From Gammaproteobacteria bacterium (GTDB lineage Bacteria > Pseudomonadota > Gammaproteobacteria > Eutrophobiales > Eutrophobiaceae), in contig OZ242192.1 in assembly GCA_965205955.1 (NCBI GenBank), positions 1,541,118-1,605,117 of the forward strand: a stretch of 64,000 nucleotides of DNA. The letters run 5' to 3'. Below are positions 1 to 64,000 of the stretch, in pieces. The notes beneath the pieces were generated by a model. The model was not told where the DNA came from and did not search any database. It saw only the letters and a program-made list of their open reading frames with translations. The position numbers and the translations under genes are program-made. Positions within the stretch are counted from its first letter, which is position 1. Every line of letters begins with the position of its first letter.

Positions 1-1
1 A

Positions 2-526
2 CACTGGTATCGTCTCGCTATAGCACAGGGAGTGGAGCAGGCGCAAGAACGCTTGGATCAACTCGAAAATAGACTGCCACAGAGCGCCGAGGCCGGGCAG
101 ATGGAGGCTGGGGAGGATGCTGGCGCTGCTCCACCGGCTGTTATGGAGGAGCGTGTTGTTATGGAGCAAGCCGATATTCAGCAGCCTGACAGCGCTCCGT
201 CCGCTTCCCCCATTACAGATGCAGGCAGTCTATCCGATATGACGGAGTGGGTGAAGCGGCAACCGTCCGATTCCTATACCCTGCAATTAGCCAGTAGCAG
301 GACCGAGGCAGGCGCACGCGGTATTATCAACAGGTACTCATGGGAAGAACAGATCGTGTACGTCAAGGTGCGAATCAAGGGAGATATTCTCTATAACGTG
401 CTGTATGGCAGCTACTCCAGCGTTTCCCAGGCAAAACAACAGGTTGCTTCTTTGCCCGTTGTCCTTCAGAAAAACAAGCCCTGGCCAAGGAATTTCAGCG
501 GACTGCTGGCATTGCTGGCTGAATGA
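2..526 (+). CDS. SPOR-domain protein, C-terminal part (DamX-like); ORF open to window start
   Basis: C-terminal ~80 aa (SYTLQLASSRTEAGARGIINRY...YNVLYGSYSSVSQAKQQVASLP) fit the SPOR peptidoglycan-binding fold pattern. Frame is open back to position 2, so the N-terminus lies outside the window. Confidence 0.5.
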   Translation, partial: HWYRLAIAQGVEQAQERLDQLENRLPQSAEAGQMEAGEDAGAAPPAVMEERVVMEQADIQQPDSAPSASPITDAGSLSDMTEWVKRQPSDSYTLQLASSRTEAGARGIINRYSWEEQIVYVKVRIKGDILYNVLYGSYSSVSQAKQQVASLPVVLQKNKPWPRNFSGLLALLAE

Positions 527-546
527 ATTTCAGCGAAAGATAGCTA

Positions 547-1149
547 TTACTCCGCCTGCTCTTCGCCTTCCATTGCTATTCGCGTGGCGCGCAGGATGAG
601 GATATCCTCTTTGGGGACATCAGCATGCGGTCCTGCCCGGCCAGTCGGCGCGGCTACGATGGCATCTGCTACTTCCATTCCTTCTTTGACTTGACCAAAC
701 ACTGCGTAGCCCCAATTGGCTTCCGGAGAGACATGATCGAGAGAGTCATTATCGTCAACATTGATGAAAAATTGTGCCGTAGCCGAATGCGGGTCTGCGG
801 TGCGAGCCATGGCCAGAGAACCGCGCTTATTTTTCAGGCCATTGCCGGCTTCATTTGGGATCGGGTCACGAGTGGTCGGGCGATCTTTCATGCCCGGTTC
901 AAATCCGCCTGCCTGGATCATAAAGCCGGGGATCACCCGGTGGAAGAGTAAACCGTCATAATACCCCGATTCAACGTAGTGCAAAAAGTTCTCCACGGAT
1001 TTCGGGGCCTTGTCAGGAAATAACTCGGCAACAATATTGCCCTGGTTTGTTTCAAATTGAATCATAATAGTCTCATCCGCAATTAAAGGTCTTGTGTAAA
1101 AGAATGCCAGCAGTATAACTGTCGGCCATAGTAAAAATTTTCTCATCAT
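547..1149 (-). CDS. ppiA: periplasmic cyclophilin-type peptidyl-prolyl cis-trans isomerase
   Basis: Signal peptide, then cyclophilin motifs [14 protein letters not shown] and NGSQFFI-like (ATAQFFINV). Confidence 0.85.
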
Positions 1150-1218
1150 TATTCTGCTCCTGTTTGGTTAAAATTGTCAGTGCCGGGCATATTCCGCAAA
1201 CGATTATTCAGCCGTTAC

Positions 1219-3837
1219 TTACCCAATGACCGTGACCGGAATATCTCCCAGTTTTGCTTTCACCGCTTGCGCGCTTTTCTGAAAAGATTCGATTTCATCG
1301 AAATTCAAATAACGGTATACATCGGTCGACATTGTATCAATATCTTTGGCAAACTCCATATATTCTTTCATAGTCGGGATATGACCAAGTATTGAAGATA
1401 CCGCGGCAATTTCGGCAGAAGCCAGAAATACATTGGCGCTATCGCCGAGACGATTAGCGAAATTGCGTGTTGAGGTCGATACCACAGTCGAACCGGGCGC
1501 AACTCTGGCCTGGTTTCCCATGCACAGGGAGCATCCGGGCATTTCGGTTCTGGCGCCGACCCTGCCAAAAATGCTGTAATACCCTTCCTCCATCAGTTGA
1601 TATTGATCCATCTTTGTAGGAGGAGCAATCCAAAGCCGGGTCGGAATTGTAGTTTGTATCTTTTCCAACATTTTCCCGGCCGCACGGAAATGACCGATAT
1701 TGGTCATGCATGAACCGATGAATATCTCTTCCACCTGGGTGCCGGCCACCTCTGATAACGGCTTTATATCATCCGGGTCATTCGGGCATGCCAGCAACGG
1801 CTCCTTTACCTGATCGAGATCTATCTCAAAGATCTTTGCATATTCGGCATCCGGATCCGGTTGCATAAGCGCCGGGTTTGACAGCCATTCTTCCATCGCA
1901 CATGCGCGTCGTTCCAGGGTTCTGCTGTCCCCATACCCTTCACTGATCATCCAGCGCAATAAAGTGATATTCGATTGCAGGTATTCGCTAATGGGTTCTT
2001 TATCCAGGCGGATAGTACACCCACCGGAGGAACGTTCCGCACTGGCATCCGAGAATTCAAATGCCTGTTCACACTTGAGACTGGGCAACCCTTCTATTTC
2101 CAGGATGCGGCCGGAAAATATATTTTTTTTCCCTCGTTTTGGAAGCGTCAGATCGCCGGTTTGTAGCGCCGCATAAGGGATAGCATTAACCAGATCGCGC
2201 AAATTAATTCCGGGCTGCAATTCACCCTTGAAGCGCACCAGCACGGATTCGGGCATGTCCAGCGGCATCACACCTGTGGCGGCGGCGAATGCAACAAGGC
2301 CGGAGCCGGCCGGGAAAGAGATGCCGATAGGAAAGCGCGTATGTGAATCGCCGCCTGTGCCTACGGTATCGGGCAGCAACATGCGGTTCAACCAGGAATG
2401 GATAATGCCGTCGCCTGGCCGCAATGCGATCCCGCCGCGTGTTCGGATAAAATCGGGCAGGGTATGATGAGTATTGACATCGACCGGTTTTGGATAGGCT
2501 GCGGTATGGCAGAACGACTGTATGATCAGATCGGCGGAAAAACCAAGACAGGCCAGATCCTTTAATTCATCCCGGGTCATCGGCCCCGTAGTATCTTGTG
2601 AACCCACGGTAGTCATTCTTGGTTCGCAATATGTGCCGGGACGAACCCCTTCCATTCCACAGGCCCGTCCTACCATTTTTTGCGCCAGAGTGTATCCCTT
2701 GCTTGTCTCATCGGCGGCAACGGATTGTATGAACAGGGCGCTTTCCCCCTTATTCAGCGCTTCACGTGCCCGGCCGGTCAATCCGCGACCTATGATCAAC
2801 GGAATGCGCCCGCCGGCTCGGACCTCATCCAGTATAGTATCCGTCTTCAATGAGAACGTGCACAGAACCTCTTCGCTTTCATGGTTTTTAATGACGCCCT
2901 CGTGCGGGTAGATATCGATACTATCACCCATGTTGATTTTTTCGACATCGCATTCAATAGGCAGGGCGCCCGCATCCTCCATGGTATTGAAAAAGATAGG
3001 CGCGATCTCGCCGCCGATACACACACCGCCATTGCGTTTATTCGGAATGAACGGAATGTCATTGCCGATATGCCAGAGCACTGAATTTGTCGCGGATTTT
3101 CTGGAAGAGCCGGTACCGACAACATCACCGACATAGGCCAGTGGAAAGCCTTTTTGTTTTAATGATGTAATTGATTTTATTGGGCCTATTTGTCCGATTT
3201 TGTCGGGTTCAATGCCCTCACGCTGCATCTTTAACATGGACAGCGCGTGTAATGGAATGTCCGGCCGTGACCAGGCATCGGGAGCGGGAGAGAGATCATC
3301 GGTATTCGATTCTCCGGGCACCTTGAAAACAGTAACGGTTATTTTGTCGGGAACAGCCGGCTTACTTGAAAACCACTCACCATCAGCCCAGGACTGCATG
3401 ATCTGTTTGGCATGGGTGTTGCCCTGATCGATTTTTTCTTTTACATCATGGAATGAATCGAACATCAATAACGTATGCGAGAGCGCATTGACTGCAATTG
3501 GCGCCAACTGCTCCTTATCCAGGCATTCGATTAATGTAACAATGTTGTATCCGCCTGACATCGTTCCGAGCAACTGAATTGCTTTTACCTGATCTATCAG
3601 CGGTGAAGACACTTCGCCTTTGGCGACCGCGGCAAGAAAGCCGGCTTTGATATACGCTGCTTCATCCACCCCCGGCGGGACGCGGTCGCTTAACAGACCG
3701 AGTATAAATTCTTCTTCACCCGCAGGTGGATTTTTCAATAGCTCTACCAGCGCGGCGCACTGTTCCGCGTCTAATGGTTTGGGGGCGATACCAAGCCCAT
3801 CCCGCTCTTTTACATGTTCGCGATAGGTTTCCAGCAT
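1219..3837 (-). CDS. acnB: aconitate hydratase B (bifunctional aconitase 2 / 2-methylisocitrate dehydratase)
   Basis: 872 aa. The N-terminus (MLETYREHVKERDGLGIAPKPLDAEQ) and overall length match AcnB. Fe-S ligand cysteines are present. Confidence 0.9.
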   Translation of the reverse strand: MLETYREHVKERDGLGIAPKPLDAEQCAALVELLKNPPAGEEEFILGLLSDRVPPGVDEAAYIKAGFLAAVAKGEVSSPLIDQVKAIQLLGTMSGGYNIVTLIECLDKEQLAPIAVNALSHTLLMFDSFHDVKEKIDQGNTHAKQIMQSWADGEWFSSKPAVPDKITVTVFKVPGESNTDDLSPAPDAWSRPDIPLHALSMLKMQREGIEPDKIGQIGPIKSITSLKQKGFPLAYVGDVVGTGSSRKSATNSVLWHIGNDIPFIPNKRNGGVCIGGEIAPIFFNTMEDAGALPIECDVEKINMGDSIDIYPHEGVIKNHESEEVLCTFSLKTDTILDEVRAGGRIPLIIGRGLTGRAREALNKGESALFIQSVAADETSKGYTLAQKMVGRACGMEGVRPGTYCEPRMTTVGSQDTTGPMTRDELKDLACLGFSADLIIQSFCHTAAYPKPVDVNTHHTLPDFIRTRGGIALRPGDGIIHSWLNRMLLPDTVGTGGDSHTRFPIGISFPAGSGLVAFAAATGVMPLDMPESVLVRFKGELQPGINLRDLVNAIPYAALQTGDLTLPKRGKKNIFSGRILEIEGLPSLKCEQAFEFSDASAERSSGGCTIRLDKEPISEYLQSNITLLRWMISEGYGDSRTLERRACAMEEWLSNPALMQPDPDAEYAKIFEIDLDQVKEPLLACPNDPDDIKPLSEVAGTQVEEIFIGSCMTNIGHFRAAGKMLEKIQTTIPTRLWIAPPTKMDQYQLMEEGYYSIFGRVGARTEMPGCSLCMGNQARVAPGSTVVSTSTRNFANRLGDSANVFLASAEIAAVSSILGHIPTMKEYMEFAKDIDTMSTDVYRYLNFDEIESFQKSAQAVKAKLGDIPVTVIG

Positions 3838-3932
3838 GATATATCTCTCCGGTTATAATTTAGATACCAATATCAGTATACAAAGATCTCTGAAAATAGC
3901 CAGATCAAATCTGGGCTGCCTTGATCGAATAC

Positions 3933-5027
3933 TTAGGCAGTCGTATCTATAACACCTCCGCCAAGACAGCTATCCTGTTGATAGAAAACAATAAATTGTC
4001 CGGGTGTAACGGCTCTCTGCTTATTTTTAAACGAGACAAAATAACGGCCGTTTTCCATCCCTTCGATGACGCAACTCTGATCCTTCTGCCGGTAGCGGAT
4101 TTTTGCCGAGCAGTGAAAAGGCATACAGGGGATCTCATCCGAGACCCAGCGCATATCAGATGCGGTCAATGCCCGGCTATACAGTAAGGGGTGGTCATGA
4201 TCCTGGGCCACGATTAATTCATTTGCATCAGTATTTTTCCGCACCACATACCAGGGCGAGTCGGTGGCGTCCTTGATGCCGCCCACCCGTAATCCCCGGC
4301 GCTGGCCAAGGGTGTAATAAAATACGCCCTGATGCTCGCCTATGCGAATACCTTCGGTAGTCTTGATCAGGCCGGGGAGGGGGGGGAGATACTGACTCAA
4401 AAACCGGCGGAAGGGCTGCTCGCCGATAAAACAAATGCCGGTACTGTCTTTTTTGCTGTGAGTAATCAACTCTGCTTGTGCCGCACGGTTTCGGACTTCC
4501 GGTTTCTCCAGTTCACCAATTGGAAACAGGGCCTTTGCCAATTGTGCCTGGTTTAGCCGGCACAGAAAATAACTCTGATCTTTATTCTTATCCCGGCCCT
4601 TCAGTAGCTGGCGCACACCGTTTTCTCTGGCGATACGGGCGTAATGTCCGGTGGCAATTTGATCGGCGCCCAGGGTTTCGGCATATTCCAGAAATGCCTT
4701 GAATTTAATCTCCTGATTGCAGAGCACATCGGGGTTGGGGGTGCGTCCGTTTTTATATTCGGACAGGAAATGATTAAATACCCTGTTCCGATAGACAGAC
4801 GAAAGATCGACCGTGTTCAGAGGGATGTCAAGTTTGTCGCAAACCTGCATCGCATCTTCCACGTCCGATTCCCACGTACATTCGCTGTTTTCCGCAGGGT
4901 CATTCCAGTTTTTCATGAATAGCGCCTCCACCCGGTAACCACGCTCTTTCAGCAGCATCGCGGCGACGGAGGAATCCACGCCGCCGGAAATAGCGACAAT
5001 GATTTTATTGTCTGTTTGCCGGGTCAT
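3933..5027 (-). CDS. mnmA: tRNA-specific 2-thiouridylase
   Basis: PP-loop SGGVDSSV at the N-terminus and a 364-aa length typical of MnmA. Confidence 0.9.
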   Translation of the reverse strand: MTRQTDNKIIVAISGGVDSSVAAMLLKERGYRVEALFMKNWNDPAENSECTWESDVEDAMQVCDKLDIPLNTVDLSSVYRNRVFNHFLSEYKNGRTPNPDVLCNQEIKFKAFLEYAETLGADQIATGHYARIARENGVRQLLKGRDKNKDQSYFLCRLNQAQLAKALFPIGELEKPEVRNRAAQAELITHSKKDSTGICFIGEQPFRRFLSQYLPPLPGLIKTTEGIRIGEHQGVFYYTLGQRRGLRVGGIKDATDSPWYVVRKNTDANELIVAQDHDHPLLYSRALTASDMRWVSDEIPCMPFHCSAKIRYRQKDQSCVIEGMENGRYFVSFKNKQRAVTPGQFIVFYQQDSCLGGGVIDTTA

Positions 5028-5188
5028 GGAAAATCGTTGAGCAGATTGAGTGAGTGCTTATTTGCGTTGCTTGTCGGCGGATTAGGTTGCTTGATCATGG
5101 ATACATTGTTCTTTATTATACTCATTAGTATTTGATTATAACTGCTTTGTTTTAGGCAACCATCACATATCAAGGTGCGAGAATTACC

Positions 5189-5563
5189 ATGGCAACAACT
5201 ATCTTATTTCTCATCGGCACATTTGCTTTCATCATTTGGCCAACAAAGATGGTAGCCGGGTGGTTTGGCGCCGAAAAAACCGGATATGGATCGGTTATCT
5301 TTGCCTTGTTCCTTGAGATACTTTTTATGTTGCCTGCCCTGTTCCTTTTCATTCCGCTCGCATTTCTTGGTCCTGGCGGTGTTGTCGTTATTGTTGTCAT
5401 CTACTTGTATGCGATAGGGAAGGCCTGTTCCATTGCATTGAGCACTCCATTCTGGAATGGTTTGTGGATCGCGATTGCTGCCTGGATATTCGGTATTGTG
5501 TTACAGTTGATGTTTGAATTGATCTTTGATTTCAGTTTGTTCCCGGAAGGAACAGAAATTTGA
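5189..5563 (+). CDS. hypothetical polytopic membrane protein
   Basis: 124-aa ORF with 3-4 hydrophobic helices, directly upstream of the Mrp-like genes. Confidence 0.4.
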   Translation: MATTILFLIGTFAFIIWPTKMVAGWFGAEKTGYGSVIFALFLEILFMLPALFLFIPLAFLGPGGVVVIVVIYLYAIGKACSIALSTPFWNGLWIAIAAWIFGIVLQLMFELIFDFSLFPEGTEI

Positions 5564-6092
5564 CTGCCTTAGCAATTACCGCTCCTACTTAAGATGTTTA
5601 AAGGATTCTCATAAATTGCACATCTTCGGTCTGACAATTTTTTTCATGGTCATCTGGCTGCTGTTATCTGGGCACTACACCTTGATGCTTGTCGGTTTGG
5701 GGATCGCTTCAGTCCTGCTGGTTATAGCGATCTCGATTCGCATGGAGATTGTGGACAGAGAAGGGCAGGGCACTCACGTGAATTTTATCCGTTTGGCAAA
5801 ATATCTGGTTTGGCTGTTAAAGGAAATCATAAAGGCAAACATCGATGTTTGTTTGCGGATTGTCAGGCCGTCCATGCCTATCAGCCCGACCTTGCTAACG
5901 ATCCAATCCCTGCAAAAGACCGATTTTGGCCGGGTGGTTTATGCCAATTCAATTACTTTGACCCCGGGCACGATCTCAATCAATATCGATGCTGACAAAA
6001 TAGCAGTGCATGCGCTTACCCTTGAAGCCGCTGATCAATTAAAGCAGGGTGAGATGAACAGCCGGGCTGCCACAATAGAGTCAGGCCGGTGA
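5526..6092 (+). CDS. mrpE: Mrp/Mnh-type cation:proton antiporter subunit E (MbhA-like). The real start is probably the internal ATG at 5646.
   Basis: Conserved MrpE core (LLLSGHYTL..., TLTPGTISINIDAD...). The annotated ORF start overlaps the upstream gene. Confidence 0.6.
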   Translation: MISVCSRKEQKFDCLSNYRSYLRCLKDSHKLHIFGLTIFFMVIWLLLSGHYTLMLVGLGIASVLLVIAISIRMEIVDREGQGTHVNFIRLAKYLVWLLKEIIKANIDVCLRIVRPSMPISPTLLTIQSLQKTDFGRVVYANSITLTPGTISINIDADKIAVHALTLEAADQLKQGEMNSRAATIESGR

Positions 6093-6379
6093 TGTACACA
6101 ATCCCGATGATTGCGATATTACTGGCAATGTTGTTGGTGCTGTTCCGCGCGATGATCGGCGAGACTATATATGACAAAATTCTTGCGGTGAATGTATTTG
6201 GCACGATAACGGTATTGTTTATTACCGTCTTTGGTTTCCTGACCGGGCGGCCCGAATTTCTCGATATCTCCCTGGTATATGCCCTGATTAATTTCATCGT
6301 CACGGTAGCCGTTCTCAAATTTTTCGAGTATAGAGACATGGGAAAAGGGGCTTATGATGAAGAAGGATCGGAGATATGA
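6089..6379 (+). CDS. mrpF: Mrp/Mnh antiporter subunit F
   Basis: 96-aa, 3-TM small subunit whose start overlaps the mrpE stop, in an E-F-G order. Confidence 0.7.
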   Translation: MMYTIPMIAILLAMLLVLFRAMIGETIYDKILAVNVFGTITVLFITVFGFLTGRPEFLDISLVYALINFIVTVAVLKFFEYRDMGKGAYDEEGSEI

Positions 6380-6696
6380 TAATTGACGCGCTATCGTTAA
6401 TCAGCCTTGTTTCCGGCAGCATTGTATTGCTGATTGGCACGATTGGCATTTTGCGAATGCCGGATTTTTATACGCGGCTGCATGCGGCAAGTGTCATTGA
6501 CACCTTAGGCGTGATGCTGATTATTTTAGGTCTGCTATTGCAGGCGGGGCCGTCGTTGATCGGTATAAAATTGATTTTGGTATTGGTTGTTCTGCTGGTC
6601 ACATCGCCGGTCGCAGCCCATGCGCTGGCGAAATCCGCATTGCATGGCCAATTGAAGCCAAAGTTATCGGATGATTGCAATGATCCTGTTCATTAA
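6376..6696 (+). CDS. mrpG: Mrp/Mnh antiporter subunit G
   Basis: MnhG-like N-terminus (MIIDALSLISLVSGSIVLLIGTIGILRMPDFYTRLHAAS). Translationally coupled to mrpF. Confidence 0.75.
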   Translation: MIIDALSLISLVSGSIVLLIGTIGILRMPDFYTRLHAASVIDTLGVMLIILGLLLQAGPSLIGIKLILVLVVLLVTSPVAAHALAKSALHGQLKPKLSDDCNDPVH

Positions 6697-7213
6697 TTTT
6701 ATACTTTTTATCACATTGATATTGACCGCACTTGCGATAGAAAGGCAGAAAAATTTATTTGCCAGTACCATGCTGATGGGGATCTTCAGTTTTCTGTGCG
6801 CCTCATTGTTTGTGTGCATGGATGCGGTTGATGTTGCCTTTACCGAAGCGGCGGTAGGTGCGGGAATAGCAACATTTTTATTTTTGGGCACACTGGCTTC
6901 TACAAATTATGAAGAAAAACGCTCCTCGGTTAACAGATTGCCCGCCCTGTTGATAGTCACTGTCACGGGCTTGTTATTGTTATATGGTCTCAGCGATATA
7001 CCTCGTTTTGGAGAGCCCGGTGCGCCGGTGCATCAGCATGTATCGCCCAGATATTTACTCGATTCCAGTGATGAAATTGGCATTCCTAACGCGGTCACCT
7101 CCGTATTGGCAAGCTACCGAGGCTATGATACCTTGGGCGAGGTGGCGGTAGTTTTTACGGCGCTTGTCGGGGTGCTGATGTTGCTTGGGCGCGGTAAAAA
7201 AATGCCCGACTAA
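6671..7213 (+). CDS. DUF4040-type membrane protein (MrpA C-terminal / MbhD-like piece)
   Basis: Hydrophobic 180-aa protein placed before MrpB, matching the Mbh/Mrp 'D-E' split arrangement. Confidence 0.55.
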   Translation: MIAMILFINFILFITLILTALAIERQKNLFASTMLMGIFSFLCASLFVCMDAVDVAFTEAAVGAGIATFLFLGTLASTNYEEKRSSVNRLPALLIVTVTGLLLLYGLSDIPRFGEPGAPVHQHVSPRYLLDSSDEIGIPNAVTSVLASYRGYDTLGEVAVVFTALVGVLMLLGRGKKMPD

Positions 7214-7643
7214 CCGATTAGTAATTCAAGACATGGAACATCATCTAGTACTGCGCATTATTGCCAAACTGCTGATCCCTTTGATTCTGCTGTTTGGCTT
7301 ATACGTGCAGTTTCACGGCGATTACGGTCCCGGCGGCGGTTTTCAGGCCGGAGTGATCTTTGCCTCGGGGTTTGTTCTGTATTCGCTGATATTCGGCATC
7401 GACAATATCCGCAAGGTTGTGCATCCTTCCTGGATCAGGAGCCTGGCGGCCGTCGGTCTGTTGCTGTACGTGGCAGTCGGGCTGGTGTGCATGGTGAACG
7501 GTGGAAACTTCCTGAGTTATAATTTTCTTTCCGAAAATAATATAGACGGCCAGCATCTCGGCATATTTCTGATAGAGCTTGGTGTGGGAATGACGGTAGC
7601 ATCAACGATGATCATGCTGTTTTATGTCTTTGCGCGCCCTTGA
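7185..7643 (+). CDS. mrpB: Mrp/Mnh antiporter subunit B (MbhE-like)
   Basis: Motif HGDYGPGGGFQAGVIFASG matches the conserved MnhB core (HG..PGGGFQGG). Confidence 0.7.
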   Translation: MGAVKKCPTNRLVIQDMEHHLVLRIIAKLLIPLILLFGLYVQFHGDYGPGGGFQAGVIFASGFVLYSLIFGIDNIRKVVHPSWIRSLAAVGLLLYVAVGLVCMVNGGNFLSYNFLSENNIDGQHLGIFLIELGVGMTVASTMIMLFYVFARP

Positions 7644-7644
7644 A

Positions 7645-10600
7645 TCAATGTGCGAGATTCTTAATCCCCTGGGTTTCGTTTTCCTGAATTTCGTTTTTGA
7701 TTCTGACAGGTTCCACCACCGGGTTATCCCAGCTTCCGGTAATCGTGTACCGGTGACTCAGCAGTTTATTCAACTGTTTCGGGACGACGTCGAATAATTT
7801 TCCGGCAATGAACAGGCCGGCGCCCACTCCGGTTCCGAGCCCCAGCAGGGTGGCGCCGGCGAGAGGCAGAGTATCGGATATCTTCAAGGTAACAACGGCA
7901 GATTGGTCATAATCTTTGGTCGATAGTCCGGTACGTCCGCTAATTGCTATCTCGGCAGACACCCCCTGCATGATTAGCCCGTCTGTATAGGCGTTGCCGT
8001 GCTCCAGATTGAAACTGCCGTTAATGCTGTTGAAGGCAAACCCCTTGCCGAATATATCGGAAAAATCCAGGGACAGGCGGCGGGGCAGGGTGTGCAGGCT
8101 GAGCAGACCAAATAAACGGCTCGTGGTAGAACTCATATCCAGCAGCTTTCCTCTGCCTATATCTACTTGCATGACACCATCGAGCTTGCTGAGTGAGAAA
8201 TCCATCGGCGTCCCGTCCCAGTTTGCCTCCAAGGCCACAGATAGTTCGCCTTCTTCTATACTGGAATCAGGATAGCCGTATTCATTCAGCATGGCGCCGA
8301 TATCCGCTGCATACATATCGAAATTGAATACGGAGATGGATATATTTTTATCCGGATCTTTATGCCAGGTTCCTGTTCCGCTAATAACCACACTTGCCTT
8401 ACTGAGTGACAATTCTTCAAATTTTATTCCCTTGTCGATCTTGCTGGCCTTGATATCCACCTTGCCGAAATCGATATTATCGTAGATAAGAGTATCGATC
8501 TCTATTGTAAATGCAGGCAGGGAATCCGGGGAAAGATCGATTTTACTCTCCTCATCAGAGGCATTCTTGCTCAAGACAAGACGTTCAATATCGACCGTCG
8601 CCGGTGGCCCCAACGGGGTATCGGGTAGAAATACCTCTCCCCGGACACTCTCGCCACCCAGCCCTATTTTATGACCGTCGGGAACCGAGGAAACAGACAG
8701 TTCAACATTATTGAATTCATTGCCCAGAAAGAAAAGTGTTGCAACATTTATTGCCGCTTCATACTCCTTGAAGCCGGCGGCATCATCTTTATAGTCAGAG
8801 AGTACTTGCAGCCATTTGCTGACATCCAGTGTTTCGATATTTCCTTCAATGCGCAGTTTGCTGTGCCCGCCTGCTGTTTTCCCGGAAGCGGCGGGTATTT
8901 CCTGAGTGGTATCAATAGAGAGATCGGCATGAGCATCATACTGGAAGCGTATATTGCTTATAATGGATTCACCGAATGTGCCGGCAAACAGCATATTTCT
9001 GGTTTCCGCCTCAGTTTTGCCGAGGGGTGCGGGCAAGTCCAGTCCAAGCCCGCGCATATCGGATGCAAGAGAAAAATCGATGCCATTTTGGGTTTTATGC
9101 AATTCCACAATCCATTCGCATTCACCGCTGATGAGATTTTGCAAATCCGGCATTGCCGGGGTAGCGGCGGGATAGGCGGCTATAATCTGATCGGCAATAA
9201 ATGTATTGTCGGCCCTTCCTTGAAGAGTAAACGTAAAAGGCTGATCCTTTCCAACGTGTATACCTGCTTTAACCGGATGAGAGTAGTAGGTCGCATCCAG
9301 ACCGTTTGCGGTGAAGGAGTTTTCAGTGAAGCCAAGGGAGCCGGTTATATTCTGAAGACTGAACCGCGCGTTGTTCAAGCTAAAATCGGCGTCAACCAAT
9401 GCTATCTTGCCGTCCGCGGCGAGCGATCCATCGTTTGTTTTTTTTAATGGTATATCCAGTTCGAGATCGAACTTCATCTCTCCTCCGACGTTGAAATCAG
9501 CAACAGTGTCCAGTGAAAGCGCCTCCGCAAGCGGGCTTTGTTCAATAAACAATGTGAAATCGTGTATATCTCCGAAAAATTTGCTGTCAATCCGCACATG
9601 AGGACGATCAGCGGCGAAATCATCCACGGACAATTGCCCCCGTTCTATTTTTGTCTCATAAATTTTTCCGGCACTGGGAATCACATCGAGACTGCTATTA
9701 CTAACCAACACTTCGGCATCCACTCCGTCAATCGGCGGCCAACCTTCATAATATTCAACCCCGGCATTTTCAACATCGAATACCGCCTTGAATACCCCCT
9801 CCGATTTTACAAAAGGATAATCCGCTGGTCGGCCTCTGAATACCATTCCGGCGGAATTAATCTCCCCCTGGTAAAACAACCGGCTTAGCCACCCCTTGAG
9901 TTTATCCGGCATCTGTGTGGGCAGGTAATCGCTTATCTTTTCCAGTTTAACCTTGCCTGAGGACGCGACAATATCTACAAAAGGCGATGCCTGATCCGCG
10001 TGGAAACTCAAAGAACCCGATAGGTTGATTGGAAAATCCGAGGTGTTTACTTGAAACCGTGGAATTTCAAGCTTGTTGAAAGCATCGAATTTCTTCCAGT
10101 TGAAACGTCCCGTTATTGCAGAAAACCAGATTGGATCATCAAGATAGGAGGGCGCCTCGATGGTGACAAATTCGGAGTCGATAGTAGCCGATATTTGCTC
10201 GGCGTTGCCTGAGAGATTTCCGGACAGGCCGTAAATGGCCGTATTTGTGCCTTTTTCAATAAAGTCGGATTTTGAGAATGTAGCATGATAATTGAAAAGA
10301 TCGGCAGCTTCGCTGCCAGGGAAATGGGAAATGGTAAAATTCTGCAATGCCCCGCCGATGCGGTAATTATTCAAGAAACTACTAATTGCACTATCTTTCC
10401 GGCTAAAAGCCGACATAAAGTCGGTGGCATCTTCAATATTCAAATATTCAAACCAGGCGGAATAGCCGTAATTCTTCTGTTTATCCCGCTGCAATCGAAT
10501 TGCATAATTCGCCTCCGGCCAGGACCTGTTACCGGTTAGCAATTCCCTGGTATCGACATTGATTGACCAGTCGTCCTCATTGACTCGTTTTGCATAAATA

Positions 10601-11496
10601 TCGGCAGTCAGTTTTGGAACAGATAACGCAGTAGCATTCTTTATCATATTCAAATCCCGATAGCTAACCGTGCCGGTCAAATCAGCCAATCCGGCCTGCT
10701 CCCAATTGCTCCAGATTTTGAAACTGGAATCGGTCTGATCAATTTTTAAACCCGCAACGGGCAGAAACCGGTCGAGACGTATATTTTTGGCCGCCAGATA
10801 TATCTTCCCGGACCAGTTTGGTGTCAGCAGATCTCCATTGGCATCCAGTTTTACCTCCAAAAAATCGCCATAGACCCCGGGCAGCTTCGATGAAGCATCG
10901 ATTTGTACCCGATCCCTGTAGGTTTTGATATTCAATGCAACGTCGGCAAAGGCAATTGTATCCCTGCCGAGTTTCTCATCGGTCCAGAGTATTCGGGTAT
11001 CCTGCAGAGTAATGCTATTCTGACTCAGCAGCCATGAGAATAATTCCGGCGCATCGAAATCCTGTCCAGACTGCCCGGGCACTTTCTCATCTGCAATAAT
11101 AAACGCGCCTTCCTTAGTGCGGGTGAGATCCAGATACACCCCGGAAAGAATCAGCTGATCGGATATAATTTTTTTGAAGCGGAGACTTTTTAGCGGATTG
11201 ATATTTATACGCACGCTGTTGAAATGAGAAATAATGCGTTTGTCATCCCTCCCTGGAAATTTTATATCCGATAAAGAAAGCTGGGGCATCCATCCTTGCC
11301 ATCCGATATTTATTTCACTGAAGATGACCGGGTGCCCGATATATTCGCTTACCCGTGCCTGTATCTCATCGCGGTATGTGTCAACCTCGGTCAGCGCCAG
11401 TCGAATAACTGTCGCCGATACCGCCACGGCGAGGATTATTCCCGCAGTCAGATACCAGAGAAAATGATAAATGCGCTTAAAAAAATGCTTTAACAT
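7645..11496 (-). CDS. yhdP: AsmA-family outer-membrane biogenesis protein YhdP (TIGR02099-like)
   Basis: 1283 aa, N-terminal TM anchor, length and N-terminus typical of YhdP. Confidence 0.75.
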   Translation of the reverse strand: MLKHFFKRIYHFLWYLTAGIILAVAVSATVIRLALTEVDTYRDEIQARVSEYIGHPVIFSEINIGWQGWMPQLSLSDIKFPGRDDKRIISHFNSVRININPLKSLRFKKIISDQLILSGVYLDLTRTKEGAFIIADEKVPGQSGQDFDAPELFSWLLSQNSITLQDTRILWTDEKLGRDTIAFADVALNIKTYRDRVQIDASSKLPGVYGDFLEVKLDANGDLLTPNWSGKIYLAAKNIRLDRFLPVAGLKIDQTDSSFKIWSNWEQAGLADLTGTVSYRDLNMIKNATALSVPKLTADIYAKRVNEDDWSINVDTRELLTGNRSWPEANYAIRLQRDKQKNYGYSAWFEYLNIEDATDFMSAFSRKDSAISSFLNNYRIGGALQNFTISHFPGSEAADLFNYHATFSKSDFIEKGTNTAIYGLSGNLSGNAEQISATIDSEFVTIEAPSYLDDPIWFSAITGRFNWKKFDAFNKLEIPRFQVNTSDFPINLSGSLSFHADQASPFVDIVASSGKVKLEKISDYLPTQMPDKLKGWLSRLFYQGEINSAGMVFRGRPADYPFVKSEGVFKAVFDVENAGVEYYEGWPPIDGVDAEVLVSNSSLDVIPSAGKIYETKIERGQLSVDDFAADRPHVRIDSKFFGDIHDFTLFIEQSPLAEALSLDTVADFNVGGEMKFDLELDIPLKKTNDGSLAADGKIALVDADFSLNNARFSLQNITGSLGFTENSFTANGLDATYYSHPVKAGIHVGKDQPFTFTLQGRADNTFIADQIIAAYPAATPAMPDLQNLISGECEWIVELHKTQNGIDFSLASDMRGLGLDLPAPLGKTEAETRNMLFAGTFGESIISNIRFQYDAHADLSIDTTQEIPAASGKTAGGHSKLRIEGNIETLDVSKWLQVLSDYKDDAAGFKEYEAAINVATLFFLGNEFNNVELSVSSVPDGHKIGLGGESVRGEVFLPDTPLGPPATVDIERLVLSKNASDEESKIDLSPDSLPAFTIEIDTLIYDNIDFGKVDIKASKIDKGIKFEELSLSKASVVISGTGTWHKDPDKNISISVFNFDMYAADIGAMLNEYGYPDSSIEEGELSVALEANWDGTPMDFSLSKLDGVMQVDIGRGKLLDMSSTTSRLFGLLSLHTLPRRLSLDFSDIFGKGFAFNSINGSFNLEHGNAYTDGLIMQGVSAEIAISGRTGLSTKDYDQSAVVTLKISDTLPLAGATLLGLGTGVGAGLFIAGKLFDVVPKQLNKLLSHRYTITGSWDNPVVEPVRIKNEIQENETQGIKNLAH

Positions 11497-11922
11497 GAAT
11501 ATATTTCAGAGCAGGGCAATAGCATATTGTTCCCGCGGGCACACAGGCTCCGCTTGGAATGAGACCGGCGTATCAATCGATGATTCAAGTTCACTGCGCC
11601 GGTTGACCCACCATCCAGTAATCGTTTTTGAGTTGTTCAACCCCCCGCACAATTCCGCTGCATATTCTACACAAATCGTTTCCATTGATTTCATTATTCC
11701 TTCCGAGTGCAGTGAATTCGCTCATGGTTCTGTTTGAAAGATCTCTCATGCCGCATGCTTCTGCTATTATAGCGGATTGATACAGCGATTTTCGCTCGAT
11801 TATATCGCATTTCGCATCTGAATATCAGTCCATTGCTCAGGCACGGCTTGTGCCGGGAGAAGCGGGTGGATATCGCCTTGTATTCATCAAAAACGGGGGC
11901 GATACGGGTGGGGGATCACGAG

Positions 11923-12024
11923 GTTTCACTTACCCCACGAAACGAATCCCGCTACACTCCACTGGAAGAATGATTGCACAAGTCATATTTTTTTACTTAC
12001 CCTATGTAAAGTGGTTGAAATAAT
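11923..12024 (+). CRISPR. orphan CRISPR repeat (35/36 identical to the array consensus), a 30-nt spacer, then a degenerate repeat
   Basis: 11923-11958 reads gtttcacttaccccacgaaacgaatccCgctacact, one change from consensus. After 30 nt, 11989-12024 (ttttttttacttaccc...) retains about 11/13 of the repeat 5' end. Confidence 0.6.
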
Positions 12025-12038
12025 AATAGATAATTCTA

Positions 12039-12968
12039 ATGTCTCCGATTACAGATGACAGGGTATTAAAGCTTTTTAAGGCAGTGCCTTTTTTTAGTCA
12101 TATTGAAGATGATAAGGCATTGAGGTTTTTAAGAGAGAAGACTGAAAAAATCGTACTGGAAGCAAATTCCATGGTGTTTGATGAAGGTGATATTGGGGAT
12201 TATATGTATCTGATTCTGGAAGGAATGGTGGACGTATTTTTTAATGATGTGCAACCCGGGGGAAGAAGGTTACGAGTCAGTCTTGATACTTTAAAAGAGG
12301 GAAACTATTTTGGGGAGCGGTCTTTGTTGCCGGAAGGGAGTGGCAAGAGAGGGGCAGGGGCGAAAACTTTAACTAAATCAACTTTTTTGAAAATTGGGAA
12401 AGATGATTTTTTGTCCGCTTTGAAAAAGATAGAAATTGCGGGTTCTGCAGGAAAAAATACTCGTGTTAATTTAGATCCTGAAATAGATTTTCAGGTTATA
12501 GATGTGTTGAGGACACATCGGTTTTGTAAAAATATGGAAATGAATGAGATTATTCATTATCAAGGATGGGCTGATCCTGTATTTTTCAGATCTTCTGAAT
12601 ATCTTTTTAAGAAGGGAGATCCGAGTGATTGTCTCTACTTGGTGATAAATGGGATGGTTGGGATTTATTTTGCCGGATATGACAGGGTTGTTCATAATTT
12701 AGCTCAGTATTCTATGGGTGGTTATTTTGGTGAGCAAAGTCTTTTGTCTCATCATCATATTGGGTATGGGAAGAAAAGAAGAAGCGCCTCTGCAAAAGCA
12801 GAGATTAATTCTTTGTTGTTGAGAATTGGGGAAAGTCAGTTTAAAAAGATCTTGTTGCAAGATGAGAAATTGAAGGAAGCTCTTTTGATAGTTGGGGCTA
12901 AACAAAAATATCTGAGGGCGCTGAGATCGAGAGTTGGCAGGGTAGATACTCATAATAATGGTAGTTAA
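12039..12968 (+). CDS. protein with two cyclic-nucleotide-binding (CAP effector) domains and no output domain
   Basis: Two cNMP-binding signatures (GDIGDYMYLILEGMVDV...FGERSLL and GDPSDCLYLVINGMVGIY...FGEQSLL). GC is visibly lower than the flanks. Confidence 0.75.
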   Translation: MSPITDDRVLKLFKAVPFFSHIEDDKALRFLREKTEKIVLEANSMVFDEGDIGDYMYLILEGMVDVFFNDVQPGGRRLRVSLDTLKEGNYFGERSLLPEGSGKRGAGAKTLTKSTFLKIGKDDFLSALKKIEIAGSAGKNTRVNLDPEIDFQVIDVLRTHRFCKNMEMNEIIHYQGWADPVFFRSSEYLFKKGDPSDCLYLVINGMVGIYFAGYDRVVHNLAQYSMGGYFGEQSLLSHHHIGYGKKRRSASAKAEINSLLLRIGESQFKKILLQDEKLKEALLIVGAKQKYLRALRSRVGRVDTHNNGS

Positions 12969-13126
12969 GGGGTGGAGTGGTCAAGCATTTTGAAGTGATT
13001 CTATAGATAGACCAGTCCAACCAAAGAACCGGCACATATACAGCCCTGATGGTTGTACGCCCGCAGAACATGGTGGCGAAATGCAGCAGAGCGCCCCGCA
13101 CGTACTGAGTGAACGTATGCGCGGGC

Positions 13127-13558
13127 GTTTCACTTACCCCACAAAACGAATCCTGCTATACTATTTGTCACTCTCACTTATGCACCCGGCATGTTTCACT
13201 TACCCCACAAAACGAATCCTGCTATACTCCCTACCCCTTTGACTGATGCGGAACTTCTGTTTCACTTACCCCACGAAACGAATCCTGCTACACTAAACCC
13301 CTGGAACGGCCGCCAAGAGTTGCAGTTTCACTTACCCCACGAAACGAATCCTGCTACACTCATGATCCGATCCTCGACGATCCGTTTTGTGTTTCACTTA
13401 CCCCACGAAACGAATCCTGCTACACTGCTCTAACCACTATATCGCAGACCAGCGCGGTTTCACTTACCCCACGAAACGAATCCTGCTACACTCAGCGTCC
13501 AACATTCGTTCGGGCAACAGTTGTTTCACTTACCCCACGAAACGAATCCTGCTACACT
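13127..13558 (+). CRISPR. CRISPR array, 7 x 36-bp repeats (gtttcacttaccccacgaaacgaatcctgctacact) with six 30-nt spacers
   Basis: Exact repeat copies at 13259, 13325, 13391, 13457 and 13523. Repeats at 13127 and 13193 share two identical substitutions (ccacAaaacg, gctaTact). All spacers are unique and 30 nt. Confidence 0.95.
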
Positions 13559-13586
13559 AGGATTCGTCTTGTGGCTTGTTTTTATT
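13535..13586 (+). terminator. hairpin formed by the last repeat plus an inverted copy of its centre, followed by a T-tract (plus-strand intrinsic terminator candidate)
   Basis: ccacgaaacgaatcct / aggattcgtcttgtgg pairs 14 of 16 with an 8-nt loop, then cttgttttta. Confidence 0.45.
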
Positions 13587-13630
13587 GGGAAAATTTGTAT
13601 TTGCAGCCAGAAAAATTGCGAATTGGTCTA

Positions 13631-16600
13631 TCATTTTTCCGGCCCGGGGCAGGGTTTTAGCTTGGTATAAACGGCTTGTGTTTCAGCGCCTGCTTTATTT
13701 TTGAGATATGCCCCCCTTGAGTTAAGTTTTATAATTTGCCACTCGCCAGGTCTTTGGGGATTATCAATCCTTACCCAGTCTCTTTTGCGAAAGCTGGCAA
13801 TGCGCTTTGCGCCGCTTGGTATGTCTTTTTCATATCGAGGATTGAGCGGCTGCTTGCCTGTTGTCGCCTTGCTGCGATAATAAAATGCGTCAGTCTCACG
13901 AATAACTTCTTTTTTCGTTTTGCCCTTCCTGCCGGTTTCTTCATATTCAAAAACATGCGCCACCGCCCATGGATTTTCCTTGCCAAAATAATGCACAGCT
14001 TCCCCGCGCTTGATTCCATGCAGGTTTTTCGGGTCAGAGGGTTGATGAAGCCTGATGATCCGGGTACTGCGCACGTTCTTGTGATACAGGCAATGGTCTT
14101 CATTTTGTTTTAAAAACCAGTCGACCGGAATGCATTCTTCTTCCTTGGTAATCTCCAGTTCAGTAAAGGCAGCTTGCATTGCCTCGCGGATTTTTGTATC
14201 TCTTATTTTATCCAAATCTTTGTATGGCAGCCGGTCAAGCGGCACCCGCTGCAACACCTGCGGTTGCCCGTCTATCTTCCGCAAGCGCAACGGCTCGCGT
14301 TTGGTTTTAGCAACCGTGCTTTTGCTTTTGTTTTTTTTGTCTTCAATATACCAGTCGTCTCGTATAGTCGGAGCCTGCCAATCATTTTGGTCTGCATTCC
14401 ATTCACCGGCGGGGCAGGCTGTGTTGGCATCCAAAACGGGTATGACGGTTTTGTGCGCTTCTTGCCGGCGTCTGTTTCTGTCCCTGGCGTTGTTGTCGAT
14501 ATCCCGCTCCAAACGGGCTATTTTTTTCCAATCTATATTGGAAGCAATGACAATGGCATCCAGCGCATGATTGAATTTCCGAATCGAGTCGTTTTCATCT
14601 ATTTTAATCTCTTCGCCTTCCTTGCCGTATTTGCTGTCACGTATGCGAACCGGCCATTTACCGGTTTTTTGATGCTGCCGCAAAACCCATTTTTGAAAAC
14701 TCATATGCGGAAACCAGATTTTTCTAAAAAAAGCCGTCTCCCCGGCGCGGATATGGGGAAAAAGCTCGTTATCATCGTGATTTCGTCCCGTCTTTTCAGC
14801 CAGCACAGAACGCAATAATTTTGTGCCAAACATAGTTTGCCCCGCACCCGCCAGCATATCCTCGGGGAGACGGAACTCCCCATTTTGCAAGCGTTTTTCA
14901 ATATAGGCCGCCTTGTCAGGGTTGTTTTGGCGCAAATTATTTAAAACATTTTTATCGGGGGATAAAGAGAGATGTTTCCATTTTTCTATATTGCAGAGAT
15001 CATGCATTGCAACCTTGTTCAAGGCGGTATTGCCTCCGCCTGATTTTTTGGGAAACAGATGATCGGTGTGAATGTTGTATCCAAGCTGTTGGCCGCATTT
15101 GAAGCATAGCCCGCCTTGCTCTTCGGCCAATTCCTCTTTGTCTGAATCTCTTTTGCTTTGATAGCGTACCTTGTTTTTGAATTGGCGGCCTTCGGCAGCG
15201 GATAGGGCGGCAATATCGAAGCGCGCGCTTTCAATGCCAAAATGTGTGGCGTTTTCGAGCGTTGCGCCGTGCCTTCCGAGTATTTTTTCAACTTCTTTGA
15301 CGCAGCGTGTGATTTTTTGCTGCAAAGAGGGTGGGGCATCTGACAATACGGCCTCACTTCGGGCATTGATGCGTTGCCAATCATCGGTATTTGTGCCGTC
15401 TGGCCGGCGCAACAATTCCAGCCTTTTCTGTAAATGGTGGATACACATACTGGCACGACCGCCCATCGTGCCGGCGGCAATATCGCGCAAAATTTCTTTT
15501 TTGCTTTTACCGGTTTTCTCGCCATTTTCCTTTGGCACGCTTGGATTGCGGGGGAAGGTAAAAAAAGCATTCCAGTGTTCTTCCTTGATTATTTCATTTT
15601 TTTCTTTGGCTTCAAAATCAACACAGGCCAGCAATTCGTTAATCTCATCATTTGTATATTTGCGTTCAATCAGGTCATCGCCTCTTTTTTCACCTTTCAT
15701 GCTCTTAATCTGCCGTGCTTCCGCCTCAAAAACTATCTTGCGTAGATCGCCCCGGCCTCGTTTGGCAACGTTCTTGCCACAACGCTCCCCGCTGGTTGTC
15801 CGCACCGCGCATTTTTTCATTTTACGATTGGCAAAACGCTTTTTTCGGTATTCGTGCCCGATGATCGCCGGCGCCTGTTTTTTCCAGCCCTCTTTGATGG
15901 TCGCCTCGGTTTCTCCGGTCTTTTGCGCCAACACTTTGGCTTTTTCAATAACAGCCTCATCCGCAAAGGCTTCATCCATTCGCTCGTGCAGTTCCTCAAG
16001 CATTGCTTCACGATGGCGATTTTTATGTGGACGGTAAAGTTCTCCTTTCTTGTATAATTCTTCTCCCGACTTTAACCCCAACATAACCAGAATGTATTCA
16101 CTAATGTCTTTTCTTGCCTTTTCATTTTGAGGCGGTTTGCCCAGGCAGGCTTCGATGCGTTCATCTATCCAATCAGAAATTTGGTCACTATCAGCGTCTT
16201 CTATAATGCCTTCAATAGTGCCACGTTGGGCGTAAGCCTCGTCAAGTTGCGGGCTTGCCCCTTTCTTTTCCAGCGTTGTAATTTTCTTGAGGGTCTCGCT
16301 GTATATACCCAAGCATGAGCATTCTGCTGCAAGCCAGTGTATAATTTCAGATGGTTGGTCTGTGGCATCGCCATGTTCGGCAACTTCTATCGCACATTTG
16401 CAATTTTCTTCATCTTTCTTGAATTTTTTCACTGCACTTGCATCCGCGCCTTTTTTGGGGTTTTTGGGTGTGCGCTTATTACGCTTGACAGGTGCGCCAC
16501 TGAACATTAAAAATTCATCAATTCGGCGGACCGTAGGTGTGGCGTTGCCTTTATCGTCTGCCAGAATTTCGGAAATAGAGGCATAATCCCAGCCGCGAAA

Positions 16601-16918
16601 ATGCGCCAGCGCATACAGCCGATTGCCGATGAATTTTTTATCGTCTTTGCTGATTTTGCCGCCGCCACCCTTGCGCCATTCACCGCGCGGCTCAATGCCC
16701 ATGCCTTTGAGAAAGGCTTTAAAATCGCGGAGGCGTTTTCTTTTGCTGTCTTTACTGCGTCGCGCACTGCGGTTTTGGCGTCTTGTGCTCAGGTCGCCTG
16801 TTAATTGCTGGTGCTTAATGACAGCAAAATCCAGCACATCATTCTTGTCATTCAGTAGCGCTATTCCTGAATAACCATATCCAAAATCAATGCCGACACG
16901 AAACTCGTTCAGGGGCAT
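13631..16918 (-). CDS. cas9: Cas9-like RNA-guided nuclease (divergent, type II-C-sized)
   Basis: RuvC-I (VGIDFGYGYSGIALL), Arg-rich bridge helix (RRQNRSARRSKDSKRKRLR), RuvC-II (HFGIESARFDI), HNH (CFKCGQQ..IHTDHLFP..NTALNKVAMHDLCN) and RuvC-III (KFNHALDAIVIA) are all present in Cas9 order. It is adjacent to the 36-bp-repeat array. Confidence 0.8.
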   Translation of the reverse strand: MPLNEFRVGIDFGYGYSGIALLNDKNDVLDFAVIKHQQLTGDLSTRRQNRSARRSKDSKRKRLRDFKAFLKGMGIEPRGEWRKGGGGKISKDDKKFIGNRLYALAHFRGWDYASISEILADDKGNATPTVRRIDEFLMFSGAPVKRNKRTPKNPKKGADASAVKKFKKDEENCKCAIEVAEHGDATDQPSEIIHWLAAECSCLGIYSETLKKITTLEKKGASPQLDEAYAQRGTIEGIIEDADSDQISDWIDERIEACLGKPPQNEKARKDISEYILVMLGLKSGEELYKKGELYRPHKNRHREAMLEELHERMDEAFADEAVIEKAKVLAQKTGETEATIKEGWKKQAPAIIGHEYRKKRFANRKMKKCAVRTTSGERCGKNVAKRGRGDLRKIVFEAEARQIKSMKGEKRGDDLIERKYTNDEINELLACVDFEAKEKNEIIKEEHWNAFFTFPRNPSVPKENGEKTGKSKKEILRDIAAGTMGGRASMCIHHLQKRLELLRRPDGTNTDDWQRINARSEAVLSDAPPSLQQKITRCVKEVEKILGRHGATLENATHFGIESARFDIAALSAAEGRQFKNKVRYQSKRDSDKEELAEEQGGLCFKCGQQLGYNIHTDHLFPKKSGGGNTALNKVAMHDLCNIEKWKHLSLSPDKNVLNNLRQNNPDKAAYIEKRLQNGEFRLPEDMLAGAGQTMFGTKLLRSVLAEKTGRNHDDNELFPHIRAGETAFFRKIWFPHMSFQKWVLRQHQKTGKWPVRIRDSKYGKEGEEIKIDENDSIRKFNHALDAIVIASNIDWKKIARLERDIDNNARDRNRRRQEAHKTVIPVLDANTACPAGEWNADQNDWQAPTIRDDWYIEDKKNKSKSTVAKTKREPLRLRKIDGQPQVLQRVPLDRLPYKDLDKIRDTKIREAMQAAFTELEITKEEECIPVDWFLKQNEDHCLYHKNVRSTRIIRLHQPSDPKNLHGIKRGEAVHYFGKENPWAVAHVFEYEETGRKGKTKKEVIRETDAFYYRSKATTGKQPLNPRYEKDIPSGAKRIASFRKRDWVRIDNPQRPGEWQIIKLNSRGAYLKNKAGAETQAVYTKLKPCPGPEK

Positions 16919-17164
16919 ATCGTCCTCTCTTGGTTATTAAGTCTCTCCCTAACCCTTAAATGGAAACATTCACGTACTAGAGCTTGCCACTGGGAGAGAA
17001 TAAGGCAGGTAGACCAGTGAGCGCTTCCTGGGATTTTTTTCACTTACCAACATCACGGTATTATAGGCTCGGCAAGTTGTCAAGCCTCTCAAACATTCAG
17101 CAATTCCCCCGCATCCGGGTGCAGTCATTTGACATGCAGGCACAGGCTGGCTAGACTTTTCGTT

Positions 17165-17350
17165 ATTGGGTGCTCGGACGCTTTTCGGCGAAAGAGTTAA
17201 ACGGGAAGCAGGTGCGTCATCGACAAAGCCTGCGCTGCCCCCGCAACGGTAGATGAGTCAAGTTCAATTATTTGCGCCACTGTGCATGGCATGGGAAGGC
17301 GATTGAACGGATGCGCAGCATCACTCATAAGCCCGGAGACCGGCCCGATA
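17165..17350 (+). promoter_or_regulatory. cobalamin (AdoCbl) riboswitch
   Basis: GGGAAGCAGGTGCG...GCTGCCCCCGCAACGGTAGA...GCCACTG...GGGAAGG core and the B12-box AGCCCGGAGACCGGCC sit immediately upstream of the TonB receptor. Confidence 0.8.
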
Positions 17351-17362
17351 ATCATTTATTGA

Positions 17363-19288
17363 ATGATTACGGAGGGTATTCATCTTATGAGCTATTGTTC
17401 ATACGGTTTTATCTTGAAAATAAGCGCCGCCGCCTGTTTGTTTCCGGCTTTTACGGCCCTCGCGGAGCAAAGAGAGGCAACGGAGGTTATGGTTGTTACC
17501 GCTTCTCAGCGGGCATTGCCGAGATCATCAATCGGTTCTGCGATCACTGTGATTACCGCCGACGATATTCAAAGGCGCGGGGGTATTTATGCCGCGGATA
17601 TGCTCCGGCAGGTCCCCGGGTTTGCGCTCAGCCGCAGCGGCACTTTTGGCACGGTGACCAATGCGCGTGTGCGCGGTGCGGAAGGCAATCATACCCAGGT
17701 ATTGATCGATGGTATCGAGGCCAATGATCCTTCCACCGATTCGGCGTTTAATTTTGGTTCTCTAACTCTGGATAATGTGGAGCGCATAGAAATTATTCGC
17801 GGCCCGCAAAGCGCATTGTCCGGCAGTGATGCGATAGGGGCAGTGGTGCATATTATTACCCGCAGGGGGCAGGGCGCGTTTTCTTTACGGGGAAATATCG
17901 AGGGTGGGGCATTCGATACGGTGAAAACGTCGATAGGCAGTGCCGCCGGCAATGAATATATCAATTATAATATAAATGCCGAGGTATTGAGCACCAATGG
18001 CATCAATGTCGCCAGGACCGGCACGGAGGATGACGGTCATCACAATCGTACCTATGATCTCAAGCTGGGGATTGACCCGTCCGATATTCTGAATCTGGAT
18101 TTTATTGTCCGGCATGTCAATACGGATACGGATACGGATCCGCAGCCGTTTCCATCTCCTGTTATTACCGATGCCCCGGGCAATAAAACGGCTATAGAGC
18201 GGACTTATTTGAAAGGCGGGCTGGGTCTTTCATTATTGGACGGACGCTGGCAACATGGGTTGAGCGTCGCCTCGACCGGCACACGCAATCAATTCGAGTC
18301 CAGCAACTTCGGGCGCTCATTCAACAACGGCAGACGGGTGAAGTATGCCTATAAAAGCAATTTCAATTTCGATACGCCCGGTATTCACACTTCCCGTCAT
18401 GCCTCGTTTCTATTCGAATATCAGGATGAGACTGCCCGGGGCAGCTTTGTTGGCGGTCGATCCAGGGTAGGGTTTATCTCCAGGAGTTATGCCGGCGAAT
18501 ATCATACCGGGTTGTATGATCTTCTGTTTGTCACTGCGGGCATACGCTTCGATGATAATGAGTTCTTCGATAACGCCGCAACCTATCGCGTTGCCAGCGC
18601 ATATAAGTTTCGCGCAAGCGATATGCGTCTGCATGCCAGCTACGGCAAGGGGATTAAAAACCCGACTATTAGCGAATTATTCGGCAATTTTCCAACCTTC
18701 AGCGGGAACCCGGATTTACAGCCGGAAAGTTCGATAGGATGGGACGCGGGCATTGAAATGGTATGGATGGATGGCCGCCTGCTGGTCGATGCTACGTATT
18801 TCAATAATGCGATCACCGATCAAATCACCGGGTTTGTTTTCTCAGGCGGCAATACGGTTGCCAATAATTCTTCGACAAACCATATTTACGGGCTTGAAAC
18901 AACTTTGGATTACGTCTGGAACCCAAAGCTGACACTCTCCGGCGTTTATACGTATACGGGTGCCAATGATCAGGAATTAATTCGCCGCGCCCGGCATATC
19001 GCTTCATTCAATCTGAATTATTCGTTTCTCGATAACAGGGCGAATATCAATCTGGGAGTCCAGTACAACGGCGAGCAGGAGGATTATATATTTGGCAACC
19101 GGCGAACCCGAACCACGCTGGATGCTTTTACATTGGTGAATGTAAATGCAAGCTATCGGATTAACAATGCAGTGAGCGTGTATGCCAGGGTGGAAAATAT
19201 ATTCGATGATGACTATGAAGAAGTATACAGTTATCGCGCCCCGGGGATTGGCGGCTTTGCCGGTATAAAGCTGAATTTAAATCCATGA
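17363..19288 (+). CDS. btuB: TonB-dependent outer-membrane receptor, BtuB-like
   Basis: Signal peptide, TonB box (EVMVVTAS), plug and barrel domains, C-terminal aromatic residue. Follows the B12 riboswitch. Confidence 0.85.
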   Translation: MITEGIHLMSYCSYGFILKISAAACLFPAFTALAEQREATEVMVVTASQRALPRSSIGSAITVITADDIQRRGGIYAADMLRQVPGFALSRSGTFGTVTNARVRGAEGNHTQVLIDGIEANDPSTDSAFNFGSLTLDNVERIEIIRGPQSALSGSDAIGAVVHIITRRGQGAFSLRGNIEGGAFDTVKTSIGSAAGNEYINYNINAEVLSTNGINVARTGTEDDGHHNRTYDLKLGIDPSDILNLDFIVRHVNTDTDTDPQPFPSPVITDAPGNKTAIERTYLKGGLGLSLLDGRWQHGLSVASTGTRNQFESSNFGRSFNNGRRVKYAYKSNFNFDTPGIHTSRHASFLFEYQDETARGSFVGGRSRVGFISRSYAGEYHTGLYDLLFVTAGIRFDDNEFFDNAATYRVASAYKFRASDMRLHASYGKGIKNPTISELFGNFPTFSGNPDLQPESSIGWDAGIEMVWMDGRLLVDATYFNNAITDQITGFVFSGGNTVANNSSTNHIYGLETTLDYVWNPKLTLSGVYTYTGANDQELIRRARHIASFNLNYSFLDNRANINLGVQYNGEQEDYIFGNRRTRTTLDAFTLVNVNASYRINNAVSVYARVENIFDDDYEEVYSYRAPGIGGFAGIKLNLNP

Positions 19289-19340
19289 TACTCTATCATG
19301 CAGTATACAATCGGATTACCTTGAACAGGATTACTCAATA

Positions 19341-19883
19341 GTGAAAGCAAATCTATCTTTGGACGGCCGGTCTCTGACGTGTTTTTTCCTCATCATCCTG
19401 GCCATTGCGACAAGAGTAGTGCCTCATCCCGCCGGCGTGACGTCCGTCGGCGCTATCGGACTCTTTTCGGGTGCGTATCTGGGCTATAGGCGGGCCTGGC
19501 TGGTGCCCGTGGCCGCATTATTGCTCAGTGATATCTTCATTGGCTTTTACGAACCATTGATCATGCTGGCCGTTTACGGCGGTTTTGCATTGAGCGCGAT
19601 CATTGGCCGCATATTTCTTTTTCAAAAACGTTCGGTGCTGCGGGCAGGCGGGGCTACTCTTGCCGGGGCTGTGGTATTTTTTATATTGTCCAATCTGGGA
19701 GTGTGGGGAACCGGATTGCATTATCCGTTGACGATTGCCGGCATGGTCGAATGCTATTTGCGGGCGGTCCCTTTTTTCTGGCGCACATTATTGGGTGATA
19801 TGTTTTATGTCGCCGTATTATTTGGATCCTGTGAATTTATTCAAGCCCGGCTTGACCATTGGCGGGCGACGCAATCTGCTTGA
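19341..19883 (+). CDS. small polytopic membrane protein, possible ECF-S/BtuM-like vitamin permease
   Basis: 180 aa with 5-6 TM helices, located between btuB and the cobalamin adenosyltransferase. The assignment is by context only. Confidence 0.4.
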   Translation: MKANLSLDGRSLTCFFLIILAIATRVVPHPAGVTSVGAIGLFSGAYLGYRRAWLVPVAALLLSDIFIGFYEPLIMLAVYGGFALSAIIGRIFLFQKRSVLRAGGATLAGAVVFFILSNLGVWGTGLHYPLTIAGMVECYLRAVPFFWRTLLGDMFYVAVLFGSCEFIQARLDHWRATQSA

Positions 19884-19934
19884 ATCCTGTGATCGGCAAG
19901 TAACGGTGTTGTCGAGTTCTTCTCCGGCCGCAAC

Positions 19935-20489
19935 ATGGGCAATCGTTTAACAAAAATTTATTCCCGCACCGGCGATGATGGTTCCACCGGATTGGCCGAT
20001 GGCACCCGCATCGATAAGTCCGGAAACCGTATCGATGCAATGGGACATATCGACGAATTGAACAGCCTGATAGGGGTGCTGATTGCCACGGCGGTTGATG
20101 ATGATATTTCCGATCATTTACAGAATATACAGCAGCGATTGTTCGATATAGGCGGTGAGTTGGCAATTCCGGGCAACCGGGTTATCGATTCCGACTGCGT
20201 TCGACGCCTTGAAGATGTACTGGATTTCTATAATCAGGATTTGCCGGCCTTGAAGGAATTTATCTTGCCGGGCGGTTCCCTGCCAGGCGGGATCTGTCAT
20301 CTGGCCAGAAGTGTATGCCGCCGGGCCGAGCGCAGTCTGGTCAAACTCGGCCGGGACGATGAACAAAACCCGGATACCCTGTGCTATGTCAACCGGCTAT
20401 CCGATTTGCTGTTTGTATTTGCCCGGATCATTACATTGCGGGCCGGCGGCGAAGAGATTTTCTGGAACAGAATGAAATCATCGGTGTAA
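19935..20489 (+). CDS. PduO-type ATP:cob(I)alamin adenosyltransferase
   Basis: N-terminus KIYTRTGDDGSTGL and a 184-aa length typical of the PduO/MMAB family. Confidence 0.85.
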   Translation: MGNRLTKIYSRTGDDGSTGLADGTRIDKSGNRIDAMGHIDELNSLIGVLIATAVDDDISDHLQNIQQRLFDIGGELAIPGNRVIDSDCVRRLEDVLDFYNQDLPALKEFILPGGSLPGGICHLARSVCRRAERSLVKLGRDDEQNPDTLCYVNRLSDLLFVFARIITLRAGGEEIFWNRMKSSV

Positions 20490-20574
20490 GGGTGTATTTT
20501 CGGGCTGTATTTGATTTTTTACTTCAGTCAAAGATTTGACAAACTGCAAAAACCCTTTTTGTAACGGACATACA

Positions 20575-20662
20575 GCCCCCCTGAAAAGGGGGGTTTGGGG
20601 GGTTAAAACCATTGAGACCGGACTCCAAACCCCCCCCAGCCCCCCTTGTCAGGGGGGTGATG
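20575..20662. repeat. cluster of three G6/C6-stem hairpins in a convergent-gene gap
   Basis: cccccctgaaaagggggg, then ggggggtt...aaccccccc, then ccccccttgtcagggggg. Confidence 0.5.
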
Positions 20663-20713
20663 AGATTTCTTAATACCAAGGCATGCCAAGTCTTTCCCTT
20701 CCTTCCCGAACAC

Positions 20714-21145
20714 TTATAATTTCCCAACACTTACCATTGTATCAATCCTGGGCAATTCACCACCCAACAACCTCTTTGCCTCACTGTAATTTGTATCGCT
20801 GGGTATTAGCAAAACTCTAAGAGTCCTCGGATCAATGACACCCCAATTACTCGCGTCGTTACAACCACTACCCCCACAATATGCTTGAAAAGCAATTCTA
20901 TACGTATTGTTTTCCATTTTATAGCAAGTGCCGCCAATATGATCAATATTATCAAATATCAAAATAGTTGATCTGGTATTACGAGTAACTTTAAATTCAA
21001 CACCAACGAAATGTTTATCATCTGGTACACCAATATAAACCTCTGAGCCGGAACACGTGAAAACTTGTTCAGCATTTAACGGCTGAACACATACAATAAT
21101 CAGTATTAGCAGCAAAAATAATTGTTTACTCATCAGAACCTCCAA
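20714..21145 (-). CDS. secreted hypothetical protein
   Basis: Signal peptide and cysteine-containing small protein. Start is likely at MSKQLF. Confidence 0.45.
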   Translation of the reverse strand: MEVLMSKQLFLLLILIIVCVQPLNAEQVFTCSGSEVYIGVPDDKHFVGVEFKVTRNTRSTILIFDNIDHIGGTCYKMENNTYRIAFQAYCGGSGCNDASNWGVIDPRTLRVLLIPSDTNYSEAKRLLGGELPRIDTMVSVGKL

Positions 21146-21193
21146 AAAATAAACTACAGTAAAAGAACTGTAGCGGACCCGGGCGGAACACTA

Positions 21194-21856
21194 TCAATAT
21201 TTTTTCTCCAATTGCAGCAGCTTGCCTTCATGGCTCATATTCAGTTTTCCAAGGAATGACATTCCCAGTAAAGTGATTTCCGGGAAATCGCCTTCAATCA
21301 CGGAGCCCTGGATATTATTCAATTCAATATCGCCCACCCGCACTCGTTTCAGATTCAAAAAATAAGTCTTGACGACGCCGGAAGCCGTGGAGGCACGACC
21401 CTCTTTGCCTTCCAGTTTGTAATCCAGCCCCAGGCGTTTTGCTACATTGCTATTCATCGCTATCAATGAAGCGCCGGTATCGACGACAAAATCGGTGCTG
21501 AATCCGTTAATACTGCCGTTAACGTAGTAATGGCCGAGGGGATCGGAGGAGATGAACACCATTTTTCCGGCGGCTGCTTCGGAAAATGAGCTGCTGATTT
21601 TAGAACCGAGTTTGTACGGCCGCTGTTCGCCGTCAATCTCTATGATGGCTTCTTTACTATCCGCCGATATCAGGGTGGCCCCCTCGCTGCTGGTTTCACC
21701 CTTGCTCAGCACCTGGCGTTTGCCGTCTATCTTGACTACCGCCTTGTCCTTGAACAGCCCGAGAATTTCAATAGTTTCTACCGCTATTGCCGGTTTGAAA
21801 CCGATAATCGAGAAAATGACAGCCGACAATAATATTTTTTTCATGGTTATTACCAA
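21194..21856 (-). CDS. retropepsin-like (clan AA) aspartic protease, TIGR02281-type
   Basis: Signal peptide and active-site DTGASLIAMN. Confidence 0.7.
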   Translation of the reverse strand: MVITMKKILLSAVIFSIIGFKPAIAVETIEILGLFKDKAVVKIDGKRQVLSKGETSSEGATLISADSKEAIIEIDGEQRPYKLGSKISSSFSEAAAGKMVFISSDPLGHYYVNGSINGFSTDFVVDTGASLIAMNSNVAKRLGLDYKLEGKEGRASTASGVVKTYFLNLKRVRVGDIELNNIQGSVIEGDFPEITLLGMSFLGKLNMSHEGKLLQLEKKY

Positions 21857-21955
21857 TTATGCGGTATTATTTGTCGAATTGTAAAAAAAACAGAACCATC
21901 AATGTCGCAACACGTGGTGCAGAGGCGATTTTTCCAATAAGCGAAGTAACGAACC

Positions 21956-23065
21956 ATGATTATAATACTGAAACCCAATACCAACATCGGATCTGCGGAA
22001 TTTAAAAAACTTTCCGCCCATCTCGACAGCCTGCAAAATATCAACGTGCGCATGCATGAGGTGGAGGGCATGGAGCAGAGACTGACCGAGCTTTACCTTC
22101 TGGGCGACACGCATATGCTCGATAAGGCGGATATTGAAAATTTTGAGGTCGTGGAGCGGGTCGTGCGCATCTCCAGAGAGTATCGTGTTTTGGGGCGGCA
22201 TATGAGCGACAGCCGTCCGAACTTTTTCGAATATAACGGCGTGAAATTCGGTCAGGATGAATTTCATATCTTTGCCGGACTGTGCGCCGTCGATACTCCC
22301 GAACACGTCGAAGGCATGATGAAAGAGCTGAGTACTCTTGGCCTGGTTTGTACCCGCATGGGGGCGTATAAACCCAGGACAAATCCCTACTCTTTTCAAG
22401 GCCACGGCAAAAAATGCCTGCCGTATGTTTTTGAACTGGCGGGCAAATACGGGATTAAGGTAATTGCAATAGAAATTACCCATGATGATCAAATCGATGA
22501 AATTCGGGATGCGTTGAAAGATTCGGGGCAACCTACCGGGGTAATGTTGCAAATCGGCACCCGCAACACCCAAAATTTTGAGTTATTGAAAAGTGCCGGC
22601 AGACAGCGTGAATTTCCACTGCTTATAAAGCGCGGTTTTGGCATTACCCTGGAAGAATCGCTCAATGCCGCCGAGTATCTGGCCAGTGAAGGCAATCGAA
22701 ATGTTGTGTTTTGCCTGCGTGGTATGAAAACCAATATGGGAGACCCGCATCGTAATCTCGTCGATTTTGCCCATGTGCCGGTGATTAAACGGATGACTCA
22801 CATGCCGGTTTGTATAGACCCCTCGCATTCGGTCGGAACCCGCGAGGCAGCTCCGGATGGCATTCTGGACGTGGTGCATGCGGCCGCACAGGGGGTAATC
22901 GTCGGCGCGAATATGATGCTGGTCGATTTTCATCCCAAACCCGAAGCCGCCCTGGTTGACGGGCCACAGGCATTGCTGCTTGCCGAATTGGAACCCTTTG
23001 TCAGGGATATGGAGATCGCCAGGGAGGCCTATCTGCAACGGTGCAGACTGTATAAAAGGAAGTAA
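21956..23065 (+). CDS. 3-deoxy-7-phosphoheptulonate (DAHP) synthase, class I-beta with N-terminal regulatory domain
   Basis: TIM-barrel DAHPS/KDOPS core (GLCAVDTPEH..., MLQIGTRNTQNF, FCLRG). Confidence 0.75.
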   Translation: MIIILKPNTNIGSAEFKKLSAHLDSLQNINVRMHEVEGMEQRLTELYLLGDTHMLDKADIENFEVVERVVRISREYRVLGRHMSDSRPNFFEYNGVKFGQDEFHIFAGLCAVDTPEHVEGMMKELSTLGLVCTRMGAYKPRTNPYSFQGHGKKCLPYVFELAGKYGIKVIAIEITHDDQIDEIRDALKDSGQPTGVMLQIGTRNTQNFELLKSAGRQREFPLLIKRGFGITLEESLNAAEYLASEGNRNVVFCLRGMKTNMGDPHRNLVDFAHVPVIKRMTHMPVCIDPSHSVGTREAAPDGILDVVHAAAQGVIVGANMMLVDFHPKPEAALVDGPQALLLAELEPFVRDMEIAREAYLQRCRLYKRK

Positions 23066-23159
23066 TGCTGTAAACAAGCCTGTAGACTGACTCGGATAAG
23101 CGATTTATTCAAGAGAAACGCGCATATAGCGCATCTTGCCACCGTGCAAGAAAATTGTT

Positions 23160-23465
23160 TCATCTATCGGGGGGTTGCCGCCACAGCCTTTTTCCCTCGG
23201 CATTCAGGTCGAGTTGGCACTGTATTAGTCGGATTACATTGCAAGGATCGACGTTCATGCCGTTGCAATAAAGAACCAGCTCTACCGGATCTAATCTCCG
23301 CTCTCCCTTCTCGACCTTACAGATAAGGGAATGCACCACCCCGATATTATTGGCGAGCTTGCGCTGCGTTAAACCAGCCTGTTTTCGCTGTTGTAACAGC
23401 CAGTCAACCAAGGTTTGCCATTCCTGCGAATAGACGGATCTTCTAAATTTTCCCATTGCTCCCAT
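23160..23465 (-). CDS. XRE-family HTH transcriptional regulator
   Basis: HTH segment LTQRKLANNIGVVHSLICKVEKGERR. Confidence 0.7.
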   Translation of the reverse strand: MGAMGKFRRSVYSQEWQTLVDWLLQQRKQAGLTQRKLANNIGVVHSLICKVEKGERRLDPVELVLYCNGMNVDPCNVIRLIQCQLDLNAEGKRLWRQPPDR

Positions 23466-23556
23466 TTTAGGGACGGTATATTATGTTTCTGTTTTAGGTA
23501 CAAACTCTGTATCTGAAACGTACTTTTTATTAACAAAATATAAGGAGGAGGGGATA

Positions 23557-24177
23557 ATGAATAAAATTTTTTCCAATTTAATTATTGCAATCGGTCTCAT
23601 CGGAGTATCAATCGGTGCCTCGGCGGAGGTGAGTTATTACGTTGGGGGTAATGTTGCTTTTCTAGACCGCGAGGAAGACGATGCTGTGGTAGGTAACATA
23701 TTGGGTTCGGCTGAAGATGCGGATTTACAAGCCTTCTATGCCCGGCTGGGCGCACAGTTGCACGAAAACCTTTCCGTAGAATTGCGGGTTGGGCATGGTC
23801 TGAGTGATGATACCGTTGATGTTACCTTGACCAACCCAACGACTGGCGCAAGTGTAACTGGCGAGGCTGATCTTGAGTTGCAGGAGTTTTATGGAGCATA
23901 TGTGCGCGCCGGCCTACCACTTTTCGATAGGTTTTATCCCTATCTGATTGTCGGATATACCCGCATTGAAGGTGAAACCGAGGTCGAGATCGGAGATGTA
24001 AGATTTAAGGACAGCGACTCAGAGTCGGATTTTTCTTATGGTATAGGCGCTGACTTAAAAATTTACCAAACATCAAGCGGCAACCCTGTCCATCTCAACT
24101 TCGAATATGCAGAGTATTTTGATAAAGATTCTGTCGAGGTAAGCGGGTTTGCCGTCGGCCTGGCGTATTCATTCTGA
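23557..24177 (+). CDS. outer-membrane beta-barrel protein (OmpA-like N-domain/OmpW-like)
   Basis: Signal peptide, alternating amphipathic strands and a C-terminal ...AYSF. Confidence 0.65.
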   Translation: MNKIFSNLIIAIGLIGVSIGASAEVSYYVGGNVAFLDREEDDAVVGNILGSAEDADLQAFYARLGAQLHENLSVELRVGHGLSDDTVDVTLTNPTTGASVTGEADLELQEFYGAYVRAGLPLFDRFYPYLIVGYTRIEGETEVEIGDVRFKDSDSESDFSYGIGADLKIYQTSSGNPVHLNFEYAEYFDKDSVEVSGFAVGLAYSF

Positions 24178-24301
24178 TTGTACTATGACCTGAACGGTCT
24201 TATTCGGCGGGATTTCCTGAACCTACAGGAAGTCTTGCCGAATATTTTTTGTTTACCCCAGGCAGCCCGGCCAAATAACCGCTTTACCGGACAAGCGGCA
24301 A

Positions 24302-25471
24302 TCATGCATCCCAATCATCCCTTTCGGAAAACAGTTTTTTTGTTATTTCCCTGCGCTGCTGCGCCTCCAGAGACAGTGTTGCCACCGGGCGCGCCTCCAG
24401 ACGGCGGATGCCGATTTCTTCGCCGGTTTCTTCGCAATAGCCATAGCTGCCGTCTTGAATGCGCAATAATGCGGCCTCGATTTTCTTTAATAATTTCCGC
24501 TCCCGGTCACGAGTACGCAATTCGAGCCCGAATTCTGTTTCCTTGGTGGCGCGATCAGAGGGATCGGCAAAATTAGGGGCATCTTCCTTCATGTGACTGA
24601 CAGTCTGCTCTATCTCTTCTACGAGTTCGCGTTTCCGGTCCAAGAGGATTTGTTTGAAATGCTCCAGTTGCTTGGGGCTCATGTACTCCTCATTCTTTTT
24701 TTCCTGATACGGCATGCGTTTCTTTTTAACGGGTGCCACGCGCGCCCTGGCAACGGATGTTTTATCTGTCTTTGTTATTTTTCTTAGCGTCTTTGCCGCC
24801 TTTTTCTTCGTGAGTGCTTTTTTGGCTGCCTTTTTCTTCGCGAGTGCTTTTTTGGCTGCCTTTTTCTTCGCGAGTGCTTTTTTGGCCGCCTTTTTCTTCG
24901 CGAGTGCTTTTTTGGCTGCCTTTTTCTTCGCGAGTGCTTTTTTAGCTGCTTTTTTCTTCGCGAGTGCTTTTTTCTTCGCGAGTGCTTTTTTGGCCGCCTT
25001 TTTCTTGACGGATGCTTTTTTAGCCGTCTTTTTCTTGACGGATGCTTTTTTGGCCGTCTTTTTCTTGACGGGTGCTTTTTTGGCCGCCTTTTTCTTGACG
25101 GGTGCTTTTTTGGCCGCCTTTTTCTTGACGGATGCTTTTTTGGCCGCCTTTTTCTTGACGGATGCTTTTTTGGCTGTCTTTTTCTTGACGGGTGCTTTTT
25201 TGGCTGTCTTTTTCTTGACGGGTGCTTTTTTGGCTGTCTTTTTCTTGACGGATGCTTTTTTGGCTGTCTTTTTCTTGACGGATGCTTTTTTGGCCGCCTT
25301 TTTCTTCGCAGATACCTTTTTGGCCACTTTCTTTTTCGATACCTTCTTTTTGGCCGCGGTCTTCCCGGCTGCTTTCTTCTTCGCAACCCGGCTCCCCGTG
25401 GTTTTACTGCTGGAAACTATTTTCTTCTTTTTGACGATCTTTTTAGCAACCTTCTTTTTTTTTGCTGGCAT
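24302..25471 (-). CDS. dksA: DksA-family RNA polymerase-binding protein fused to a ~250-aa lysine/alanine-rich histone-H1-like N-terminal repeat region
   Basis: The C-terminal 130 aa align to DksA (PYQEKKNEEYM..., FGLELRTRDRERKLLKKIE, GYCEETGEEIGIRRLEARP). The N-terminus is about 25 copies of a 10-aa KKKxAKKAxV unit in the same frame. An internal Met (MPYQEKK) is an alternative start. Confidence 0.7.
   Translation of the reverse strand: MPAKKKKVAKKIVKKKKIVSSSKTTGSRVAKKKAAGKTAAKKKVSKKKVAKKVSAKKKAAKKASVKKKTAKKASVKKKTAKKAPVKKKTAKKAPVKKKTAKKASVKKKAAKKASVKKKAAKKAPVKKKAAKKAPVKKKTAKKASVKKKTAKKASVKKKAAKKALAKKKALAKKKAAKKALAKKKAAKKALAKKKAAKKALAKKKAAKKALAKKKAAKKALTKKKAAKTLRKITKTDKTSVARARVAPVKKKRMPYQEKKNEEYMSPKQLEHFKQILLDRKRELVEEIEQTVSHMKEDAPNFADPSDRATKETEFGLELRTRDRERKLLKKIEAALLRIQDGSYGYCEETGEEIGIRRLEARPVATLSLEAQQRREITKKLFSERDDWDA
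24796..25330. repeat. about eighteen tandem 30-bp direct repeats in two subfamilies, coding for the K/A-rich region
   Basis: The unit cgagtgcttttttggc(t/c)gcctttttcttcg alternates with gacgg(a/g)tgcttttttggc(c/t)g(c/t)ctttttcttg. Confidence 0.9.
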
Positions 25472-25551
25472 GTTCTGAATATCGCTCCGTTTTCGAAAAA
25501 TGCAGGTGGGTATTTATATAGAATAGGGGAGAAAGAATCAATCCCGATGAT

Positions 25552-25944
25552 TCACGGCAACCTTACTTCCGCCGAGGGGTTCCAGTCCGGGTTGCGATGT
25601 TCGGCGCAAACCGTTGTGTAAATTCCTCCCCTGACATTGAATCGTGCGGTCAAGCGCATGAATCGTGGATCCAGGCTATCGACTAGATCAGCCAGGATTT
25701 TATTGGTAACCGCCTCATGAAACGTTCCCTCGCTACGATAAGACCAAATATAAAGTTTAAGCGCCTTTAATTCAATACAGCACTGATCCGGAACGTAGTC
25801 GAGCTCCAGCGTGGCAAAATCCGGCTGGCCGGTTTTGGGGCATAGGCAGGTAAATTCCGGGATCGAAATATGAATGGTGTACTCTCTTTCAGGAGCGGGA
25901 TTTACAAAGGTTTCAAGTAAATCAGTGCTTGGTGATGCCATCAT
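25552..25944 (-). CDS. queF: NADPH-dependent 7-cyano-7-deazaguanine (preQ0) reductase
   Basis: Catalytic Cys region [13 protein letters not shown] and QueF motif [13 protein letters not shown]. Confidence 0.85.
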
Positions 25945-26082
25945 GTGTATTTCTGGGTTACTCTCAAAAAAATGTCGAAAACAAATAGAAACAATTATTA
26001 ATAAAATTATTTATATATCAATATATTATATAACTAATTTTATGTAACTTATCACACTTTAACTTCATTCGAAATTCAAGTA

Positions 26083-29000
26083 TTGTATCTCCCCATGAGA
26101 TTGTCCAGCATAAAATTATCCGGATTCAAATCCTTTGTCGATCCAACCACGCTACACATATCAGGAAATCTGCTTGGCATTGTCGGTCCGAATGGCTGTG
26201 GTAAATCGAATATCATCGATGCGCTGGTATGGGTAATGGGCGAAAGTTCCGCCCGGCATCTGCGCGGTGATGCCCTGACCGATATTATTTTCAACGGCTC
26301 CAGTCAGAGAAAACCTATCAGTCAGGCCTCCGTTGAACTGATTTTCGATAATAGCGAAAAAAAACTGGGCGCCCAGTATTCCTCGTACAACGAAATTTCA
26401 ATAAAACGTCAAATCAATCGTGATAGCGTCTCCATCTATTATTTGAATGGCAGTCGTTGTCGCAGGCGTGATATTACCGCCATATTTTTGGGCACCGGTC
26501 TGGGGCCTCGCAGCTATGCCATTATTGAGCAGGGCACGGTATCGCGCTTGATTGAGGCCCGGCCTGAGGAATTGCGGGCATTCATCGAGGAGGCGGCGGG
26601 TATTTCCAAATACCGGGTGCGGCGCCGGGAGACAGAAAAACGCATTGAATATACGAAGAATAATATAAATAGAATCAATGATATAACAAAAGAAGTTAAT
26701 GTTCAACTTAATCATATTCAACGGCAGGCAAAAGCCGCCGAGCGCTTTCAGGCCCTGAAAAAAAAGCAGCGTGCCCTGAAATCGGAATATCTGGCGCTGG
26801 TCTGGAGGGATTTGAATATCGGATCCGACCGAAAAAAAGAGCTGCTTGGAGAGAGAGAAAACCGGGTGGAAGCGGAAAGAGCCGAGTTACGTTCAATCGA
26901 AGCCGGCATCGAAAAATATCGCGATGAATTGACTCGCGCCGGTGAAAATTTTAACCGGGTACAGTCGGACTATTACAGGATCAGCAGTGAAATTTCGCAG
27001 ATTGAACAAAAAATCCAGCATACGCATGAGAAACAGGCCTCACTGGCAGGAGATCTCGAGCAGGCACGTTTGAATGCCCGGCGAATGCGTGAACAGGATA
27101 CTCGCGACCGAAAACAACTGGAAGAATTGCATGAAAAATTGGCCGATCTCGAACCGAAACTGCACAGCTCGGAAATCGAGAACAGCAAGGCGCATAAAGT
27201 ATTGACGGAAGCCGAATCGGCGATGCAGGTCTGGCAGACTGAATGGGATGCCTATAACCAATCCCATGCTGATTTTGAACGTCACAGCCAGGTTGATCGC
27301 ACCCGCATAGAACATCTCGAGCACAATCTCGATGAGGTGATCAATCGGCGCAAGCAGCTCGAAGATGAGTTGCAAGCGATAAAAGCCTACGGCATACATC
27401 AGCAAACCCGGCAAACCAGGGAAAATTTTAATCAGAAACAATCCGCATTGGCTACGTTGCGCCTGCAACAAACGAATGATCTGGATGATGTGGGGCAAAA
27501 GCGGGAAGCATTGGCCCTCATCGGCAATCAACTGGACGAAATACGTTCGGAGCAGCAAGTACTCAAGGGCAGGCTGGTTTCACTGGAGGAGCTGCAACAG
27601 GAGCATCCCGGCGATAATGAGCGGCTGAAGCGGCACAGTATTGAAACCGCCGGCCGTCTCGCCGAACAATTGAAGATAGATACTGAATGGATGAAGGCGC
27701 TGGAAACCGTCGCCGGCAGTCGTCTGCAGCATTTGTATATCGATGATTTCGAGTCCCTGCTGGAGCGGATAAACGATATAGACCTCGATATCGGTGTGGC
27801 GTCCGGCGGGCCCCGCCCTGAAAAGCATGCAAAGTGGACCAGATTGACTGAAAAAATTAAAAATGACATTTCACTGCCCGCGGTACTGGAATCAGTTTTT
27901 ACCGCCGCCAGTTTTTCCGCCGCGCTGGAGATGCGCAATGAACTGGCGCCGCATGAATCGGTAGTGACTGCCGATGGGGTTTGGCTTGGAACCAATTGGC
28001 TGATTATCAATCGCAACAGGCCGGATGATGCCGGTGTGCTGTTTCGTGAACAGAATATAACGGCACTGCGCAAAAAATTGCAGGAGGTCGGCGCGCAGGT
28101 AGAAATGCTGGAAAAAAAGCGGGATGAAACCGGCCAGGCTCTGGAACGCGCCGAGCACAAGCAAAATAACACCCGGCAGCAGATACAGGATATACAATCG
28201 GAAATAACCGAGTTGAGCGGTACGCTTGCAGCAGACCAGATAGAATCCGAGCAGAGGGCGATTCGTCAAGACCGGATTGCGGATGAACTGGAGAGTTTAT
28301 TGGAGCAGGAACGGCATGAGCGCGATAGCATGAGCAGCATTGACCGGCAATTATCGAACTGCGATGAGGATAAGCGCGCATTGCACGATCGCCATGAAAA
28401 ATTAATCGCCCTGCGGGATGAATATCGCAAGTCTCTGGAGACAGCCCGCTCCGGCTGGCAGAATGCGTATGAAGCGCATCACCGTATAGCGCTGGAGTGC
28501 GAGGCATCACGCTCCGGGCTCGGTTCGCTCCAGCAGGCGATAAAACGAAATGAAACTCAATTATCACAGCTTGACAGCCGCTGCGAACAATTGGAAAGCG
28601 GATTGAATGAGTGCGGTGCGCCGCTGGGCACTTTTGAAGCCGACTTGAAACGCGGGTTGGACGAAAAAAATTCCGTCGAAAAGATGCTGGCCGAAGTCCG
28701 TGCCGATATGCAGGAGGTAGAGGCAAATATGCGTGAACGCGAGCAGGTGCGCAGTCAATGCGAGCAAAAGACTCGTGAATTGAATGCCGCTGTTGAACAA
28801 GCCAATCTGGCCGTAAATGAATACAAGGTCAAATTGCAGGCCGTTGAAGAACAATTGCAGGAAGCCGGCCGGAATGCGGCCGCATTGCTTGAGAATATGG
28901 AAGACCGGGAAAAACAATCGGATTGGAAGGACAAACTGGACGGCATAACGCAAAAAATTCAACGATTGCCGCCGGTCAACCTGGCCGCTATCGATGAATT

Positions 29001-29583
29001 TGCCCAATTGACCGAGCGCAAAACCTACCTCGACAGCCAGCTCAATGATTTGAACGATTCGCTGGCCACACTGGAAAAAGCGATGAACAAGATAGATAGA
29101 GAGACCCGAACCCGCTTTAAACAGACCTTTGACGCATTGAACACCAACCTGGGAGAGATGTTTCCACAGTTGTTCGGCGGCGGCCATGCCCACCTTGAAT
29201 TGACCAGCAACGATTTGCTGGAGACCGGCGCGACGATAATGGCCTGCCCGCCCGGCAAGCGCAACAGCACCATTTATCTATTGTCCGGCGGCGAAAAGGC
29301 GCTGACGGCGATCGCGCTGATCTTTGCGATTTTCAAGCTCAACCCGGCGCCTTTCTGCATTCTGGATGAAGTAGATGCGCCGTTGGACGACAACAATATC
29401 GAACGCTTTGGCAAGCTCGTTGCTTCGATGTCCGAGGAGGTGCAATTTATTTTTGTAACCCATAACAAAATTACCATGGAGATCACTCCGCACCTGCTTG
29501 GCGTGACCATGCAGGAGGCCGGTGTTTCCAGATTGGTATCCGTAGATATTGATGCAGCGGTTAAAATGGCTGCGATTTCATAA
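26083..29583 (+). CDS. smc: chromosome segregation protein SMC
   Basis: Walker A GPNGCGKSN, long coiled coils, hinge, C-terminal LSGGEK and Walker B. Confidence 0.9.
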   Translation: MYLPMRLSSIKLSGFKSFVDPTTLHISGNLLGIVGPNGCGKSNIIDALVWVMGESSARHLRGDALTDIIFNGSSQRKPISQASVELIFDNSEKKLGAQYSSYNEISIKRQINRDSVSIYYLNGSRCRRRDITAIFLGTGLGPRSYAIIEQGTVSRLIEARPEELRAFIEEAAGISKYRVRRRETEKRIEYTKNNINRINDITKEVNVQLNHIQRQAKAAERFQALKKKQRALKSEYLALVWRDLNIGSDRKKELLGERENRVEAERAELRSIEAGIEKYRDELTRAGENFNRVQSDYYRISSEISQIEQKIQHTHEKQASLAGDLEQARLNARRMREQDTRDRKQLEELHEKLADLEPKLHSSEIENSKAHKVLTEAESAMQVWQTEWDAYNQSHADFERHSQVDRTRIEHLEHNLDEVINRRKQLEDELQAIKAYGIHQQTRQTRENFNQKQSALATLRLQQTNDLDDVGQKREALALIGNQLDEIRSEQQVLKGRLVSLEELQQEHPGDNERLKRHSIETAGRLAEQLKIDTEWMKALETVAGSRLQHLYIDDFESLLERINDIDLDIGVASGGPRPEKHAKWTRLTEKIKNDISLPAVLESVFTAASFSAALEMRNELAPHESVVTADGVWLGTNWLIINRNRPDDAGVLFREQNITALRKKLQEVGAQVEMLEKKRDETGQALERAEHKQNNTRQQIQDIQSEITELSGTLAADQIESEQRAIRQDRIADELESLLEQERHERDSMSSIDRQLSNCDEDKRALHDRHEKLIALRDEYRKSLETARSGWQNAYEAHHRIALECEASRSGLGSLQQAIKRNETQLSQLDSRCEQLESGLNECGAPLGTFEADLKRGLDEKNSVEKMLAEVRADMQEVEANMREREQVRSQCEQKTRELNAAVEQANLAVNEYKVKLQAVEEQLQEAGRNAAALLENMEDREKQSDWKDKLDGITQKIQRLPPVNLAAIDEFAQLTERKTYLDSQLNDLNDSLATLEKAMNKIDRETRTRFKQTFDALNTNLGEMFPQLFGGGHAHLELTSNDLLETGATIMACPPGKRNSTIYLLSGGEKALTAIALIFAIFKLNPAPFCILDEVDAPLDDNNIERFGKLVASMSEEVQFIFVTHNKITMEITPHLLGVTMQEAGVSRLVSVDIDAAVKMAAIS

Positions 29584-29592
29584 ATTTCCGGG

Positions 29593-32390
<2,798 letters not shown>

Positions 32391-32420
32391 TGGTTGAGTC
32401 AGTAATGTAATGAACAGGCA

Positions 32421-32485
32421 ATGAATATCCAGTAATACCCGCAACAACTTGGCCAGTAATTCAGCGCCGGGAACGCCACCGAGCA
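32421..32485 (+). repeat. diverged copy (~80%) of the first ~65 nt of the RM gene at 35007
   Basis: atgaatatccagtaatacccgcaacaacttggccag...ggaacgccaccgagca is compared with atgaatatccaggaatacctgaaaaaacttggtcaa...ggaacgccaccgagca. Confidence 0.7.
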
Positions 32486-32607
32486 AAGTATCTCAATGCC
32501 AGCAGACCGGTATTTCTCCGCTTCGGGCGAAATGACAACAGGAGCGCCGAGGTTCCACCTGGGTCGCTTCAGCGGCATCACCAACCACCCTGTTTGATGA
32601 TGTCACA

Positions 32608-33078
32608 CTACTTTATGAGCCGGTCATCGTAGTTGAAATCAGTGAGGTCTCCGATAATGAGTGACGCCATATCTTCGTGGGCAGGATTCAAAAGATAATT
32701 GTATTCGCCCGGCACAGTAGCGCTGGGAACCTGTAAAATCAGTGAACTTGCCGATCTCACCCAGCTGTCTCCGGTCGCTTGAACCGAGGGTGCCATATCC
32801 GGGTTTGCCCAATCAGCAGGAAGGTCCATCAGATCAATATGATCAATGCAAGACTCCTCGAACGTCACGGGCATTTTCCTATAGGTCCGAAGAATCTCCG
32901 CACGTCCAAGATGGACAAGGAGTTCTATACTGGCAAGTGCCAGGCTGCTTCCCAGATAAACAATCCGAATACCTTTACTGTTCCAACGCCCGCCATAGAG
33001 AAAGCTGCCTTCTCCTGACAACATCTCCGCAGGCGAAGATGAACAGGCCGGGTCAGCAAGCCGCCACCCTGTGGGCAC
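32608..33078 (-). CDS. RES-domain toxin (NAD+-degrading type II TA toxin family)
   Basis: GGRWNSKG, ASIELLVH and VPSA motifs; 156 aa; start overlaps the upstream antitoxin stop. Confidence 0.75.
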   Translation of the reverse strand: MPTGWRLADPACSSSPAEMLSGEGSFLYGGRWNSKGIRIVYLGSSLALASIELLVHLGRAEILRTYRKMPVTFEESCIDHIDLMDLPADWANPDMAPSVQATGDSWVRSASSLILQVPSATVPGEYNYLLNPAHEDMASLIIGDLTDFNYDDRLIK

Positions 33079-33539
33079 TAGCTGAATATGCCGTGCTGAG
33101 TTCGCCTAATCAGATCTTCAACATCCCGGGCGCCCAATTCAGTATCGGCATGTTCCAGCGGTGTCTCGCCGCCAAGCGCCTCAAGGGGTGTACGCAACCA
33201 TTGCCTGGTTGCGGCACCGTTCCCATGCATCATTTCCAAAGCGGCATCTTTGAGCAGGGCGAAGCGGACCAGCCTGTCAGATTCCTGGGGTCGCAAGCGT
33301 CCCTCCTTCTGTCGCCGTGTGAGTGTAGATGAAGATATCGCCAATAGTGTGGACATATCTTCACGGCTTAACCCGGCCTCTTTTTCCAACAGCCTGAGGT
33401 CATCAAACAGCAGCCCTTTACGAATTTCTTTGACGATCTGCGCATGATGCTTTTTTTCAGAACTAACGCTCCTCATCGTCAAGAAGCCGGCAGGTTTGGC
33501 TGGTCCCTTTCTGGGTTTTGGAATGGTATGGGTTGTCAT
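33078..33539 (-). CDS. Xre-like/DUF2384 antitoxin of the RES toxin (MbcA/ParS-like)
   Basis: C-terminal ...WLRTPLEALGGETPLEHADTELGARDVEDLIRR and an HTH-like middle segment. Confidence 0.75.
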   Translation of the reverse strand: MTTHTIPKPRKGPAKPAGFLTMRSVSSEKKHHAQIVKEIRKGLLFDDLRLLEKEAGLSREDMSTLLAISSSTLTRRQKEGRLRPQESDRLVRFALLKDAALEMMHGNGAATRQWLRTPLEALGGETPLEHADTELGARDVEDLIRRTQHGIFS

Positions 33540-33705
33540 GGCATCAAATGATTAATAAAAATGATTATATGATGATAATACGGCTCTTGCTATAGTATTA
33601 GCAACAAATAGTTTTAGCAATGTAGAGGTAGAGAATTGTAGAAAACAAATAAACTGTCCGGTTTTCATAGACTCCAAGGATGTGTATGCCTATGAGACAG
33701 ACAGA

Positions 33706-33740
33706 CGTATTGACCGGCACCCTACTCGGTGAAAAGTAGC
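33706..33740 (+). repeat. ligA 3'-end remnant
   Basis: cgtattgaccggcaccct matches ligA 32180-32197, and actcggtgaaaagtag matches 32375-32390. Confidence 0.65.
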
Positions 33741-33840
33741 ACTTGGGTCGGCGAGTTTGTCTCGGTATGGAAATGATTGTTAATTATCATAACTTATCAT
33801 GTAGTACTATCTCCGGGTATTCAAAATTTGTGAGAAAACT

Positions 33841-34665
33841 GTGATGAGTAAAGAAATTAGTCCGTACGTTACCAAGCTGCATCAAGGCAATGCTTATTGG
33901 ATGGCCCGCCTTTCCCAGGCCGTTTATAAAAATAAAGATGGCTCCCAAGACCCAGACAATGCCGCAATTCTGAAGGATATTCGGTCAGAAGATAAAGGCT
34001 TCAAATCCGTAATCGGCGCGAACAAAAATAGCGCACAAGCCATACTGGTTGAGCATGAAAAATTTCTATGCATGGCGTTTCGAGGAACCAATGAGTTAAG
34101 CGATTGGTTAGATAATATAAATGCATTTTCCACAGATGTGCTTTTTGGCAGTTTTCACCGCGGATTTTGGAATTCTGTCGCTGATGTATGGGATAAAATA
34201 AATGGCAGATATGAGAAACTCCGCAAAAAGAAGAAACGCCCGTTATTTATAACCGGCCATAGCCTTGGGGGAGCAATGGCCACGATAGCAGCCGCTCGTT
34301 TCATCCATGATGATAGACCCTTTATCTCTGTGTATACTTTTGGACAGCCAAGATGCGCGGGCCGTGATGCTGCAAGAATATTTAATACGGAAGCGGGTGG
34401 GCGTTGTCACCGATTTCAAAATAACGAAGACATCGTTACTCGTGTTCCTGCAAGACTGATGGGCTATAGCCATGTTGGGCACTGTCTTTATATTGACGAA
34501 GACAAGGCTATCCACAGTGATCCTGGATTTTGGTTTAGGTTTTTAGATGTTGTTGAAGGCGCCTATGATAGTATTAAAACAACAGGGTCGGTTGGTATGA
34601 TAAAAGACCATGATATGCAAAAATATATGAACGCCGTTAAGAAATGGGACTATCATAAATCCTGA
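33841..34665 (+). CDS. class 3 (fungal-type) lipase family alpha/beta hydrolase
   Basis: Nucleophile elbow GHSLGGAMA and downstream Asp/His. Confidence 0.75.
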   Translation: MMSKEISPYVTKLHQGNAYWMARLSQAVYKNKDGSQDPDNAAILKDIRSEDKGFKSVIGANKNSAQAILVEHEKFLCMAFRGTNELSDWLDNINAFSTDVLFGSFHRGFWNSVADVWDKINGRYEKLRKKKKRPLFITGHSLGGAMATIAAARFIHDDRPFISVYTFGQPRCAGRDAARIFNTEAGGRCHRFQNNEDIVTRVPARLMGYSHVGHCLYIDEDKAIHSDPGFWFRFLDVVEGAYDSIKTTGSVGMIKDHDMQKYMNAVKKWDYHKS

Positions 34666-35006
34666 TTATTGAAGACACCTTATGGTGATGGCCAAACCCC
34701 CGCTGTTGAGGCGAAAGCGGCTGGAATTGCAGGTAAGTTGCGCCTGAAAAAAGTGGGATGGGGGAAGAAAAGCCCCGGAGGCGGTGAAACAGCGCTTTTT
34801 GAGTCGAGTTCATCGGCATCAATGCCACATATCTGAATAGTAAAAGAGCGTTTCGCATTGAAACTAAAGTTTTCATGTGTTAATCAGATGTTCCGTAATA
34901 GTAAATACTATAGCGGCAACGCCTATCAACCTACCAGATTCAGATTCGAAAGTTTAGCCGGAGAGTTTGACCGGCTGGCAACGACAGCATATACAATGAG
35001 CCGACA

Positions 35007-38000
35007 ATGAATATCCAGGAATACCTGAAAAAACTTGGTCAACAGCTCAGTGCTGGGAACGCCACCGAGCATACCCATCGACCCACCCTGCAAACCCTGC
35101 TGGAACACCTGCTAAAAGGTGTATCGGTAACCAACGAACCGAAACAGATCGAGTGCGGCGCGCCCGATTTTGTCCTGACCCGCAACCAAATCCCTCTCGG
35201 CTACATCGAAGCCAAAGACATTGGCGGCAATCTGGACAATCAGGGTTATAAAGAACAACTGAACCGCTACACCAAATCGCTCGACAACCTGATCTTCACC
35301 AACTACACAGAGTTTCGCCTGTTTCGGGACGGCAAACAGGTGGCGGCGGTGAGCATAGCCGGGGAGAGCGGTGGCCGTATTAAACCGCAGCGCGGCAACT
35401 TCGACGCCTTCACCGACCTGCTGAAAACCTTTGCCGAATACGAAGGCCAGACCATCACCAGCGCCAACGATCTCGCCCGGCGCATGGCGGTGAAAGCGCG
35501 GATGCTGGCCGGGGTGATTACCAAAGCGCTTAAGTACGACGAAAGCAAACACGGCGATCCCGGTTCAGCCGGTGAAATGGGAAGCATGCTGCAAAACCAA
35601 CTGGCCGCATTCCAAAAACACCTGATTCACGACATCGACGCCGACAACTTCGCCGACATCTACGCCCAGACCGTGGCCTATGGAATGTTCGCCGCCCGAT
35701 TACACGATCCCACACCGGCTACCTTTTCACGCAAAGAAGCCGCCGAACTGATTCCGGTCACCAATCCGTTCCTGCGTAAATTTTTCCAGCACATCGCCGG
35801 TTATGACCTGGACGAGCGCATCAGATGGATCATCAACGACCTGGCCGACGTCTTCCGTGCCGCCGACGTCGGCGAATTGATGAAAGACTACGGCAAAGCC
35901 ACCCAGCGAAATGACCCGTTCATCCACTTCTATGAAACCTTCCTCGGCGAATACGACCCAAAACTGCGCAAAGGCCGAGGCGTCTATTACACCCCTGAAC
36001 CGGTTGTCAACTTCATCGTGCGCGCGGTCGATGAAATTTTACAAACCGAGTTTGCGTTTTCCGAAGGTCTGGCGCATACCGGCAAAACCACCATCGAAAT
36101 CGAGGGACAGCCGGTCGGCAAAAAATACAAAAAGGAAATACATAAAGTCCAAATCCTTGACCCCGCTACCGGCACCGGCACCTTCCTCGCCGCCATTGTC
36201 AAGCATATCCGCGAGCAATACTTCACCCGGCAACAAGGCGTCTGGCCTGATTATGTGCAAACCGACCTGATCCCCCGCTTGAACGGCTTTGAAGTCCTGA
36301 TGGCCTCCTATGCGATGGCGCACACCAAACTGGAAATGGTGTTACGCGACAGCGGCTGCGAACTCGACAAACGCCTGCGGATTTTCTTAACCAATTCACT
36401 GGAAGAACACCACCCAGACACCGGCACACTGTTCGCCCAGTGGCTCTCCGCCGAAGCGAATGAAGCGAATTTCATCAAACGCGACACGCCGGTGATGGTG
36501 GTGATTGGCAATCCGCCGTATAGGGGCGAATCGGAGAACAAGGGCGCATGGATTGCCAGCCTGATGCAGGACTACAAACAGGAACCGGGCGGCGGCAAAT
36601 TACAGGAGCGAAACGCCAAGTGGCTCAATGATGACTATGTAAAATTCATCCGCTACGGCCAGTACTACATTGACCGCACCGGGGAAGGTGTGCTCGCCTA
36701 CATCAACAACCACAGCTTCCTCGACAACCCGACTTTTCGCGGGATGCGGTGGAGTCTGCTGCAAAGTTTCGACACGATTTACATCATTGATCTGCACGGC
36801 AACAGCAAGAAAAAAGAAACCGCACCGGACGGCTCAATGGACAAAAACGTGTTTGACATCCAACAGGGCGTCTCCATCAACCTGTTCGTCAAGACCGGTA
36901 AGAAAAATAAAGGTGCGCCGGCTCGCGTGTTTCATTATGACTTGTATGGCCTTCGGGAAAACAAGTATCAGTTTTTATGGGATAACAATCTTGAACAAGT
37001 TCGCTTCAAGGAATTGAAACCGCAGGCGCCGCAATACTTTTTTGTGGTTAAGGATTATGGGTTGCAGGAAGAGTATGAAACAGGTTTTTCTGTCAATGAT
37101 CTGTTTTCGGAAAATTCGGTCGGCATTGTTACCGCACGCGACAATTTCACGATTTATCACACGCCGAAGGAATTGAAAACCGCCATCGCCAATTTCCGGG
37201 CAATGGACGATGCAACAGCCCGTGAAAAATATTCGCTTGGCAAGGATGTCAAAGAATGGAAAACCAATCTAGCAAGACAGGATCTGGAAAAGAATGTGTT
37301 TGACAACAACAACGACAATCCAGTACCCATTCATTACCGCCCGTTTGATGTTCGATACACCTATTACACCGGACACTCAAAAGGGTTTCATTGCAGACCC
37401 CGCGAAGAGATCATGCGACATTTTCTTGCAGGGGATAATGTGGGGTTAATTTTCCATAAACGAGAAGAGTTACAAATAGATTTTGCACACATATTTGTTA
37501 GTCGGCTAATAACAGAACACAGCGTTACCTCAATCAAAACGATAAACTATCAAGCGCCGCTCTACCTCTACCCCGATACCAAACAACAAAGCCTTAACAA
37601 CAAACAGGCACGAGAACCCAACTTAGACCACGACATCCGAAAAACCATCGCCGACGGACTCAACTTGCATTTCACCTCCGAAAAAGAAGACGACAACAAC
37701 ACCTTCGCCCCCATTGACCTGCTCGACTATATCTACGCCGTACTACACTCCCCCGCCTACCGACAACGCTACAACGAACTCCTGAAAACAGACTTCCCCC
37801 ACGTACCCTATCCCACCGACAAAAACCAATTCCGCAAACTAGTCACACTCGGCGGCGAATTGCGCACCCTGCACCTGCTCGAAAGCCCGACACTGAACAG
37901 CCTAATCACCGGCTACCCCGAAACCGGCGACAACGTTGTCATCAAACCCGAATACGAAATCACCGACACCAAAAACCGCCTCGGCAAAGTCCAAATCAAC

Positions 38001-38201
38001 CAAACCCAATACTTCACCGACGTCCCCGAAACCGCCTGGAACTTCTACATCGGCGGCTACCAACCCGCCCAAAAATGGCTAAAAGACCACAAAACCCGCA
38101 CCCTGACCCACAACGACATCATCCACTACCAGAAAATCATCGTCGCCCTGGTGGAAACAGAGCGGTTGATGGGGGAGATTAATGCGGAGATAGACTTTTA
38201 G
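35007..38201 (+). CDS. type IIL/IIG restriction-modification enzyme of the MmeI family (N-terminal PD-ExK nuclease, gamma-class N6-adenine methyltransferase, C-terminal TRD)
   Basis: PD...EAK motif (APDFVLT...GYIEAKD) near the N-terminus, SAM motif DPATGTGTF and catalytic NPPY (VVIGNPPYRGESE); 1064 aa. Confidence 0.7.
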   Translation: MNIQEYLKKLGQQLSAGNATEHTHRPTLQTLLEHLLKGVSVTNEPKQIECGAPDFVLTRNQIPLGYIEAKDIGGNLDNQGYKEQLNRYTKSLDNLIFTNYTEFRLFRDGKQVAAVSIAGESGGRIKPQRGNFDAFTDLLKTFAEYEGQTITSANDLARRMAVKARMLAGVITKALKYDESKHGDPGSAGEMGSMLQNQLAAFQKHLIHDIDADNFADIYAQTVAYGMFAARLHDPTPATFSRKEAAELIPVTNPFLRKFFQHIAGYDLDERIRWIINDLADVFRAADVGELMKDYGKATQRNDPFIHFYETFLGEYDPKLRKGRGVYYTPEPVVNFIVRAVDEILQTEFAFSEGLAHTGKTTIEIEGQPVGKKYKKEIHKVQILDPATGTGTFLAAIVKHIREQYFTRQQGVWPDYVQTDLIPRLNGFEVLMASYAMAHTKLEMVLRDSGCELDKRLRIFLTNSLEEHHPDTGTLFAQWLSAEANEANFIKRDTPVMVVIGNPPYRGESENKGAWIASLMQDYKQEPGGGKLQERNAKWLNDDYVKFIRYGQYYIDRTGEGVLAYINNHSFLDNPTFRGMRWSLLQSFDTIYIIDLHGNSKKKETAPDGSMDKNVFDIQQGVSINLFVKTGKKNKGAPARVFHYDLYGLRENKYQFLWDNNLEQVRFKELKPQAPQYFFVVKDYGLQEEYETGFSVNDLFSENSVGIVTARDNFTIYHTPKELKTAIANFRAMDDATAREKYSLGKDVKEWKTNLARQDLEKNVFDNNNDNPVPIHYRPFDVRYTYYTGHSKGFHCRPREEIMRHFLAGDNVGLIFHKREELQIDFAHIFVSRLITEHSVTSIKTINYQAPLYLYPDTKQQSLNNKQAREPNLDHDIRKTIADGLNLHFTSEKEDDNNTFAPIDLLDYIYAVLHSPAYRQRYNELLKTDFPHVPYPTDKNQFRKLVTLGGELRTLHLLESPTLNSLITGYPETGDNVVIKPEYEITDTKNRLGKVQINQTQYFTDVPETAWNFYIGGYQPAQKWLKDHKTRTLTHNDIIHYQKIIVALVETERLMGEINAEIDF

Positions 38202-38323
38202 AATAACCAAGCATATTCTTCCGTGAGACGTAATTGCTCTAACTAGACAGTCGTCACTGTTAGCGAGGAGAAGACTAAAATCGTGAGGGAGACATCGCTG
38301 GAATCGGGATGATTTCTTCGTAA

Positions 38324-39523
38324 TTGTGGGTTGCGGAATTTGTTTTATTTCCATGTGGGGTTAGTGCCATAAAAAAAATATCTGAAAAAGAAAGGCTTTA
38401 CACCAAGTGGGAAAATGAGCAAAAAAGAACGCCGAAAAGAATCAAGGAAAGACGGAAAAAATTAAAAAGGGAGCAGGAACGGCACAGTCATGCAACATAT
38501 GCCGGTGAAGAATTCAATAAAGTTATTGATGATTACAATAGTAAATCTGGAAATGTCAGCGTTGATAGGCGGCGCAGAGCGACTGTGTGCTTGCCTAGTC
38601 AAATGAATTTTTCGGATTCATTTGAAGAAACGGCACTGACTATCTTAATTATCAGGAAATTTGTTGATAAATATCGGCTGACTCAAAAAAATAAAATTGC
38701 ATATAAATTAAGTTCCATTGATTTTGATGGCTTGGAGGAAATATCAACCTCAGCGGGGCTTGTTCTGGCAGCAACAATCTTTGAGTGGCAAGGAAAAATG
38801 CCAGAAAGAATGATAGCCAATCATGAGGATTGGAACGATTCAATAAAAACTCAGCTGGTTCAGCTGGGATTTTTTGAATTATTTGGGATGCCGGCTCCAG
38901 CAATTGAGATAGAAAAGAGTACAATCAAATCTCTAAAATATATTAGAGGAGCTTCTGGTGACGATGATGGTAAACTTGTGCAGTTCAAAGAAAATCTTCA
39001 ATCTATGCTAGACGTTGATCTATCTAGGCAGAAATGGACTTTTTTGTATTCGGGCCTCTCTGAAGCGATGACAAATGCTTTACAGCATGCATATGAAAAC
39101 ACAGAGGAGAAGCCTTGGTTTATGACGGGGGGCTTTGACACCACGACCAGAGAGTTGAAAATCGTATTTTATGACCACGGCATCGGTATACCTAAGTCTT
39201 TACCCAAAACACATGGGATGGGAAAAGTGCTAAAATTCATCGCAAAATTTTCTCCGAACTACGATGATGCTTCTGCGATACGAGCTGCTGTTGAGATGGG
39301 CAAAACAAGAACAGGGCAAGAGAGCCGAGGAAAAGGTCTTTCGGATATGCTAAAGTTTATCAAAAAGAGGAAATCTGGCTATATGTCCATAATGAGCTTG
39401 AAGGGTTTGTATAAACATAAAAAAACCGGTAAAAATGGTAACGAAAAGCCGGATAAAACAGCGTCTCTTAGCCATCCGATCATGGGTACTCTTATCATTT
39501 GGTCTGTCAAAATTGAGGGTTGA
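38324..39523 (+). CDS. GHKL/histidine-kinase-like ATPase domain protein; start uncertain (alternative ATG at 38603)
   Basis: N-box-like EAMTNALQHA and G1 box YDHGIGIP in the C-terminal half. The region is AT-rich. Confidence 0.5.
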   Translation: MWVAEFVLFPCGVSAIKKISEKERLYTKWENEQKRTPKRIKERRKKLKREQERHSHATYAGEEFNKVIDDYNSKSGNVSVDRRRRATVCLPSQMNFSDSFEETALTILIIRKFVDKYRLTQKNKIAYKLSSIDFDGLEEISTSAGLVLAATIFEWQGKMPERMIANHEDWNDSIKTQLVQLGFFELFGMPAPAIEIEKSTIKSLKYIRGASGDDDGKLVQFKENLQSMLDVDLSRQKWTFLYSGLSEAMTNALQHAYENTEEKPWFMTGGFDTTTRELKIVFYDHGIGIPKSLPKTHGMGKVLKFIAKFSPNYDDASAIRAAVEMGKTRTGQESRGKGLSDMLKFIKKRKSGYMSIMSLKGLYKHKKTGKNGNEKPDKTASLSHPIMGTLIIWSVKIEG

Positions 39524-39867
39524 ATATGGGCATTACTAAAATCAACATAGGTGAAGATTTTTCTAAAACTCCTCGTGGGAGATATCCTGCCGATGGCAAA
39601 AATTCGGGGGAACGATTCAGGGAAAATTTTCTCAAAAAGATTTTCAGCGAGTCGGATAAATATACCCTGCCTGTTGAAATTGTGCTGGATGGTGCGGAAG
39701 GATACGGTTCTTCTTTTTTGGAAGAAGCATTCGGCGGTTTAGTTCGTAAGGGTTATGCGACAGCCGAACAAGCTGATAAAGCCTTTAAATTCACGTACAA
39801 AGACGAAGATTTTGCGTTTTACGAAAGACAGATTCAAATCTATATTGGTGACGCGAAGCCTGAATAA
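39520..39867 (+). CDS. small STAS-like (DUF4325-like) protein, translationally coupled to the ATPase
   Basis: ATGA start/stop overlap with the ATPase; 115 aa; pattern EIVLDGAEGYGSSFLEEAFGGL. The domain call is by resemblance only. Confidence 0.4.
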   Translation: MNMGITKINIGEDFSKTPRGRYPADGKNSGERFRENFLKKIFSESDKYTLPVEIVLDGAEGYGSSFLEEAFGGLVRKGYATAEQADKAFKFTYKDEDFAFYERQIQIYIGDAKPE

Positions 39868-39894
39868 CAGGATTCGGTCGTCGGCAGATCGAAA

Positions 39895-40404
39895 ATGGCA
39901 CCCCCCGATGCAATGATAGACATTGTGCAGGTTCAGTTTTCATGGCCTGATCGCATAATACTGGTACTGGTAGTCGCTCTGGTAAGTGTGTTCTTTGCCC
40001 ATTGCAGCAACCGGATACAGCGAAAACAAGATGCAAAGACTGAAACCATCAAAAACGTGTCAAAAGAGTTTTTGTACCAGCTTGATGTTATAGATTCATT
40101 AGTGAAAGACTACTGGAGTGTTGCTCGAACAGACATGGAAAAAGGCAAGGAAGTAATCCTATCTTTATCACTCTCTGTAGCTTTTCCTCGCCTTCAGGGT
40201 ATTCTAGACCTGCTCTTTAAGCTAAAGAAGGAGAAAGATGCTTTGTGGAAAGATTCTTTTCAAAGGGACATCGACAAAATTTACGAATATGCAACTACCG
40301 ATATTGACGTAGAGCCGAGAGAGGTTTCTCAACCTACCATCATGAAAACGAGTAGGGCGATATTGAAGTTACGACTGCAATTTCAAAAATTTATTTATCA
40401 GTAA
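39895..40404 (+). CDS. hypothetical single-pass membrane protein
   Basis: One N-terminal TM helix (IILVLVVALVSVFFA). Third gene of the low-GC cassette. Confidence 0.4.
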   Translation: MAPPDAMIDIVQVQFSWPDRIILVLVVALVSVFFAHCSNRIQRKQDAKTETIKNVSKEFLYQLDVIDSLVKDYWSVARTDMEKGKEVILSLSLSVAFPRLQGILDLLFKLKKEKDALWKDSFQRDIDKIYEYATTDIDVEPREVSQPTIMKTSRAILKLRLQFQKFIYQ

Positions 40405-40701
40405 TATACAAAACAATTTTGTCGCCGCCCACGCCGATGAAGGTGAGCAGGGTCATCAACTGTGCAGTGCTGCCAGATCAATGAATGCCCACCCCGGAAC
40501 GGTTCAATCGCACGATTCAGGAACCGTTCATCAATTGCCACGAAGACCTGCTATTTACCGACCTGCCTGCGTTCCCCCGCAAACCTGCTGAGTGGCCGGT
40601 CACCTGCAATGCGGCATTCCTCACCATAGCCACGCTCTGCAAACCCTGCTAAAATTCCTTTTCCAGCAACTGCCTGACTGCCAAAGGCGCCGGACCTGTA
40701 C

Positions 40702-41571
40702 ATGGAAAAATTAAAATTTCTAAATCGCCACTCCCTCAGCGGCGTACTCGCTGTGATTCTGCTTTGCACGGCGGCGGTGGCGGACGCCAAAAAAGACCCG
40801 CCGAGGCTTCTGCTTGCTAAAAAATACGCGCCCGGAATTAATCTCGCCGATTACTGGGTCAGCGAAAAACTGGACGGTGTCCGCGCTTATTGGGACGGAC
40901 AGCAATTACTTTCCCGCAACGGAAACGCATTCGCCGCGCCGAATTGGTTCACCGAAAAATTTCCCCCAACGCCATTGGACGGCGAACTCTGGATAAGCCG
41001 CCGAAAATTTGAAGAGACGGTTTCCGTTGTCACCCGCCATCGTCCGCACGCAGGATGGCGGCGGGTGAAATTTATGGTTTTTGATTTGCCGTCGTCGGCG
41101 GAAATTTTTGACATTCGCCTGGCGGAATTGCGGCGGATTATCGCCGGCTCCGACTCCGAATTTCTTGTCGTGGTCGCGCAGGAAAAAATTACCGATGGTG
41201 ATTTGCTTGCGAAAAAATTGGAGACGGTTACCGCCGTCGGCGGCGAAGGGCTGATGCTGCACAAGGGCGATTCCGTTTATCGCGGCGGACGCTCCGGCGA
41301 TTTATTGAAATTGAAAAAACACGACGACGCCGAAGCGGTCGTGGTTGCGCACCATCCGGGAAAAGGGAAATTCGCCGATATGCTCGGCTCGGTTACCGTT
41401 GAAACAGCCGACGGAATGCAATTCCGAATCGGCAGTGGGTTCACTGTGGAAGAGCGGCGCAATCCGCCGAAAATCGGCGCAGTGATCACCTATAAATTTT
41501 ACGGACTCACGAGGAAAGGCAAGCCGCGTTTTCCGGTTTTTTTGCGTGTGCGGACGGATTCTGATTTATAG
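40702..41571 (+). CDS. ligE: periplasmic ATP-dependent DNA ligase (Lig E-type minimal ligase)
   Basis: Signal peptide followed by the adenylation motif KLDGVRA and OB-fold region; 289 aa. Confidence 0.8.
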   Translation: MEKLKFLNRHSLSGVLAVILLCTAAVADAKKDPPRLLLAKKYAPGINLADYWVSEKLDGVRAYWDGQQLLSRNGNAFAAPNWFTEKFPPTPLDGELWISRRKFEETVSVVTRHRPHAGWRRVKFMVFDLPSSAEIFDIRLAELRRIIAGSDSEFLVVVAQEKITDGDLLAKKLETVTAVGGEGLMLHKGDSVYRGGRSGDLLKLKKHDDAEAVVVAHHPGKGKFADMLGSVTVETADGMQFRIGSGFTVEERRNPPKIGAVITYKFYGLTRKGKPRFPVFLRVRTDSDL

Positions 41572-41938
41572 ATGCCAATCTCCAGCCAGAGTATTGGGAG
41601 CTCTTACACTCAGAGCGCCGGGTTATCCGGTTGGTCGTCAGAAAGCGCCTTGCCTGATGCGAGAAGCAGCCATTACGGTGGCCATCGGTGGACCTGCTAT
41701 GCCCCGGAGCGGTTCTATGTGCTATTCAGGAGCGGTTCATTGATTACCACGCTGCTGTTCACCAAACTGTCTGCGTTCAATATTGCTACACTTGGGGCTG
41801 CAAACTCTGCTACAATTCCTCGCACAAGAGTAACCGGAGCGCAAAAGGTACCGGATCAAGAAACTTCCTTGTTGATATTTGTTTGTGCAGGTACAATAAG
41901 CGCTGTTTTTTTGTATGAACATCAGGAGCGAGTGAATA

Positions 41939-42208
41939 GTGTCATTATCTCATCAGCAAAAGGCTAGTATTGTTAAGGATTTTCAGCGTTCCGGCAATGA
42001 CACCGGTTCGCCTGAGGTGCAGGTCGCATTATTGACCAACAGGATCACCGATTTGTCCGAGCATTTCAAACTTCATGGCAAGGATCATCATTCGAGAAGG
42101 GGACTGTTGCGCATGGTCAATTATCGACGCAGATTGCTTGATTATTTGAGAGGAAAGGATACGCATCGTTATCGCGAATTGATTGGTCGCCTGGATTTGC
42201 GCCGGTAG
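41939..42208 (+). CDS. rpsO: 30S ribosomal protein S15
   Basis: 89 aa with near-canonical S15 sequence ([15 protein letters not shown]). Confidence 0.95.
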
Positions 42209-42281
42209 TTATCCAGGTTGTTGCGCGTGCTATGCTGGCGCTTTATTTTAATTCAATGTCAATTTATTTGAAGAGTGAAAT

Positions 42282-44372
42282 ATGAATATAGTTAAAAAAG
42301 AATTTCAGTTTGGGGAGCATCAGGTTGTGCTGGAAACGGGGAGAGTGGCCCGTCAGGCAACGGGTTCGGTAATGGTCAGTATGGGCGATACCGTGTTATT
42401 GGTGACTTGTGTTGTGAGGGATGAGCCCAGGTTGGACCTGGATTTTTTCCCGTTCACCGTGGATTATCAGGAGAAGACGTATGCGGCGGGCAAGATACCG
42501 GGAGGGTTTTTCAGGCGTGAGGGCCGGCCTTCGGAGAAGGAGACTCTTACATCGAGATTGATCGACCGGCCTCTTCGCCCGTTATTTTCCAAGGGCTTTG
42601 CCAATGAGGTGCAGATTATTGCTACGGTGGTGTCTATAGACCCGGAAATTGACCCGGATATTCCGGCCTTGATCGGTTCGTCTGCGGCGGTTGCATTAAC
42701 GGGTATTCCGTTCGGAGGCCCGGTGGGGGCGGCAAGAGTGGGATATAAGGACGGCAATTATTCGTTGAACCCCAGCTGTTCGGATTTGAAGAATTCCGAG
42801 CTGGATCTGGTAGTGGCTGGAACGCGCACGTCGGTATTGATGGTTGAATCGCAGGTCAGACAATTGTCGGAAGAGGTAATACTGGGTGCGGTGATGTATG
42901 GACATGAGCAGTTCCAGGGGGTTTTGGACAGTATCGAATCGTTGGTGGCTGAGGCCGATGTGCGTCCGTGGGACTGGCAGCCGCCGGAAAGGGATGAGGC
43001 GCTTGCGGCGGAAGTGAAAAATCAATGCGGAGATTTGATGCGTGAGGCATATGCGATACGGGATAAATTGAACCGCAGGGACCGGGTCAAAGAGGTCCGC
43101 AGGCAGGTCATCGAGGCATTGGCGCAGCCGGAAGAGTCGGCCCGGTCCGAGGGCGAGATTGCCGCTGCAATCAAGGAACTGGAAAGGGAGATTGTCAGGC
43201 AGGGCATTATTGCCGGCGAGAATCGTATTGACGGACGCGCTTATGCGGATATTCGTGATATCAGTGTGGAAATAGGCGTACTGCCGAGGGCGCACGGATC
43301 GGCATTGTTCACCCGCGGCGAGACTCAGGCGCTGGTTGTGGCTACATTGGGTACGGAACGAGATGCCCAGATAATCGATGCGATTGAAGGTGATCGGAAG
43401 GATCGCTTTATGCTGCATTATAATTTTCCTCCATTCTGTGTCGGGGAAACCGGGCGGGTAGGCTCGCCCAGACGGCGTGAGATCGGACATGGCCGTTTGA
43501 CCAAGAGAGGGATACTGGGGGTAATGCCGGATATGGATGAATATCCCTACTCGATTCGGGTGGTTTCCGAAATCACGGAATCCAACGGTTCGAGTTCAAT
43601 GGCTTCCGTGTGCGGTACGAGTCTGGCGCTGATGGATGCGGGGGTTGAGTTGGAAGCGCCGGTTGCAGGCATAGCGATGGGACTGGTGAAGGAGGGTGAT
43701 AAGTTTGTCGTATTGTCGGATATTATGGGTGACGAGGATCATCTGGGCGATATGGATTTCAAGGTGGCCGGCACTGATAAGGGAGTTACTGCATTGCAGA
43801 TGGATATTAAGATCGAAGGGATTACCAAAGAGGTTATGGAAGCTGCGTTGGTGCAGGCAAAAGAGGGCCGTATGCATATCCTTGGCAAGATGAATGAGGT
43901 GCTCTCAGCCACAAAACCGGATATGTCGGAATATGCCCCGCGCATCACGGTGATCCATATCCATCCCGATAAGATCCGCGATGTAATCGGCAAGGGCGGC
44001 ACAACCATTCGTTCCATCACTGAGGAAACGGGCGCCACCATCGATATCAGTGATGATGGCAGTGTTAAAATTGCGGCGGTTGACAAGGCGGCCGGGGATG
44101 CGGCCAGAAAGCGGGTCGAGCAGATCACCGAGGATGTGGAAGTCGGCAAAATTTATGAAGGCCGTGTTGCAAAACTGATGGACTTCGGTGCGTTTGTCAA
44201 TATCCTGCCCGGCAAGGATGGTCTGGTGCATATCTCGCAAATCTCCGAAAGCCGGGTGGAAAGTGTCAGTGATGAGCTTTCCGAAGGCGAGTTTGTCAAG
44301 GTCAAGGTATTGGAGATCGACAAACAGGGCCGCATTCGTTTGAGTATGAAGGCGGTCATCAGTGAGCAATGA
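42282..44372 (+). CDS. pnp: polynucleotide phosphorylase
   Basis: Two RNase PH domains, KH and S1 domains; 696 aa; rpsO-pnp synteny. Confidence 0.95.
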
Positions 44373-44509
44373 AATAAAAATCTGACGGTAAGCGCTGCGT
44401 TCGTAATTTTAATTCTGTTATGAGCAGTCGCTGCAAGGGATGGCGGGCTTGATCGGCTTTCGATACAGGCAGTTTTTATCCGAGTACTGATAAAGGGCAT
44501 GGGTTATCG

Positions 44510-45676
44510 ATGAAAATTGTTCTTGCGCCTGATTCTTTCAAGGGAAATTTAACGTCGTTGCAGGTGGCTGATGCCCTGGAGAAAGGGATCAGGCGTGTCC
44601 TTCCGAATGTTGTATGTATAAAGGTCCCTATGGCGGACGGCGGCGAGGGCACTGTGCAATCCCTGGTTACTGCGACGGGCGGCAAATTTATCAGAAAAAC
44701 GGTGATCGGTCCCACCGGTCAGTCAGTCAGGGCGCGCTACGGCATACTGGTCGGCGGAGAAACGGCGGTAGTCGAGATGGCGGCGGCATCGGGTCTGCCT
44801 TTGGTCACGGATAGTGAAAAGGATCCTATGAAGACAACCTCCTACGGTACCGGCGAGTTGATCCTGGATGCCGTGAAACGGGGTATGAAAAAAATCATTG
44901 TCGGCGTTGGTGGGTCTGCGACTATCGACGGAGGGGTCGGCATGGGGCAGGCGCTGGGTGTGCGCTTTTTGAATCAGGATGGAAAGGTGATCAGTGAGTA
45001 TGGCTGCGGCGGACTGCTGAGCAGGATTGCAAGGATCGATATGACGGAACTGTATCCGGGTATACGAAAAACAAAATTTATTATTGCCTGTGATGTTACG
45101 AATCCGTTGTGCGGTAAAAATGGCTCACCCTTTGTGTTTGGCCCGCAAAAAGGGGCAACATCGGCGATGATCAGGACATTGGATGCAAATCTCAAGCATC
45201 TGGGCAAGGTCATCAAGCGTGATCTCAAAAAGGATGTGATCAATTTAAAAGGGGCGGGCGCTGCAGGAGGATTGGGCGCCGGGCTGGTTGCATTTACCAG
45301 GGCAAGGATTAAAAGAGGCGTGGATGTTGTGATTGAGGCGGCAGAGCTTGATAAGCATATCAAGGGCGCCTGGCTTGTGATTACCGGAGAAGGGTGCGTT
45401 GATTTTCAAACGGCTTTTGGCAAGGCTCCGGCGGGCGTGGCAAGAGCCGCCCGCAGGCATCGAGTGCCTGCGATTGTGATTGGAGGAGGGATCATGGATG
45501 ATGCCAATCAGGTTTTTGCACAGGGTATAGATGGTCTTGAGAGCGCCTGCGCCCGGGACATGAGCCTGCAGGAAGCCATGCGTCATTCGCGCGCACACCT
45601 GGCAAATGCTGCCGAAAGGGTGATCCGGTTGATTTTAATTGGGAAAAAACTGGCATTAAAAAAACCAAAAAAATGA
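44510..45676 (+). CDS. glycerate kinase
   Basis: N-terminus MKIVLAPDSFKGNLTS and a 388-aa length typical of the GlxK/GarK family. Confidence 0.85.
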   Translation: MKIVLAPDSFKGNLTSLQVADALEKGIRRVLPNVVCIKVPMADGGEGTVQSLVTATGGKFIRKTVIGPTGQSVRARYGILVGGETAVVEMAAASGLPLVTDSEKDPMKTTSYGTGELILDAVKRGMKKIIVGVGGSATIDGGVGMGQALGVRFLNQDGKVISEYGCGGLLSRIARIDMTELYPGIRKTKFIIACDVTNPLCGKNGSPFVFGPQKGATSAMIRTLDANLKHLGKVIKRDLKKDVINLKGAGAAGGLGAGLVAFTRARIKRGVDVVIEAAELDKHIKGAWLVITGEGCVDFQTAFGKAPAGVARAARRHRVPAIVIGGGIMDDANQVFAQGIDGLESACARDMSLQEAMRHSRAHLANAAERVIRLILIGKKLALKKPKK

Positions 45677-45779
45677 ACAGGACTCAATCTGTTTTTTCCC
45701 GCTAAGCCCGGTTTATCCCATTTCTATCGCCGACGGGCGTGTTGCTATGATCAAGATCTGCGGGAGCTATGGGTGAAGC

Positions 45780-47039
45780 ATGAATTTTTCTAAATTCGCC
45801 TCTCGATTTTCATCCGATTTGGGCATTGTTCAATTGATGGATGATCTCGGTGATGCCATGGCCGGGAATCGGGATGTATTGATGCTGGGAGGGGGTAACC
45901 CCGGATATATACCCGAAGTGCAGCAATCGCTGTGTGACGAGATGCGGCGTATCGTTGAAAATCCTGCCAGGTTTTGTCGGCTCATCGGCGATTATGACAG
46001 GCCGCAGGGAAATATCGAATTTATCACTGCGCTCGCAAGGCAGTTGAATCAAACATTTCATTGGGGTGTAACGGAGCAGAATATCGGCTTGACTACCGGG
46101 GGCAGTCAATCTGGTTTTTTCATGCTGTTCAATCTGTTGGCCGGCGAGTTCGAGGACGGTAGTCGAAAACAGATCATGTTGCCGTTGACGCCGGAATATA
46201 TCGGCTACAGTGATGTAGGCATTGTTGGAGATTTGTTTTACTCGTTCAGGCCGGAAATCGAAAAAACCGGCAAATACGAATTTAAGTATCATATCAATTT
46301 TGACGATATCGGCATAAAACCCGATACCGGCGCTATTTGTGTATCGCGCCCGACCAACCCCACCGGAAATGTATTGACCGACGGGGAGATTTCCAATTTG
46401 ATGAGCATGGCGGAATCGAGCGGTATCCCGCTGATTGTCGATAATGCCTACGGCGCGCCGTTCCCCAATATCCTGTTTGCGGAAGTGAGTCCGGCATGGA
46501 ATGAGAATGTTATTTTTTGCATGAGTCTGTCCAAAATCGGTTTGCCGGGAGCAAGGACGGGGATAGTGGTCGCCCATAAGGATATTATTCAAATAATCGC
46601 ACGGATGAATGCCGTTATTAATTTAGCGCTTGGCAGTCTTGGGCCGGCATTGGTGCGGGATTTACTGGCCAATGGAGAAATGGTGCGTTTATGCGACCGG
46701 GTTATTAAACCTTTCTATAAAAAGAAGGTGGAAAGGGCTATCGAGGCGATTCACAGGGAATTTTTCGGCATAGATTATTTAATCCATAAGCCGGAAGGGG
46801 CGATCTTCCTGTGGATATGGCTGCCGGATTTGCCGGTAACTTCCGAGGAGCTTTACCAGCGCCTGAAGGAAAAGGGGGTATTGATCATTCCGGGGCATTA
46901 TTTTTTCCCCGGACTGGATGATGATTGGCGGCATCGGCATGAATGCATCCGTCTTACCTATTCCATGAGCGATGAGACAGTTCTGTCGGGGGTAAAATTG
47001 ATTGCCGAAGAGGTGCGCAATATCTGCAACGGTCAATGA
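45780..47039 (+). CDS. avtA: PLP-dependent aminotransferase, valine-pyruvate transaminase-like
   Basis: Fold-type I aminotransferase with PLP lysine region SLSKIGLPGARTG and an AvtA-like N-terminus. Confidence 0.7.
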   Translation: MNFSKFASRFSSDLGIVQLMDDLGDAMAGNRDVLMLGGGNPGYIPEVQQSLCDEMRRIVENPARFCRLIGDYDRPQGNIEFITALARQLNQTFHWGVTEQNIGLTTGGSQSGFFMLFNLLAGEFEDGSRKQIMLPLTPEYIGYSDVGIVGDLFYSFRPEIEKTGKYEFKYHINFDDIGIKPDTGAICVSRPTNPTGNVLTDGEISNLMSMAESSGIPLIVDNAYGAPFPNILFAEVSPAWNENVIFCMSLSKIGLPGARTGIVVAHKDIIQIIARMNAVINLALGSLGPALVRDLLANGEMVRLCDRVIKPFYKKKVERAIEAIHREFFGIDYLIHKPEGAIFLWIWLPDLPVTSEELYQRLKEKGVLIIPGHYFFPGLDDDWRHRHECIRLTYSMSDETVLSGVKLIAEEVRNICNGQ

Positions 47040-47174
47040 TTCATATCGTTGAACAGTTTTATGCCGAATGGGGATATTTTCGCCGGTTGATTTTTCCGGC
47101 ATGGATGATTTCAAATATCCCGGCCCGCCGGGGCACCGGTACTGCGGCGCCGGCGCGTCTTTTTCCGCCGCAGA

Positions 47175-49247
47175 TCAATTCAGTTCGAATGATTCAACGT
47201 TGCTTATATTGCCGACAATGTCCTGGTGCTCTCCTATAAATTCTCCGAGCGCATAATCCGTGCCCAAGGCTATAGCCTGGGTAAGCTCAATGGAGCTCTT
47301 GATTCTGTTAGTCATAAACTTGATCTTTTTATCCTTCAGGGATTGCAGCGGGCTTGGCGGTTCCTCTTCGTCGTCATCATTTTTGTCTTTGTCATTAGTA
47401 CCGGCATCGCTTTCTTCGGATTTCACGGTATTCAACAATTCAATCTCATCCAGAGATACCAGCACTATCGACGAGCGCGTTTCGTTAATCAGATTGGGCA
47501 GTTCATCGAAATTTGTCACTCCCGCCAGCGCGATCCGGAAACCATGACTTTTATGCAGTGAGGTAATGAGCGGTATAGCCCTGTTTTTGTTTTGCAGGAA
47601 TGCGGGAGTATAGATGCCCAATATAATCGATTTCCCCAGTCGGTGTTCCTTGTATTCGGACAGAATTTTCTGTAGCCAGTTAAATAAGCTAATATCGCAG
47701 AACCAGGCTTCGCTGATTGACAGCATAAATGTATACGATCTGTTTTCCAGCCTGCTTTGAATAATTCCCCGGATGACCTGGCGTAACATCCATTGATCTA
47801 TCGATTGTTGCAGTCCGATAGAAAATTCATGGGTATTTACTTTGTCCATATCCACCATTGATCCGTGTTCATCCAATACCCTCAGCGTAACATCGAATAC
47901 CTCCGTCTGATCGCTATCGTCCCCGGCGGACATGGTAATGATTGGCTGGTATAGCTGTATCCAGCGCTTTTCATCCAATGCCTTTTTGATAATACTTTCA
48001 TTCAGTTCGGGTTTATCGCGATCGACGGCGGCCTTTTCTTTGGCATCCTTGTGCGCTCTGGCATCAAGTTTTGCCTGTTCTTTTTCAATCGCTTGCGCCT
48101 GCTGTGTCAGCCTGCTGATTTCTTCTTCGGCAATCCTTGTTTCTTTTTCGAATTGTTCCTTTTCCTCTTCTATCGATCTGACCTGCTCTGCGAGTTCCGG
48201 TTCCTCCGTTGTTTCTTCCATGAAAATATCGGTTTTTTTCCATATATAGTAGGAATTATCATCGGCTTTCTTGGCAAGTTCACTGGCTTGATTGGCGGCG
48301 CCCAGAATTTGACTGGCGGTAGTGTATCTTCCATCCAATAACAGTACGCCGATACTCACGGTATATTTGTGTGTATGATCGGAGAATTTAAAATCCCGTT
48401 TCCTCAGGTGATCACACAACCCGGTCAGATTGAATTCTATCAGCGCATAGTTGTCGGGCGCATCAATTTGCAATGCGATTGTCGTATCGCCTGTGCTGGT
48501 GATATTTGGATTACACGCCCCGGCCTTGAATACATCAAAACTGTTTTTAGCGACATGCTTTACCAGATTATCGAGCGCAATCAGGCCGATTTCTTCCCCC
48601 AATTGGTCCGCATTATCGAGCTGGATAACCAGCAATGCCCGCTCCGGCCCCAGACCGTACGGCCCTTTGGGCTGTTCCAGTTTCTGATAAAAGAGCTCCT
48701 TGCTGAAGGATTTGTTATACGAGGTGGTCTCTTCCTGTTTTTTGCGCCTCTTTTTGTTTGTTTCCCATGACTCGGTTATGGACTGCTTCAATTTGTCCTT
48801 GGTCAGCGATTCTTTGCGCAGGTATTCAGAGATATTGAATTGCAATGCGCGTATCGCAACTTCTTCATTTCCCGCCCCGGTCAGCATTATTGTTGCCGGA
48901 AAATTGATTTTTTTATGGTGTTTTTGCAGGATATCCAGACCGGTAATGCCTTCCAGATGTAAATGGTAATCAAGGATCAGCACATCGTGGGCCGACCAGT
49001 CGAAATTGTTCCTCGGCGCACCGAGTGCGACAGGATCATATTCTCTTACCTGAAGCTGTGGCAGTAATTTGCCTATGATGTTTTTCAGAAATTTACGGTA
49101 GTCCTCGTCATCATCGATGATGAGCACGGTGCTGAGTTGAGAGTCTGTCATGGACGGAATGAAGTATGCTGAATGGCGGGCCTTGTTGTTATGATTTTTC
49201 TGCCTGTGATTCTTCCATTTGTTTTTGTGCCTCCTCCTGGCGTTCAT
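47175..49247 (-). CDS. response regulator with REC domain, coiled coil and degenerate EAL-like C-terminal domain; start probably at the internal MTDSQLS
   Basis: REC signature LIIDDDEDYRKF...; EAL-like entry WIQLYQPII, but the catalytic EAL motif is degenerate (EVFDVTLRV). Confidence 0.55.
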   Translation of the reverse strand: MNARRRHKNKWKNHRQKNHNNKARHSAYFIPSMTDSQLSTVLIIDDDEDYRKFLKNIIGKLLPQLQVREYDPVALGAPRNNFDWSAHDVLILDYHLHLEGITGLDILQKHHKKINFPATIMLTGAGNEEVAIRALQFNISEYLRKESLTKDKLKQSITESWETNKKRRKKQEETTSYNKSFSKELFYQKLEQPKGPYGLGPERALLVIQLDNADQLGEEIGLIALDNLVKHVAKNSFDVFKAGACNPNITSTGDTTIALQIDAPDNYALIEFNLTGLCDHLRKRDFKFSDHTHKYTVSIGVLLLDGRYTTASQILGAANQASELAKKADDNSYYIWKKTDIFMEETTEEPELAEQVRSIEEEKEQFEKETRIAEEEISRLTQQAQAIEKEQAKLDARAHKDAKEKAAVDRDKPELNESIIKKALDEKRWIQLYQPIITMSAGDDSDQTEVFDVTLRVLDEHGSMVDMDKVNTHEFSIGLQQSIDQWMLRQVIRGIIQSRLENRSYTFMLSISEAWFCDISLFNWLQKILSEYKEHRLGKSIILGIYTPAFLQNKNRAIPLITSLHKSHGFRIALAGVTNFDELPNLINETRSSIVLVSLDEIELLNTVKSEESDAGTNDKDKNDDDEEEPPSPLQSLKDKKIKFMTNRIKSSIELTQAIALGTDYALGEFIGEHQDIVGNISNVESFELN

Positions 49248-49863
49248 GGATTAAATCCATAAACGCATATGCCACGCGCGGCACATGTTCAAAATAATGC
49301 GTCAGGTTTTTATACGGGGAGCATAGCAGACACGAGGGATAAACAGCCCGGGCTGATGCCGTGCGGATCCCTTGATGAAAATATCCCATTTCGCCCAGAG
49401 TATCATAGGGCGTGACATAGGCGATATGTATTTCGGTGTTATTGTCGCCGATTTTGAATACTTCGGCCTGACCCGATGCCAGAACATAAAGTGTGGGATC
49501 ATTTTCACCCTCCATGATGAATTGCTGCCTGGCTTCAATACTCATTTCATGGAAATGTGCGCCCACTGCAGTAAGTTCGAGCTGGGACAAGGTCTTGAAT
49601 ACAGGGCAGTGCGCCAGCCTGGCGGCACGTTGGAGGCCGAGTGCGGTCTTGAGTTCCGCCTCGGTGACATCATGTGACTCCAGTAATATCTCTCCGATGA
49701 GCTTATCGGCTATGCCTTTGAGTTTTGCCTCGCGCTTCTTTTTCATGGCCATTCTGATGACGCCGCGGGAGCAGGGCAGGTAGGCTCCGAGCAAACGCGG
49801 CAAGGGAGGCGATGGTTCCTTTTCAGTTATTTCGTTCAAAATTGTTTTTCTCGATAAGATCAA
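49189..49863 (-). CDS. cyclic-nucleotide-binding domain protein
   Basis: cNMP-binding signature GENDPTLYVLASGQAEVF...LGEMGYF. Confidence 0.6.
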   Translation of the reverse strand: MILSRKTILNEITEKEPSPPLPRLLGAYLPCSRGVIRMAMKKKREAKLKGIADKLIGEILLESHDVTEAELKTALGLQRAARLAHCPVFKTLSQLELTAVGAHFHEMSIEARQQFIMEGENDPTLYVLASGQAEVFKIGDNNTEIHIAYVTPYDTLGEMGYFHQGIRTASARAVYPSCLLCSPYKNLTHYFEHVPRVAYAFMDLIHERQEEAQKQMEESQAEKS

Positions 49864-50078
49864 CAGGCTCTCATCGTTGATTCGAGCGTATCTTCCATTC
49901 TCTGATAATAGCAGTGTACGTATATTTCAATCAGGATTGATTATATTCTTTATAAATCTCTAAAGGGAATCTAATAAGTATTATATTTTTCAGACTTTTT
50001 ATCTATTTTTTTACCGGAAATCGCGTTATTGATTGTATAATGGCAATCGCTCAGCTCCGGGTGGCACGGTTCCCTGTT

Positions 50079-50813
50079 TTATGACGAGCGCCTGTCGCTC
50101 AGTTGGGCGATGAAATTATTGTATAGTAGTCGCGCCGAATTATTGAAATCGGTCATATATTTTTTTGCTTCCCGATTCAACATGTCCAGTGCCCCCGGTC
50201 CCAGGTTTTGGTTAAGCGCTTGCTCGTATTCCGTCACCTTGCCCCAATCGGAAACGGTGGAGTCGATCAGTTCGATATGGCATTGCAGGCTGAACGCAGA
50301 CCTGCCATATTGTAGCGCCTGTATTGCACAAGCGGGTGATTGGGCGAGAACCAGGCTCTTCGGCGGTGGTTCGGTGACTTCTGCGCCGTGCCATTGCAGA
50401 CTTTTAATACTTTTTTGCAGTCCGGAAAACAGTGCGGAATTTTGTCCCGCTACGGTGAGTTCAATATCCAGAATGCCCACCTCGGGAGCAGACATTTTGC
50501 CAACGCTGCCGCCAAGCGCCTCGGCCATCAATTGATGCCCAAGACAGAATCCCAGGAAAGGCAGTTGTATATCCAGGATTGCCTGCCGAATAACCTGCTT
50601 CTCTTCGACCAGCCAGGGATGCCGGTCTTCCTCCCATACATCCATTGGTCCTCCCATCACGATCAAGGCATGGTAGCCATTGAGTTCCGGAATGGTTTCT
50701 CCTTCATCCAATTCGACTGTATCCCAGCTAATTCCGTCCTGTTTCAGGAAATCGCGAAAAATACCCGGATGTTCAACCGGGATATGCTGCAATACAAGGA
50801 CTTTCATCGCCAC
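50079..50813 (-). CDS. class I glutamine amidotransferase-like protein
   Basis: GATase1 Cys-His triad context (GFCLGHQLM). Confidence 0.8.
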   Translation of the reverse strand: MAMKVLVLQHIPVEHPGIFRDFLKQDGISWDTVELDEGETIPELNGYHALIVMGGPMDVWEEDRHPWLVEEKQVIRQAILDIQLPFLGFCLGHQLMAEALGGSVGKMSAPEVGILDIELTVAGQNSALFSGLQKSIKSLQWHGAEVTEPPPKSLVLAQSPACAIQALQYGRSAFSLQCHIELIDSTVSDWGKVTEYEQALNQNLGPGALDMLNREAKKYMTDFNNSARLLYNNFIAQLSDRRSS

Positions 50814-50943
50814 AGTGGTCGGTTATTGTATTTTAGTGAAAAGCCTGTTGTTTCTCCGCTGAGGGATCCTGGAATGCAAACGGATAATAAAGGTGAAAAT
50901 ACTGCCGGAAAAATATGCTGTATGTTTCTCAAATAATTGCCGG

Positions 50944-51762
50944 TCAGGCCGGGGAAGGGTGCCAGCCGGCATCGGCCCACAATTCGCCGCTCACTGCCGA
51001 ATTTGAGATCATGAAGCAGATTGCATCCGCGATCTCGGCGGGGCGAATCAGTCTTCCGAGCTGAGTGTCAGGCAGAATGTATTTTTCGATATATTCCGTT
51101 CCCAGGTTGCGTACCATGGGTGTATCGGTAAACCCCGGATGGATGACGCCGCAACGGACGCCATGAAAGATGGCTTCCTTGGTCAGCGTGGCGGCAGCGC
51201 CTTCGAGTCCAGCCTTGGTCGATGCGTAAGAAACCTGGCCTTTGTTCCCCTGAGAGGATATCGAACCAATAAAGACGGCTGTAGCCTGCACTCCCTCCTC
51301 GGCAAGCCATTTTTTCAGGCCGCGTTTGGCGCGATCTTCCGCAATACAGGCAATCATCTCCATCGCCCAGTAAATGGGCGCGATCAAATTGATTTCGACC
51401 ACCTCCCTGAAGTCGTTGATCGGATAGATATTGGCCTTTTTTGATTCCTTATCCACCTTTACCGCTAGCGCATCCCGGGTAATTCCGGCGGCGGGGATGC
51501 AGATATTTACCAATCCGTGATTGCTAAAGATATCGGCATACACCTTCTTCCTGAAGGCATCATCGCTGGTATCGCCGCGGTAGGGATAGGCAACAGTGGT
51601 ATTGACTTCATTATTGAGCTGCTCGGTAGCAGCATGGACGGCCTCGTTCACGTCCACCATGGCAATGGCCTTGACGCCTCGCTGCGCAAGTTCGAATGCG
51701 GCGGCCCGGCCAATGCCGCTTGCCGCGCCTGTAATAACAACAATTTTATCTTTAATCTGCAT
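50944..51762 (-). CDS. SDR-family oxidoreductase (start taken at internal MQIKDKIVVITG)
   Basis: Rossmann TGAASGIGRA and the YxxxK region. Confidence 0.8.
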   Translation of the reverse strand: MQIKDKIVVITGAASGIGRAAAFELAQRGVKAIAMVDVNEAVHAATEQLNNEVNTTVAYPYRGDTSDDAFRKKVYADIFSNHGLVNICIPAAGITRDALAVKVDKESKKANIYPINDFREVVEINLIAPIYWAMEMIACIAEDRAKRGLKKWLAEEGVQATAVFIGSISSQGNKGQVSYASTKAGLEGAAATLTKEAIFHGVRCGVIHPGFTDTPMVRNLGTEYIEKYILPDTQLGRLIRPAEIADAICFMISNSAVSGELWADAGWHPSPA

Positions 51763-51907
51763 GTCACGCCCTTGGGGTTGGTAGTCAAGCAATTGTAACG
51801 CAAAATTTGTGCGGTGCAATATATTTTTGCTTGCGCGGGGACTAACATTGACAAATTCCCGGCGGAAAAATACCATGAATCATTTGATTCGGGGAAACAG
51901 GGGATGA

Positions 51908-52756
51908 GTGATGGAACAGCAACTGATTAATCCCAGATCGGCGCCTCCCGGCAGAGGGGCGGGCTGGATATTGGAAGGTTTTAATTATTTTAAGGCAGGC
52001 CCGTTGGGGTGGGTCGCCTACGTCATTGTTTTGTTCATTCTTGGTTTGCTCAGCGCATTGGTTCCAATTGTTGGGTGGTTGCTGTATGAGGTGCTTAACT
52101 TCATACTGCTCGGCGGGTTGATGCTTGGTTGTCGGGCTGTCGATACGACCGGCCGGTTCCAGTTCCGGCATGTGTTCTCCGGTTTTGGAAGCGATAAAGT
52201 CGGACAACTGGCTTTGGTCGGCGTAATTTTTACTATTGCCTTGGTATTGATATTCAGCTTGATGGCGTTGATGATATTCATCCAGTTTGACGCTGGTGAG
52301 GTATTGGCACAGATATGGGATAGCCAATCGGCTGAGCAGCAGGAAGAAAGTATCAATGCTCTGTTTGCCGGTAAAGAAGCGTTGCTAGTGTTGGTCCTGC
52401 TGGTAGGTGTGGCATTGTATTTGCCAATTATCATGGCCACTTGGATGGCCCCCGCGCTAATTGTGCTTGAAAAGGTGAATGCCGTTCCCGCGATGATATT
52501 GAGTTTCAGGGCATGCCTGGTCAATATTATTCCGTTTCTTGTCTATGGCGTGGTAACACTGATATTATTGATAATTGCCGCCTTACCGTCCATAGTTGTT
52601 GGTCTTCTTGGCGTTCTGAGCATAATAGCCGATACTCGCATCATCACAGTATCGGCAATTGCCGCTATACTCCTTTTTTTCTTGTGTGGTTTTATTCTTA
52701 TGCCTATGATACAAGCCAGTCAATACATTACATACAAAGATACCTTATCTTCCTGA
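51908..52756 (+). CDS. polytopic inner-membrane protein, paralog A
   Basis: 6-7 TM helices and about 75% identical to the ORF at 52998. Confidence 0.55.
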   Translation: MMEQQLINPRSAPPGRGAGWILEGFNYFKAGPLGWVAYVIVLFILGLLSALVPIVGWLLYEVLNFILLGGLMLGCRAVDTTGRFQFRHVFSGFGSDKVGQLALVGVIFTIALVLIFSLMALMIFIQFDAGEVLAQIWDSQSAEQQEESINALFAGKEALLVLVLLVGVALYLPIIMATWMAPALIVLEKVNAVPAMILSFRACLVNIIPFLVYGVVTLILLIIAALPSIVVGLLGVLSIIADTRIITVSAIAAILLFFLCGFILMPMIQASQYITYKDTLSS

Positions 52757-52969
52757 TCAGGCTTTTTTCTCCCCCCATAGTTCCTTCAGACGCTTTTCCC
52801 GGCCGCAGGCGTAGTAGTAGTATTTGTAGCGAAGCGGGTTTTTCTGGTAATAGTCCTGGTGGTAGTCTTCCGCGGCATAAAACTGCTCGAAAGGGATAAT
52901 TTCCGTTACGATTGCTTGTTTGCCGGGGGGACTAACATTGACAAATTTCAGAAGAAAAAATAGTATCAA
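52757..52969 (-). pseudogene. msrA 3' fragment (last ~50 codons), copied by the tandem duplication
   Basis: Encodes [53 protein letters not shown], identical to the C-terminus of the full msrA at 53880. Confidence 0.65.
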
Positions 52970-52997
52970 TTGTTTGATTCGGGGAAACAGGGGATGA

Positions 52998-53879
52998 GTG
53001 ATGGAACGGCAGCTGATTAATCCTAGATCGGTGCCTGCCGGCAGAGGGGCGGGCTGGATATTGGAAGGCTTTAATTATTTTAAGGCAGGCCCGTTGGGGT
53101 GGATCGCCTTCGTCATTGTTTTGTTCATTATTAGTTTTTTCAATCCATTGATTAGTTTTTTCAGTTCATTGGTTTCAATTGTTGGGGGGCTGCTGTATGA
53201 GGTGCTTGCCTCCATACTGCTCGGCGGGTTGATGCTTGGTTGTCGGGCTGTCGATACGGCTGGCCGGTTCCAGTTCCGGCATGTGTTCTCCGGCTTTGGA
53301 AGCGATAAAGTCGGACAACTGGCTTTGGTCGGCGTGATTGATATTATTGCCTCGGTATTGATATTCGGCTTGGTGGCGCTGATGATATTCATCCAGTTTG
53401 GCGGTGAGGTATTGGCACTGATATGGGATAGCCAATCGGCTGAGCAGCAGGCAGAGGGTATCGATGCTCTTAGCGGTGCTCCGTTTGCCGGTAAAGGGAG
53501 GTTGCTATTGTTGGACCTGCTGGTAGGTATGGCATTGTTCTTGCCAATTATGATGGCCACTTGGATGGCGCCCGCGCTAATTGTGCTTGAAAAGGTGAAT
53601 GCCGTTCCCGCGATGATATTGAGTTTCAGGGCATGCCTGGTCAATATTATTCCGTTGCTTGTCTGTGGCGTGGTAGCATTGATATTATTGATAATTCCCG
53701 CCTTACCGTTTATTGTTGTTGGTCTTCTTGGCCTTCTGAGCATAATATTCGGTCATCATATGATCATAGTATCGGAAGGTGTCACTGTATTATTTTGTTT
53801 CTTGTGTGTTTTTGTTCTTACGTTTACGCTGATAGCCAGTGCTGCTTACATTGCATACAAAGATACCTTATCTTCCTGA
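52998..53879 (+). CDS. polytopic inner-membrane protein, paralog B
   Basis: Paralog of 51908-52756 with a short insertion near the N-terminus. Confidence 0.55.
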
Positions 53880-54503
53880 TCAGGCTTTTTTCTCCCCCCA
53901 TAGTTCCTTCAGACGCTTTTCCCGCCCGCAGGCGTAGTAGTAGTATTTGTAGCGAAGCGGGTTTTTCTGGTAATAGTCCTGATGGTAGTCTTCCGCGGCA
54001 TAAAACTGCTCGAAAGGGATAATTTCCGTTACGATTGCTTGTTTGAAGGGTTTGGTTTCATCCAGATCGCGCCGTGATTCTTCAATCAGCCGCTTCTGGT
54101 CTTCATCATGGTAGAAGAGTGCGCTACGGTATTGATTGCCTCTGTCGCAGAATTGTCCATTTTGGTTGGTTGGATCGATGTTCACCCAGTACACAGCCAG
54201 CAGTTCTTCAAATGAGACTTTGTCGGGATTGTAGGCGATCTGTATCACTTCGATATGGCCGGTGAGTCCGGATGAGACTGCGGAGTAGCTGGGATCCTGT
54301 GTGCGCCCGCCGCTGTACCCTGAAGTCGTCGATACCACGCCGTCCAGCTTGTCGAATGGGGGTTCCATGCACCAGAAGCATCCGCCGGCAAAGGTGGCGA
54401 GTTTGACCTTGTTATCTTGCCCGTCTTCGGCGTTGGCGTTGAAAAAAATCGGGTATAGCAGGATTGTTGAAAGTATAATTGAAAATGTGCGGGTATGGTT
54501 CAT
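53880..54503 (-). CDS. msrA: peptide-methionine (S)-S-oxide reductase, secreted form (start at MNHTRTF)
   Basis: Signal peptide then GGCFWCME active site. Confidence 0.8.
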   Translation of the reverse strand: MNHTRTFSIILSTILLYPIFFNANAEDGQDNKVKLATFAGGCFWCMEPPFDKLDGVVSTTSGYSGGRTQDPSYSAVSSGLTGHIEVIQIAYNPDKVSFEELLAVYWVNIDPTNQNGQFCDRGNQYRSALFYHDEDQKRLIEESRRDLDETKPFKQAIVTEIIPFEQFYAAEDYHQDYYQKNPLRYKYYYYACGREKRLKELWGEKKA

Positions 54504-54576
54504 TTTTTCAGTCCGTAGTTGTTGGTAGCATTGTGACAATATCAGGCTAAAATAGTTTACCCTATGATACGGAATC

Positions 54577-55245
54577 GTGCTCGTTTTTTCAGGTGATGGA
54601 AAAGAAATGATATTCAACGCAAGCAGGAAAATCCGCATGCCTGCTCCCGATGAAGCCCCAAAAGGGCGGGAGGAAGCCATGCCCGTGACAAATCGGCATT
54701 TTGTCAATCAAAACAGGCTGAAACCGCCGTTTCCGGACGGGATTGAATTGGCAATTTTCGGAATGGGCTGCTTCTGGGGGGCCGAGAAATGTTTTTGGAG
54801 TATGCCGGGTGTGTATTCTACCGCGGTTGGTTATGCGGGCGGTTATACGGCGAATCCGACTTATGCAGAGGTTTGTGCCGGGCGCACCGGCCATAACGAA
54901 GCAGTGCTGGTTGCGTATGATCCGGGGCTGACTGAGTATACATCATTGCTGAAAACCTTCTGGGAGGGGCATGATCCCACTCAGGGCATGAGACAGGGCA
55001 ATGATGTTGGCACGCAGTATCGCTCCGGTATTTATTGTTTCAATGAGGTTCAAAAGGCCGCAGCGGAAAAAAGCAGGGAGCAGTATGGGCAGGCCCTGTC
55101 GAAAGCGGGGTATGCCGGGATCACTACGGAAGTATTGTCCGCCCCCGAGTTTTATTATGCCGAGGATTATCATCAGCAGTATCTCGCCAAGGATCCGTCC
55201 GGGTATTGCGGACTCGGCGGCACCGGGGTGGCATGCGATAAGTAA
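54577..55245 (+). CDS. msrA: peptide-methionine (S)-S-oxide reductase, cytoplasmic form (start probably at 54637 or later)
   Basis: MGCFWGAE active site and high similarity to E. coli MsrA throughout. Confidence 0.85.
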
Positions 55246-55397
55246 ATATCAGCGTTTTTTATTGCCAGGACCGGCCTTTTTTTCCGGTATCTGTTTTTCC
55301 CCGGGTTTGCCTGACGATGCAGGTATGGCAATTACCGAACCGCTTTGTGTCCGTATGTAATTGATGCCGGGGGCATTCGTTTTGTTTTTTCCGATGT

Positions 55398-55910
55398 TCA
55401 TGGCGCTGGGAACCTCGCTGCAAATTTTGTGATCCATTCTTCCATGATCTTTTCCTGACTTAGAAAAGGTCCATCTTTCCGTCTTTTTTCACCCAGATAG
55501 TGTTCGATATGACATACCTGCTCCACGATCCGGATACGTTGCTCGTCCGGCTTATGCATCAGCCATAAACCGATCCCATACCCGCGCTTTTCTTCCTGTA
55601 TCAGGACAACTTTGCAGGTGAATTTATGCGTGTCTTTTCGCATCGGAATGCTTATTTCCAGTACCGTGCCGGGCCTGAGGTATTTTTCCGAGGGGATAAT
55701 GAGACCGATATTGCAGGATTCTTCTGTTTTGAGGGTTTTTTTGCGCTCCCCAAAGCGCAATATCCTGAGCTGCAGCGGGAATTGTTGCGGATGCTGGATA
55801 AAACCGTGCAGATGTTCGTTCCTGAAATCGCCGGTAATGGCGGGTACCGGAAACTCATCGGGTTTGAATGAGGTCTTATTCTGTATATGATTTAGCATGA
55901 TATATTCCAT
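55398..55910 (-). CDS. PilZ-like c-di-GMP-binding domain protein (tentative)
   Basis: RxxxR-like LRILRFGERKK and a downstream beta-rich segment; weak match. Confidence 0.4.
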   Translation of the reverse strand: MEYIMLNHIQNKTSFKPDEFPVPAITGDFRNEHLHGFIQHPQQFPLQLRILRFGERKKTLKTEESCNIGLIIPSEKYLRPGTVLEISIPMRKDTHKFTCKVVLIQEEKRGYGIGLWLMHKPDEQRIRIVEQVCHIEHYLGEKRRKDGPFLSQEKIMEEWITKFAARFPAP

Positions 55911-56337
55911 TTTTCAATAGGTTGTTGAACTGGTTTTTTGACATGGTGGAATTTACTTTTTATATTTCTGTCCAGAAAAATAAGTAAACACGGCTAATAT
56001 TATGAGTATCACCCCCATAACAAATAAAAAAGCGGTAACGGTACCGTATAAATACCGATAGAGAGCTTCCATCGATCTTCAATGTTTTTGATGTCATCAA
56101 GATATTTTCATCTAATAAAATATTGTGATTTGATTTAAATATAGCACATTCAATTGGTAATTACAAGTATTTTTCTATATTTTATAATTATTTAATATAT
56201 TTATCTAAAATATAAATCAAACTAATTATATCATAAACATAATATAAGTATATAAAAAATATGTATTTTTATCTAAATATGACAGAATTATCATTAAGAA
56301 TGCCGGGGCCGGGTAAATTTGCAGTGGGTAAAACCTG

Positions 56338-56817
56338 TTGGTTTGGAAGGGATTTATGAAGATTTTGACCTGGATAGTCCTGGTGATCCTGATCGCCGCG
56401 TCTATGGTATTGCTTAGGCCGGATCCTGACAGGATTGACGGCGGTTTCGAGACCTCATTGAGCGATGAGGGCAATGAACCTGCCGGAGCCGGCAGCGAAG
56501 CATCAGTTTCGGATTATGAAGAAAGATATGCGGCTATGCAGTCCGAGTTTGACAGGTTGGCAGAGAGCCGGCGCGCATTGAAGAAACGCCTTGACAGGCT
56601 GAAACATGAGCTTTGGGGGATAGCGCTGCCCGCTGATCAGGCAAAATCGATAAATGAATCAATGCTGACCGGGTTCAAGGCGTTGAAAACGCCGAAGATG
56701 CTCGGGGCTTTTTCCAGCGTACGGGAGATACGGGATGAGATCGACCGGGTCGAATCCGTCAACAGGAAGCTGGATCGTGCTCAGGAGCGCATCGGGCAGG
56801 CTGAAAAGCGGAATTAA
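56338..56817 (+). CDS. hypothetical membrane-anchored coiled-coil protein
   Basis: N-terminal TM helix then a charged helical region; preceded by a 250-bp very AT-rich tract. Confidence 0.4.
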   Translation: MVWKGFMKILTWIVLVILIAASMVLLRPDPDRIDGGFETSLSDEGNEPAGAGSEASVSDYEERYAAMQSEFDRLAESRRALKKRLDRLKHELWGIALPADQAKSINESMLTGFKALKTPKMLGAFSSVREIRDEIDRVESVNRKLDRAQERIGQAEKRN

Positions 56818-58103
56818 TGCTCAGAAGGCGCTTGATCCGGCATGACTGCAAGGCTGGAATGATCTATGCTGATGATATTGGCATCTGTTACCCGGTTTGC
56901 GCTAATTTCGCAGTCGGACGCCTGATATTCGGCACGGATGTAATTCGAGGTGTAGCCGGTCCATTTTCCCGCTGTATTTTTGTTTTCCCACAGCACCGAG
57001 GTTGTTTTGCCGATTTGTTTTTCGAGATAGTCTTGCCTCATTTTTTTGCCAAGGGCCTGTAATTGCCGGTGGCGCTGTTTTTTTATCGGCATTGCGATTT
57101 GATCGGGCATGTTTGCGGCTTTAGTGCCGCTGCGCGGTGAATAGCTAAAGATATGGCAATGGGAGAATCCTGTTTGTTCTATAAATTCCATGCTGCGCTT
57201 CCATTCTTCATTGGTTTCGCCGGGAAAGCCGACAATGATGTCGGTGGTGAGATTGAAATCCGCTATGCAGGAGCGCAGCTCGTGTACCAGTAGTTCAAAG
57301 TCATTGGTTTTACAGCGGCGCCCCATTTTTTTCAGTGTCGTGTTACTGCCGCTTTGTAGTGGCAGGTGCATATGGGGCATTAGTTTTTTGTTTTCGAAGA
57401 GCGCAATGAACGGCTCCGACAGTTCCCACGGTTCGAGTGAGGCAAGTCTGATGCGGGGGATGTCGGTATCTGCAAGTATCGCGGCGGTCAGTTCGGTCAG
57501 GCTGGAATCGATGTCGCCGCCGTAACCGCCTATGTGAACGCCGGTCAATACTATTTCATGGATGCCTTGCCGGTGAATTGTATTGATTTCATCAATGATG
57601 GCGGCTATTGGGCGGCTGCGTTCTTCCCCGCGCGCCAGGGTAACGGTGCAGAAGGTGCAGCGGTGGCGGCAGCCATCCTGTATCTTGATGAAGGCGCGAT
57701 TGCGGCCTCGCATAAACAGCGGTGTTTGCTGTGGCGACGCGGGATTGAAAGGCGTTTTTTCCACTGTCAATTTATCCAGGACGATATCCGCCAACTGATC
57801 TTTTTTATGGTTGGAGATAATCAGGTCAATGCCGTTAATATCGGTGTCGAGATTGTGGTTGAGGGTGGCATAACAGCCGCTGACAACCAGCTTGGCTTGG
57901 GGATTTTTGCGTTGGACCCGCCGAATTAATTGGCGTGATTTTTTGACCGCTTCCTGAGTGACGGCGCAGGTATTGACCACCAGCAGATCGGCGCGATCCG
58001 GATCATTGGTGATGGTATGTCCTTTTTGTTGGAAATCCCGGCCCCAGTTTTCAAGCTCCGCTTCATTGAGCCGGCAGCCCAGTGTATTCAGGTTGATTCG
58101 CAT
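56814..58103 (-). CDS. mtaB: tRNA t6A37 methylthiotransferase (MiaB/RimO family, MtaB-like)
   Basis: MTTase N-domain (MRINLNTLGCRLNEAE), radical-SAM CxxxCxxC (CRHRCTFC) and TRAM-like C-terminus. Confidence 0.8.
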   Translation of the reverse strand: MRINLNTLGCRLNEAELENWGRDFQQKGHTITNDPDRADLLVVNTCAVTQEAVKKSRQLIRRVQRKNPQAKLVVSGCYATLNHNLDTDINGIDLIISNHKKDQLADIVLDKLTVEKTPFNPASPQQTPLFMRGRNRAFIKIQDGCRHRCTFCTVTLARGEERSRPIAAIIDEINTIHRQGIHEIVLTGVHIGGYGGDIDSSLTELTAAILADTDIPRIRLASLEPWELSEPFIALFENKKLMPHMHLPLQSGSNTTLKKMGRRCKTNDFELLVHELRSCIADFNLTTDIIVGFPGETNEEWKRSMEFIEQTGFSHCHIFSYSPRSGTKAANMPDQIAMPIKKQRHRQLQALGKKMRQDYLEKQIGKTTSVLWENKNTAGKWTGYTSNYIRAEYQASDCEISANRVTDANIISIDHSSLAVMPDQAPSEH

Positions 58104-58185
58104 AGGCGGATAGTATAACAAATCGGACTGTGCGGTTTGGCTATGTGCCACCGACACGATCCGTGGATAGTGACTGCATGCCGTG

Positions 58186-59130
58186 CTAGTGATCGGATAG
58201 TAGTTGCGTCAAGTGTGCGTCAATGCATTCCGGTAATCGCTGGAGATTATAACCGCCTTCGAGCAGTGAAATGATTTTTCCCTGGCAGTATTTTTCGGCT
58301 TTCTCCATCAGCCATTCCGTCATGCAGCTGTAAAATTGCGTTGAAAGACGGATGTCGGCCAGTGGGTCGTCGGCATGCGCATCGAATCCGGCGGAAATGA
58401 GTATGATCTCCGGGCGAAATTCATCGATTTTCGGCAGGATTTTTTCGTTAAAGGCTGCTGTATAGTGGGTGTCGGATGCCCCGGCAGACATCGGACAATT
58501 CAATGTGGATCCTGCGCCTCGTCCTGTTCCGGTATCGTCGTACCTGCCGGTTCCGGGATAAAATGGAAACTGGTGGGTGCTTATATACAGGACGGAGGGG
58601 TCTTGTTCGAACAGGTGCTGTGTCCCGTTGCCGTGATGCACGTCCCAATCAAGGATGAGTATTTTATCCAGGCCGTGCGTTTTCTGAAGATAGCGGGCCA
58701 GGACGGCGATATTATTGAATACGCAGAATCCGAGCGCCATTCCCTTTTCGGCGTGATGCCCCGGGGGGCGCAGCAACCCGAAACCGTTATCGATATTATT
58801 TGCCACCACCGCATCGGCCAACTGCAATCCGCTACCCGCCGCCTTGAGTGCAATGTCGAAAGAGTTTCTGGATATCGTTACGTCTGGTGAATCCAGAAAA
58901 AGGCCGCCTGATAGACAGGTTTGCCTGGCACGCTCGATATATTCGCTGCTATGCACCTGTTCGATGTGGTCAATGTCGGCGTAGCGGGATTCGATATTGC
59001 TTAGTTCGGAAAGGCGGTTTTGTCCGGATAAATAATCAATCGTCGATTGAAGCCGCTCCTTGCATTCAGGGTGTCCCGCTCCCGTGTCATGGTCGAGAAA
59101 AACGGGATCATAGGAAAAGCCGGTGCGCAT
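58186..59130 (-). CDS. histone deacetylase-family amidohydrolase (AcuC/HDAC-like)
   Basis: HDAC core motifs (DWDVHHGNGTQ, GGGY). Confidence 0.8.
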   Translation of the reverse strand: MRTGFSYDPVFLDHDTGAGHPECKERLQSTIDYLSGQNRLSELSNIESRYADIDHIEQVHSSEYIERARQTCLSGGLFLDSPDVTISRNSFDIALKAAGSGLQLADAVVANNIDNGFGLLRPPGHHAEKGMALGFCVFNNIAVLARYLQKTHGLDKILILDWDVHHGNGTQHLFEQDPSVLYISTHQFPFYPGTGRYDDTGTGRGAGSTLNCPMSAGASDTHYTAAFNEKILPKIDEFRPEIILISAGFDAHADDPLADIRLSTQFYSCMTEWLMEKAEKYCQGKIISLLEGGYNLQRLPECIDAHLTQLLSDH

Positions 59131-59154
59131 GGTGGTGTCCTCCTAAATTTATTT

Positions 59155-61263
59155 TTACAGTCCGCCCAGATTATCGATGGGATTGTCTTCGTTGACGGTT
59201 TTTAATTCGGCCGGCAAATTGGATCCGGGCACAATCAGGTCATGGAGTATATTTGCCGTCTCATTCAACAGGATATCGATCTGTTCGGTTTCGTCTGCAT
59301 CTGCATCTTCATCGTCACTGAGCGGTTTCAGCCCCTGTAACTTCCGCATTTTGTTTTGTATATCTTTTCTTTTTCTGAGTATGTCTTCTCTTTCCCGGCT
59401 GCGTTGGGCCTCCAACAGGGAAATGTTCTCGCGTTCGCTATTAGTGCGTGTCAATTCAATGTCTTCCAGGAAGAGTTTGAAGAGTTCATCGTTTTCTATG
59501 CGGGATATGTGTTTTGCTTTTGCGATGGAAAAGGTATGTGTGGGCGCGCCGGCGGTTCTGTATTTGGCCGGTTTTACTTCATCCCAGGGCAGGGCGTTGT
59601 CATAGGCGCGCTCGCCATGCTTGGAAGAGTCTTCCGCAGTCGGGAAAATAATATCCGGCACTACGCCTTTATATTGATTGCTGCCGCCGCTGATGCGGTA
59701 GAATTGGGCAACGGTAGTCTTCAGGCGGCCAAGATCACTGTCGAAATTTTTTGTCAGGTGATTCAGGTTAATCATACTTTGTACGGTCCCTTTGCCGAAA
59801 GTTGGCTCTCCGATGATTATCCCTCTTTGGTAATCTTGTATCGCGCCGGCAAAGATCTCGGAAGCGGAGGCGCTGTTGCGGTTCACCAGCACCGCCAGAG
59901 GGCCGTTATAGCTGATCCCCGGTTCGGGGTCTTTGTTGATTTCCACGCGCCCGGCAGAGTCTTTTGTTTGTACAATCGGCCCCTGATCGATAAACAGGCC
60001 GGTCAATTCGAGCGCTTCAAACAATGAGCCGCCACCGTTATTACGCAGATCGACAATCAGTCCGTTCATGCCCTGCTTTTCCAGCTCATCAATTAATTTT
60101 CTGACGTCCCGGGTTGTGCTCTTGTAGTTCTTTTCTCTTTTTGATTGGGCAACAAAGTCTATATAGAAGGTGGGTATATTGATAACGCCGATCTTTGTAT
60201 TTTTTTCAGGCAGTTCAATAATCGATGAGCTTGCCGCCTGTTCCTCCAGTTTGATTTTATCGCGCGTCAATGTAATCAGTTTTGCCGGTTCTTCATAGCC
60301 GTTGTCTTTTTTCAGCACCCCTAAGCGCAATTGGGTATTCTTCGGACCGCGTATTTTGTCCACAACATCATCGAGGCGCCAGCCGATTACATCGATAATG
60401 TTGCCATCGGTTCCCTGACCGACGCCTACTATTCTGTCTTCGGCCTTTAATTGCCCGCTCAATTCGGCCGGGCCGCCCGGTATGATTTTTACTACCTGGG
60501 TATAATCGTTTTCACCGCGCAATACCGCGCCGATCCCTTCCAGGGAAAGGCGCATGCTGATATCGAAATTTTCCGAAGTTCGTGGAGAAAAGTAGGCGGT
60601 GTGAGGCTCTATAGCGGTAGTATAAGCATTGATAAAGGATTGGAAGATGTCATTGGAATTGAGTTGATGGATGCTGGTTCTCAAGCGCTTATATCGGGCG
60701 GTCAATAGCTTATTTATTTCTTCTTCTTTCTTTTCGGCGAGTCGCAGATTGAGCACGTCATTTTTGACTCTTTTGCGCCATATCGTGTTTATTTGTTGCT
60801 CGTTCCAGGGCCAGGATGCCTCCCTGCGGTCAAAGCGATAGGTCTCGTTCTTGTTGAAATCAAATTCTTCATTGAGCAAATTGACGGCATAGGCGGATCG
60901 CTCATCTACACGTTGACGATAGCGTTTGAAGATTTTAAATGCGAGGGATAGGTCCAGTTCGTGTATTGCATCATCGATCTTGTGTCGGTATTGCATGAAT
61001 TCATCAATATCTTTTTGAATAAAATAGGATTTATTCTGATCGAGAATTTTCAGGTAGTTGGTCAATATGATGGACGAAAGCGAATCGTCCAGGTTGGTTT
61101 TTTTGTAATGCTCCTTCGAAAGGATGCGGCTGATTAATTCAATTGCCTTTTCATGCCCTTTCTGCTGATTGAGCTCTGACAGAGGCACTACAGGGATTTC
61201 CGCCCTTGCCTGATAGAAGGCAAGCACTGATACCAGGATGAGTGAGATTGATTTTAACTGCAT
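59155..61263 (-). CDS. prc: carboxy-terminal processing (tail-specific) protease
   Basis: Signal peptide, PDZ domain, S41 catalytic region (GLIVDLRNNGGGSL, Ser/Lys dyad). Confidence 0.85.
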   Translation of the reverse strand: MQLKSISLILVSVLAFYQARAEIPVVPLSELNQQKGHEKAIELISRILSKEHYKKTNLDDSLSSIILTNYLKILDQNKSYFIQKDIDEFMQYRHKIDDAIHELDLSLAFKIFKRYRQRVDERSAYAVNLLNEEFDFNKNETYRFDRREASWPWNEQQINTIWRKRVKNDVLNLRLAEKKEEEINKLLTARYKRLRTSIHQLNSNDIFQSFINAYTTAIEPHTAYFSPRTSENFDISMRLSLEGIGAVLRGENDYTQVVKIIPGGPAELSGQLKAEDRIVGVGQGTDGNIIDVIGWRLDDVVDKIRGPKNTQLRLGVLKKDNGYEEPAKLITLTRDKIKLEEQAASSSIIELPEKNTKIGVINIPTFYIDFVAQSKREKNYKSTTRDVRKLIDELEKQGMNGLIVDLRNNGGGSLFEALELTGLFIDQGPIVQTKDSAGRVEINKDPEPGISYNGPLAVLVNRNSASASEIFAGAIQDYQRGIIIGEPTFGKGTVQSMINLNHLTKNFDSDLGRLKTTVAQFYRISGGSNQYKGVVPDIIFPTAEDSSKHGERAYDNALPWDEVKPAKYRTAGAPTHTFSIAKAKHISRIENDELFKLFLEDIELTRTNSERENISLLEAQRSREREDILRKRKDIQNKMRKLQGLKPLSDDEDADADETEQIDILLNETANILHDLIVPGSNLPAELKTVNEDNPIDNLGGL

Positions 61264-61669
61264 CGAATTTCTAAATTTGTATGTTGGCTGGCGGTACTTG
61301 TCGCATATTCTGATGATAACCGATCGTTCGATTTCTGTCATAGTATTTGTGAATCAATGGGTAGAGTATATCTGAAATTTGGCTTATTTGTAAATTCTTT
61401 GTGAATAATTAATAAATACAGTATTTTAAGATATTTTTATCTAGTAAATTCTAGATAAATTCCATTCTATTAAACGAGGCCTCATCCGTATGGCTGGGCA
61501 TTGTGAAGATTGTGTAAATACGGTGAATCACGTCTGTATGTGGCCGTATCCGGCCTGCCTTGTGCAGGGAACTAATTGTATGTGTCAAGTCAATATATTT
61601 ACTGGCTTTTGTCTTGAGTTGGTGGATTGGTATGATGTGTTTGCGTTTCCTGGAAGGTGGATCTTTTGA

Positions 61670-62641
61670 TTGAACCGGGATTTTATGATGACCAGGGTTT
61701 ATAAAATTATAGCTTGCTTGCAGAGCTTAGGCAGCATTCCCCGCAATCTGGGTGCTGCGGCACTTGTTTTAGCTTGTTGTGGTGTCGTCCATGCCGATGA
61801 TATTTCCTGGGGGAATGCCCCGGGCAAACTGTATTCGGTAGACAACCACCGCCTGCATCTCAATTGCAAGGGTGATGGGCATCCGGTAGTAATTCTGGAG
61901 GCGGGATTGGGCGGCTTTTCCCTGGAATGGTTTTATGTGCAGGAGGATCTCGCCAAGCTGACGCAGGTATGCTCCTATGACAGGGCAGGCTATGGCTGGA
62001 GTGACTGGAGTCCGGGGCCTCGTACCACGATGCGGATTGTCGATGAATTGCACGCCTTATTGAAAACCGCTGAAATAAAACCCCCGTACCTGCTGGTAGG
62101 CCATTCCTTCGGCGGTTTCAATATGCTTTATTTTTCTAAATCTCATCCTGAATTGATCGCTGGATTGGTATTGGTGGATTCTTCTCACCCGGATCAATTC
62201 TCACGCTTGTCCGATATGCCCGGTTTGAACGAGGAAAACCGCTCCAGGCAAGTAATCAGCTTTTTTGACACGAGACGGGTGTTGTATTTATACCCTGAAA
62301 AAATTCGCGATCTTGCCTTGCAGTTTCTCACCAGCCGCAAGGCATTCGATACGCAGCGAAGAGAGCACGATAGCTTTAAAGATAGTGCGATGCAGGTCCG
62401 GGAATTAGGCAAGATGCCGGCACTGCCGATGATTGTTGTTTCCAGGGGAAAGAGTGAATGGCCGGATAATCCAAGGGGGCATACCCTGGAAAATTCATGG
62501 CAGGCGCTACAAAGGGAATTGCTTGATATGGTGCCTGATGGCACTCAGATGATCGCCGAAGGCAGCGGCCATTTAATTCAATTAGAGCGGCCGGACGTTG
62601 TGGTCAGGGCTGTATCGAAGATGCTGGATAAAATTAATTAA
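61670..62641 (+). CDS. secreted alpha/beta-hydrolase
   Basis: Signal peptide and nucleophile elbow VGHSFGG. Confidence 0.7.
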   Translation: MNRDFMMTRVYKIIACLQSLGSIPRNLGAAALVLACCGVVHADDISWGNAPGKLYSVDNHRLHLNCKGDGHPVVILEAGLGGFSLEWFYVQEDLAKLTQVCSYDRAGYGWSDWSPGPRTTMRIVDELHALLKTAEIKPPYLLVGHSFGGFNMLYFSKSHPELIAGLVLVDSSHPDQFSRLSDMPGLNEENRSRQVISFFDTRRVLYLYPEKIRDLALQFLTSRKAFDTQRREHDSFKDSAMQVRELGKMPALPMIVVSRGKSEWPDNPRGHTLENSWQALQRELLDMVPDGTQMIAEGSGHLIQLERPDVVVRAVSKMLDKIN

Positions 62642-63297
62642 AGGCAATGTTTCCGATGATGCCATAGTCGATGAACAGCGGGGCTTGAAAAAATGGTTTG
62701 ATGATAAAGACTTTGCGGCGGGGTATCACAATTTTGTATTCGGAAAAGCGGTCGATATTTGTTTCTTTTTGGTTCAAGATAACTAAGATGTGCTACTTGA
62801 ACATAGAGGAAATACAGTGTCAAAAATAAATACTTTACGAATTGTAGAGATGGTAAACAGTGGTACAAGACCTATATTGTTCAAAGATCCCAACGATCAT
62901 GACCGGTCAATTTTGAGGTGTCGTTTAAAACAAGACCTTTATTAATAACCAAGAGGAATAGTAAATCATGCCGACATACAATCCGGGAGATCCTTTTACG
63001 AAAACCAGCCCATGAGATCCTAATCGCATACATCCTGTGGATAAAACGCCTCGCCTACACAGGGGCGGAAAAATTCAACAACAAAAGATTTATTGGATTA
63101 GTGATAATTTCTGGTGTTGGTCGTGATGAGAAAAGAATACGTACTCCTTTACTTTCTTCTATTTTTCCAGGATTGCCTGGCATTTACTTATATCGATGTT
63201 GATAAATCTACTAATAGTAGAAATGGTGATATACATACTACAGAAGTTACCTATGAATATAAAAAAATCCCTAACTATGATAATAAGGGAGGGCTAA

Positions 63298-64000
63298 TGT
63301 ATTATACTGGACAGATATCTTTATTAAGAAAGCGATCTATAACAAGCAAAGAAGGGATAACTAGACCAAACAAAGAATGGGATTGGGATGAACCAAAATT
63401 TCTGCTTCGAACTAAGCAAACCCCTGGTTGCAAGGGGGATTTTCCTGTTATAAGCCCTATAGAAGTTCCCTTCTCTGTAGATGAAAGTAGAACGAAGAAA
63501 CTTATCGTCTTTTGTGGAAGTGACAACGGAAGGCATAACACTTTGCGATTCTATGATAGATTGGGTCCTGTATTCTCTCCAATTGACTTTTATGATGGAC
63601 CAGTTGATGTAAAAGAAGATGAGTCAGGAATATATTTTACTATTACTCATAAAGAATATTTTAAATCTATAGAGAGCACTATCCATTACCCTTTTGTATA
63701 TAGGCTAATCTTACCCAGGTACTGGCAAAACCCCTTGAATGTTGTTGAAACTTCAAAGTCCAGGGAACTGTATAGAAATCTTTTGGAAACAGAAAACAAA
63801 TCCTCTGACGATATGACATATTTCCTTAGATCTTTGATTTTCTTAACCCTTTCCAGAGACAAAGAAAACTATTGTAAACAATTCAGACAACAATCGATTA
63901 ATAAAAATAAACTTCAAGCAATTCAAGAAGACTTAGAGATCAATTTAGGAAATAAATTGGAGAAGAGTTTTCTTTACAATTGTCTGGCATCTTCTCATAT
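63298..64000 (+). CDS. hypothetical protein, ORF open to window end, in a strongly AT-rich tract
   Basis: Continuous reading frame from ATG 63298 to the window edge. No recognisable motif. Confidence 0.35.

What the first reader, a model, noticed from the sequence alone, without database searches (positions are those of the whole stretch)
11900..12030. No canonical tracrRNA found; candidates are repeat-derived fragments
Type II effectors need a tracrRNA with an anti-repeat, and no classical anti-repeat followed by a terminator lies beside cas9. Three repeat-derived pieces exist.
- A nearly intact orphan repeat at 11923-11958 (35/36). Read from the strand opposite to the array, it would give a perfect anti-repeat.
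- It is followed after 30 nt by a weak hairpin (atgatt-gcaca-agtcat) and a T9 tract.
- An 11-nt repeat 5'-end match (tttcacttacc, 17038-17048) lies in the cas9 5' leader, just downstream of a perfect TATAAT on the cas9 strand. This would put ggtaagtgaaa at the 5' end of the cas9 mRNA.

Either the tracrRNA is unconventional, or it is encoded elsewhere, or the system is tracr-independent.
Basis: partly seen in the sequence, partly recalled or inferred. Interest (0 to 1): 0.6.

Follow-up and report, generated by a model that had tools for sequence, protein, structure and literature searches.

The report
tracrRNA hidden in the cas9 leader

Summary
All three repeat-derived pieces exist at the stated coordinates. 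Only the third is part of a tracrRNA.

- **tracrRNA.** The 11-nt GGTAAGTGAAA (17048-17038, minus strand) lies 11 nt after a TATAAT. It complements crRNA-repeat positions 2-12.
- **Family feature.** It heads a ~135-nt leader (17053-16919) that recurs 5' of cas9, on the same strand, in at least eight relatives of this rare Cas9 family (about 34-39% identity where measured).
- **Cognate pairing.** In each locus with an array, the leader starts with an anti-repeat matching that locus's own repeat.
- **Independent test.** A covariance model built from relatives alone finds the window leader (27.7 bits, E 1.7e-4 to 7e-3), with helices kept by compensatory changes.
- **Conservation.** The leader is invariant in four strains (0/135 variable columns; cas9 4.8%).
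- **Terminator.** At least six relatives end this RNA with a terminator before cas9. This lineage has none, so the tracrRNA is continuous with the cas9 mRNA.
- **Orphan repeat.** The repeat at 11923-11958 is followed by a 31-nt spacer and a half-degenerate repeat whose tail varies between strains. It is best read as a fossil array end.
- **Missed element.** An inverted partial repeat (13559-13574) forms a hairpin with the last repeat.

No expression data exist.

The parts
16919..17053 (-). Proposed tracrRNA, which is also the cas9 5' leader. The inferred start is near 17053 and it runs to the cas9 ATG with no terminator of its own.
   Evidence: - Model R2, built from relatives only, matches 16946-17056 (-) at 27.7 bits: E 0.007 over 280 kb, and E 1.7e-4 over 7 kb with filters off, where the next hit scores 9.5 bits.
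- 0/135 columns vary among 4 strains.
- No terminator-like site on the minus strand here.
17038..17048 (-). Anti-repeat GGUAAGUGAAA. It pairs with crRNA-repeat positions 2-12, and G1 faces an A.
   Evidence: - Exact 11-mer, expected 0.02 per window.
- The minimum-energy dimer with a model crRNA uses repeat positions 2-12.
- Cognate leader/repeat duplexes are the most stable in a 5x5 matrix.
17060..17065 (-). Perfect -10 hexamer TATAAT, 11 nt upstream of the anti-repeat. No well-spaced -35.
   Evidence: Read from the sequence. Relatives have promoter-like sites at the same place, e.g. L004 TTGACA-16-TACAAT, 11/12.
13631..16918 (-). cas9-like gene, 1095 aa, with RuvC and HNH motifs intact.
   Evidence: - Pfam RRXRR.
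- NCBIfam Cas9d 122.5 bits, below the 375 cutoff, and IscB 55.6 bits.
- Best solved relatives are Cas9d structures.
- dN/dS 0.22-0.45 among 4 strains.
13127..13558 (+). CRISPR array: 7 repeats of 36 nt and 6 spacers of 30 nt. crRNA sense is the + strand, convergent with cas9. Each repeat ends in TGCTA(C/T)ACT, which resembles an extended -10.
   Evidence: [quoted passage not shown]
13559..13590 (+). Inverted partial repeat (13559-13574, complementary to repeat positions 13-28) followed by CTTGTTTTTATT. It forms a 16-bp hairpin with the last repeat. Probably the array terminator, or a vestigial anti-repeat.
   Evidence: -: unique match.
- -21.7 kcal/mol, z -4.3.
- 3 of its 16 positions differ among the strains (the automatic column count gave 2).
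- Relative L005 has a terminator hairpin at the same place.
11923..12011 (+). Orphan unit: repeat (11923-11958, 35/36), 31-nt spacer-like stretch (11959-11989), and a degenerate half repeat (11990-12011, 16/22). Read as a fossil array end.
   Evidence: -.
- The repeat is invariant (0/36), but the stretch 11959-12038 has 6/80 variable columns.
- No match of the spacer elsewhere.
12966..12996 (+). Possible vestige of a second, Francisella-like tracrRNA: GGGGTGGAGTGG (can pair with repeat positions 4-14, with wobbles and a bulge) followed by TCAAGCATTTTGAA.
   Evidence: - A 12-mer is shared with stem-loop 1 of the relatives' array-side tracrRNA (local alignment z 4.3-4.8).
- Against: model R1 does not match it, and the minimum-energy dimer does not use it.
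- Five variable columns and an indel lie directly 3' of it.
12039..12968 (+). Gene for a protein with two cyclic-nucleotide-binding domains. It is a low-GC island between the orphan unit and the array.
   Evidence: Pfam cNMP_binding E 1.7e-32. GC 0.35-0.41 against 0.46-0.51 in the flanks.

Best explanation
**What it is.** The locus is a minimal type II system: a leader RNA, cas9 and an array, with no cas1, cas2 or cas4 in the window. It belongs to a rare Cas9 clade whose nearest described relatives are Cas9d and IscB.

**The tracrRNA.** It is the RNA that starts about 7 nt after the TATAAT at 17065-17060 on the cas9 strand.
- Its 5' end carries an 11-nt anti-repeat (17048-17038). This pairs with positions 2-12 of the crRNA repeat, the part directly 3' of the spacer.
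- An A-run follows, then a ~95-nt scaffold of nested helices.

**The crRNAs.** They are made from the + strand, convergent with cas9. They probably start at the TGCTA(C/T)ACT motif at the end of each repeat. Read-through probably stops at the hairpin that the last repeat forms with the inverted partial repeat at 13559-13574 plus its U-run.

**The terminator.** In relatives the leader RNA ends in its own terminator 25-50 nt before the cas9 start. In this lineage that terminator is absent. The tracrRNA is therefore made as the 5' part of the cas9 mRNA, and is either used as such or released by processing.

**The orphan repeat.** The repeat at 11923-11958, with its 31-nt spacer and degenerate half repeat, is a fossil end of an array and is not the tracrRNA.

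**Shown:** homology of the leader, its conservation, and co-variation of anti-repeat with repeat.
**Inferred:** transcription start, crRNA promoters, termination, binding to Cas9, and lack of function of the orphan.
For: 1. **Relatives carry the same RNA.** L003, L004, L005 and L007 have, upstream of cas9 on the same strand, a promoter, a 14-18-nt complement of the 5' end of their own repeat, an A-run, GCCCRAGG and a scaffold. A terminator closes the RNA in at least six relatives (L002, L003, L004, L005, L007, L013). L008 has TATAAT-7 nt-GAGTGTAAAA, matching its repeat GTTTTACACTC.
2. **Cognate pairing.** Leader/repeat duplexes are most stable for the locus's own repeat. The diagonal is -16.6 to -25.3 kcal/mol. 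The window leader with foreign repeats gives -7.7 to -10.9. Foreign leaders with the window repeat give about -3.
3. **Independent model test.** Model R2, built without the window, hits 16946-17056 (-) over its full length at 27.7 bits. It also hits the leaders of two members fetched afterwards: L012 at 47 bits, E 3.5e-8, and L013 at 25.9 bits, E 1e-3.
4. **Structural co-variation.** 93.6% of cells are paired against 78.6% in shuffles (0/500). Twelve pairs change on both sides against 3.4 in shuffles. Slid controls give 27-42%. In the window G-C becomes A-U and U-A becomes A-U.
5. **Conservation.** The leader has 0/135 variable columns in four strains. cas9 has 4.8% and its neighbours 1.3-4.4%. 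cas9 dS is 0.04-0.06.
6. **The system is maintained.** cas9 dN/dS is 0.22-0.45. The four strains carry 23 distinct spacers and share none.
7. **A short duplex can suffice.** The NsCas9d guide also has a G-A mismatch at the first repeat position. It tolerates removal of 10 bp from the repeat:anti-repeat stem (PMC12339737).
8. **Orphan tail.** It is variable (6/80) and only about 35 nt long.
Against: - No expression data exist. The transcription start, the ends of the RNA and its binding to Cas9 are all inferred.
- The anti-repeat is only 11 nt. The leader alone does not fold better than shuffles (z +0.9 and -0.2).
- The R2 score in the window is modest (27.7 bits) and the model's E-values are rough.
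- The alignment used for pair counts was fitted to the model.
- The window promoter has no well-spaced -35.
- There is no terminator, so a discrete small RNA is not assured.
- The antisense strand of the orphan repeat would give a far more stable duplex with the crRNA (ddG -48 against -11 kcal/mol). The orphan repeat is invariant in four strains (0/36).
- Spacer turnover without cas1 or cas2 in 64 kb is unexplained.
Confidence: 0.72

Rival explanations
1. The antisense strand of the orphan repeat (11958-11923, minus strand, plus its tail towards 11800) is the tracrRNA, or at least the partner for RNase III processing of the pre-crRNA.
For: - It gives a 36-bp duplex (35 Watson-Crick pairs and one G-U) with every repeat. 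ddG is -48 kcal/mol, by far the strongest of all candidates.
- The orphan repeat is invariant in four strains, and only 1 column varies in the ~110 nt to its left.
- The tail contains hairpins; fold z is -1.6.
Against: - No counterpart exists in any relative, whereas the leader RNA is family-wide.
- No convincing promoter lies just upstream. The nearest is a 9/12 site 68 nt away. No terminator follows, and the tail runs into the promoter of a small ORF.
- The orphan is followed by a spacer-length stretch and a degenerate repeat, as at an array end.
- 0 of 36 variable columns is not significant at the local rate of 2-4%.
Confidence: 0.1
2. The orphan repeat read on the + strand is the anti-repeat, followed by the weak hairpin and the T tract. 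The crRNAs would then be transcribed from the minus strand.
For: - It has an anti-repeat, a hairpin (11970-11986) and a T7 run in the canonical order.
- The variant first repeat lies at the end of the array far from cas9, which under the usual rule would place the leader next to cas9.
Against: - Minus-strand crRNAs would expose AGUGUAGCAGG next to the spacer, and the conserved leader has no complement to that.
- The relatives' repeats are oriented by their own tracrRNAs and terminators, and they give + sense here.
- The tail is only ~35 nt, against scaffolds of ~95-120 nt in this family.
- The tail varies between strains, and the T tract itself is interrupted in L010.
Confidence: 0.03
3. The leader is a cis-regulatory 5' UTR of cas9, for example a site where crRNA or a Cas9 complex pairs or binds to tune cas9 expression. 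The real tracrRNA would lie outside the window.
For: - In this lineage the leader has no terminator and is continuous with the mRNA.
- Its anti-repeat can be sequestered by a local hairpin (AGUGA...UCACU).
- Self-repression of the cas promoter by a natural single guide is known in S. pyogenes (from my own knowledge, not checked here).
Against: - At least six relatives end the same RNA in a strong terminator before cas9, that is, as a discrete small RNA.
- The anti-repeat pairs with exactly the repeat segment next to the spacer, as in all Cas9 guides.
- The scaffold helices co-vary, which is more than a pairing site would need.
- Both roles could coexist.
Confidence: 0.1
4. A second tracrRNA of the Francisella (type II-B) kind is still active next to the array. 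It would be either 12964-13130 (+) or the RNA starting at the inverted partial repeat (13559 onward).
For: - Relatives with cas1-cas2-cas4 carry such a second tracrRNA between cas4 and the array. In L007 it resembles Rfam FtrA, a Francisella small RNA (44 bits, E 0.002, below the gathering score of 134).
- The window has a 12-mer of its stem-loop 1 directly after an anti-repeat-like stretch (z 4.3-4.8), then a GC-rich hairpin ending at the U-rich start of the first repeat.
- 13559-13574 sits where the relatives' second tracrRNA lies relative to the array.
Against: - Model R1 of that tracrRNA finds nothing in the window or its three sister strains, even with filters off.
- Minimum-energy dimers do not use the 12969-12980 anti-repeat.
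- Five variable columns and an indel lie directly 3' of the motif.
- The tail after 13574 shows no significant similarity to that tracrRNA (z about 0).
- L008, which shares the window's minimal layout, also lacks it.
Confidence: 0.08

Closest known systems
[quoted passage not shown]
   Same: A small RNA encoded beside cas9. Its 5' anti-repeat pairs with the repeat part of the crRNA next to the spacer and is followed by a structured scaffold. It co-evolves with the repeat. In relatives it has its own promoter and terminator.
   Different: The anti-repeat is only 11 nt here (10-18 nt across the family), not near full repeat length. The RNA lies directly 5' of cas9 on the same strand. In this lineage it has no terminator and is continuous with the cas9 mRNA. 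No Rfam family matches it.
IscB omega-RNA / HEARO RNA (Rfam RF02033), encoded in the 5' UTR of the nuclease gene (PMC9755519)
   Same: The position and strand are the same: a structured guide-scaffold RNA directly in front of the RuvC-HNH nuclease gene. The protein scores against the IscB model (55.6 bits).
   Different: The omega-RNA carries its own guide, whereas here the guide comes from a CRISPR array in trans. No Rfam HEARO match was found at E<=10. The protein is 1095 aa.
Cas9d (type II-D) and its guide RNA (PMC9755519, PMC12339737)
   Same: - Closest solved structures and closest NCBIfam model.
- RRXRR motif.
- Often no cas1 or cas2.
- Large scaffold.
- G-A mismatch at the first repeat position, and tolerance of a short repeat:anti-repeat stem.
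   Different: The score is 122.5 against a cutoff of 375. The protein is 1095-1370 aa instead of ~750-950. In an exhaustive search the family is separated from everything else by a gap: 27 representatives at E<=1e-30, and the next hits, of unknown family, at 1e-15 and weaker. Relatives carry cas1-cas2-cas4 and a Francisella-like second tracrRNA.
Type II-C arrays of N. meningitidis and C. jejuni with promoters inside the repeats (Zhang 2013 via PMC5965381; PMC3737331)
   Same: - 36-nt repeat and 30-nt spacers.
- The repeat ends in TGCTACACT; I recall TGCTACAAT for N. meningitidis (from memory).
- The array is transcribed towards the cas genes.
- The mutated repeat sits at the transcription-upstream end.
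   Different: The promoter function of the repeats is not tested here. The Cas9 is not of the II-C family (no TIGR01865 match).
scaRNA and other orphan-repeat RNAs linked to type II loci (F. novicida; N. meningitidis, PMC13431127; PMC6199352)
   Same: The orphan unit is a repeat-derived element outside the array. It could give an RNA whose degenerate repeat still pairs with the tracrRNA anti-repeat.
   Different: Its spacer-like part varies among strains and matches nothing in the window. No clear promoter-terminator pair was found. No evidence of function.

Membership tests
tracrRNA (type II) | Anti-repeat complementary to the repeat segment adjacent to the spacer, co-varying with the repeat | tested here: met
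   11/11 to repeat positions 2-12. Cognate duplexes are the best in a 5-locus matrix. L008 adds a further repeat type.
tracrRNA (type II) | Encoded within the cas9/CRISPR locus | tested here: met
   Directly 5' of cas9 in the window and in at least 8 relatives from distinct loci.
tracrRNA (type II) | Separate transcription unit with its own promoter and rho-independent terminator | tested here: inconclusive
   A perfect -10 is present. No terminator-like site lies on the minus strand between 17053 and 16919. At least six relatives have both.
tracrRNA (type II) | Expressed, bound by Cas9 and required for interference | not testable with these tools
   No RNA sequencing or biochemistry is available.
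Type II-D (Cas9d) | Effector reaches the NCBIfam Cas9d model (NF049971, cutoff 375 bits) | tested here: not met
   122.5 bits. Relatives score 77-114 bits.
Type II-B | Csx12-type Cas9 with cas1-cas2-cas4 and a Francisella-like tracrRNA | tested here: not met
   No Csx12 Pfam hit. No cas1, cas2 or cas4 in 64 kb. Model R1 finds nothing. Some relatives do have cas1-cas2-cas4 and that tracrRNA.
Type II-C | Cas9 of the Csn1 family (TIGR01865) with cas1-cas2 only | tested here: not met
   No TIGR01865 hit for the window protein at E<=0.01. No cas1 or cas2. The array features resemble II-C.
IscB omega-RNA / HEARO RNA (RF02033) | Match to the Rfam covariance model, with the guide at the RNA's own 5' end | tested here: not met
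   No match at E<=10 in 10.5-18.5 kb, nor at E<=1 in L007 or L009.
scaRNA (for the orphan unit) | Repeat-like RNA outside the array, flanked by a transcription start and a terminator, partly complementary to the tracrRNA | tested here: inconclusive
   By inspection, the degenerate repeat keeps positions 2-12 apart from a C5->U change that would form a G-U pair with the leader anti-repeat. The -10-like CGCTACACT has lost its TG. The tail varies.

The most novel reading that the evidence does not exclude
This Cas9 clade keeps its tracrRNA at the ancestral omega-RNA position, in the 5' leader of the nuclease gene. In the window lineage the terminator has been lost, so one transcript is both tracrRNA and cas9 mRNA. 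Such a locus would be an evolutionary intermediate between IscB with its omega-RNA and canonical Cas9 with a separate tracrRNA. In relatives one CRISPR array would be read through two different tracrRNAs: a leader-type one and a Francisella-type one. In L003 there are also two different Cas9 effectors.
Probability: 0.35. Interest if true: 0.75.

Novelty: new variant of a known kind. Interest (0 to 1): 0.6.

Why it matters
- **Evolution.** The placement and form of the tracrRNA bear on how Cas9 arose from IscB. Here an array-fed Cas9 still carries its scaffold RNA in the 5' leader of its own gene, with a minimal 10-18-nt anti-repeat.
- **Practice.** The result gives a concrete single-guide design for an undescribed family. 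That family has 27 representatives among 1.84 billion protein clusters.
- **Annotation.** tracrRNA finders that look for a long anti-repeat plus a terminator will miss this class.
- **Biology of the relatives.** They hint that one array can serve two tracrRNAs and two effectors.

Tried and rejected
- **Inversion idea.** 13559-13574 (repeat positions 13-28) and 17048-17038 (positions 2-12) are exactly adjacent halves of an anti-repeat on opposite strands either side of cas9. I considered an inversion of 13575-17048 that had split one tracrRNA. I rejected it because relatives have the leader anti-repeat with its own promoter in the same place, so this is the ancestral state.
- **Homology of the tail after 13574 to the Francisella-like tracrRNA.** It looked plausible by eye but is not significant (z about 0).
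- **Francisella-like tracrRNA model R1.** No hit in the window or in L001, L010 or L011.
- **Protospacer search, to fix crRNA orientation and the PAM.** All 22 distinct array spacers against phage genomes gave nothing. Three spacers against IMG/VR gave nothing. There are no self-matches.
- **More relatives from collections.** Genome and metagenome contig scans gave only the already known Candidatus Oxydemutator locus, or nothing.
- **Further fossil repeats.** I looked at 66-nt phase upstream of the array (12995 and 13061). Identity is 10-11 of 36, which is random (by inspection).
- **Literature search** for the relatives' tracrRNA sequence found nothing. Zhang 2013 is not held.

Full report
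**1. The locus**

Features of the locus in order:

| Coordinates | Strand | Feature |
|---|---|---|
| 7645-11496 | - | yhdP |
| 11923-11958 | + | orphan repeat |
| 12039-12968 | + | low-GC gene with two cyclic-nucleotide-binding domains |
| 13127-13558 | + | CRISPR array: 7 repeats of 36 nt, 30-nt spacers |
| 13631-16918 | - | cas9-like gene, 1095 aa |
| 17151-17362 | + | cobalamin riboswitch (101.9 bits) |
| 17363-19288 | + | TonB-dependent receptor gene |

- No cas1, cas2 or cas4 homologue lies in the 64 kb.
- The effector hits only Pfam RRXRR. It scores 122.5 bits on NCBIfam Cas9d (cutoff 375) and 55.6 bits on IscB.
- Its nearest solved relatives are Cas9d structures.

**2. Check of the observation**

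Three corrections are needed.
- The T tract is T7, not T9.
- The orphan is followed after 31 nt by a degenerate half repeat (16/22), so it is a repeat-spacer-repeat unit.
- A fourth piece was missed. AGGATTCGTCTTGTGG at 13559-13574 abuts the last repeat and is the complement of repeat positions 13-28. With the last repeat it forms a hairpin of -21.7 kcal/mol (z -4.3), followed by a U-run.

No long anti-repeat exists elsewhere in the window. Rfam has nothing but the riboswitch.

**3. Relatives**

The protein family is rare.
- A word-indexed search of 5.8 billion proteins found 8 members.
- An exhaustive HMMER search of 1.84 billion representatives found 27 at E<=1e-30, then a gap.

*Sister strains.* Three sister strains share the whole layout: L001, L010 and L011, whose Cas9 proteins fall in the same 90%-identity cluster (96% for L001).
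- The four arrays hold 23 distinct spacers, none shared.
- cas9 has dN/dS of 0.22-0.45. The system is therefore maintained and its arrays turn over.
- The split cas9 of L011 is an A7->A6 change in a homopolymer. This may be an assembly error.

*Distant relatives.* The relatives for which identity was measured are about 34-39% identical and mostly 1300-1370 aa.
- They sit in loci with cas1-cas2-cas4 (L003, L004, L005, L007, L013).
- Or they sit next to a Csx12-type Cas9 (L002, L003).
- Or, like the window, they have only an array (L008).

**4. Two kinds of tracrRNA in the relatives**

*(a) An array-side tracrRNA.*
- Between cas4 and the array, on the strand opposite cas9, L003, L004, L005 and L007 carry a tracrRNA with a two-part anti-repeat...CUCUGUAAUCAUCAAAAAGCAUUUUGAACGGACC...ACGUCUG, hairpins and a terminator.
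- From memory, it resembles the F. novicida tracrRNA.
- In L007 it weakly hits Rfam FtrA, a Francisella small RNA (44 bits, E 0.002, below the gathering score of 134).
- It fixes the crRNA sense of these arrays as GTTTCAGTTGCTGG..., opposite to cas9. [quoted passage not shown]

*(b) A leader RNA.* Directly upstream of the family's cas9, on the cas9 strand, every relative examined carries a second RNA gene. Its parts, in order:
- a promoter-like site;
- a 10-18-nt complement of positions 2 onward of that locus's own repeat;
- an A-run;
- G(C/U)CC(R)AGG;
- a scaffold;
- a strong terminator 25-50 nt before the cas9 start, seen in at least six relatives (L002, L003, L004, L005, L007, L013).

**5. 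The window's cas9 leader is this second RNA**

- **Sequence.** TGAAAAAAATCCCAGG... and ...CCATTTAAGGG align with TGAAAAAAGCCCRAGG... and ...CCATTTGAGGGCGAGCA.
- **Model test.**
  - Covariance model R2 was built from six relatives without the window.
  - It finds 16946-17056 (-) over its full length at 27.7 bits. E is 0.007 over 280 kb.
  - With filters off over 7 kb, E is 1.7e-4 and the runner-up scores 9.5 bits.
  - It then found the leaders of two members fetched afterwards: L012 (47 bits) and L013 (25.9 bits).
- **Co-variation.**
  - Over the seven-sequence alignment the helices are 93.6% paired, against 78.6% in shuffles and 27-42% when slid.
  - Twelve pairs change on both sides.
  - The window contributes A-U for G-C and A-U for U-A. 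It also has a different but equally paired inner hairpin, CACUGG/CCAGUG.
  - Caveat: that alignment was fitted to the model.
- **Cognate anti-repeats.** Anti-repeat and repeat match locus by locus. G1 of the repeat always faces an A, as in the solved NsCas9d guide. That guide also tolerates loss of 10 bp of this stem (PMC12339737).
- **Conservation.** The leader has no variable column among the four strains (0/135), although cas9 has 4.8% and synonymous divergence is 0.04-0.06.

**6. Orientation of the crRNAs**

Three lines agree on + sense, convergent with cas9.
- The repeats are homologous to the relatives' repeats, whose sense is fixed by their tracrRNAs.
- TGCTA(C/T)ACT at the 3' end of each repeat resembles the repeat-embedded promoters of type II-C arrays (PMC5965381).

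The variant first nucleotide sits at the upstream end of the array. It is T1 in three of the four strains and A1 in L005 and L008. [quoted passage not shown]

**7. What differs in this lineage**

- The leader terminator is missing. After the last scaffold helix the sequence runs straight into the ribosome-binding site and the ATG. The tracrRNA is thus made as the 5' part of the cas9 mRNA. Whether it is released is unknown.
- The Francisella-like second tracrRNA is absent.
- A possible vestige lies at 12966-12996. It shares the 12-mer AAGCATTTTGAA, placed right after an anti-repeat-like stretch (z 4.3-4.8). However, it is not used in minimum-energy dimers, and the stretch directly 3' of it varies between strains.
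- The inverted partial repeat at 13559-13574 sits where relative L005 has a terminator hairpin after its last repeat. Three of its 16 positions differ among the strains, while the hairpin is kept. I read it as the array terminator. It would also shield cas9 from antisense read-through.

**8. The orphan repeat**

- On its + strand the tail is ~35 nt with one 6-bp hairpin, and it is the most variable stretch of the locus (6/80).
- On its minus strand it would give a perfect 36-bp duplex. But it has no nearby promoter, no terminator and no counterpart in relatives.
- With its spacer-length gap and degenerate second repeat it looks like the end of an older array. The low-GC cNMP-binding gene now separates it from the live array.
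- A residual role, for example as a scaRNA-like RNA or an RNase III partner, is not excluded.

**9. Verdict**

- The conclusion "no canonical tracrRNA" is literally true but incomplete. The tracrRNA is the cas9 leader RNA, which is unconventional in three ways: an 11-nt anti-repeat, an omega-RNA-like position, and no terminator of its own.
- All functional steps remain inferred from sequence and comparison.

Noticed in passing
L003 10001-20247; L002 1694-13963: The family's cas9 lies next to a Csx12-type (type II-B) Cas9 of 1901-1963 aa. In L003 the two effectors share one cas1-cas2-cas4 module and one array, and two different tracrRNAs are present.
   Followed up: partly
L004 16820-16975, L005 16205-16356, L007 3955-4105 (all minus strand): The Francisella-like tracrRNA is kept, with its upper anti-repeat co-varying with the repeat, in loci where no Csx12 gene is seen within the stretch of up to 10 kb fetched on each side. 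Its role beside the leader tracrRNA is unexplained.
   Followed up: partly
window 13127-13558 and the arrays of L001, L010, L011: Four strains whose cas9 proteins share one 90%-identity cluster (96% for L001) carry 23 distinct spacers and share none. Yet no cas1 or cas2 lies within 64 kb of the window's array. The source of adaptation is unknown. L011 has one spacer duplicated in tandem.
   Followed up: partly
window 12039-12968: A gene for a protein with two cNMP-binding domains and no recognisable output domain forms a low-GC, strongly G-skewed island between the orphan repeat and the array. It is conserved in all four strains.
   Followed up: no
window 17151-17362: A cobalamin riboswitch (Rfam RF00174, 101.9 bits) lies ahead of a TonB-dependent receptor gene. 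It is divergent from the cas9 leader, and the two promoters share about 100 nt.
   Followed up: no
window 15597 (cas9 codon ~441); L011: An A7 run in cas9 is A6 in strain L011, which splits the gene into 442-aa and 635-aa ORFs. This could be an assembly error, a pseudogene or a phase-variable tract.
   Followed up: partly
window 24708-25415: A tandem array of about 20 units with a 30-nt period (60-93% identity). It is probably a repetitive coding region.
   Followed up: no
L005 1-8154: A type V-A-like locus lies upstream of the family's cas9: cas4-cas1-cas2 and an array whose repeat ends in TCTACTGTTGTAGAT. The genome therefore holds two class 2 systems side by side.
   Followed up: no
window 13127; L001, L010, L011 first repeats; L005 17579-17615; L008 14265-14300: The outermost nucleotide of the transcription-upstream repeat is mutated in several lineages: G1->T in three of the four close strains (the window itself keeps G), and G1->A in L005 and L008. 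This suggests new spacers enter at the cas9-proximal end.
   Followed up: partly

Follow-up and report, generated by a model that had tools for sequence, protein, structure and literature searches.

What kind of RNA-guided system is encoded where a divergent Cas9-like gene stands beside a short CRISPR array with no adaptation genes? The question is raised by a stretch of 64,000 nucleotides (hereafter the window) from the chromosome of an uncultured bacterium. We consider it quite probable that the locus is a minimal type II CRISPR-Cas system, in which a rare, large, Cas9d-related effector would be guided with the help of an RNA encoded directly upstream of it, here called T1. The features on which this reading is built are collected in Table 1.

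Table 1. Features of the locus in window coordinates; residue ranges refer to the Cas9 protein and are approximate.
Feature	Position	Strand	Remarks
Detached old array end	11923-12011	+	Repeat matching; kept in the sister locus L001
Lone eighth repeat	11923-11958		One mismatch (TG to CG in the -10-like motif)
Relic spacer	11959-11989		
Degenerate half-repeat	11990-12011		16/22 positions match
Passenger gene	12039-12968	+	309 aa, two cyclic-nucleotide-binding domains, not cas
CRISPR array	13127-13558	+	7 repeats of 36 nt (GTTTCACTTACCCCACGAAACGAATCCTGCTACACT) and 6 spacers of 30 nt
Leader-side spacer	13559-13630	+	Between array and cas9 stop codon
Inverted partial repeat AGGATTCGTCTTGTGG	13559-13574		Hairpin with the last repeat
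GTTTTTATT	13578-13586		Follows the inverted partial repeat
cas9 (large Cas9d-related clade, 1095 aa)	13631-16918	-	ORF uninterrupted; profile and motif evidence
Cas9, RuvC-I	residues 1-40		
Cas9, bridge helix	residues 41-75		
Cas9, REC	residues 76-555		
Cas9, RuvC-II	from residue 556		
Cas9, HNH	residues ~590-680		
Cas9, RuvC-III	residues ~690-830		
Cas9, WED/PI	residues 830-1095		
Putative tracrRNA T1	16919-17058	-	Directly upstream of cas9
T1 anti-repeat, 5'-CCGUGAUGUUGGUAAGUGAAA	17038-17058		Position in + strand numbering
Promoter-like -10	17060-17065	-	Perfect TATAAT
Promoter-like -35	17078-17083	-	TTGACA

The initial annotation had read the full catalytic arrangement of a Cas9 into the 1095-aa open reading frame, and the RuvC and HNH motifs are indeed legible in its sequence. 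The order of the domains is that of a single large Cas9 effector, with a RuvC domain split into three parts (I, II and III), an inserted HNH domain and an arginine-rich bridge helix at residues ~41-75. RuvC-I contains GIDFG with D11, RuvC-II contains GIESARFD with E563, the HNH domain carries D619-H620 and N643, and RuvC-III contains NHALDA with H784/D787; these motifs are without variation across the family alignment (A1). The REC region additionally holds a CCCH motif (C370, C380, C492 and H495), likewise invariant in A1 and a putative zinc site; phmmer matches its C370 and C380 to the N-terminal pair of cysteines in the zinc motif of Cas9d. The protein is rich in basic residues (R+K 19.2%) and poor in methionine (1.4%). 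A check for decay into a pseudogene revealed no frameshift in the reading frame, and the gene has the same length in a second strain, represented by the 96%-identical sister locus L001. Comparison of the two gives a synonymous divergence of 0.06, no indels and a dN/dS of 0.34, and cas9 is therefore under purifying selection; the neighbouring yhdP gene has a similar value (0.34). Judged by its motifs and its reading frame, the effector is a genuine and intact Cas9.

It is also a divergent one, as had been proposed, since Pfam detects nothing in it but an RRXRR N-terminus. The best NCBIfam match is the Cas9d model at 122 bits, which is under the model cut-off of 375; the IscB model, whose cut-off is 175, gives 55.6 bits. 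A phmmer search of the PDB returned Cas9d chains only (E 5e-24 to 5e-15), and a profile built from the family matched Cas9d at E 1e-43 and no other Cas9 better than E 6e-9. The AlphaFold2 model, computed from a 9-sequence alignment, was poor (pLDDT 55.6, pTM 0.32), for which reason the fold matches are indicative only; used as a ranking alone, the Foldseek output places Cas9d on top. All significant PDB matches, by fold and by sequence, are Cas9 proteins, so that the profile and structure comparisons named beforehand as a check led to Cas9, and specifically to type II-D Cas9d, with no non-Cas HNH/RuvC family among the best matches. Similarity to Csx12 was sought separately: TIGR03031 matched neither the window Cas9 nor its relatives, hhalign of the window Cas9 against bona fide Csx12 gave a probability of 1%, and tblastn found no Csx12 similarity, the likeness ending at the HNH domain. 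On the scores, Cas9d is much the nearest known group.

The protein has few close relatives. A search with the window protein of a representative library of 1.84 billion entries recovered a clade of 27 cluster representatives of 1100-1370 aa, and on this comparison of sequences the window Cas9 belongs to a rare, large-bodied clade nearest type II-D. Among 185,579 species genomes a single locus was found, in Ca. Oxydemutator sp.; the JGI metagenomes yielded neither the repeat pattern nor protein relatives, and protein relatives were likewise absent from IMG/VR.

The region between cas9 and its promoter-like elements contains the candidate tracrRNA, T1. It opens with an anti-repeat, and then come an A-run, a closing stem of 4 bp, a central stem and a tail rich in GAG. 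What follows the anti-repeat forms a scaffold of ~100-150 nt; there is no terminator, and T1 runs on to the ribosome-binding site of cas9. Its place upstream of cas9 is shared by all related loci (alignment A2). In seven types of repeat the anti-repeat has changed in step with its repeat, with duplex energies from -12 to -28 kcal/mol and a predicted crRNA:tracrRNA duplex of -18.8 kcal/mol for the window. In stems S1/S2, 96% of cells are paired, compensatory changes occur in 6 of 8 pairs, and none of 500 shuffles was as good. The window T1 by itself folds no better than its shuffles (z = +0.57), and the structural claim consequently rests on the co-variation of the stems; RNAalifold on the raw MAFFT alignment gave a weak consensus only. 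No Rfam family matched T1 at a permissive threshold, HEARO and omega-RNA included, and no FtrA-like RNA is present in the window. At the place of the promoter, the relatives have TTGACA followed after 16-17 nt by a TAnnnT-type hexamer. The window combines TTGACA with a perfect TATAAT at a spacing of only 12 nt, which makes the assignment of its -35 element uncertain. T1 and the promoter are identical in the window and the sister locus. Taken together, T1 is the putative tracrRNA gene of the locus.

Downstream of cas9, 72 nt separate its stop codon from the array. This array had been described as seven 36-nt repeats with 30-nt spacers, which is accurate as far as it goes, but the array continues to an eighth, detached repeat. 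Eight copies with at most 3 mismatches are found in the window, compared with 0 expected from 100 shuffles; five copies are perfect, and the degenerate ones of the array are the two distal to cas9 (13127 and 13193). Each repeat of the array ends in an extended -10-like sequence, TGCTA(C/T)ACT, with the motif TGCTACACT at the 3' end. Most relatives keep TGN-TAnnnT at the 3' end of otherwise differing repeats, the repeats of L003 and L012 retaining the hexamer alone. Since the anti-repeat of T1 pairs with the GUUUCACUUACC end of the repeat, the + strand is probably the crRNA sense, and array transcripts probably run antisense to cas9; this orientation also fits a C-to-U wobble in the anti-repeats of L002 and L004-L006. 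Promoters embedded in repeats are documented for the II-C system of N. meningitidis (PMC12477760), and by analogy transcription of the crRNAs from the repeats themselves is probable in the window array.

The leader-side end of the array appears to be closed by a terminator. The segment 13523-13595 folds with -22 kcal/mol (z = -3.9; none of 200 shuffles equally stable), the region at 13559-13630 is kept in the sister locus with one change, and the hairpin together with the following GTTTTTATT would probably act as an intrinsic terminator of array transcription. The inverted partial repeat was also considered as the anti-repeat of a tracrRNA and rejected, there being no scaffold downstream of it and no FtrA-like core in the window.

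At the opposite end, the eighth repeat, with its relic spacer and half-repeat, is parted from the other seven by a gene that has been inserted into the array. The product matches Pfam cNMP_binding in two stretches (E 1.7e-32), the GC content of the gene is 36-39% against 46-50% in the flanks, and the gene occupies the same place in the sister locus. One could in principle take the lone repeat, transcribed from the minus strand, for a perfect anti-repeat; this was rejected, as the conserved anti-repeat of the relatives sits upstream of cas9, and the degenerate half-repeat that follows in array register also speaks against it. Weak repeat-like matches at 54453-54581 were discarded as well, with a chance-level score in an unrelated intergenic region.

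The suggestion that a PAM might be derived from protospacers came to nothing in the phage, plasmid and IMG/VR collections. A blastn search with the array through 50,697 records of phages and 72,556 of plasmids gave one 22-nt chance match (E = 1), and IMG/VR contained no exact 20-mer of any of the six spacers. The spacers had no further match at up to 7 mismatches in the 64 kb or in the related loci, nor had the repeat-adjacent sequence in the 64 kb.

The reported absence of Cas1, Cas2 and Cas4 holds for the whole 64 kb, including the surroundings of the repeats: tblastn with proteins of related loci gave nothing better than E = 0.4, and HMMs built from the same proteins, run against all six-frame open reading frames, nothing better than E = 0.25. 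Calling an array without acquisition genes unusual was nevertheless an overstatement, because their absence has already been described as common in II-D. Many II-C and II-D loci do without cas1-cas2. According to PMC9755519, adaptation genes accompany Cas9d "only in a few cases". It is moreover doubtful that this Cas9 maintains an array, the sister locus being down to two degenerate repeats and one 23-nt spacer. In the flanks, YhdP is as originally assigned (Pfam, 751 bits), and a TonB-dependent receptor is found behind a cobalamin riboswitch; the synteny from yhdP to the B12-uptake genes is stable in two strains and shows no transposon ends.

cas1-cas2-cas4 are present in five more distant relatives (L003-L006 and L011; 33-39% identity). 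No fewer than four loci, the window included, stand alone, the layout of T1, cas9 and array recurring in L007, L009/L010 and L012, and only in stand-alone loci is the tracrRNA fused to the cas9 leader. L009/L010 is the closest other relative, and its gene is split into parts of 320 and 774 aa in two frames, in two samples. A true Csx12 is also encoded at two relatives' loci, and L002 and L004 are dual-Cas9 loci; in L004 a clade Cas9 and a Csx12 Cas9 are found with one array, each with a separate candidate tracrRNA against the same repeat. Neither the relatives' cas1-cas2-cas4 genes (five loci) nor T1 upstream of cas9 nor the probable antisense, repeat-promoted array had figured in the initial annotation.

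From these comparisons a working scheme can be proposed. The promoter upstream of cas9 would yield a transcript that starts with the tracrRNA, i.e. the anti-repeat and a scaffold of ~100 nt, and in the stand-alone form this transcript would run on as the cas9 mRNA. If the analogy to Neisseria II-C holds, crRNAs would come from the opposite strand, with the extended -10-like TGCTACACT of every repeat giving rise to one of them, each starting a few bases inside the next spacer and the last ending at the hairpin and T-run. The tracrRNA anti-repeat would pair with the initial 12 nt of the repeat (GUUUCACUUACC), as the co-variation suggests, and the Cas9:tracrRNA:crRNA complex, whose catalytic residues are intact, could then cut PAM-flanked DNA matching a guide of ~24 nt with RuvC and HNH. 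The locus is unable to add spacers by itself, as it has no Cas1-Cas2-Cas4. The small array would be inherited; it is eroding at its old end and also split there by a foreign gene, an erosion that points to weak or lost immune use.

The same erosion allows a bleaker reading, in which the locus is a relic in decay: the adaptation module is lost, immunity has fallen into disuse, the array is shrinking by recombination and cas9 is merely not yet broken. The remnant array of the sister strain, the degenerate and divided old end of the window array, the split gene of L009/L010 in two samples and the lack of any spacer match in the searched collections would all follow. However, cas9 has kept its length in two strains at a dN/dS like that of yhdP, every catalytic and zinc residue is retained, no difference separates the strains in T1 or its promoter in spite of the synonymous divergence of cas9, and five repeats of the window are perfect. 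We regard decay as unlikely.

Far less probable still is a domesticated Cas9 with a non-immune role, for example repression of a host gene through a fixed guide, for which F. novicida Cas9 with scaRNA is a precedent (PMC12477760). Such a role would explain why cas9 persists without adaptation genes at a conserved chromosomal site, and it agrees with the stable synteny from yhdP to B12 uptake, with the recurrence of the stand-alone form in housekeeping contexts, with the confinement of the tracrRNA-cas9 leader fusion to that form, and with the conservation of the lone repeat unit in the sister locus. Conversely, with up to 7 mismatches allowed, the 64 kb contain no other match to the spacers or the repeat-adjacent sequence, the RuvC and HNH nuclease sites are both intact, and the -10-like motif of the lone repeat lacks its TG. 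Finally, an IscB/OMEGA-like, transposon-type RNA-guided nuclease lying near repeats by chance is suggested by the RRXRR match in Pfam and the NCBIfam IscB score, but is effectively refuted by that score being far under its cut-off and under the Cas9d score, by the 1095 aa with a REC of ~480 aa, by an upstream RNA whose anti-repeat co-varies with the array repeat and matches no HEARO or omega-RNA in Rfam, by the fixed synteny without transposon ends, and by relatives that adjoin cas1-cas2-cas4.

Returning to the preferred reading of a minimal type II locus, a broader proposal may be put forward tentatively, and we would sooner doubt it than rely on it: that the window Cas9 and its ~27 representative relatives are an uncharacterised sister lineage of the compact Cas9d, with an expanded REC, a T1 family of their own outside Rfam and self-promoted repeats, which plugs into II-B modules and repeatedly sheds the adaptation genes, leaving a fixed chromosomal cassette of T1, cas9 and mini-array in which the tracrRNA forms the cas9 mRNA leader. 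If so, the leader tracrRNA might couple guide supply to Cas9 translation, or serve a non-immune role. Were the clade active, its Cas9 would stand between the compact Cas9d, heavy in RNA, and the II-A/B/C enzymes, heavy in protein, and would bear on how REC expanded while the guide scaffold became smaller. The sharing of one array by a Cas9d-like and a II-B Cas9 through two tracrRNAs would be an unusual co-option of effectors. The pattern of a small array beside a Cas9 without adaptation genes is already recognised, although the present protein comes from a rare, larger branch that is uncharacterised; the predicted tracrRNA and crRNA orientation give a single-guide design that is open to immediate testing.

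Among known systems, IscB (OMEGA) shares with the window Cas9 the RuvC/bridge-helix/HNH core and the RRXRR N-terminus. However, IscB has ~400-500 aa, while the window protein is more than twice that size and has a REC lobe; the window combines a CRISPR array with a tracrRNA where IscB has a transposon-end omega-RNA, and the window locus is not mobile but fixed in its chromosomal position. The II-B system of F. novicida (Cas9/Csx12, with a tracrRNA corresponding to Rfam FtrA, and scaRNA) is resembled by the 33-39% identical relatives, whose loci have cas1-cas2-cas4, repeats that start with GUUUCAGUUGC and an FtrA-like tracrRNA; the window itself differs in having no Csx12 similarity, no FtrA-like RNA and no cas4. 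The II-C system of N. meningitidis likewise has repeats of 36 nt and spacers of 30 nt, an array read toward the leader/cas side, and repeats ending in TGCTACA(A/C)T, which there is the extended -10 driving each crRNA (PMC12477760) and in the window a predicted promoter. The proteins, in contrast, are not specifically related, II-C Cas9s matching the family profile at the HNH only, and cas1-cas2 are present there and absent at the window.

Cas9d of type II-D (Cas9d-MG34-1 and NsCas9d; PDB 8zq9/9auf, 8w2z, 8w2s, 9lgi and 9k32) provides the only strong sequence matches, albeit with clear differences. Cas9d proteins have ~650-1000 aa and a REC of <300 aa, compared with 1095 aa (1100-1370 in the clade) and ~480 aa here, and the NCBIfam Cas9d model, which gives 122 bits here, gives 290-309 for closer Cas9d-like representatives. 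The window tracrRNA lies upstream of cas9 and is fused to its leader, and the relatives are embedded in II-B-type modules. The II-D definition of Makarova 2025 includes a cas1-cas2-cas4 module with a monophyletic Cas1; that module is absent at the window, and cas1-cas2-cas4 are present in relatives. The 2025 classification permits size variation within II-D (PMC12669027). The likenesses are the RRXRR-type N-terminus, the CCCH motif in REC, which in Cas9d is a zinc motif contacting the guide scaffold (PMC11903963), a composition rich in R/K and poor in Met that fits the one reported for Cas9d, and loci frequently without cas1/cas2. The Cas9d sgRNA has a 4-bp closing stem and a long central stem (PMC11903963), and T1 is likewise predicted to be long and multi-stemmed, with co-variation behind both its 4-bp closing stem and its central stem.

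The cas9 reading frame retains the full Cas9-type arrangement that the initial annotation had described. RuvC-I (VGIDFGYGYSG, D11), a bridge helix rich in arginine, a long and charged REC, RuvC-II (FGIESARFD, E563), HNH (TDHLFP...CNIEK; D619, H620, N643), RuvC-III (NHALDA; H784, D787) and a C-terminal region of ~270 aa could all be read in the sequence. An RRXRR-type N-terminus was the sole Pfam match. The best NCBIfam models, Cas9d (type II-D, 122 bits) and IscB (56 bits), scored below cut-off; the Cas9d cut-off is not to be over-read, since nearer Cas9d-like representatives score no more than 290-309 bits. Searched against all PDB sequences, the protein matched Cas9d chains only (9lgi, 8zq9/9auf, 8w2z, 8w2s and 8zdr; E 5e-24 to 5e-15). 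A profile of its family, a rare clade of large Cas9d-related proteins, recovered the same chains plus 9k32 (E 1e-43 to 1e-35), and also IscB (E ~1e-4) and, through the HNH domain only, other Cas9s (E no better than 6e-9). The AlphaFold model was poor (pLDDT 55.6), and the Foldseek ranking obtained with it, with NbaCas9 (9k32) and II-D Cas9 (9lgi) on top and II-C Cas9s lower, points tentatively the same way. Thus, the HMM and structure searches proposed as a check both return Cas9d or II-D Cas9 as best matches. Specific likeness to a bona fide II-B effector, Csx12 from a related locus, was not found (hhalign probability 1%; nothing by tblastn). C370, C380, C492 and H495 are invariant across the family alignment. 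C370 and C380 fall opposite the N-terminal cysteines of the zinc motif in Cas9d, a CCCH motif through which the guide scaffold is bound (PMC11903963). The composition (R+K 19.2%, Met 1.4%) likewise matches the reported Cas9d signature.

The family is small. Among 5.8 billion proteins searched with a word index, one 96% homologue and seven proteins at 33-39% identity (1306-1370 aa) were recovered, and an exhaustive phmmer search of 1.84 billion cluster representatives gave 27 at E < 1e-30, nearly all of 1100-1370 aa. The only locus in a scan of 185,579 species genomes was that of a Chromatiales MAG, Candidatus Oxydemutator; JGI metagenomes and IMG/VR yielded no relatives. The 1300-aa members carry two insertions absent from the window protein: one of ~60 aa within REC, the other of ~200 aa separating HNH from RuvC-III. 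Outside these the window protein is colinear with the family from first block to last, and a 53% relative has equal total length; it is therefore a member of a short sub-clade rather than a truncated protein.

Features of the cas9 locus in the window
Feature	Position	Strand	Details
Eighth repeat copy	11923-11958		one mismatch
Passenger gene	12039-12968		309 aa, two cyclic-nucleotide-binding domains; between lone repeat and main array
CRISPR array	13127-13558		seven 36-nt repeats, six 30-nt spacers; 72 bases past cas9 stop codon
Inverted partial repeat	13559-13574		right after last repeat
cas9 ORF	13631-16918	minus	1095 aa, uninterrupted
T1, putative tracrRNA gene	16919-17058	minus	directly upstream of cas9
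Cobalamin riboswitch	17151-17362		upstream of receptor gene; Rfam RF00174, 101.9 bits
TonB-dependent receptor gene	17363-19288		downstream of cobalamin riboswitch

The array that had been placed against this gene was recovered, together with an eighth repeat copy; shuffles gave none of these eight matches. Its two cas9-distal repeats are degenerate. Beyond the passenger gene (GC 36-39%, against 46-50% in its surroundings), three elements keep the array register: the lone repeat, a relic spacer of 31 nt and a half-repeat (16/22 positions). Together these indicate that a foreign gene split the old array end, an arrangement shared by L001, the ~96% identical sister-strain locus. An array is also split in L003, one of the more distant loci (L002-L012), by a PBECR2-domain gene (20187-20519). 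Elsewhere in the window, two weak repeat-like matches (54453-54468 and 54557-54581), 100 nt apart in inverted orientation, are located in, and immediately before, a divergent intergenic region whose plus-side gene is msrA-like by eye; with scores that chance alone would give in 64 kb, both were taken as coincidence. At 24798-25355, 30-nt units are tandemly repeated over a long stretch (up to ~12 copies, 87-96% matches); the unit would encode a Lys/Ala-rich repeat on the reverse strand, and it recurs in L001 (1575-1875) within a 400-aa gene that has no Pfam hit.

In the crRNA sense the window repeats end in TGCTACACT, and the two oldest copies in TGCTATACT; this end is an extended -10-like motif. 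Repeats that otherwise differ share TGN-TAnnnT at their 3' end, or close to it, in the window, L004-L007 and L009, and the hexamer only is kept in L003 (GGCTATACT) and L012 (GGATACAAT). The N. meningitidis II-C repeat, its sequence confirmed as GTTGTAGCTCCCTTTCTCATTTCGCAGTGCTACAAT, has the same 3' ending as the window repeat, and there a repeat-embedded promoter drives each crRNA from the sixth spacer base, leader-ward (PMC12477760). If the window locus behaves likewise, its crRNAs would have ~25-nt guides. The inverted partial repeat forms a 16-pair hairpin with the last repeat (-22 kcal/mol, z = -3.9), and this hairpin, followed by GTTTTTATT, is a plausible terminator of plus-strand transcripts.

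In every locus, the 140-230 nt that precede the cas9 start codon hold a conserved element on the cas9 strand, whose RNA, a putative tracrRNA, is termed T1. It comprises, in order, a promoter, a stretch repeating the "GAAAC end" of the locus's own CRISPR repeat, an A-run and conserved GCCC...UUUGAGGGCGAGCA motifs. The promoter in most relatives (L002-L006) is TTGACA, 16-17 nt and a TAnnnT-type hexamer; in the window TATAAT is perfect and TTGACA lies only 12 nt off. The repeat-like stretch varies in step with the repeat of each locus across the seven versions compared (DNA letters): GGTAAGTGAAA in the window and L001, CCTCAACAACTGAAA in L003, CCAGCAATTGAAA in L002 and L004-L006, GAGTGTAAAA in L007, AAGTGAAAACGAAA in L009, GTAATCAAAGAATGAAA in L011 and CCCAAAAAGTTGT...ACTGAAA in L012. 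For such an anti-repeat to pair with the repeat, T1 RNA and crRNA would have to come from opposite strands. T1 is read in the cas9 sense because it has a promoter upstream and, in L002-L006 and L011, terminators downstream; because the C-to-U change of L002 and L004-L006 produces a G·U wobble only when T1 is read this way; and because the anti-repeat 3' end sits against the first repeat bases. Consequently, the crRNA would be antisense to cas9, reading spacer-GUUUCACUUACC... in the window.

Predicted crRNA:T1 duplexes begin at repeat base 2 in 7/7 loci tested (-12 to -28 kcal/mol); that of the window (-18.8 kcal/mol) consists of 11 bp, an internal loop and two short 3-bp helices. The A-run is followed by a 4-bp stem that closes off a longer central one, an arrangement shared with the nexus and central stems of Cas9d sgRNA. 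In a 7-sequence alignment 96% of cells pair, with compensatory changes in 6/8 pairs; none of 500 shuffles equalled this pairing, which fell to 32-47% when stem partners were slid out of register. No Rfam family matched T1, and the thermodynamic stability of the window copy alone is unexceptional. T1 runs into the cas9 ribosome-binding site with no terminator in four stand-alone groups (window/L001, L007, L009, L012), whereas six loci with adaptation genes or Csx12 (L002-L006, L011) have their own hairpin-plus-U terminator. This correlation suggests that, in stand-alone loci, the cas9 mRNA has the tracrRNA as its leader.

A further RNA is encoded in L003-L006 between cas4 and the array, antisense to cas9, and is absent from the window. 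It includes ...GCUCUGUAAUCAU...UUUUGAACGGACCUCUG...CACGUCUG... and a terminator, and aligns end to end with the Rfam consensus of FtrA (Francisella sRNA A; 34 bits, E 0.001, below the gathering threshold), the F. novicida II-B tracrRNA. At L003:16838-17100, L005:3921-4251 and L006:16084-16497 there is no Csx12 gene within 10 kb of it. In L004 (9800-23400) and L002 (1694-13963), the Cas9d-like gene (1370 and 1320 aa) adjoins a II-B Csx12 (1963 and 1901 aa), identified by 433 bits on TIGR03031 and by a Pfam Csx12 hit, respectively. The anti-repeats of both T1, upstream of the Cas9d-like gene, and the FtrA-like RNA in L004 match the single array repeat; two unrelated Cas9s and two unrelated tracrRNAs thus appear aimed at one repeat. 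A separate Cas12a-type system adjoins the Cas9d-like one in L006 (1-8136); it consists of a protein of 1750 aa, cas4-cas1-cas2 and an array with a repeat ending in AATTTCTACTGTTGTAGAT.

Cas1, Cas2 and Cas4 were sought in the 64 kb with proteins from related loci, and the reported lack of them stands: nothing was better than E = 0.4 by tblastn or E = 0.25 with HMMs built from those proteins. The flanks are also as annotated, yhdP on one side and, on the other, B12 uptake, confirmed by the riboswitch preceding the receptor gene. Among the relatives, cas1-cas2-cas4 are present in L003-L006, with a large array where the contig extends far enough, and in L011, a 6.7-kb contig in which just the start of one repeat is visible. 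The second group, defined by no adaptation genes within the sequence at hand, comprises the window and L001, L007, L009/L010 (contig only 4.1 kb), L012 and L002, the last also with no array within 10 kb. In this second group, all but L002 have a small array immediately after cas9.

Most likely, the window locus is an interference module that is active, or was so recently, and that lacks adaptation of its own. Its cas9 is of equal length in the window and L001, and the two diverge by dS 0.062 and dN 0.021 (omega 0.34, similar to the adjacent yhdP); every catalytic and zinc residue is retained, five repeats are perfect, and T1 with its promoter is identical in both although cas9 differs at 2.9% of bases. 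That the locus is instead in decay is a minority reading, towards which three findings weigh. Only two degenerate repeats and one 23-nt spacer are left of the collapsed L001 array. In two independent samples, the closest other relative has its gene split between two frames. No spacer matched in the collections searched (window, phage, plasmid, IMG/VR), so that the spacer-to-protospacer route to a PAM suggested in the initial annotation gave neither PAM nor targets. Domestication of the effector is likewise a minority reading beside that of an interference module. The L001 spacer (13397-13419) and window spacer 5 (13427-13456) have the 11-mer CTAACCACTAT in common at a different offset, which hints at rearrangement rather than simple unit loss. 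The split relative (L009:290-3594, L010:299-3603; 53% identity) consists of two ORFs (320 and 774 aa) that are out of frame with each other; since both JGI samples show the identical split, a real frameshift, which would make the gene a pseudogene, may be involved rather than a sequencing error. A candidate tRNA-gene-like sequence, noted by eye, follows the array there.

Judged from sequence, the window locus would work like a type II system with an effector nearest to II-D. Its closest matches in sequence and structure are II-D proteins, and it has in common with them the CCCH motif, the composition in amino acids and a large structured tracrRNA (putative T1). It lacks the compact size and short REC and falls short of the curated model threshold. 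The 2025 classification sets a cas1-cas2-cas4 criterion for II-D (PMC12669027); relatives (L003-L006, L011) carry these genes, and the window locus does not. Adaptation genes are often absent in II-D, and Cas9d without acquisition genes is described as common (PMC9755519). The view that a Cas9 keeping an array without them is unusual is overstated, and the locus is therefore not categorically new. What is new is a lineage of large Cas9d-like proteins with its own putative tracrRNA family and, apparently, repeat promoters like those of N. meningitidis.

What the first reader, a model, noticed from the sequence alone, without database searches (positions are those of the whole stretch)
12039..12968. 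Tandem cNMP-binding-domain gene sitting between two pieces of CRISPR array
A low-GC gene encoding only two CAP-type cyclic-nucleotide-binding domains is flanked on the left by an orphan repeat, a 30-nt spacer and a degenerate repeat. On the right lies the main array, 160 nt away, on the same strand.

Either a mobile gene inserted into an ancestral array, or a second-messenger sensor has been recruited to the type II locus. This would be conceptually like CARF/SAVED sensors in type III, but is not described for Cas9 systems.
Basis: inference. Interest (0 to 1): 0.55.

Follow-up and report, generated by a model that had tools for sequence, protein, structure and literature searches.

The report
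Passenger cNMP-receptor gene inside a CRISPR locus
A real gene for a small cyclic-nucleotide receptor lies between a lone CRISPR repeat and the main repeat array of a rare Cas9-like system. It is seen there in one bacterial species only, and nothing indicates that it works with the CRISPR system.

Summary
The pieces are a lone repeat (11923-11958, 35/36), a 30-31 nt spacer, a degenerate half-repeat (11990-12011, 16/22) and a low-GC 309-aa ORF (12039-12968). Then come a 158-nt gap and a 7-repeat array, all on the + strand, beside a 1095-aa Cas9d/IscB-like gene.

The ORF encodes two PKA-R-like cNMP-binding domains. Both keep the ligand-contacting Glu and Arg, and there is no output domain.

The recruited-sensor reading is not supported.
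- The closest homologues are a 53% paralogue in the same genome and its 57-60% orthologue elsewhere. Both sit in a conserved tolB-pal / M48-peptidase context with no CRISPR.
- Three distant relatives of the effector have no cNMP gene within 10 kb.
- The sister species lacks the whole 5.65-kb cassette.
- The gene's GC3 is 33%, against 48% for the effector gene and 57% for the paralogue. This points to a separate, foreign origin.

The lone repeat is the only strong pairing partner of the array repeats in 8 kb. It is therefore the best tracrRNA anti-repeat candidate, probably derived from an old repeat-spacer-repeat unit.

The most likely reading is a passenger gene that landed in the non-coding gap of a minimal type II locus. 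Interest is low to moderate. The rare effector family is the more notable item.

The parts
11497..11922 (-). Non-coding left end of the cassette. It may hold the 3' tail of a minus-strand tracrRNA (about 11922 down to 11800) and a promoter-like site facing yhdP.
   Evidence: No similarity to the yhdP-TonB intergenic region of the sister species. The minus strand folds better than shuffles (z = -2.9). The best promoter-like hit of the region is CTGATA-18-TATAAT at 11828->11799 on the minus strand. A 59-62 aa ORF with no family is also called here.
11923..11958 (.). Lone repeat (35/36 to consensus, T28C). It is the best candidate template for a tracrRNA anti-repeat if read from the minus strand.
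   Evidence: locates it. The duplex scan of 10500-18500 on both strands gives -68 kcal/mol here, against -27 or weaker everywhere else and a background of -9.9 +/- 4.1. It is identical in three strains whose arrays share no complete spacer.
11959..11989 (+). Fixed 30-31 nt spacer-like segment.
   Evidence: Conserved in all three strains with one SNP in L008. No match elsewhere in the window or in viral contigs.
11990..12011 (+). Degenerate half-repeat. It may be the left junction of the low-GC insertion.
   Evidence: 16/22 match, unique in 128 kb searched, and in phase with a 67-nt period.
12039..12968 (+). Gene for a 309-aa stand-alone tandem cNMP-binding protein (PKA-R-like, no output domain).
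   Evidence: Pfam PF00027 twice. PDB sequence hits to PKA-R and PKG tandem CNB domains and Foldseek top hits of the same kind. Glu/Arg of both phosphate-binding cassettes are invariant (E93, R104, E232, R248). The ORF is intact in three strains. GC3 is 33.5%.
12969..13126 (+). 158-nt GC-normal (54%) gap between the gene and the array. It is leader-like, with no predicted terminator.
   Evidence: It is 97.5-98% conserved among strains.
13127..13558 (+). CRISPR array of 7 repeats of 36 nt and 6 spacers of 30 nt. The repeats end in TGCTACACT or TGCTATACT, which resembles an extended -10 box.
   Evidence: Arrays of 13 and 3 repeat matches (lone repeat included), sharing no complete spacer, are found in strains L002 and L008.
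13535..13586 (+). Terminator-like hairpin. The interior of the last repeat pairs with AGGATTCGTCTTGTGG and is followed by CTTGTTTTTATT.
   Evidence: Inverted repeat I10 has 16-nt arms and an 8-nt loop. The arms pair perfectly, 16/16, in L002.
13631..16918 (-). Gene for a 1095-aa Cas9d/IscB-like RuvC-HNH effector, convergent with the array.
   Evidence: Pfam RRXRR. NCBIfam Cas9d scores 122 bits, below its cut-off of 375, and IscB scores 56 bits. PDB hits include 8zq9/9auf, which are Cas9d by my own knowledge of those entries, not from the table. Catalytic residues are invariant in alignment A1.
16919..17150 (.). Right end of the cassette, upstream of the effector gene. The cobalamin riboswitch at 17151-17362 marks the return to conserved synteny.

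Best explanation
The ORF at 12039-12968 is an intact gene for a stand-alone receptor built from two PKA-R-like cyclic-nucleotide-binding domains. Inferred mechanism: it binds cAMP or cGMP through the conserved Glu/Arg cassettes and acts by ligand-dependent protein-protein contact, because it has no DNA-binding or enzymatic domain.

It is an extra, compositionally foreign copy of a family whose core member sits beside tolB-pal-cpoB and an M48 peptidase in this genome and in a related one.

The copy lies inside a 5.65-kb species-specific cassette inserted between yhdP and a B12-riboswitch/TonB-receptor gene. The cassette is a minimal type II locus without an adaptation module. It holds a Cas9d/IscB-like effector, a convergent array probably transcribed on the + strand, and a lone repeat.

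The lone repeat most likely serves as the template of the tracrRNA anti-repeat, read from the minus strand. It probably derives from an old repeat-spacer-repeat unit.

The cNMP gene most likely landed, with its AT-rich upstream region, in the non-coding gap between that element and the array. It is a passenger. It may be co-transcribed into the array, but it has no dedicated CRISPR role.

Shown: the anatomy, domain content, composition, synteny, and the lack of CRISPR association among homologues.
Inferred: ligand binding, strand of transcription, tracrRNA identity, and passenger status.

The confidence of 0.5 is for the whole statement, including the tracrRNA reading of the lone repeat. Passenger status alone, whatever the lone repeat is, I put at about 0.8.
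For: Gene and domains.

Foreign composition: GC3 is 33.5%, against 48.5% for the effector gene, 56.7% for the paralogue and a window mean of 54%.

Family context:
- P0002 is 53% identical, lies in the same 2.56-Mb genome, and sits next to tolB-pal-cpoB and an M48 peptidase.
- P0138 is 57-60% identical to P0002 and has the same synteny in another genome.
- In the NJ tree the window copy falls outside that pair.
- No arrays lie near these homologues.
- Stand-alone tandem-CNB proteins of 275-300 aa recur among the best representatives.

The cassette is an indel. In the sister species (MnmA 79% identical) yhdP and the riboswitch/TonB receptor are separated by 418 unrelated nt.

Effector relatives L005-L007 carry cas1-cas2-cas4 and/or Csx12 but no PF00027 gene.

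Lone repeat as anti-repeat:
- It is the only strong duplex partner in 8 kb.
- It is conserved in three strains while the array spacers turned over.

+ strand transcription of the array:
- The repeat starts GTTTCA, like the repeats of the relatives when read convergent to their effector genes.
- An extended -10-like box sits at the repeat 3' end. This is read from the sequence. Repeat-embedded promoters are known in type II-C (PMC5965381).
- A hairpin plus T-run follows the last repeat.

No terminator is predicted between the gene and the array.
Against: - No RNA data exist, so the strand and the tracrRNA assignment are inference.
- No intrinsic terminator is predicted on the minus strand downstream of the anti-repeat.
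- 35/36 complementarity is higher than in most known tracrRNAs (own knowledge).
- The lone repeat is followed in phase by a degenerate repeat. It therefore looks like a plain array fragment as much as a tracrRNA gene.
- The gene has been kept intact in three strains, always with the cassette, on the array strand. That is also what a functional link would look like.
- Variation among the three strains is only 3 synonymous and 6 non-synonymous sites. This is too few to show either selection or decay.
- The comparative sample is small. The effector family has 8 clusters and contexts were read for 4.
Confidence: 0.5

Rival explanations
1. The gene is a passenger, but the left element is a dead fragment. 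An ancestral array was split when the low-GC DNA inserted into its second repeat. The lone repeat, spacer and half-repeat are then a non-functional relic, and the tracrRNA lies elsewhere or the system is defective.
For: - The layout is repeat, then a 31-nt spacer, then a half-repeat in phase.
- The AT-rich block starts about 13 nt into that repeat.
- Signs of erosion in sister strains: a 2-repeat array with a 23-nt spacer in L008 and an effector frameshift in L002.
- No cas1/cas2/cas4 in the window.
Against: - The other half of the broken repeat is absent on the right.
- The 158-nt right flank has normal GC and is not repeat-derived.
- No alternative anti-repeat exists anywhere in the cassette.
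- The lone repeat is 35/36 intact while its neighbour is largely lost.
- The L002 frameshift is an A7/A6 homopolymer difference and may be a read error.
Confidence: 0.3
2. The cNMP-binding protein is a recruited accessory of this Cas9d-like system. It senses cAMP, cGMP or a cyclic pyrimidine and modulates the effector or crRNA production, analogous in logic to CARF or SAVED sensors of type III.
For: - It lies inside the cassette, on the array strand, 158 nt upstream, with no predicted terminator.
- It is retained intact with the cassette in three strains.
- The whole cassette is one indel relative to the sister species.
- Ligand-binding residues are conserved.
Against: - The association is seen in one species only.
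- The closest homologues sit in a conserved non-CRISPR context.
- Effector relatives lack such a gene.
- Its composition differs sharply from the effector gene, which implies separate acquisition.
- There is no cyclase and no effector domain in the cassette.
- A full-text search for the three terms together returned only one, unrelated paper.
Confidence: 0.07
3. The gene is a counter-defence or decoy cargo of mobile-element origin. In this reading it is a domain-only cyclic-nucleotide sponge that buffers cNMP-based immune signals such as Pycsar, and it was stranded in the CRISPR locus.
For: - Foreign low-GC composition.
- The architecture is binding domains only.
- Its CNB domains score against the CNB parts of Pycsar effector models (E about 1e-10 to 1e-11).
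Against: - The PADLOC hits are generic domain hits.
- There are no PHROG matches.
- No prophage or mobile-element genes flank it.
- Its nearest relatives are chromosomal core genes of the same bacterial clade.
Confidence: 0.04

Closest known systems
Regulatory subunits of cAMP- and cGMP-dependent kinases (PKA-R, PKG tandem CNB-A/B), and uncharacterised bacterial stand-alone tandem-CNB proteins of about 280-300 aa
   Same: Two cNMP-binding beta-barrel domains in tandem. The phosphate-binding-cassette Glu and Arg are present in both. The best PDB sequence and fold matches span both domains. Many bacterial proteins of the same length and architecture exist.
   Different: There is no dimerisation/docking domain or kinase-inhibitor segment, and no partner kinase gene in the locus. 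Arg is followed by Gly instead of Ser/Thr in domain 1, and the cassette of domain 2 is longer. The ligand and partner are unknown.
CRP/FNR (CAP) family transcription factors
   Same: The cNMP-binding domain is of the CAP type, with NCBIfam CRP and FNR-type domain-level hits. cAMP-CRP is known to regulate cas genes in some bacteria (own knowledge, not tested here).
   Different: There is no C-terminal helix-turn-helix domain. There are two CNB domains instead of one. All CRP-family scores are far below the curated cut-offs (45 bits against 266).
CARF and SAVED sensors of type III CRISPR / CBASS
   Same: Only the concept is shared: a small-molecule second-messenger receptor encoded in a CRISPR locus.
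   Different: The fold is unrelated. There is no Cas10 or other cyclase in the locus, no fused effector domain, and no recurrent association with cas genes.
tracrRNA genes of type II systems (anti-repeat = lone degenerate repeat near the array), especially the type II-C layout of N. meningitidis and C. jejuni
   Same: A lone repeat copy lies in an intergenic region next to the array. The array is convergent with the effector gene. A promoter-like box sits at the 3' end of each repeat (PMC3737331, PMC5965381).
   Different: Complementarity is almost perfect (35/36). The lone repeat is followed by its own spacer and a half-repeat. It is separated from the array by a protein-coding gene. No terminator is predicted, and expression is untested.
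Type II-D (Cas9d) CRISPR-Cas
   Same: The best family-model and PDB matches of the effector are Cas9d and IscB. Distant relatives carry cas1-cas2-cas4, as described for II-D (PMC12669027).
   Different: The score is well below the NCBIfam cut-off (122 against 375). The protein is larger than the solved matches (1095 aa against 746-942). There is no adaptation module in this window. Phylogenetic placement was not done.

Membership tests
PKA-R-like tandem cNMP-binding proteins | Two consecutive cNMP-binding (PF00027) domains | tested here: met
   Pfam finds 2 stretches, E = 1.7e-32. PDB alignments span residues 15-272. Foldseek top hits are PKA-R and PKG CNB-A/B over 265-303 columns. The model is only moderate (pLDDT 65).
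PKA-R-like tandem cNMP-binding proteins | Phosphate-binding cassette with the conserved Glu and Arg that contact the cyclic nucleotide | tested here: met
   FGE(93)...R(104) and FGE(232)...R(248) are invariant in alignment A2. Actual binding is not testable here.
PKA-R-like tandem cNMP-binding proteins | N-terminal docking/inhibitor segment and a cognate catalytic subunit | tested here: not met
   The first CNB domain starts within about 10 residues of the N-terminus. No kinase gene lies in the cassette.
CRP/FNR transcription factors | C-terminal helix-turn-helix DNA-binding domain after the CNB domain | tested here: not met
   No HTH family is found by Pfam or NCBIfam. CRP/FNR models match only the CNB part and fall far below their cut-offs.
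CRISPR-associated ligand sensors (CARF / SAVED type accessory proteins) | Recurrent genomic association with cas genes or arrays across lineages | tested here: not met
   Homologues P0002/P0008, P0138 and P0003 have no cas genes or arrays nearby. Effector relatives L005-L007 have no PF00027 gene. The sample is small.
CRISPR-associated ligand sensors (CARF / SAVED type accessory proteins) | A signal-producing enzyme (Cas10 or other cyclase) in the same system | tested here: not met
   The cNMP gene and the effector are the only called genes of the cassette apart from a 59-aa ORF (11506-11694, -) with no family. Cyclases elsewhere in the genome could not be examined.
Pycsar effectors | A CNB domain fused to a TIR or transmembrane effector, with an adjacent PycC cyclase | tested here: not met
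   PADLOC hits cover only the CNB portion of the models. There is no effector domain and no cyclase gene adjacent.
tracrRNA (for the lone repeat at 11923-11958) | An anti-repeat able to base-pair with every array repeat, located in an intergenic region of the locus | tested here: met
   Duplex energy is -68 kcal/mol. It is the only strong partner in 10500-18500 on either strand.
tracrRNA (for the lone repeat at 11923-11958) | Own promoter and terminator, and expression as a small RNA bound by the effector | tested here: inconclusive
   On the minus strand there is only a weak promoter-like site at 12061->12033 and no predicted terminator. No RNA data exist. No Rfam family matches.
Type II-D (Cas9d) system (for the locus) | The effector scores as Cas9d and groups with Cas9d in phylogeny | tested here: inconclusive
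   The NCBIfam Cas9d model is the best hit but scores 122 bits against a cut-off of 375. PDB Cas9d chains match at E = 1e-15 to 1e-24 over parts only. No tree was made.
Type II-D (Cas9d) system (for the locus) | A cas1-cas2-cas4 adaptation module in the locus | tested here: not met
   There is no tblastn hit to the Cas1/Cas2/Cas4 of relatives anywhere in the 64-kb window. The module is present in relatives L005 and L006.

The most novel reading that the evidence does not exclude
A cyclic-nucleotide receptor was captured by a minimal Cas9d-like system. It couples Cas9-type interference, or expression of the crRNA array it reads into, to the cell's cAMP or cGMP state. This would be the first second-messenger-sensing accessory of a type II system.
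Probability: 0.06. Interest if true: 0.75.

Novelty: new member of a known kind. Interest (0 to 1): 0.27.

Why it matters
If the gene were a true accessory, it would extend second-messenger control from type III to Cas9-type CRISPR systems. The evidence here makes that unlikely.

What remains useful is more modest.
- It is a clear example of a foreign gene lodged between a probable tracrRNA gene and its array, a layout that automatic CRISPR annotation would misread as two arrays.
- It gives a compact, adaptation-less cassette of a very rare Cas9d/IscB-like effector lineage (8 clusters among 5.8 billion proteins). Its guide RNA architecture could be worked out from only about 1.7 kb of non-coding sequence.

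Tried and rejected
- Exact look-up of the window protein and of P0002 found no contigs. Contexts were reached through the cluster members P0006 and P0008 instead.
- The repeat core searched in JGI metagenome contigs gave 0 hits.
- The effector searched in the genome collection gave nothing as a single sequence. As a profile it gave only the Ca. Oxydemutator MAG already in hand, and nothing in metagenome contigs.
- Three spacer cores, including the fixed spacer, were searched in viral contigs to obtain protospacers, a PAM and the strand. All gave 0 hits.
- No self-targets were found in any held sequence.
- Rfam at E <= 1 over the locus returned the flanking cobalamin riboswitch plus one chance-level hit (ctRNA_p42d, E = 0.93). 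No omega-RNA/HEARO or tracrRNA family matched.
- blastn and nhmmer of the cassette's non-coding parts against the loci of distant relatives found no shared RNA, so no covariation test was possible.
- I first considered an imperfect inverted repeat copy at 11703-11742 as an anti-repeat. It scores only -29 kcal/mol, near the background tail, so I dropped it.
- I considered the 16-nt inverted match after the last repeat (13559-13574) as an anti-repeat, by analogy with the element between cas4 and the array in L005 and L006. I rejected it in favour of a terminator, because it pairs in cis with the last repeat across an 8-nt loop and is followed by a T-run.
- A gapped match of the repeat's 3' part at about 13016-13036 is out of phase and at chance level.
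- dN/dS among the strains rests on too few substitutions to be informative.
- The AlphaFold model is only moderate (pLDDT 65). I used it for domain-level fold assignment only.

Full report
**1. What is there**

The window holds a repeat, GTTTCACTTACCCCACGAAACGAATCCTGCTACACT, that occurs eight times on the + strand and never in shuffles.
- Seven copies form an array at 13127-13558 with a 66-nt period and six 30-nt spacers.
- One copy stands alone at 11923-11958 with a single mismatch, T28C.
- A sequence starting 67 nt after the start of the lone copy matches the first 22 nt of the repeat at 16/22. It is the only such match on either strand of the 64-kb window apart from the true repeats. Only its first 13 nt are convincing, and its 3' part is unrelated.

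Between this mini-unit and the array lies the ORF 12039-12968 on the same strand. It ends 158 nt before the first array repeat.

**2. The gene**

- The 309-aa product has two PF00027 cNMP-binding domains and nothing else.
- CRP/FNR models match only the nucleotide-binding part and fall far below their cut-offs. No helix-turn-helix is found.
- PDB sequence hits are PKG and PKA-R tandem CNB modules spanning both domains.
- The Foldseek top 50 are the same proteins. The model is moderate (pLDDT 65), so I use it only at domain level.
- The Glu and Arg of both phosphate-binding cassettes are invariant among homologues. Ligand binding is therefore plausible, but it is inferred.
- The ATG at 12039 is supported by protein-level similarity to the paralogue from residue about 5 onward. 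There is no obvious Shine-Dalgarno sequence or strong promoter upstream.

**3. The neighbours and the edges of the locus**

- To the right, convergent with the array, is a 1095-aa RuvC-HNH protein.
  - Its best models are Cas9d (122 bits, cut-off 375) and IscB.
  - Its PDB matches are HNH-nuclease chains that include 8zq9/9auf, which are Cas9d structures by my own knowledge of those entries.
  - Catalytic residues are invariant in its family alignment.
- No cas1, cas2 or cas4 is present anywhere in the window.
- To the left is yhdP (7645-11496, minus strand).
- To the right of the effector is a cobalamin riboswitch (17151-17362) followed by a TonB-dependent receptor.
- In the sister species (MnmA 79% identical), yhdP and the riboswitch/receptor are direct neighbours. 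They are separated by 418 nt that have no similarity to the window.

The whole interval from 11497 to about 17150 (5.65 kb) is therefore one species-specific cassette. It contains a non-coding stretch, the lone repeat, the cNMP gene, the array and the effector gene.

**4. Is the gene tied to CRISPR elsewhere?**

A word-indexed search of 5.8 billion proteins found only four clusters.
- The gene itself, 97.7-99.4% identical in three further assemblies.
- A 53% paralogue in the same 2.56-Mb genome.
- A 36% homologue on a 4.6-kb contig.
- A partial planctomycete protein.

The paralogue lies between tolB-pal-cpoB and an M48 peptidase. A 57-60% orthologue of the paralogue from another genome has exactly that synteny. 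In an NJ tree the window's copy falls outside this pair. None of these loci has an array.

An exhaustive HMMER search shows many further stand-alone tandem-CNB proteins of 275-300 aa at 28-33% identity. The architecture is therefore not unusual, although it is uncharacterised.

Conversely, the effector family has eight clusters. The three distant loci I could read carry cas1-cas2-cas4 and/or a Csx12 gene but no cNMP-binding gene within 10 kb. The only genome-collection hit is the Ca. Oxydemutator MAG already seen.

**5. Origin of the gene**

| Sequence | GC | GC3 |
|---|---|---|
| cNMP gene (12039-12968) | 37.7% | 33.5% |
| Effector gene | 47.3% | 48.5% |
| Paralogue P0002 | 48.7% | 56.7% |
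| Window ORFs of at least 250 aa (mean) | 49.0% | 54% (sd 6.7) |

(All values.)

- The low-GC block runs from about 11960-12003 to about 12990. It is bounded on the left by the half-repeat and on the right by a GC-normal 158-nt segment.
- This fits a separate, later acquisition from a lower-GC donor that carried the same CNB subfamily.
- It is not a single-genome event. Three strains 97-99.6% identical over the locus share it, with divergence like that of the flanks.
- The ORF is intact in all three. Variation is 3 synonymous and 6 non-synonymous sites, which is too few to judge selection.
- No mobile-element genes or target-site duplications are present. The missing half of the putative broken repeat is not found on the right.

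**6. What the lone repeat is**

Every type II system needs a tracrRNA. [quoted passage not shown]

A duplex scan of 10500-18500 on both strands finds only one strong partner for the array repeat. It is the complement of the lone repeat, at -68 kcal/mol. Everything else is at -27 or weaker, within the tail of a background of -9.9 +/- 4.1.

The lone unit is fixed in all three strains. Their main arrays have 7, 12 and 2 repeats and share no complete spacer.

Three observations suggest the array is read on the + strand.
- The repeat begins GTTTCA, like those of the relatives when read convergent to the effector gene.
- Each repeat ends in TGCTACACT or TGCTATACT, an extended -10-like box. This is read from the sequence. 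Repeat-embedded promoters are documented for type II-C (PMC5965381). The similarity to the N. meningitidis box TGCTACAAT is from my own knowledge.
- The last repeat forms a 16-bp hairpin with the following AGGATTCGTCTTGTGG, and a T-run follows.

With a + strand crRNA, the tracrRNA would be read from the minus strand across 11958->11923 into the structured region to its left (z = -2.9).

Weak points of this reading:
- No minus-strand terminator is predicted, and the only promoter-like site is weak.
- Complementarity is nearly perfect.
- An in-phase half-repeat makes the element look like a plain array remnant.

Both readings can hold together, because tracrRNAs have been proposed to derive from degenerate repeats (PMC3737331). 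I put tracrRNA template at about 0.5 and dead fragment at about 0.3.

**7. How it most likely works**

The cNMP protein is most likely a generic cyclic-nucleotide receptor that acts through protein contacts. This follows from its domain content. Its position is most simply explained as a passenger in a non-coding gap of the cassette.

It is on the array strand with no predicted terminator in the 158-nt gap. Read-through could therefore add to pre-crRNA transcription. The lone repeat's own -10-like box lies 80 nt upstream of the ATG and might contribute to the gene's expression. Both points are untested inferences.

**8. Verdict**

- Observation: confirmed.
- 'Inserted foreign gene': partly supported.
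- 'Recruited second-messenger sensor': not supported. I leave it about 6%.

The finding is a new member of a known kind of protein in an odd place, so interest is low to moderate. The rare Cas9d/IscB-like effector lineage deserves its own follow-up. In relatives it sits beside a Csx12 gene or a cas1-cas2-cas4 module.

Noticed in passing
window 13631-16918 (-); L005 10001-13966; L006 10001-14113; L007 10001-13963: The effector belongs to a very rare Cas9d/IscB-like lineage, with 8 clusters among 5.8 billion proteins. Distant members (1306-1370 aa) lie next to cas1-cas2-cas4 (Ca. Oxydemutator MAG OZ241883). In two loci they lie next to a Csx12 (type II-B Cas9) gene, which gives two Cas9-like genes in one locus.
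   Followed up: partly
window 13127-13558, the last 9 nt of each repeat; lone repeat position 28 (11950): The repeats end in TGCTACACT or TGCTATACT, an extended -10-like box pointing into the next spacer, as in type II-C arrays. The only mismatch of the lone repeat (T28C) removes the TG of this box, and it does so in all three strains.
   Followed up: partly
window 13535-13586 (+): The interior of the last repeat pairs with the 16 nt that follow it across an 8-nt loop. A T-run follows, so the structure is terminator-like and is built from the terminal repeat. The arms pair perfectly (16/16) in strain L002.
   Followed up: partly
L002 11090-11850; L008 11365-11456 (read on -): Sister strains carry main arrays of 12 and 2 repeats that share no complete spacer with the window. 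L002 has one spacer duplicated. L008 has a 23-nt spacer that shares 11 nt with window spacer 5. Spacers have turned over although no cas1/cas2 lies nearby.
   Followed up: partly
L002 11923-15209: The effector gene is split into 635-aa and 442-aa ORFs by an A7->A6 homopolymer difference. This is either a long-read error or an inactivating or phase-variable frameshift.
   Followed up: partly
window 17151-17362 (+): A cobalamin riboswitch (102 bits) lies upstream of a TonB-dependent receptor, a DUF6580 gene and a cobalamin adenosyltransferase gene. It marks the right edge of conserved synteny.
   Followed up: yes
window 11506-11694 (-): A small ORF of 59-62 aa lies between the lone repeat and yhdP. 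It was called as a gene in two sister strains and matches no family in Pfam, PADLOC or PHROGs. It lies in the part of the cassette that is absent from the sister species.
   Followed up: partly
window 24302-25471 (-), tandem repeats 24795-25355: A DksA-type protein carries a long N-terminal histone-H1-like (HC2) lysine/alanine repeat region, encoded by 30-nt tandem repeats.
   Followed up: no
window 33841-41571 (+): A second defence-like island holds a class-3 lipase, a 1064-aa Type ISP restriction-modification enzyme, a low-GC HATPase-domain protein and an ATP-dependent DNA ligase.
   Followed up: no
L003/L004 10001-10894; L012 8001-8900: The core paralogue of the cNMP gene sits at a conserved position between tolB-pal-cpoB and an M48 peptidase in two genomes. 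This hints at an envelope-related role for this uncharacterised stand-alone tandem-CNB family.
   Followed up: partly
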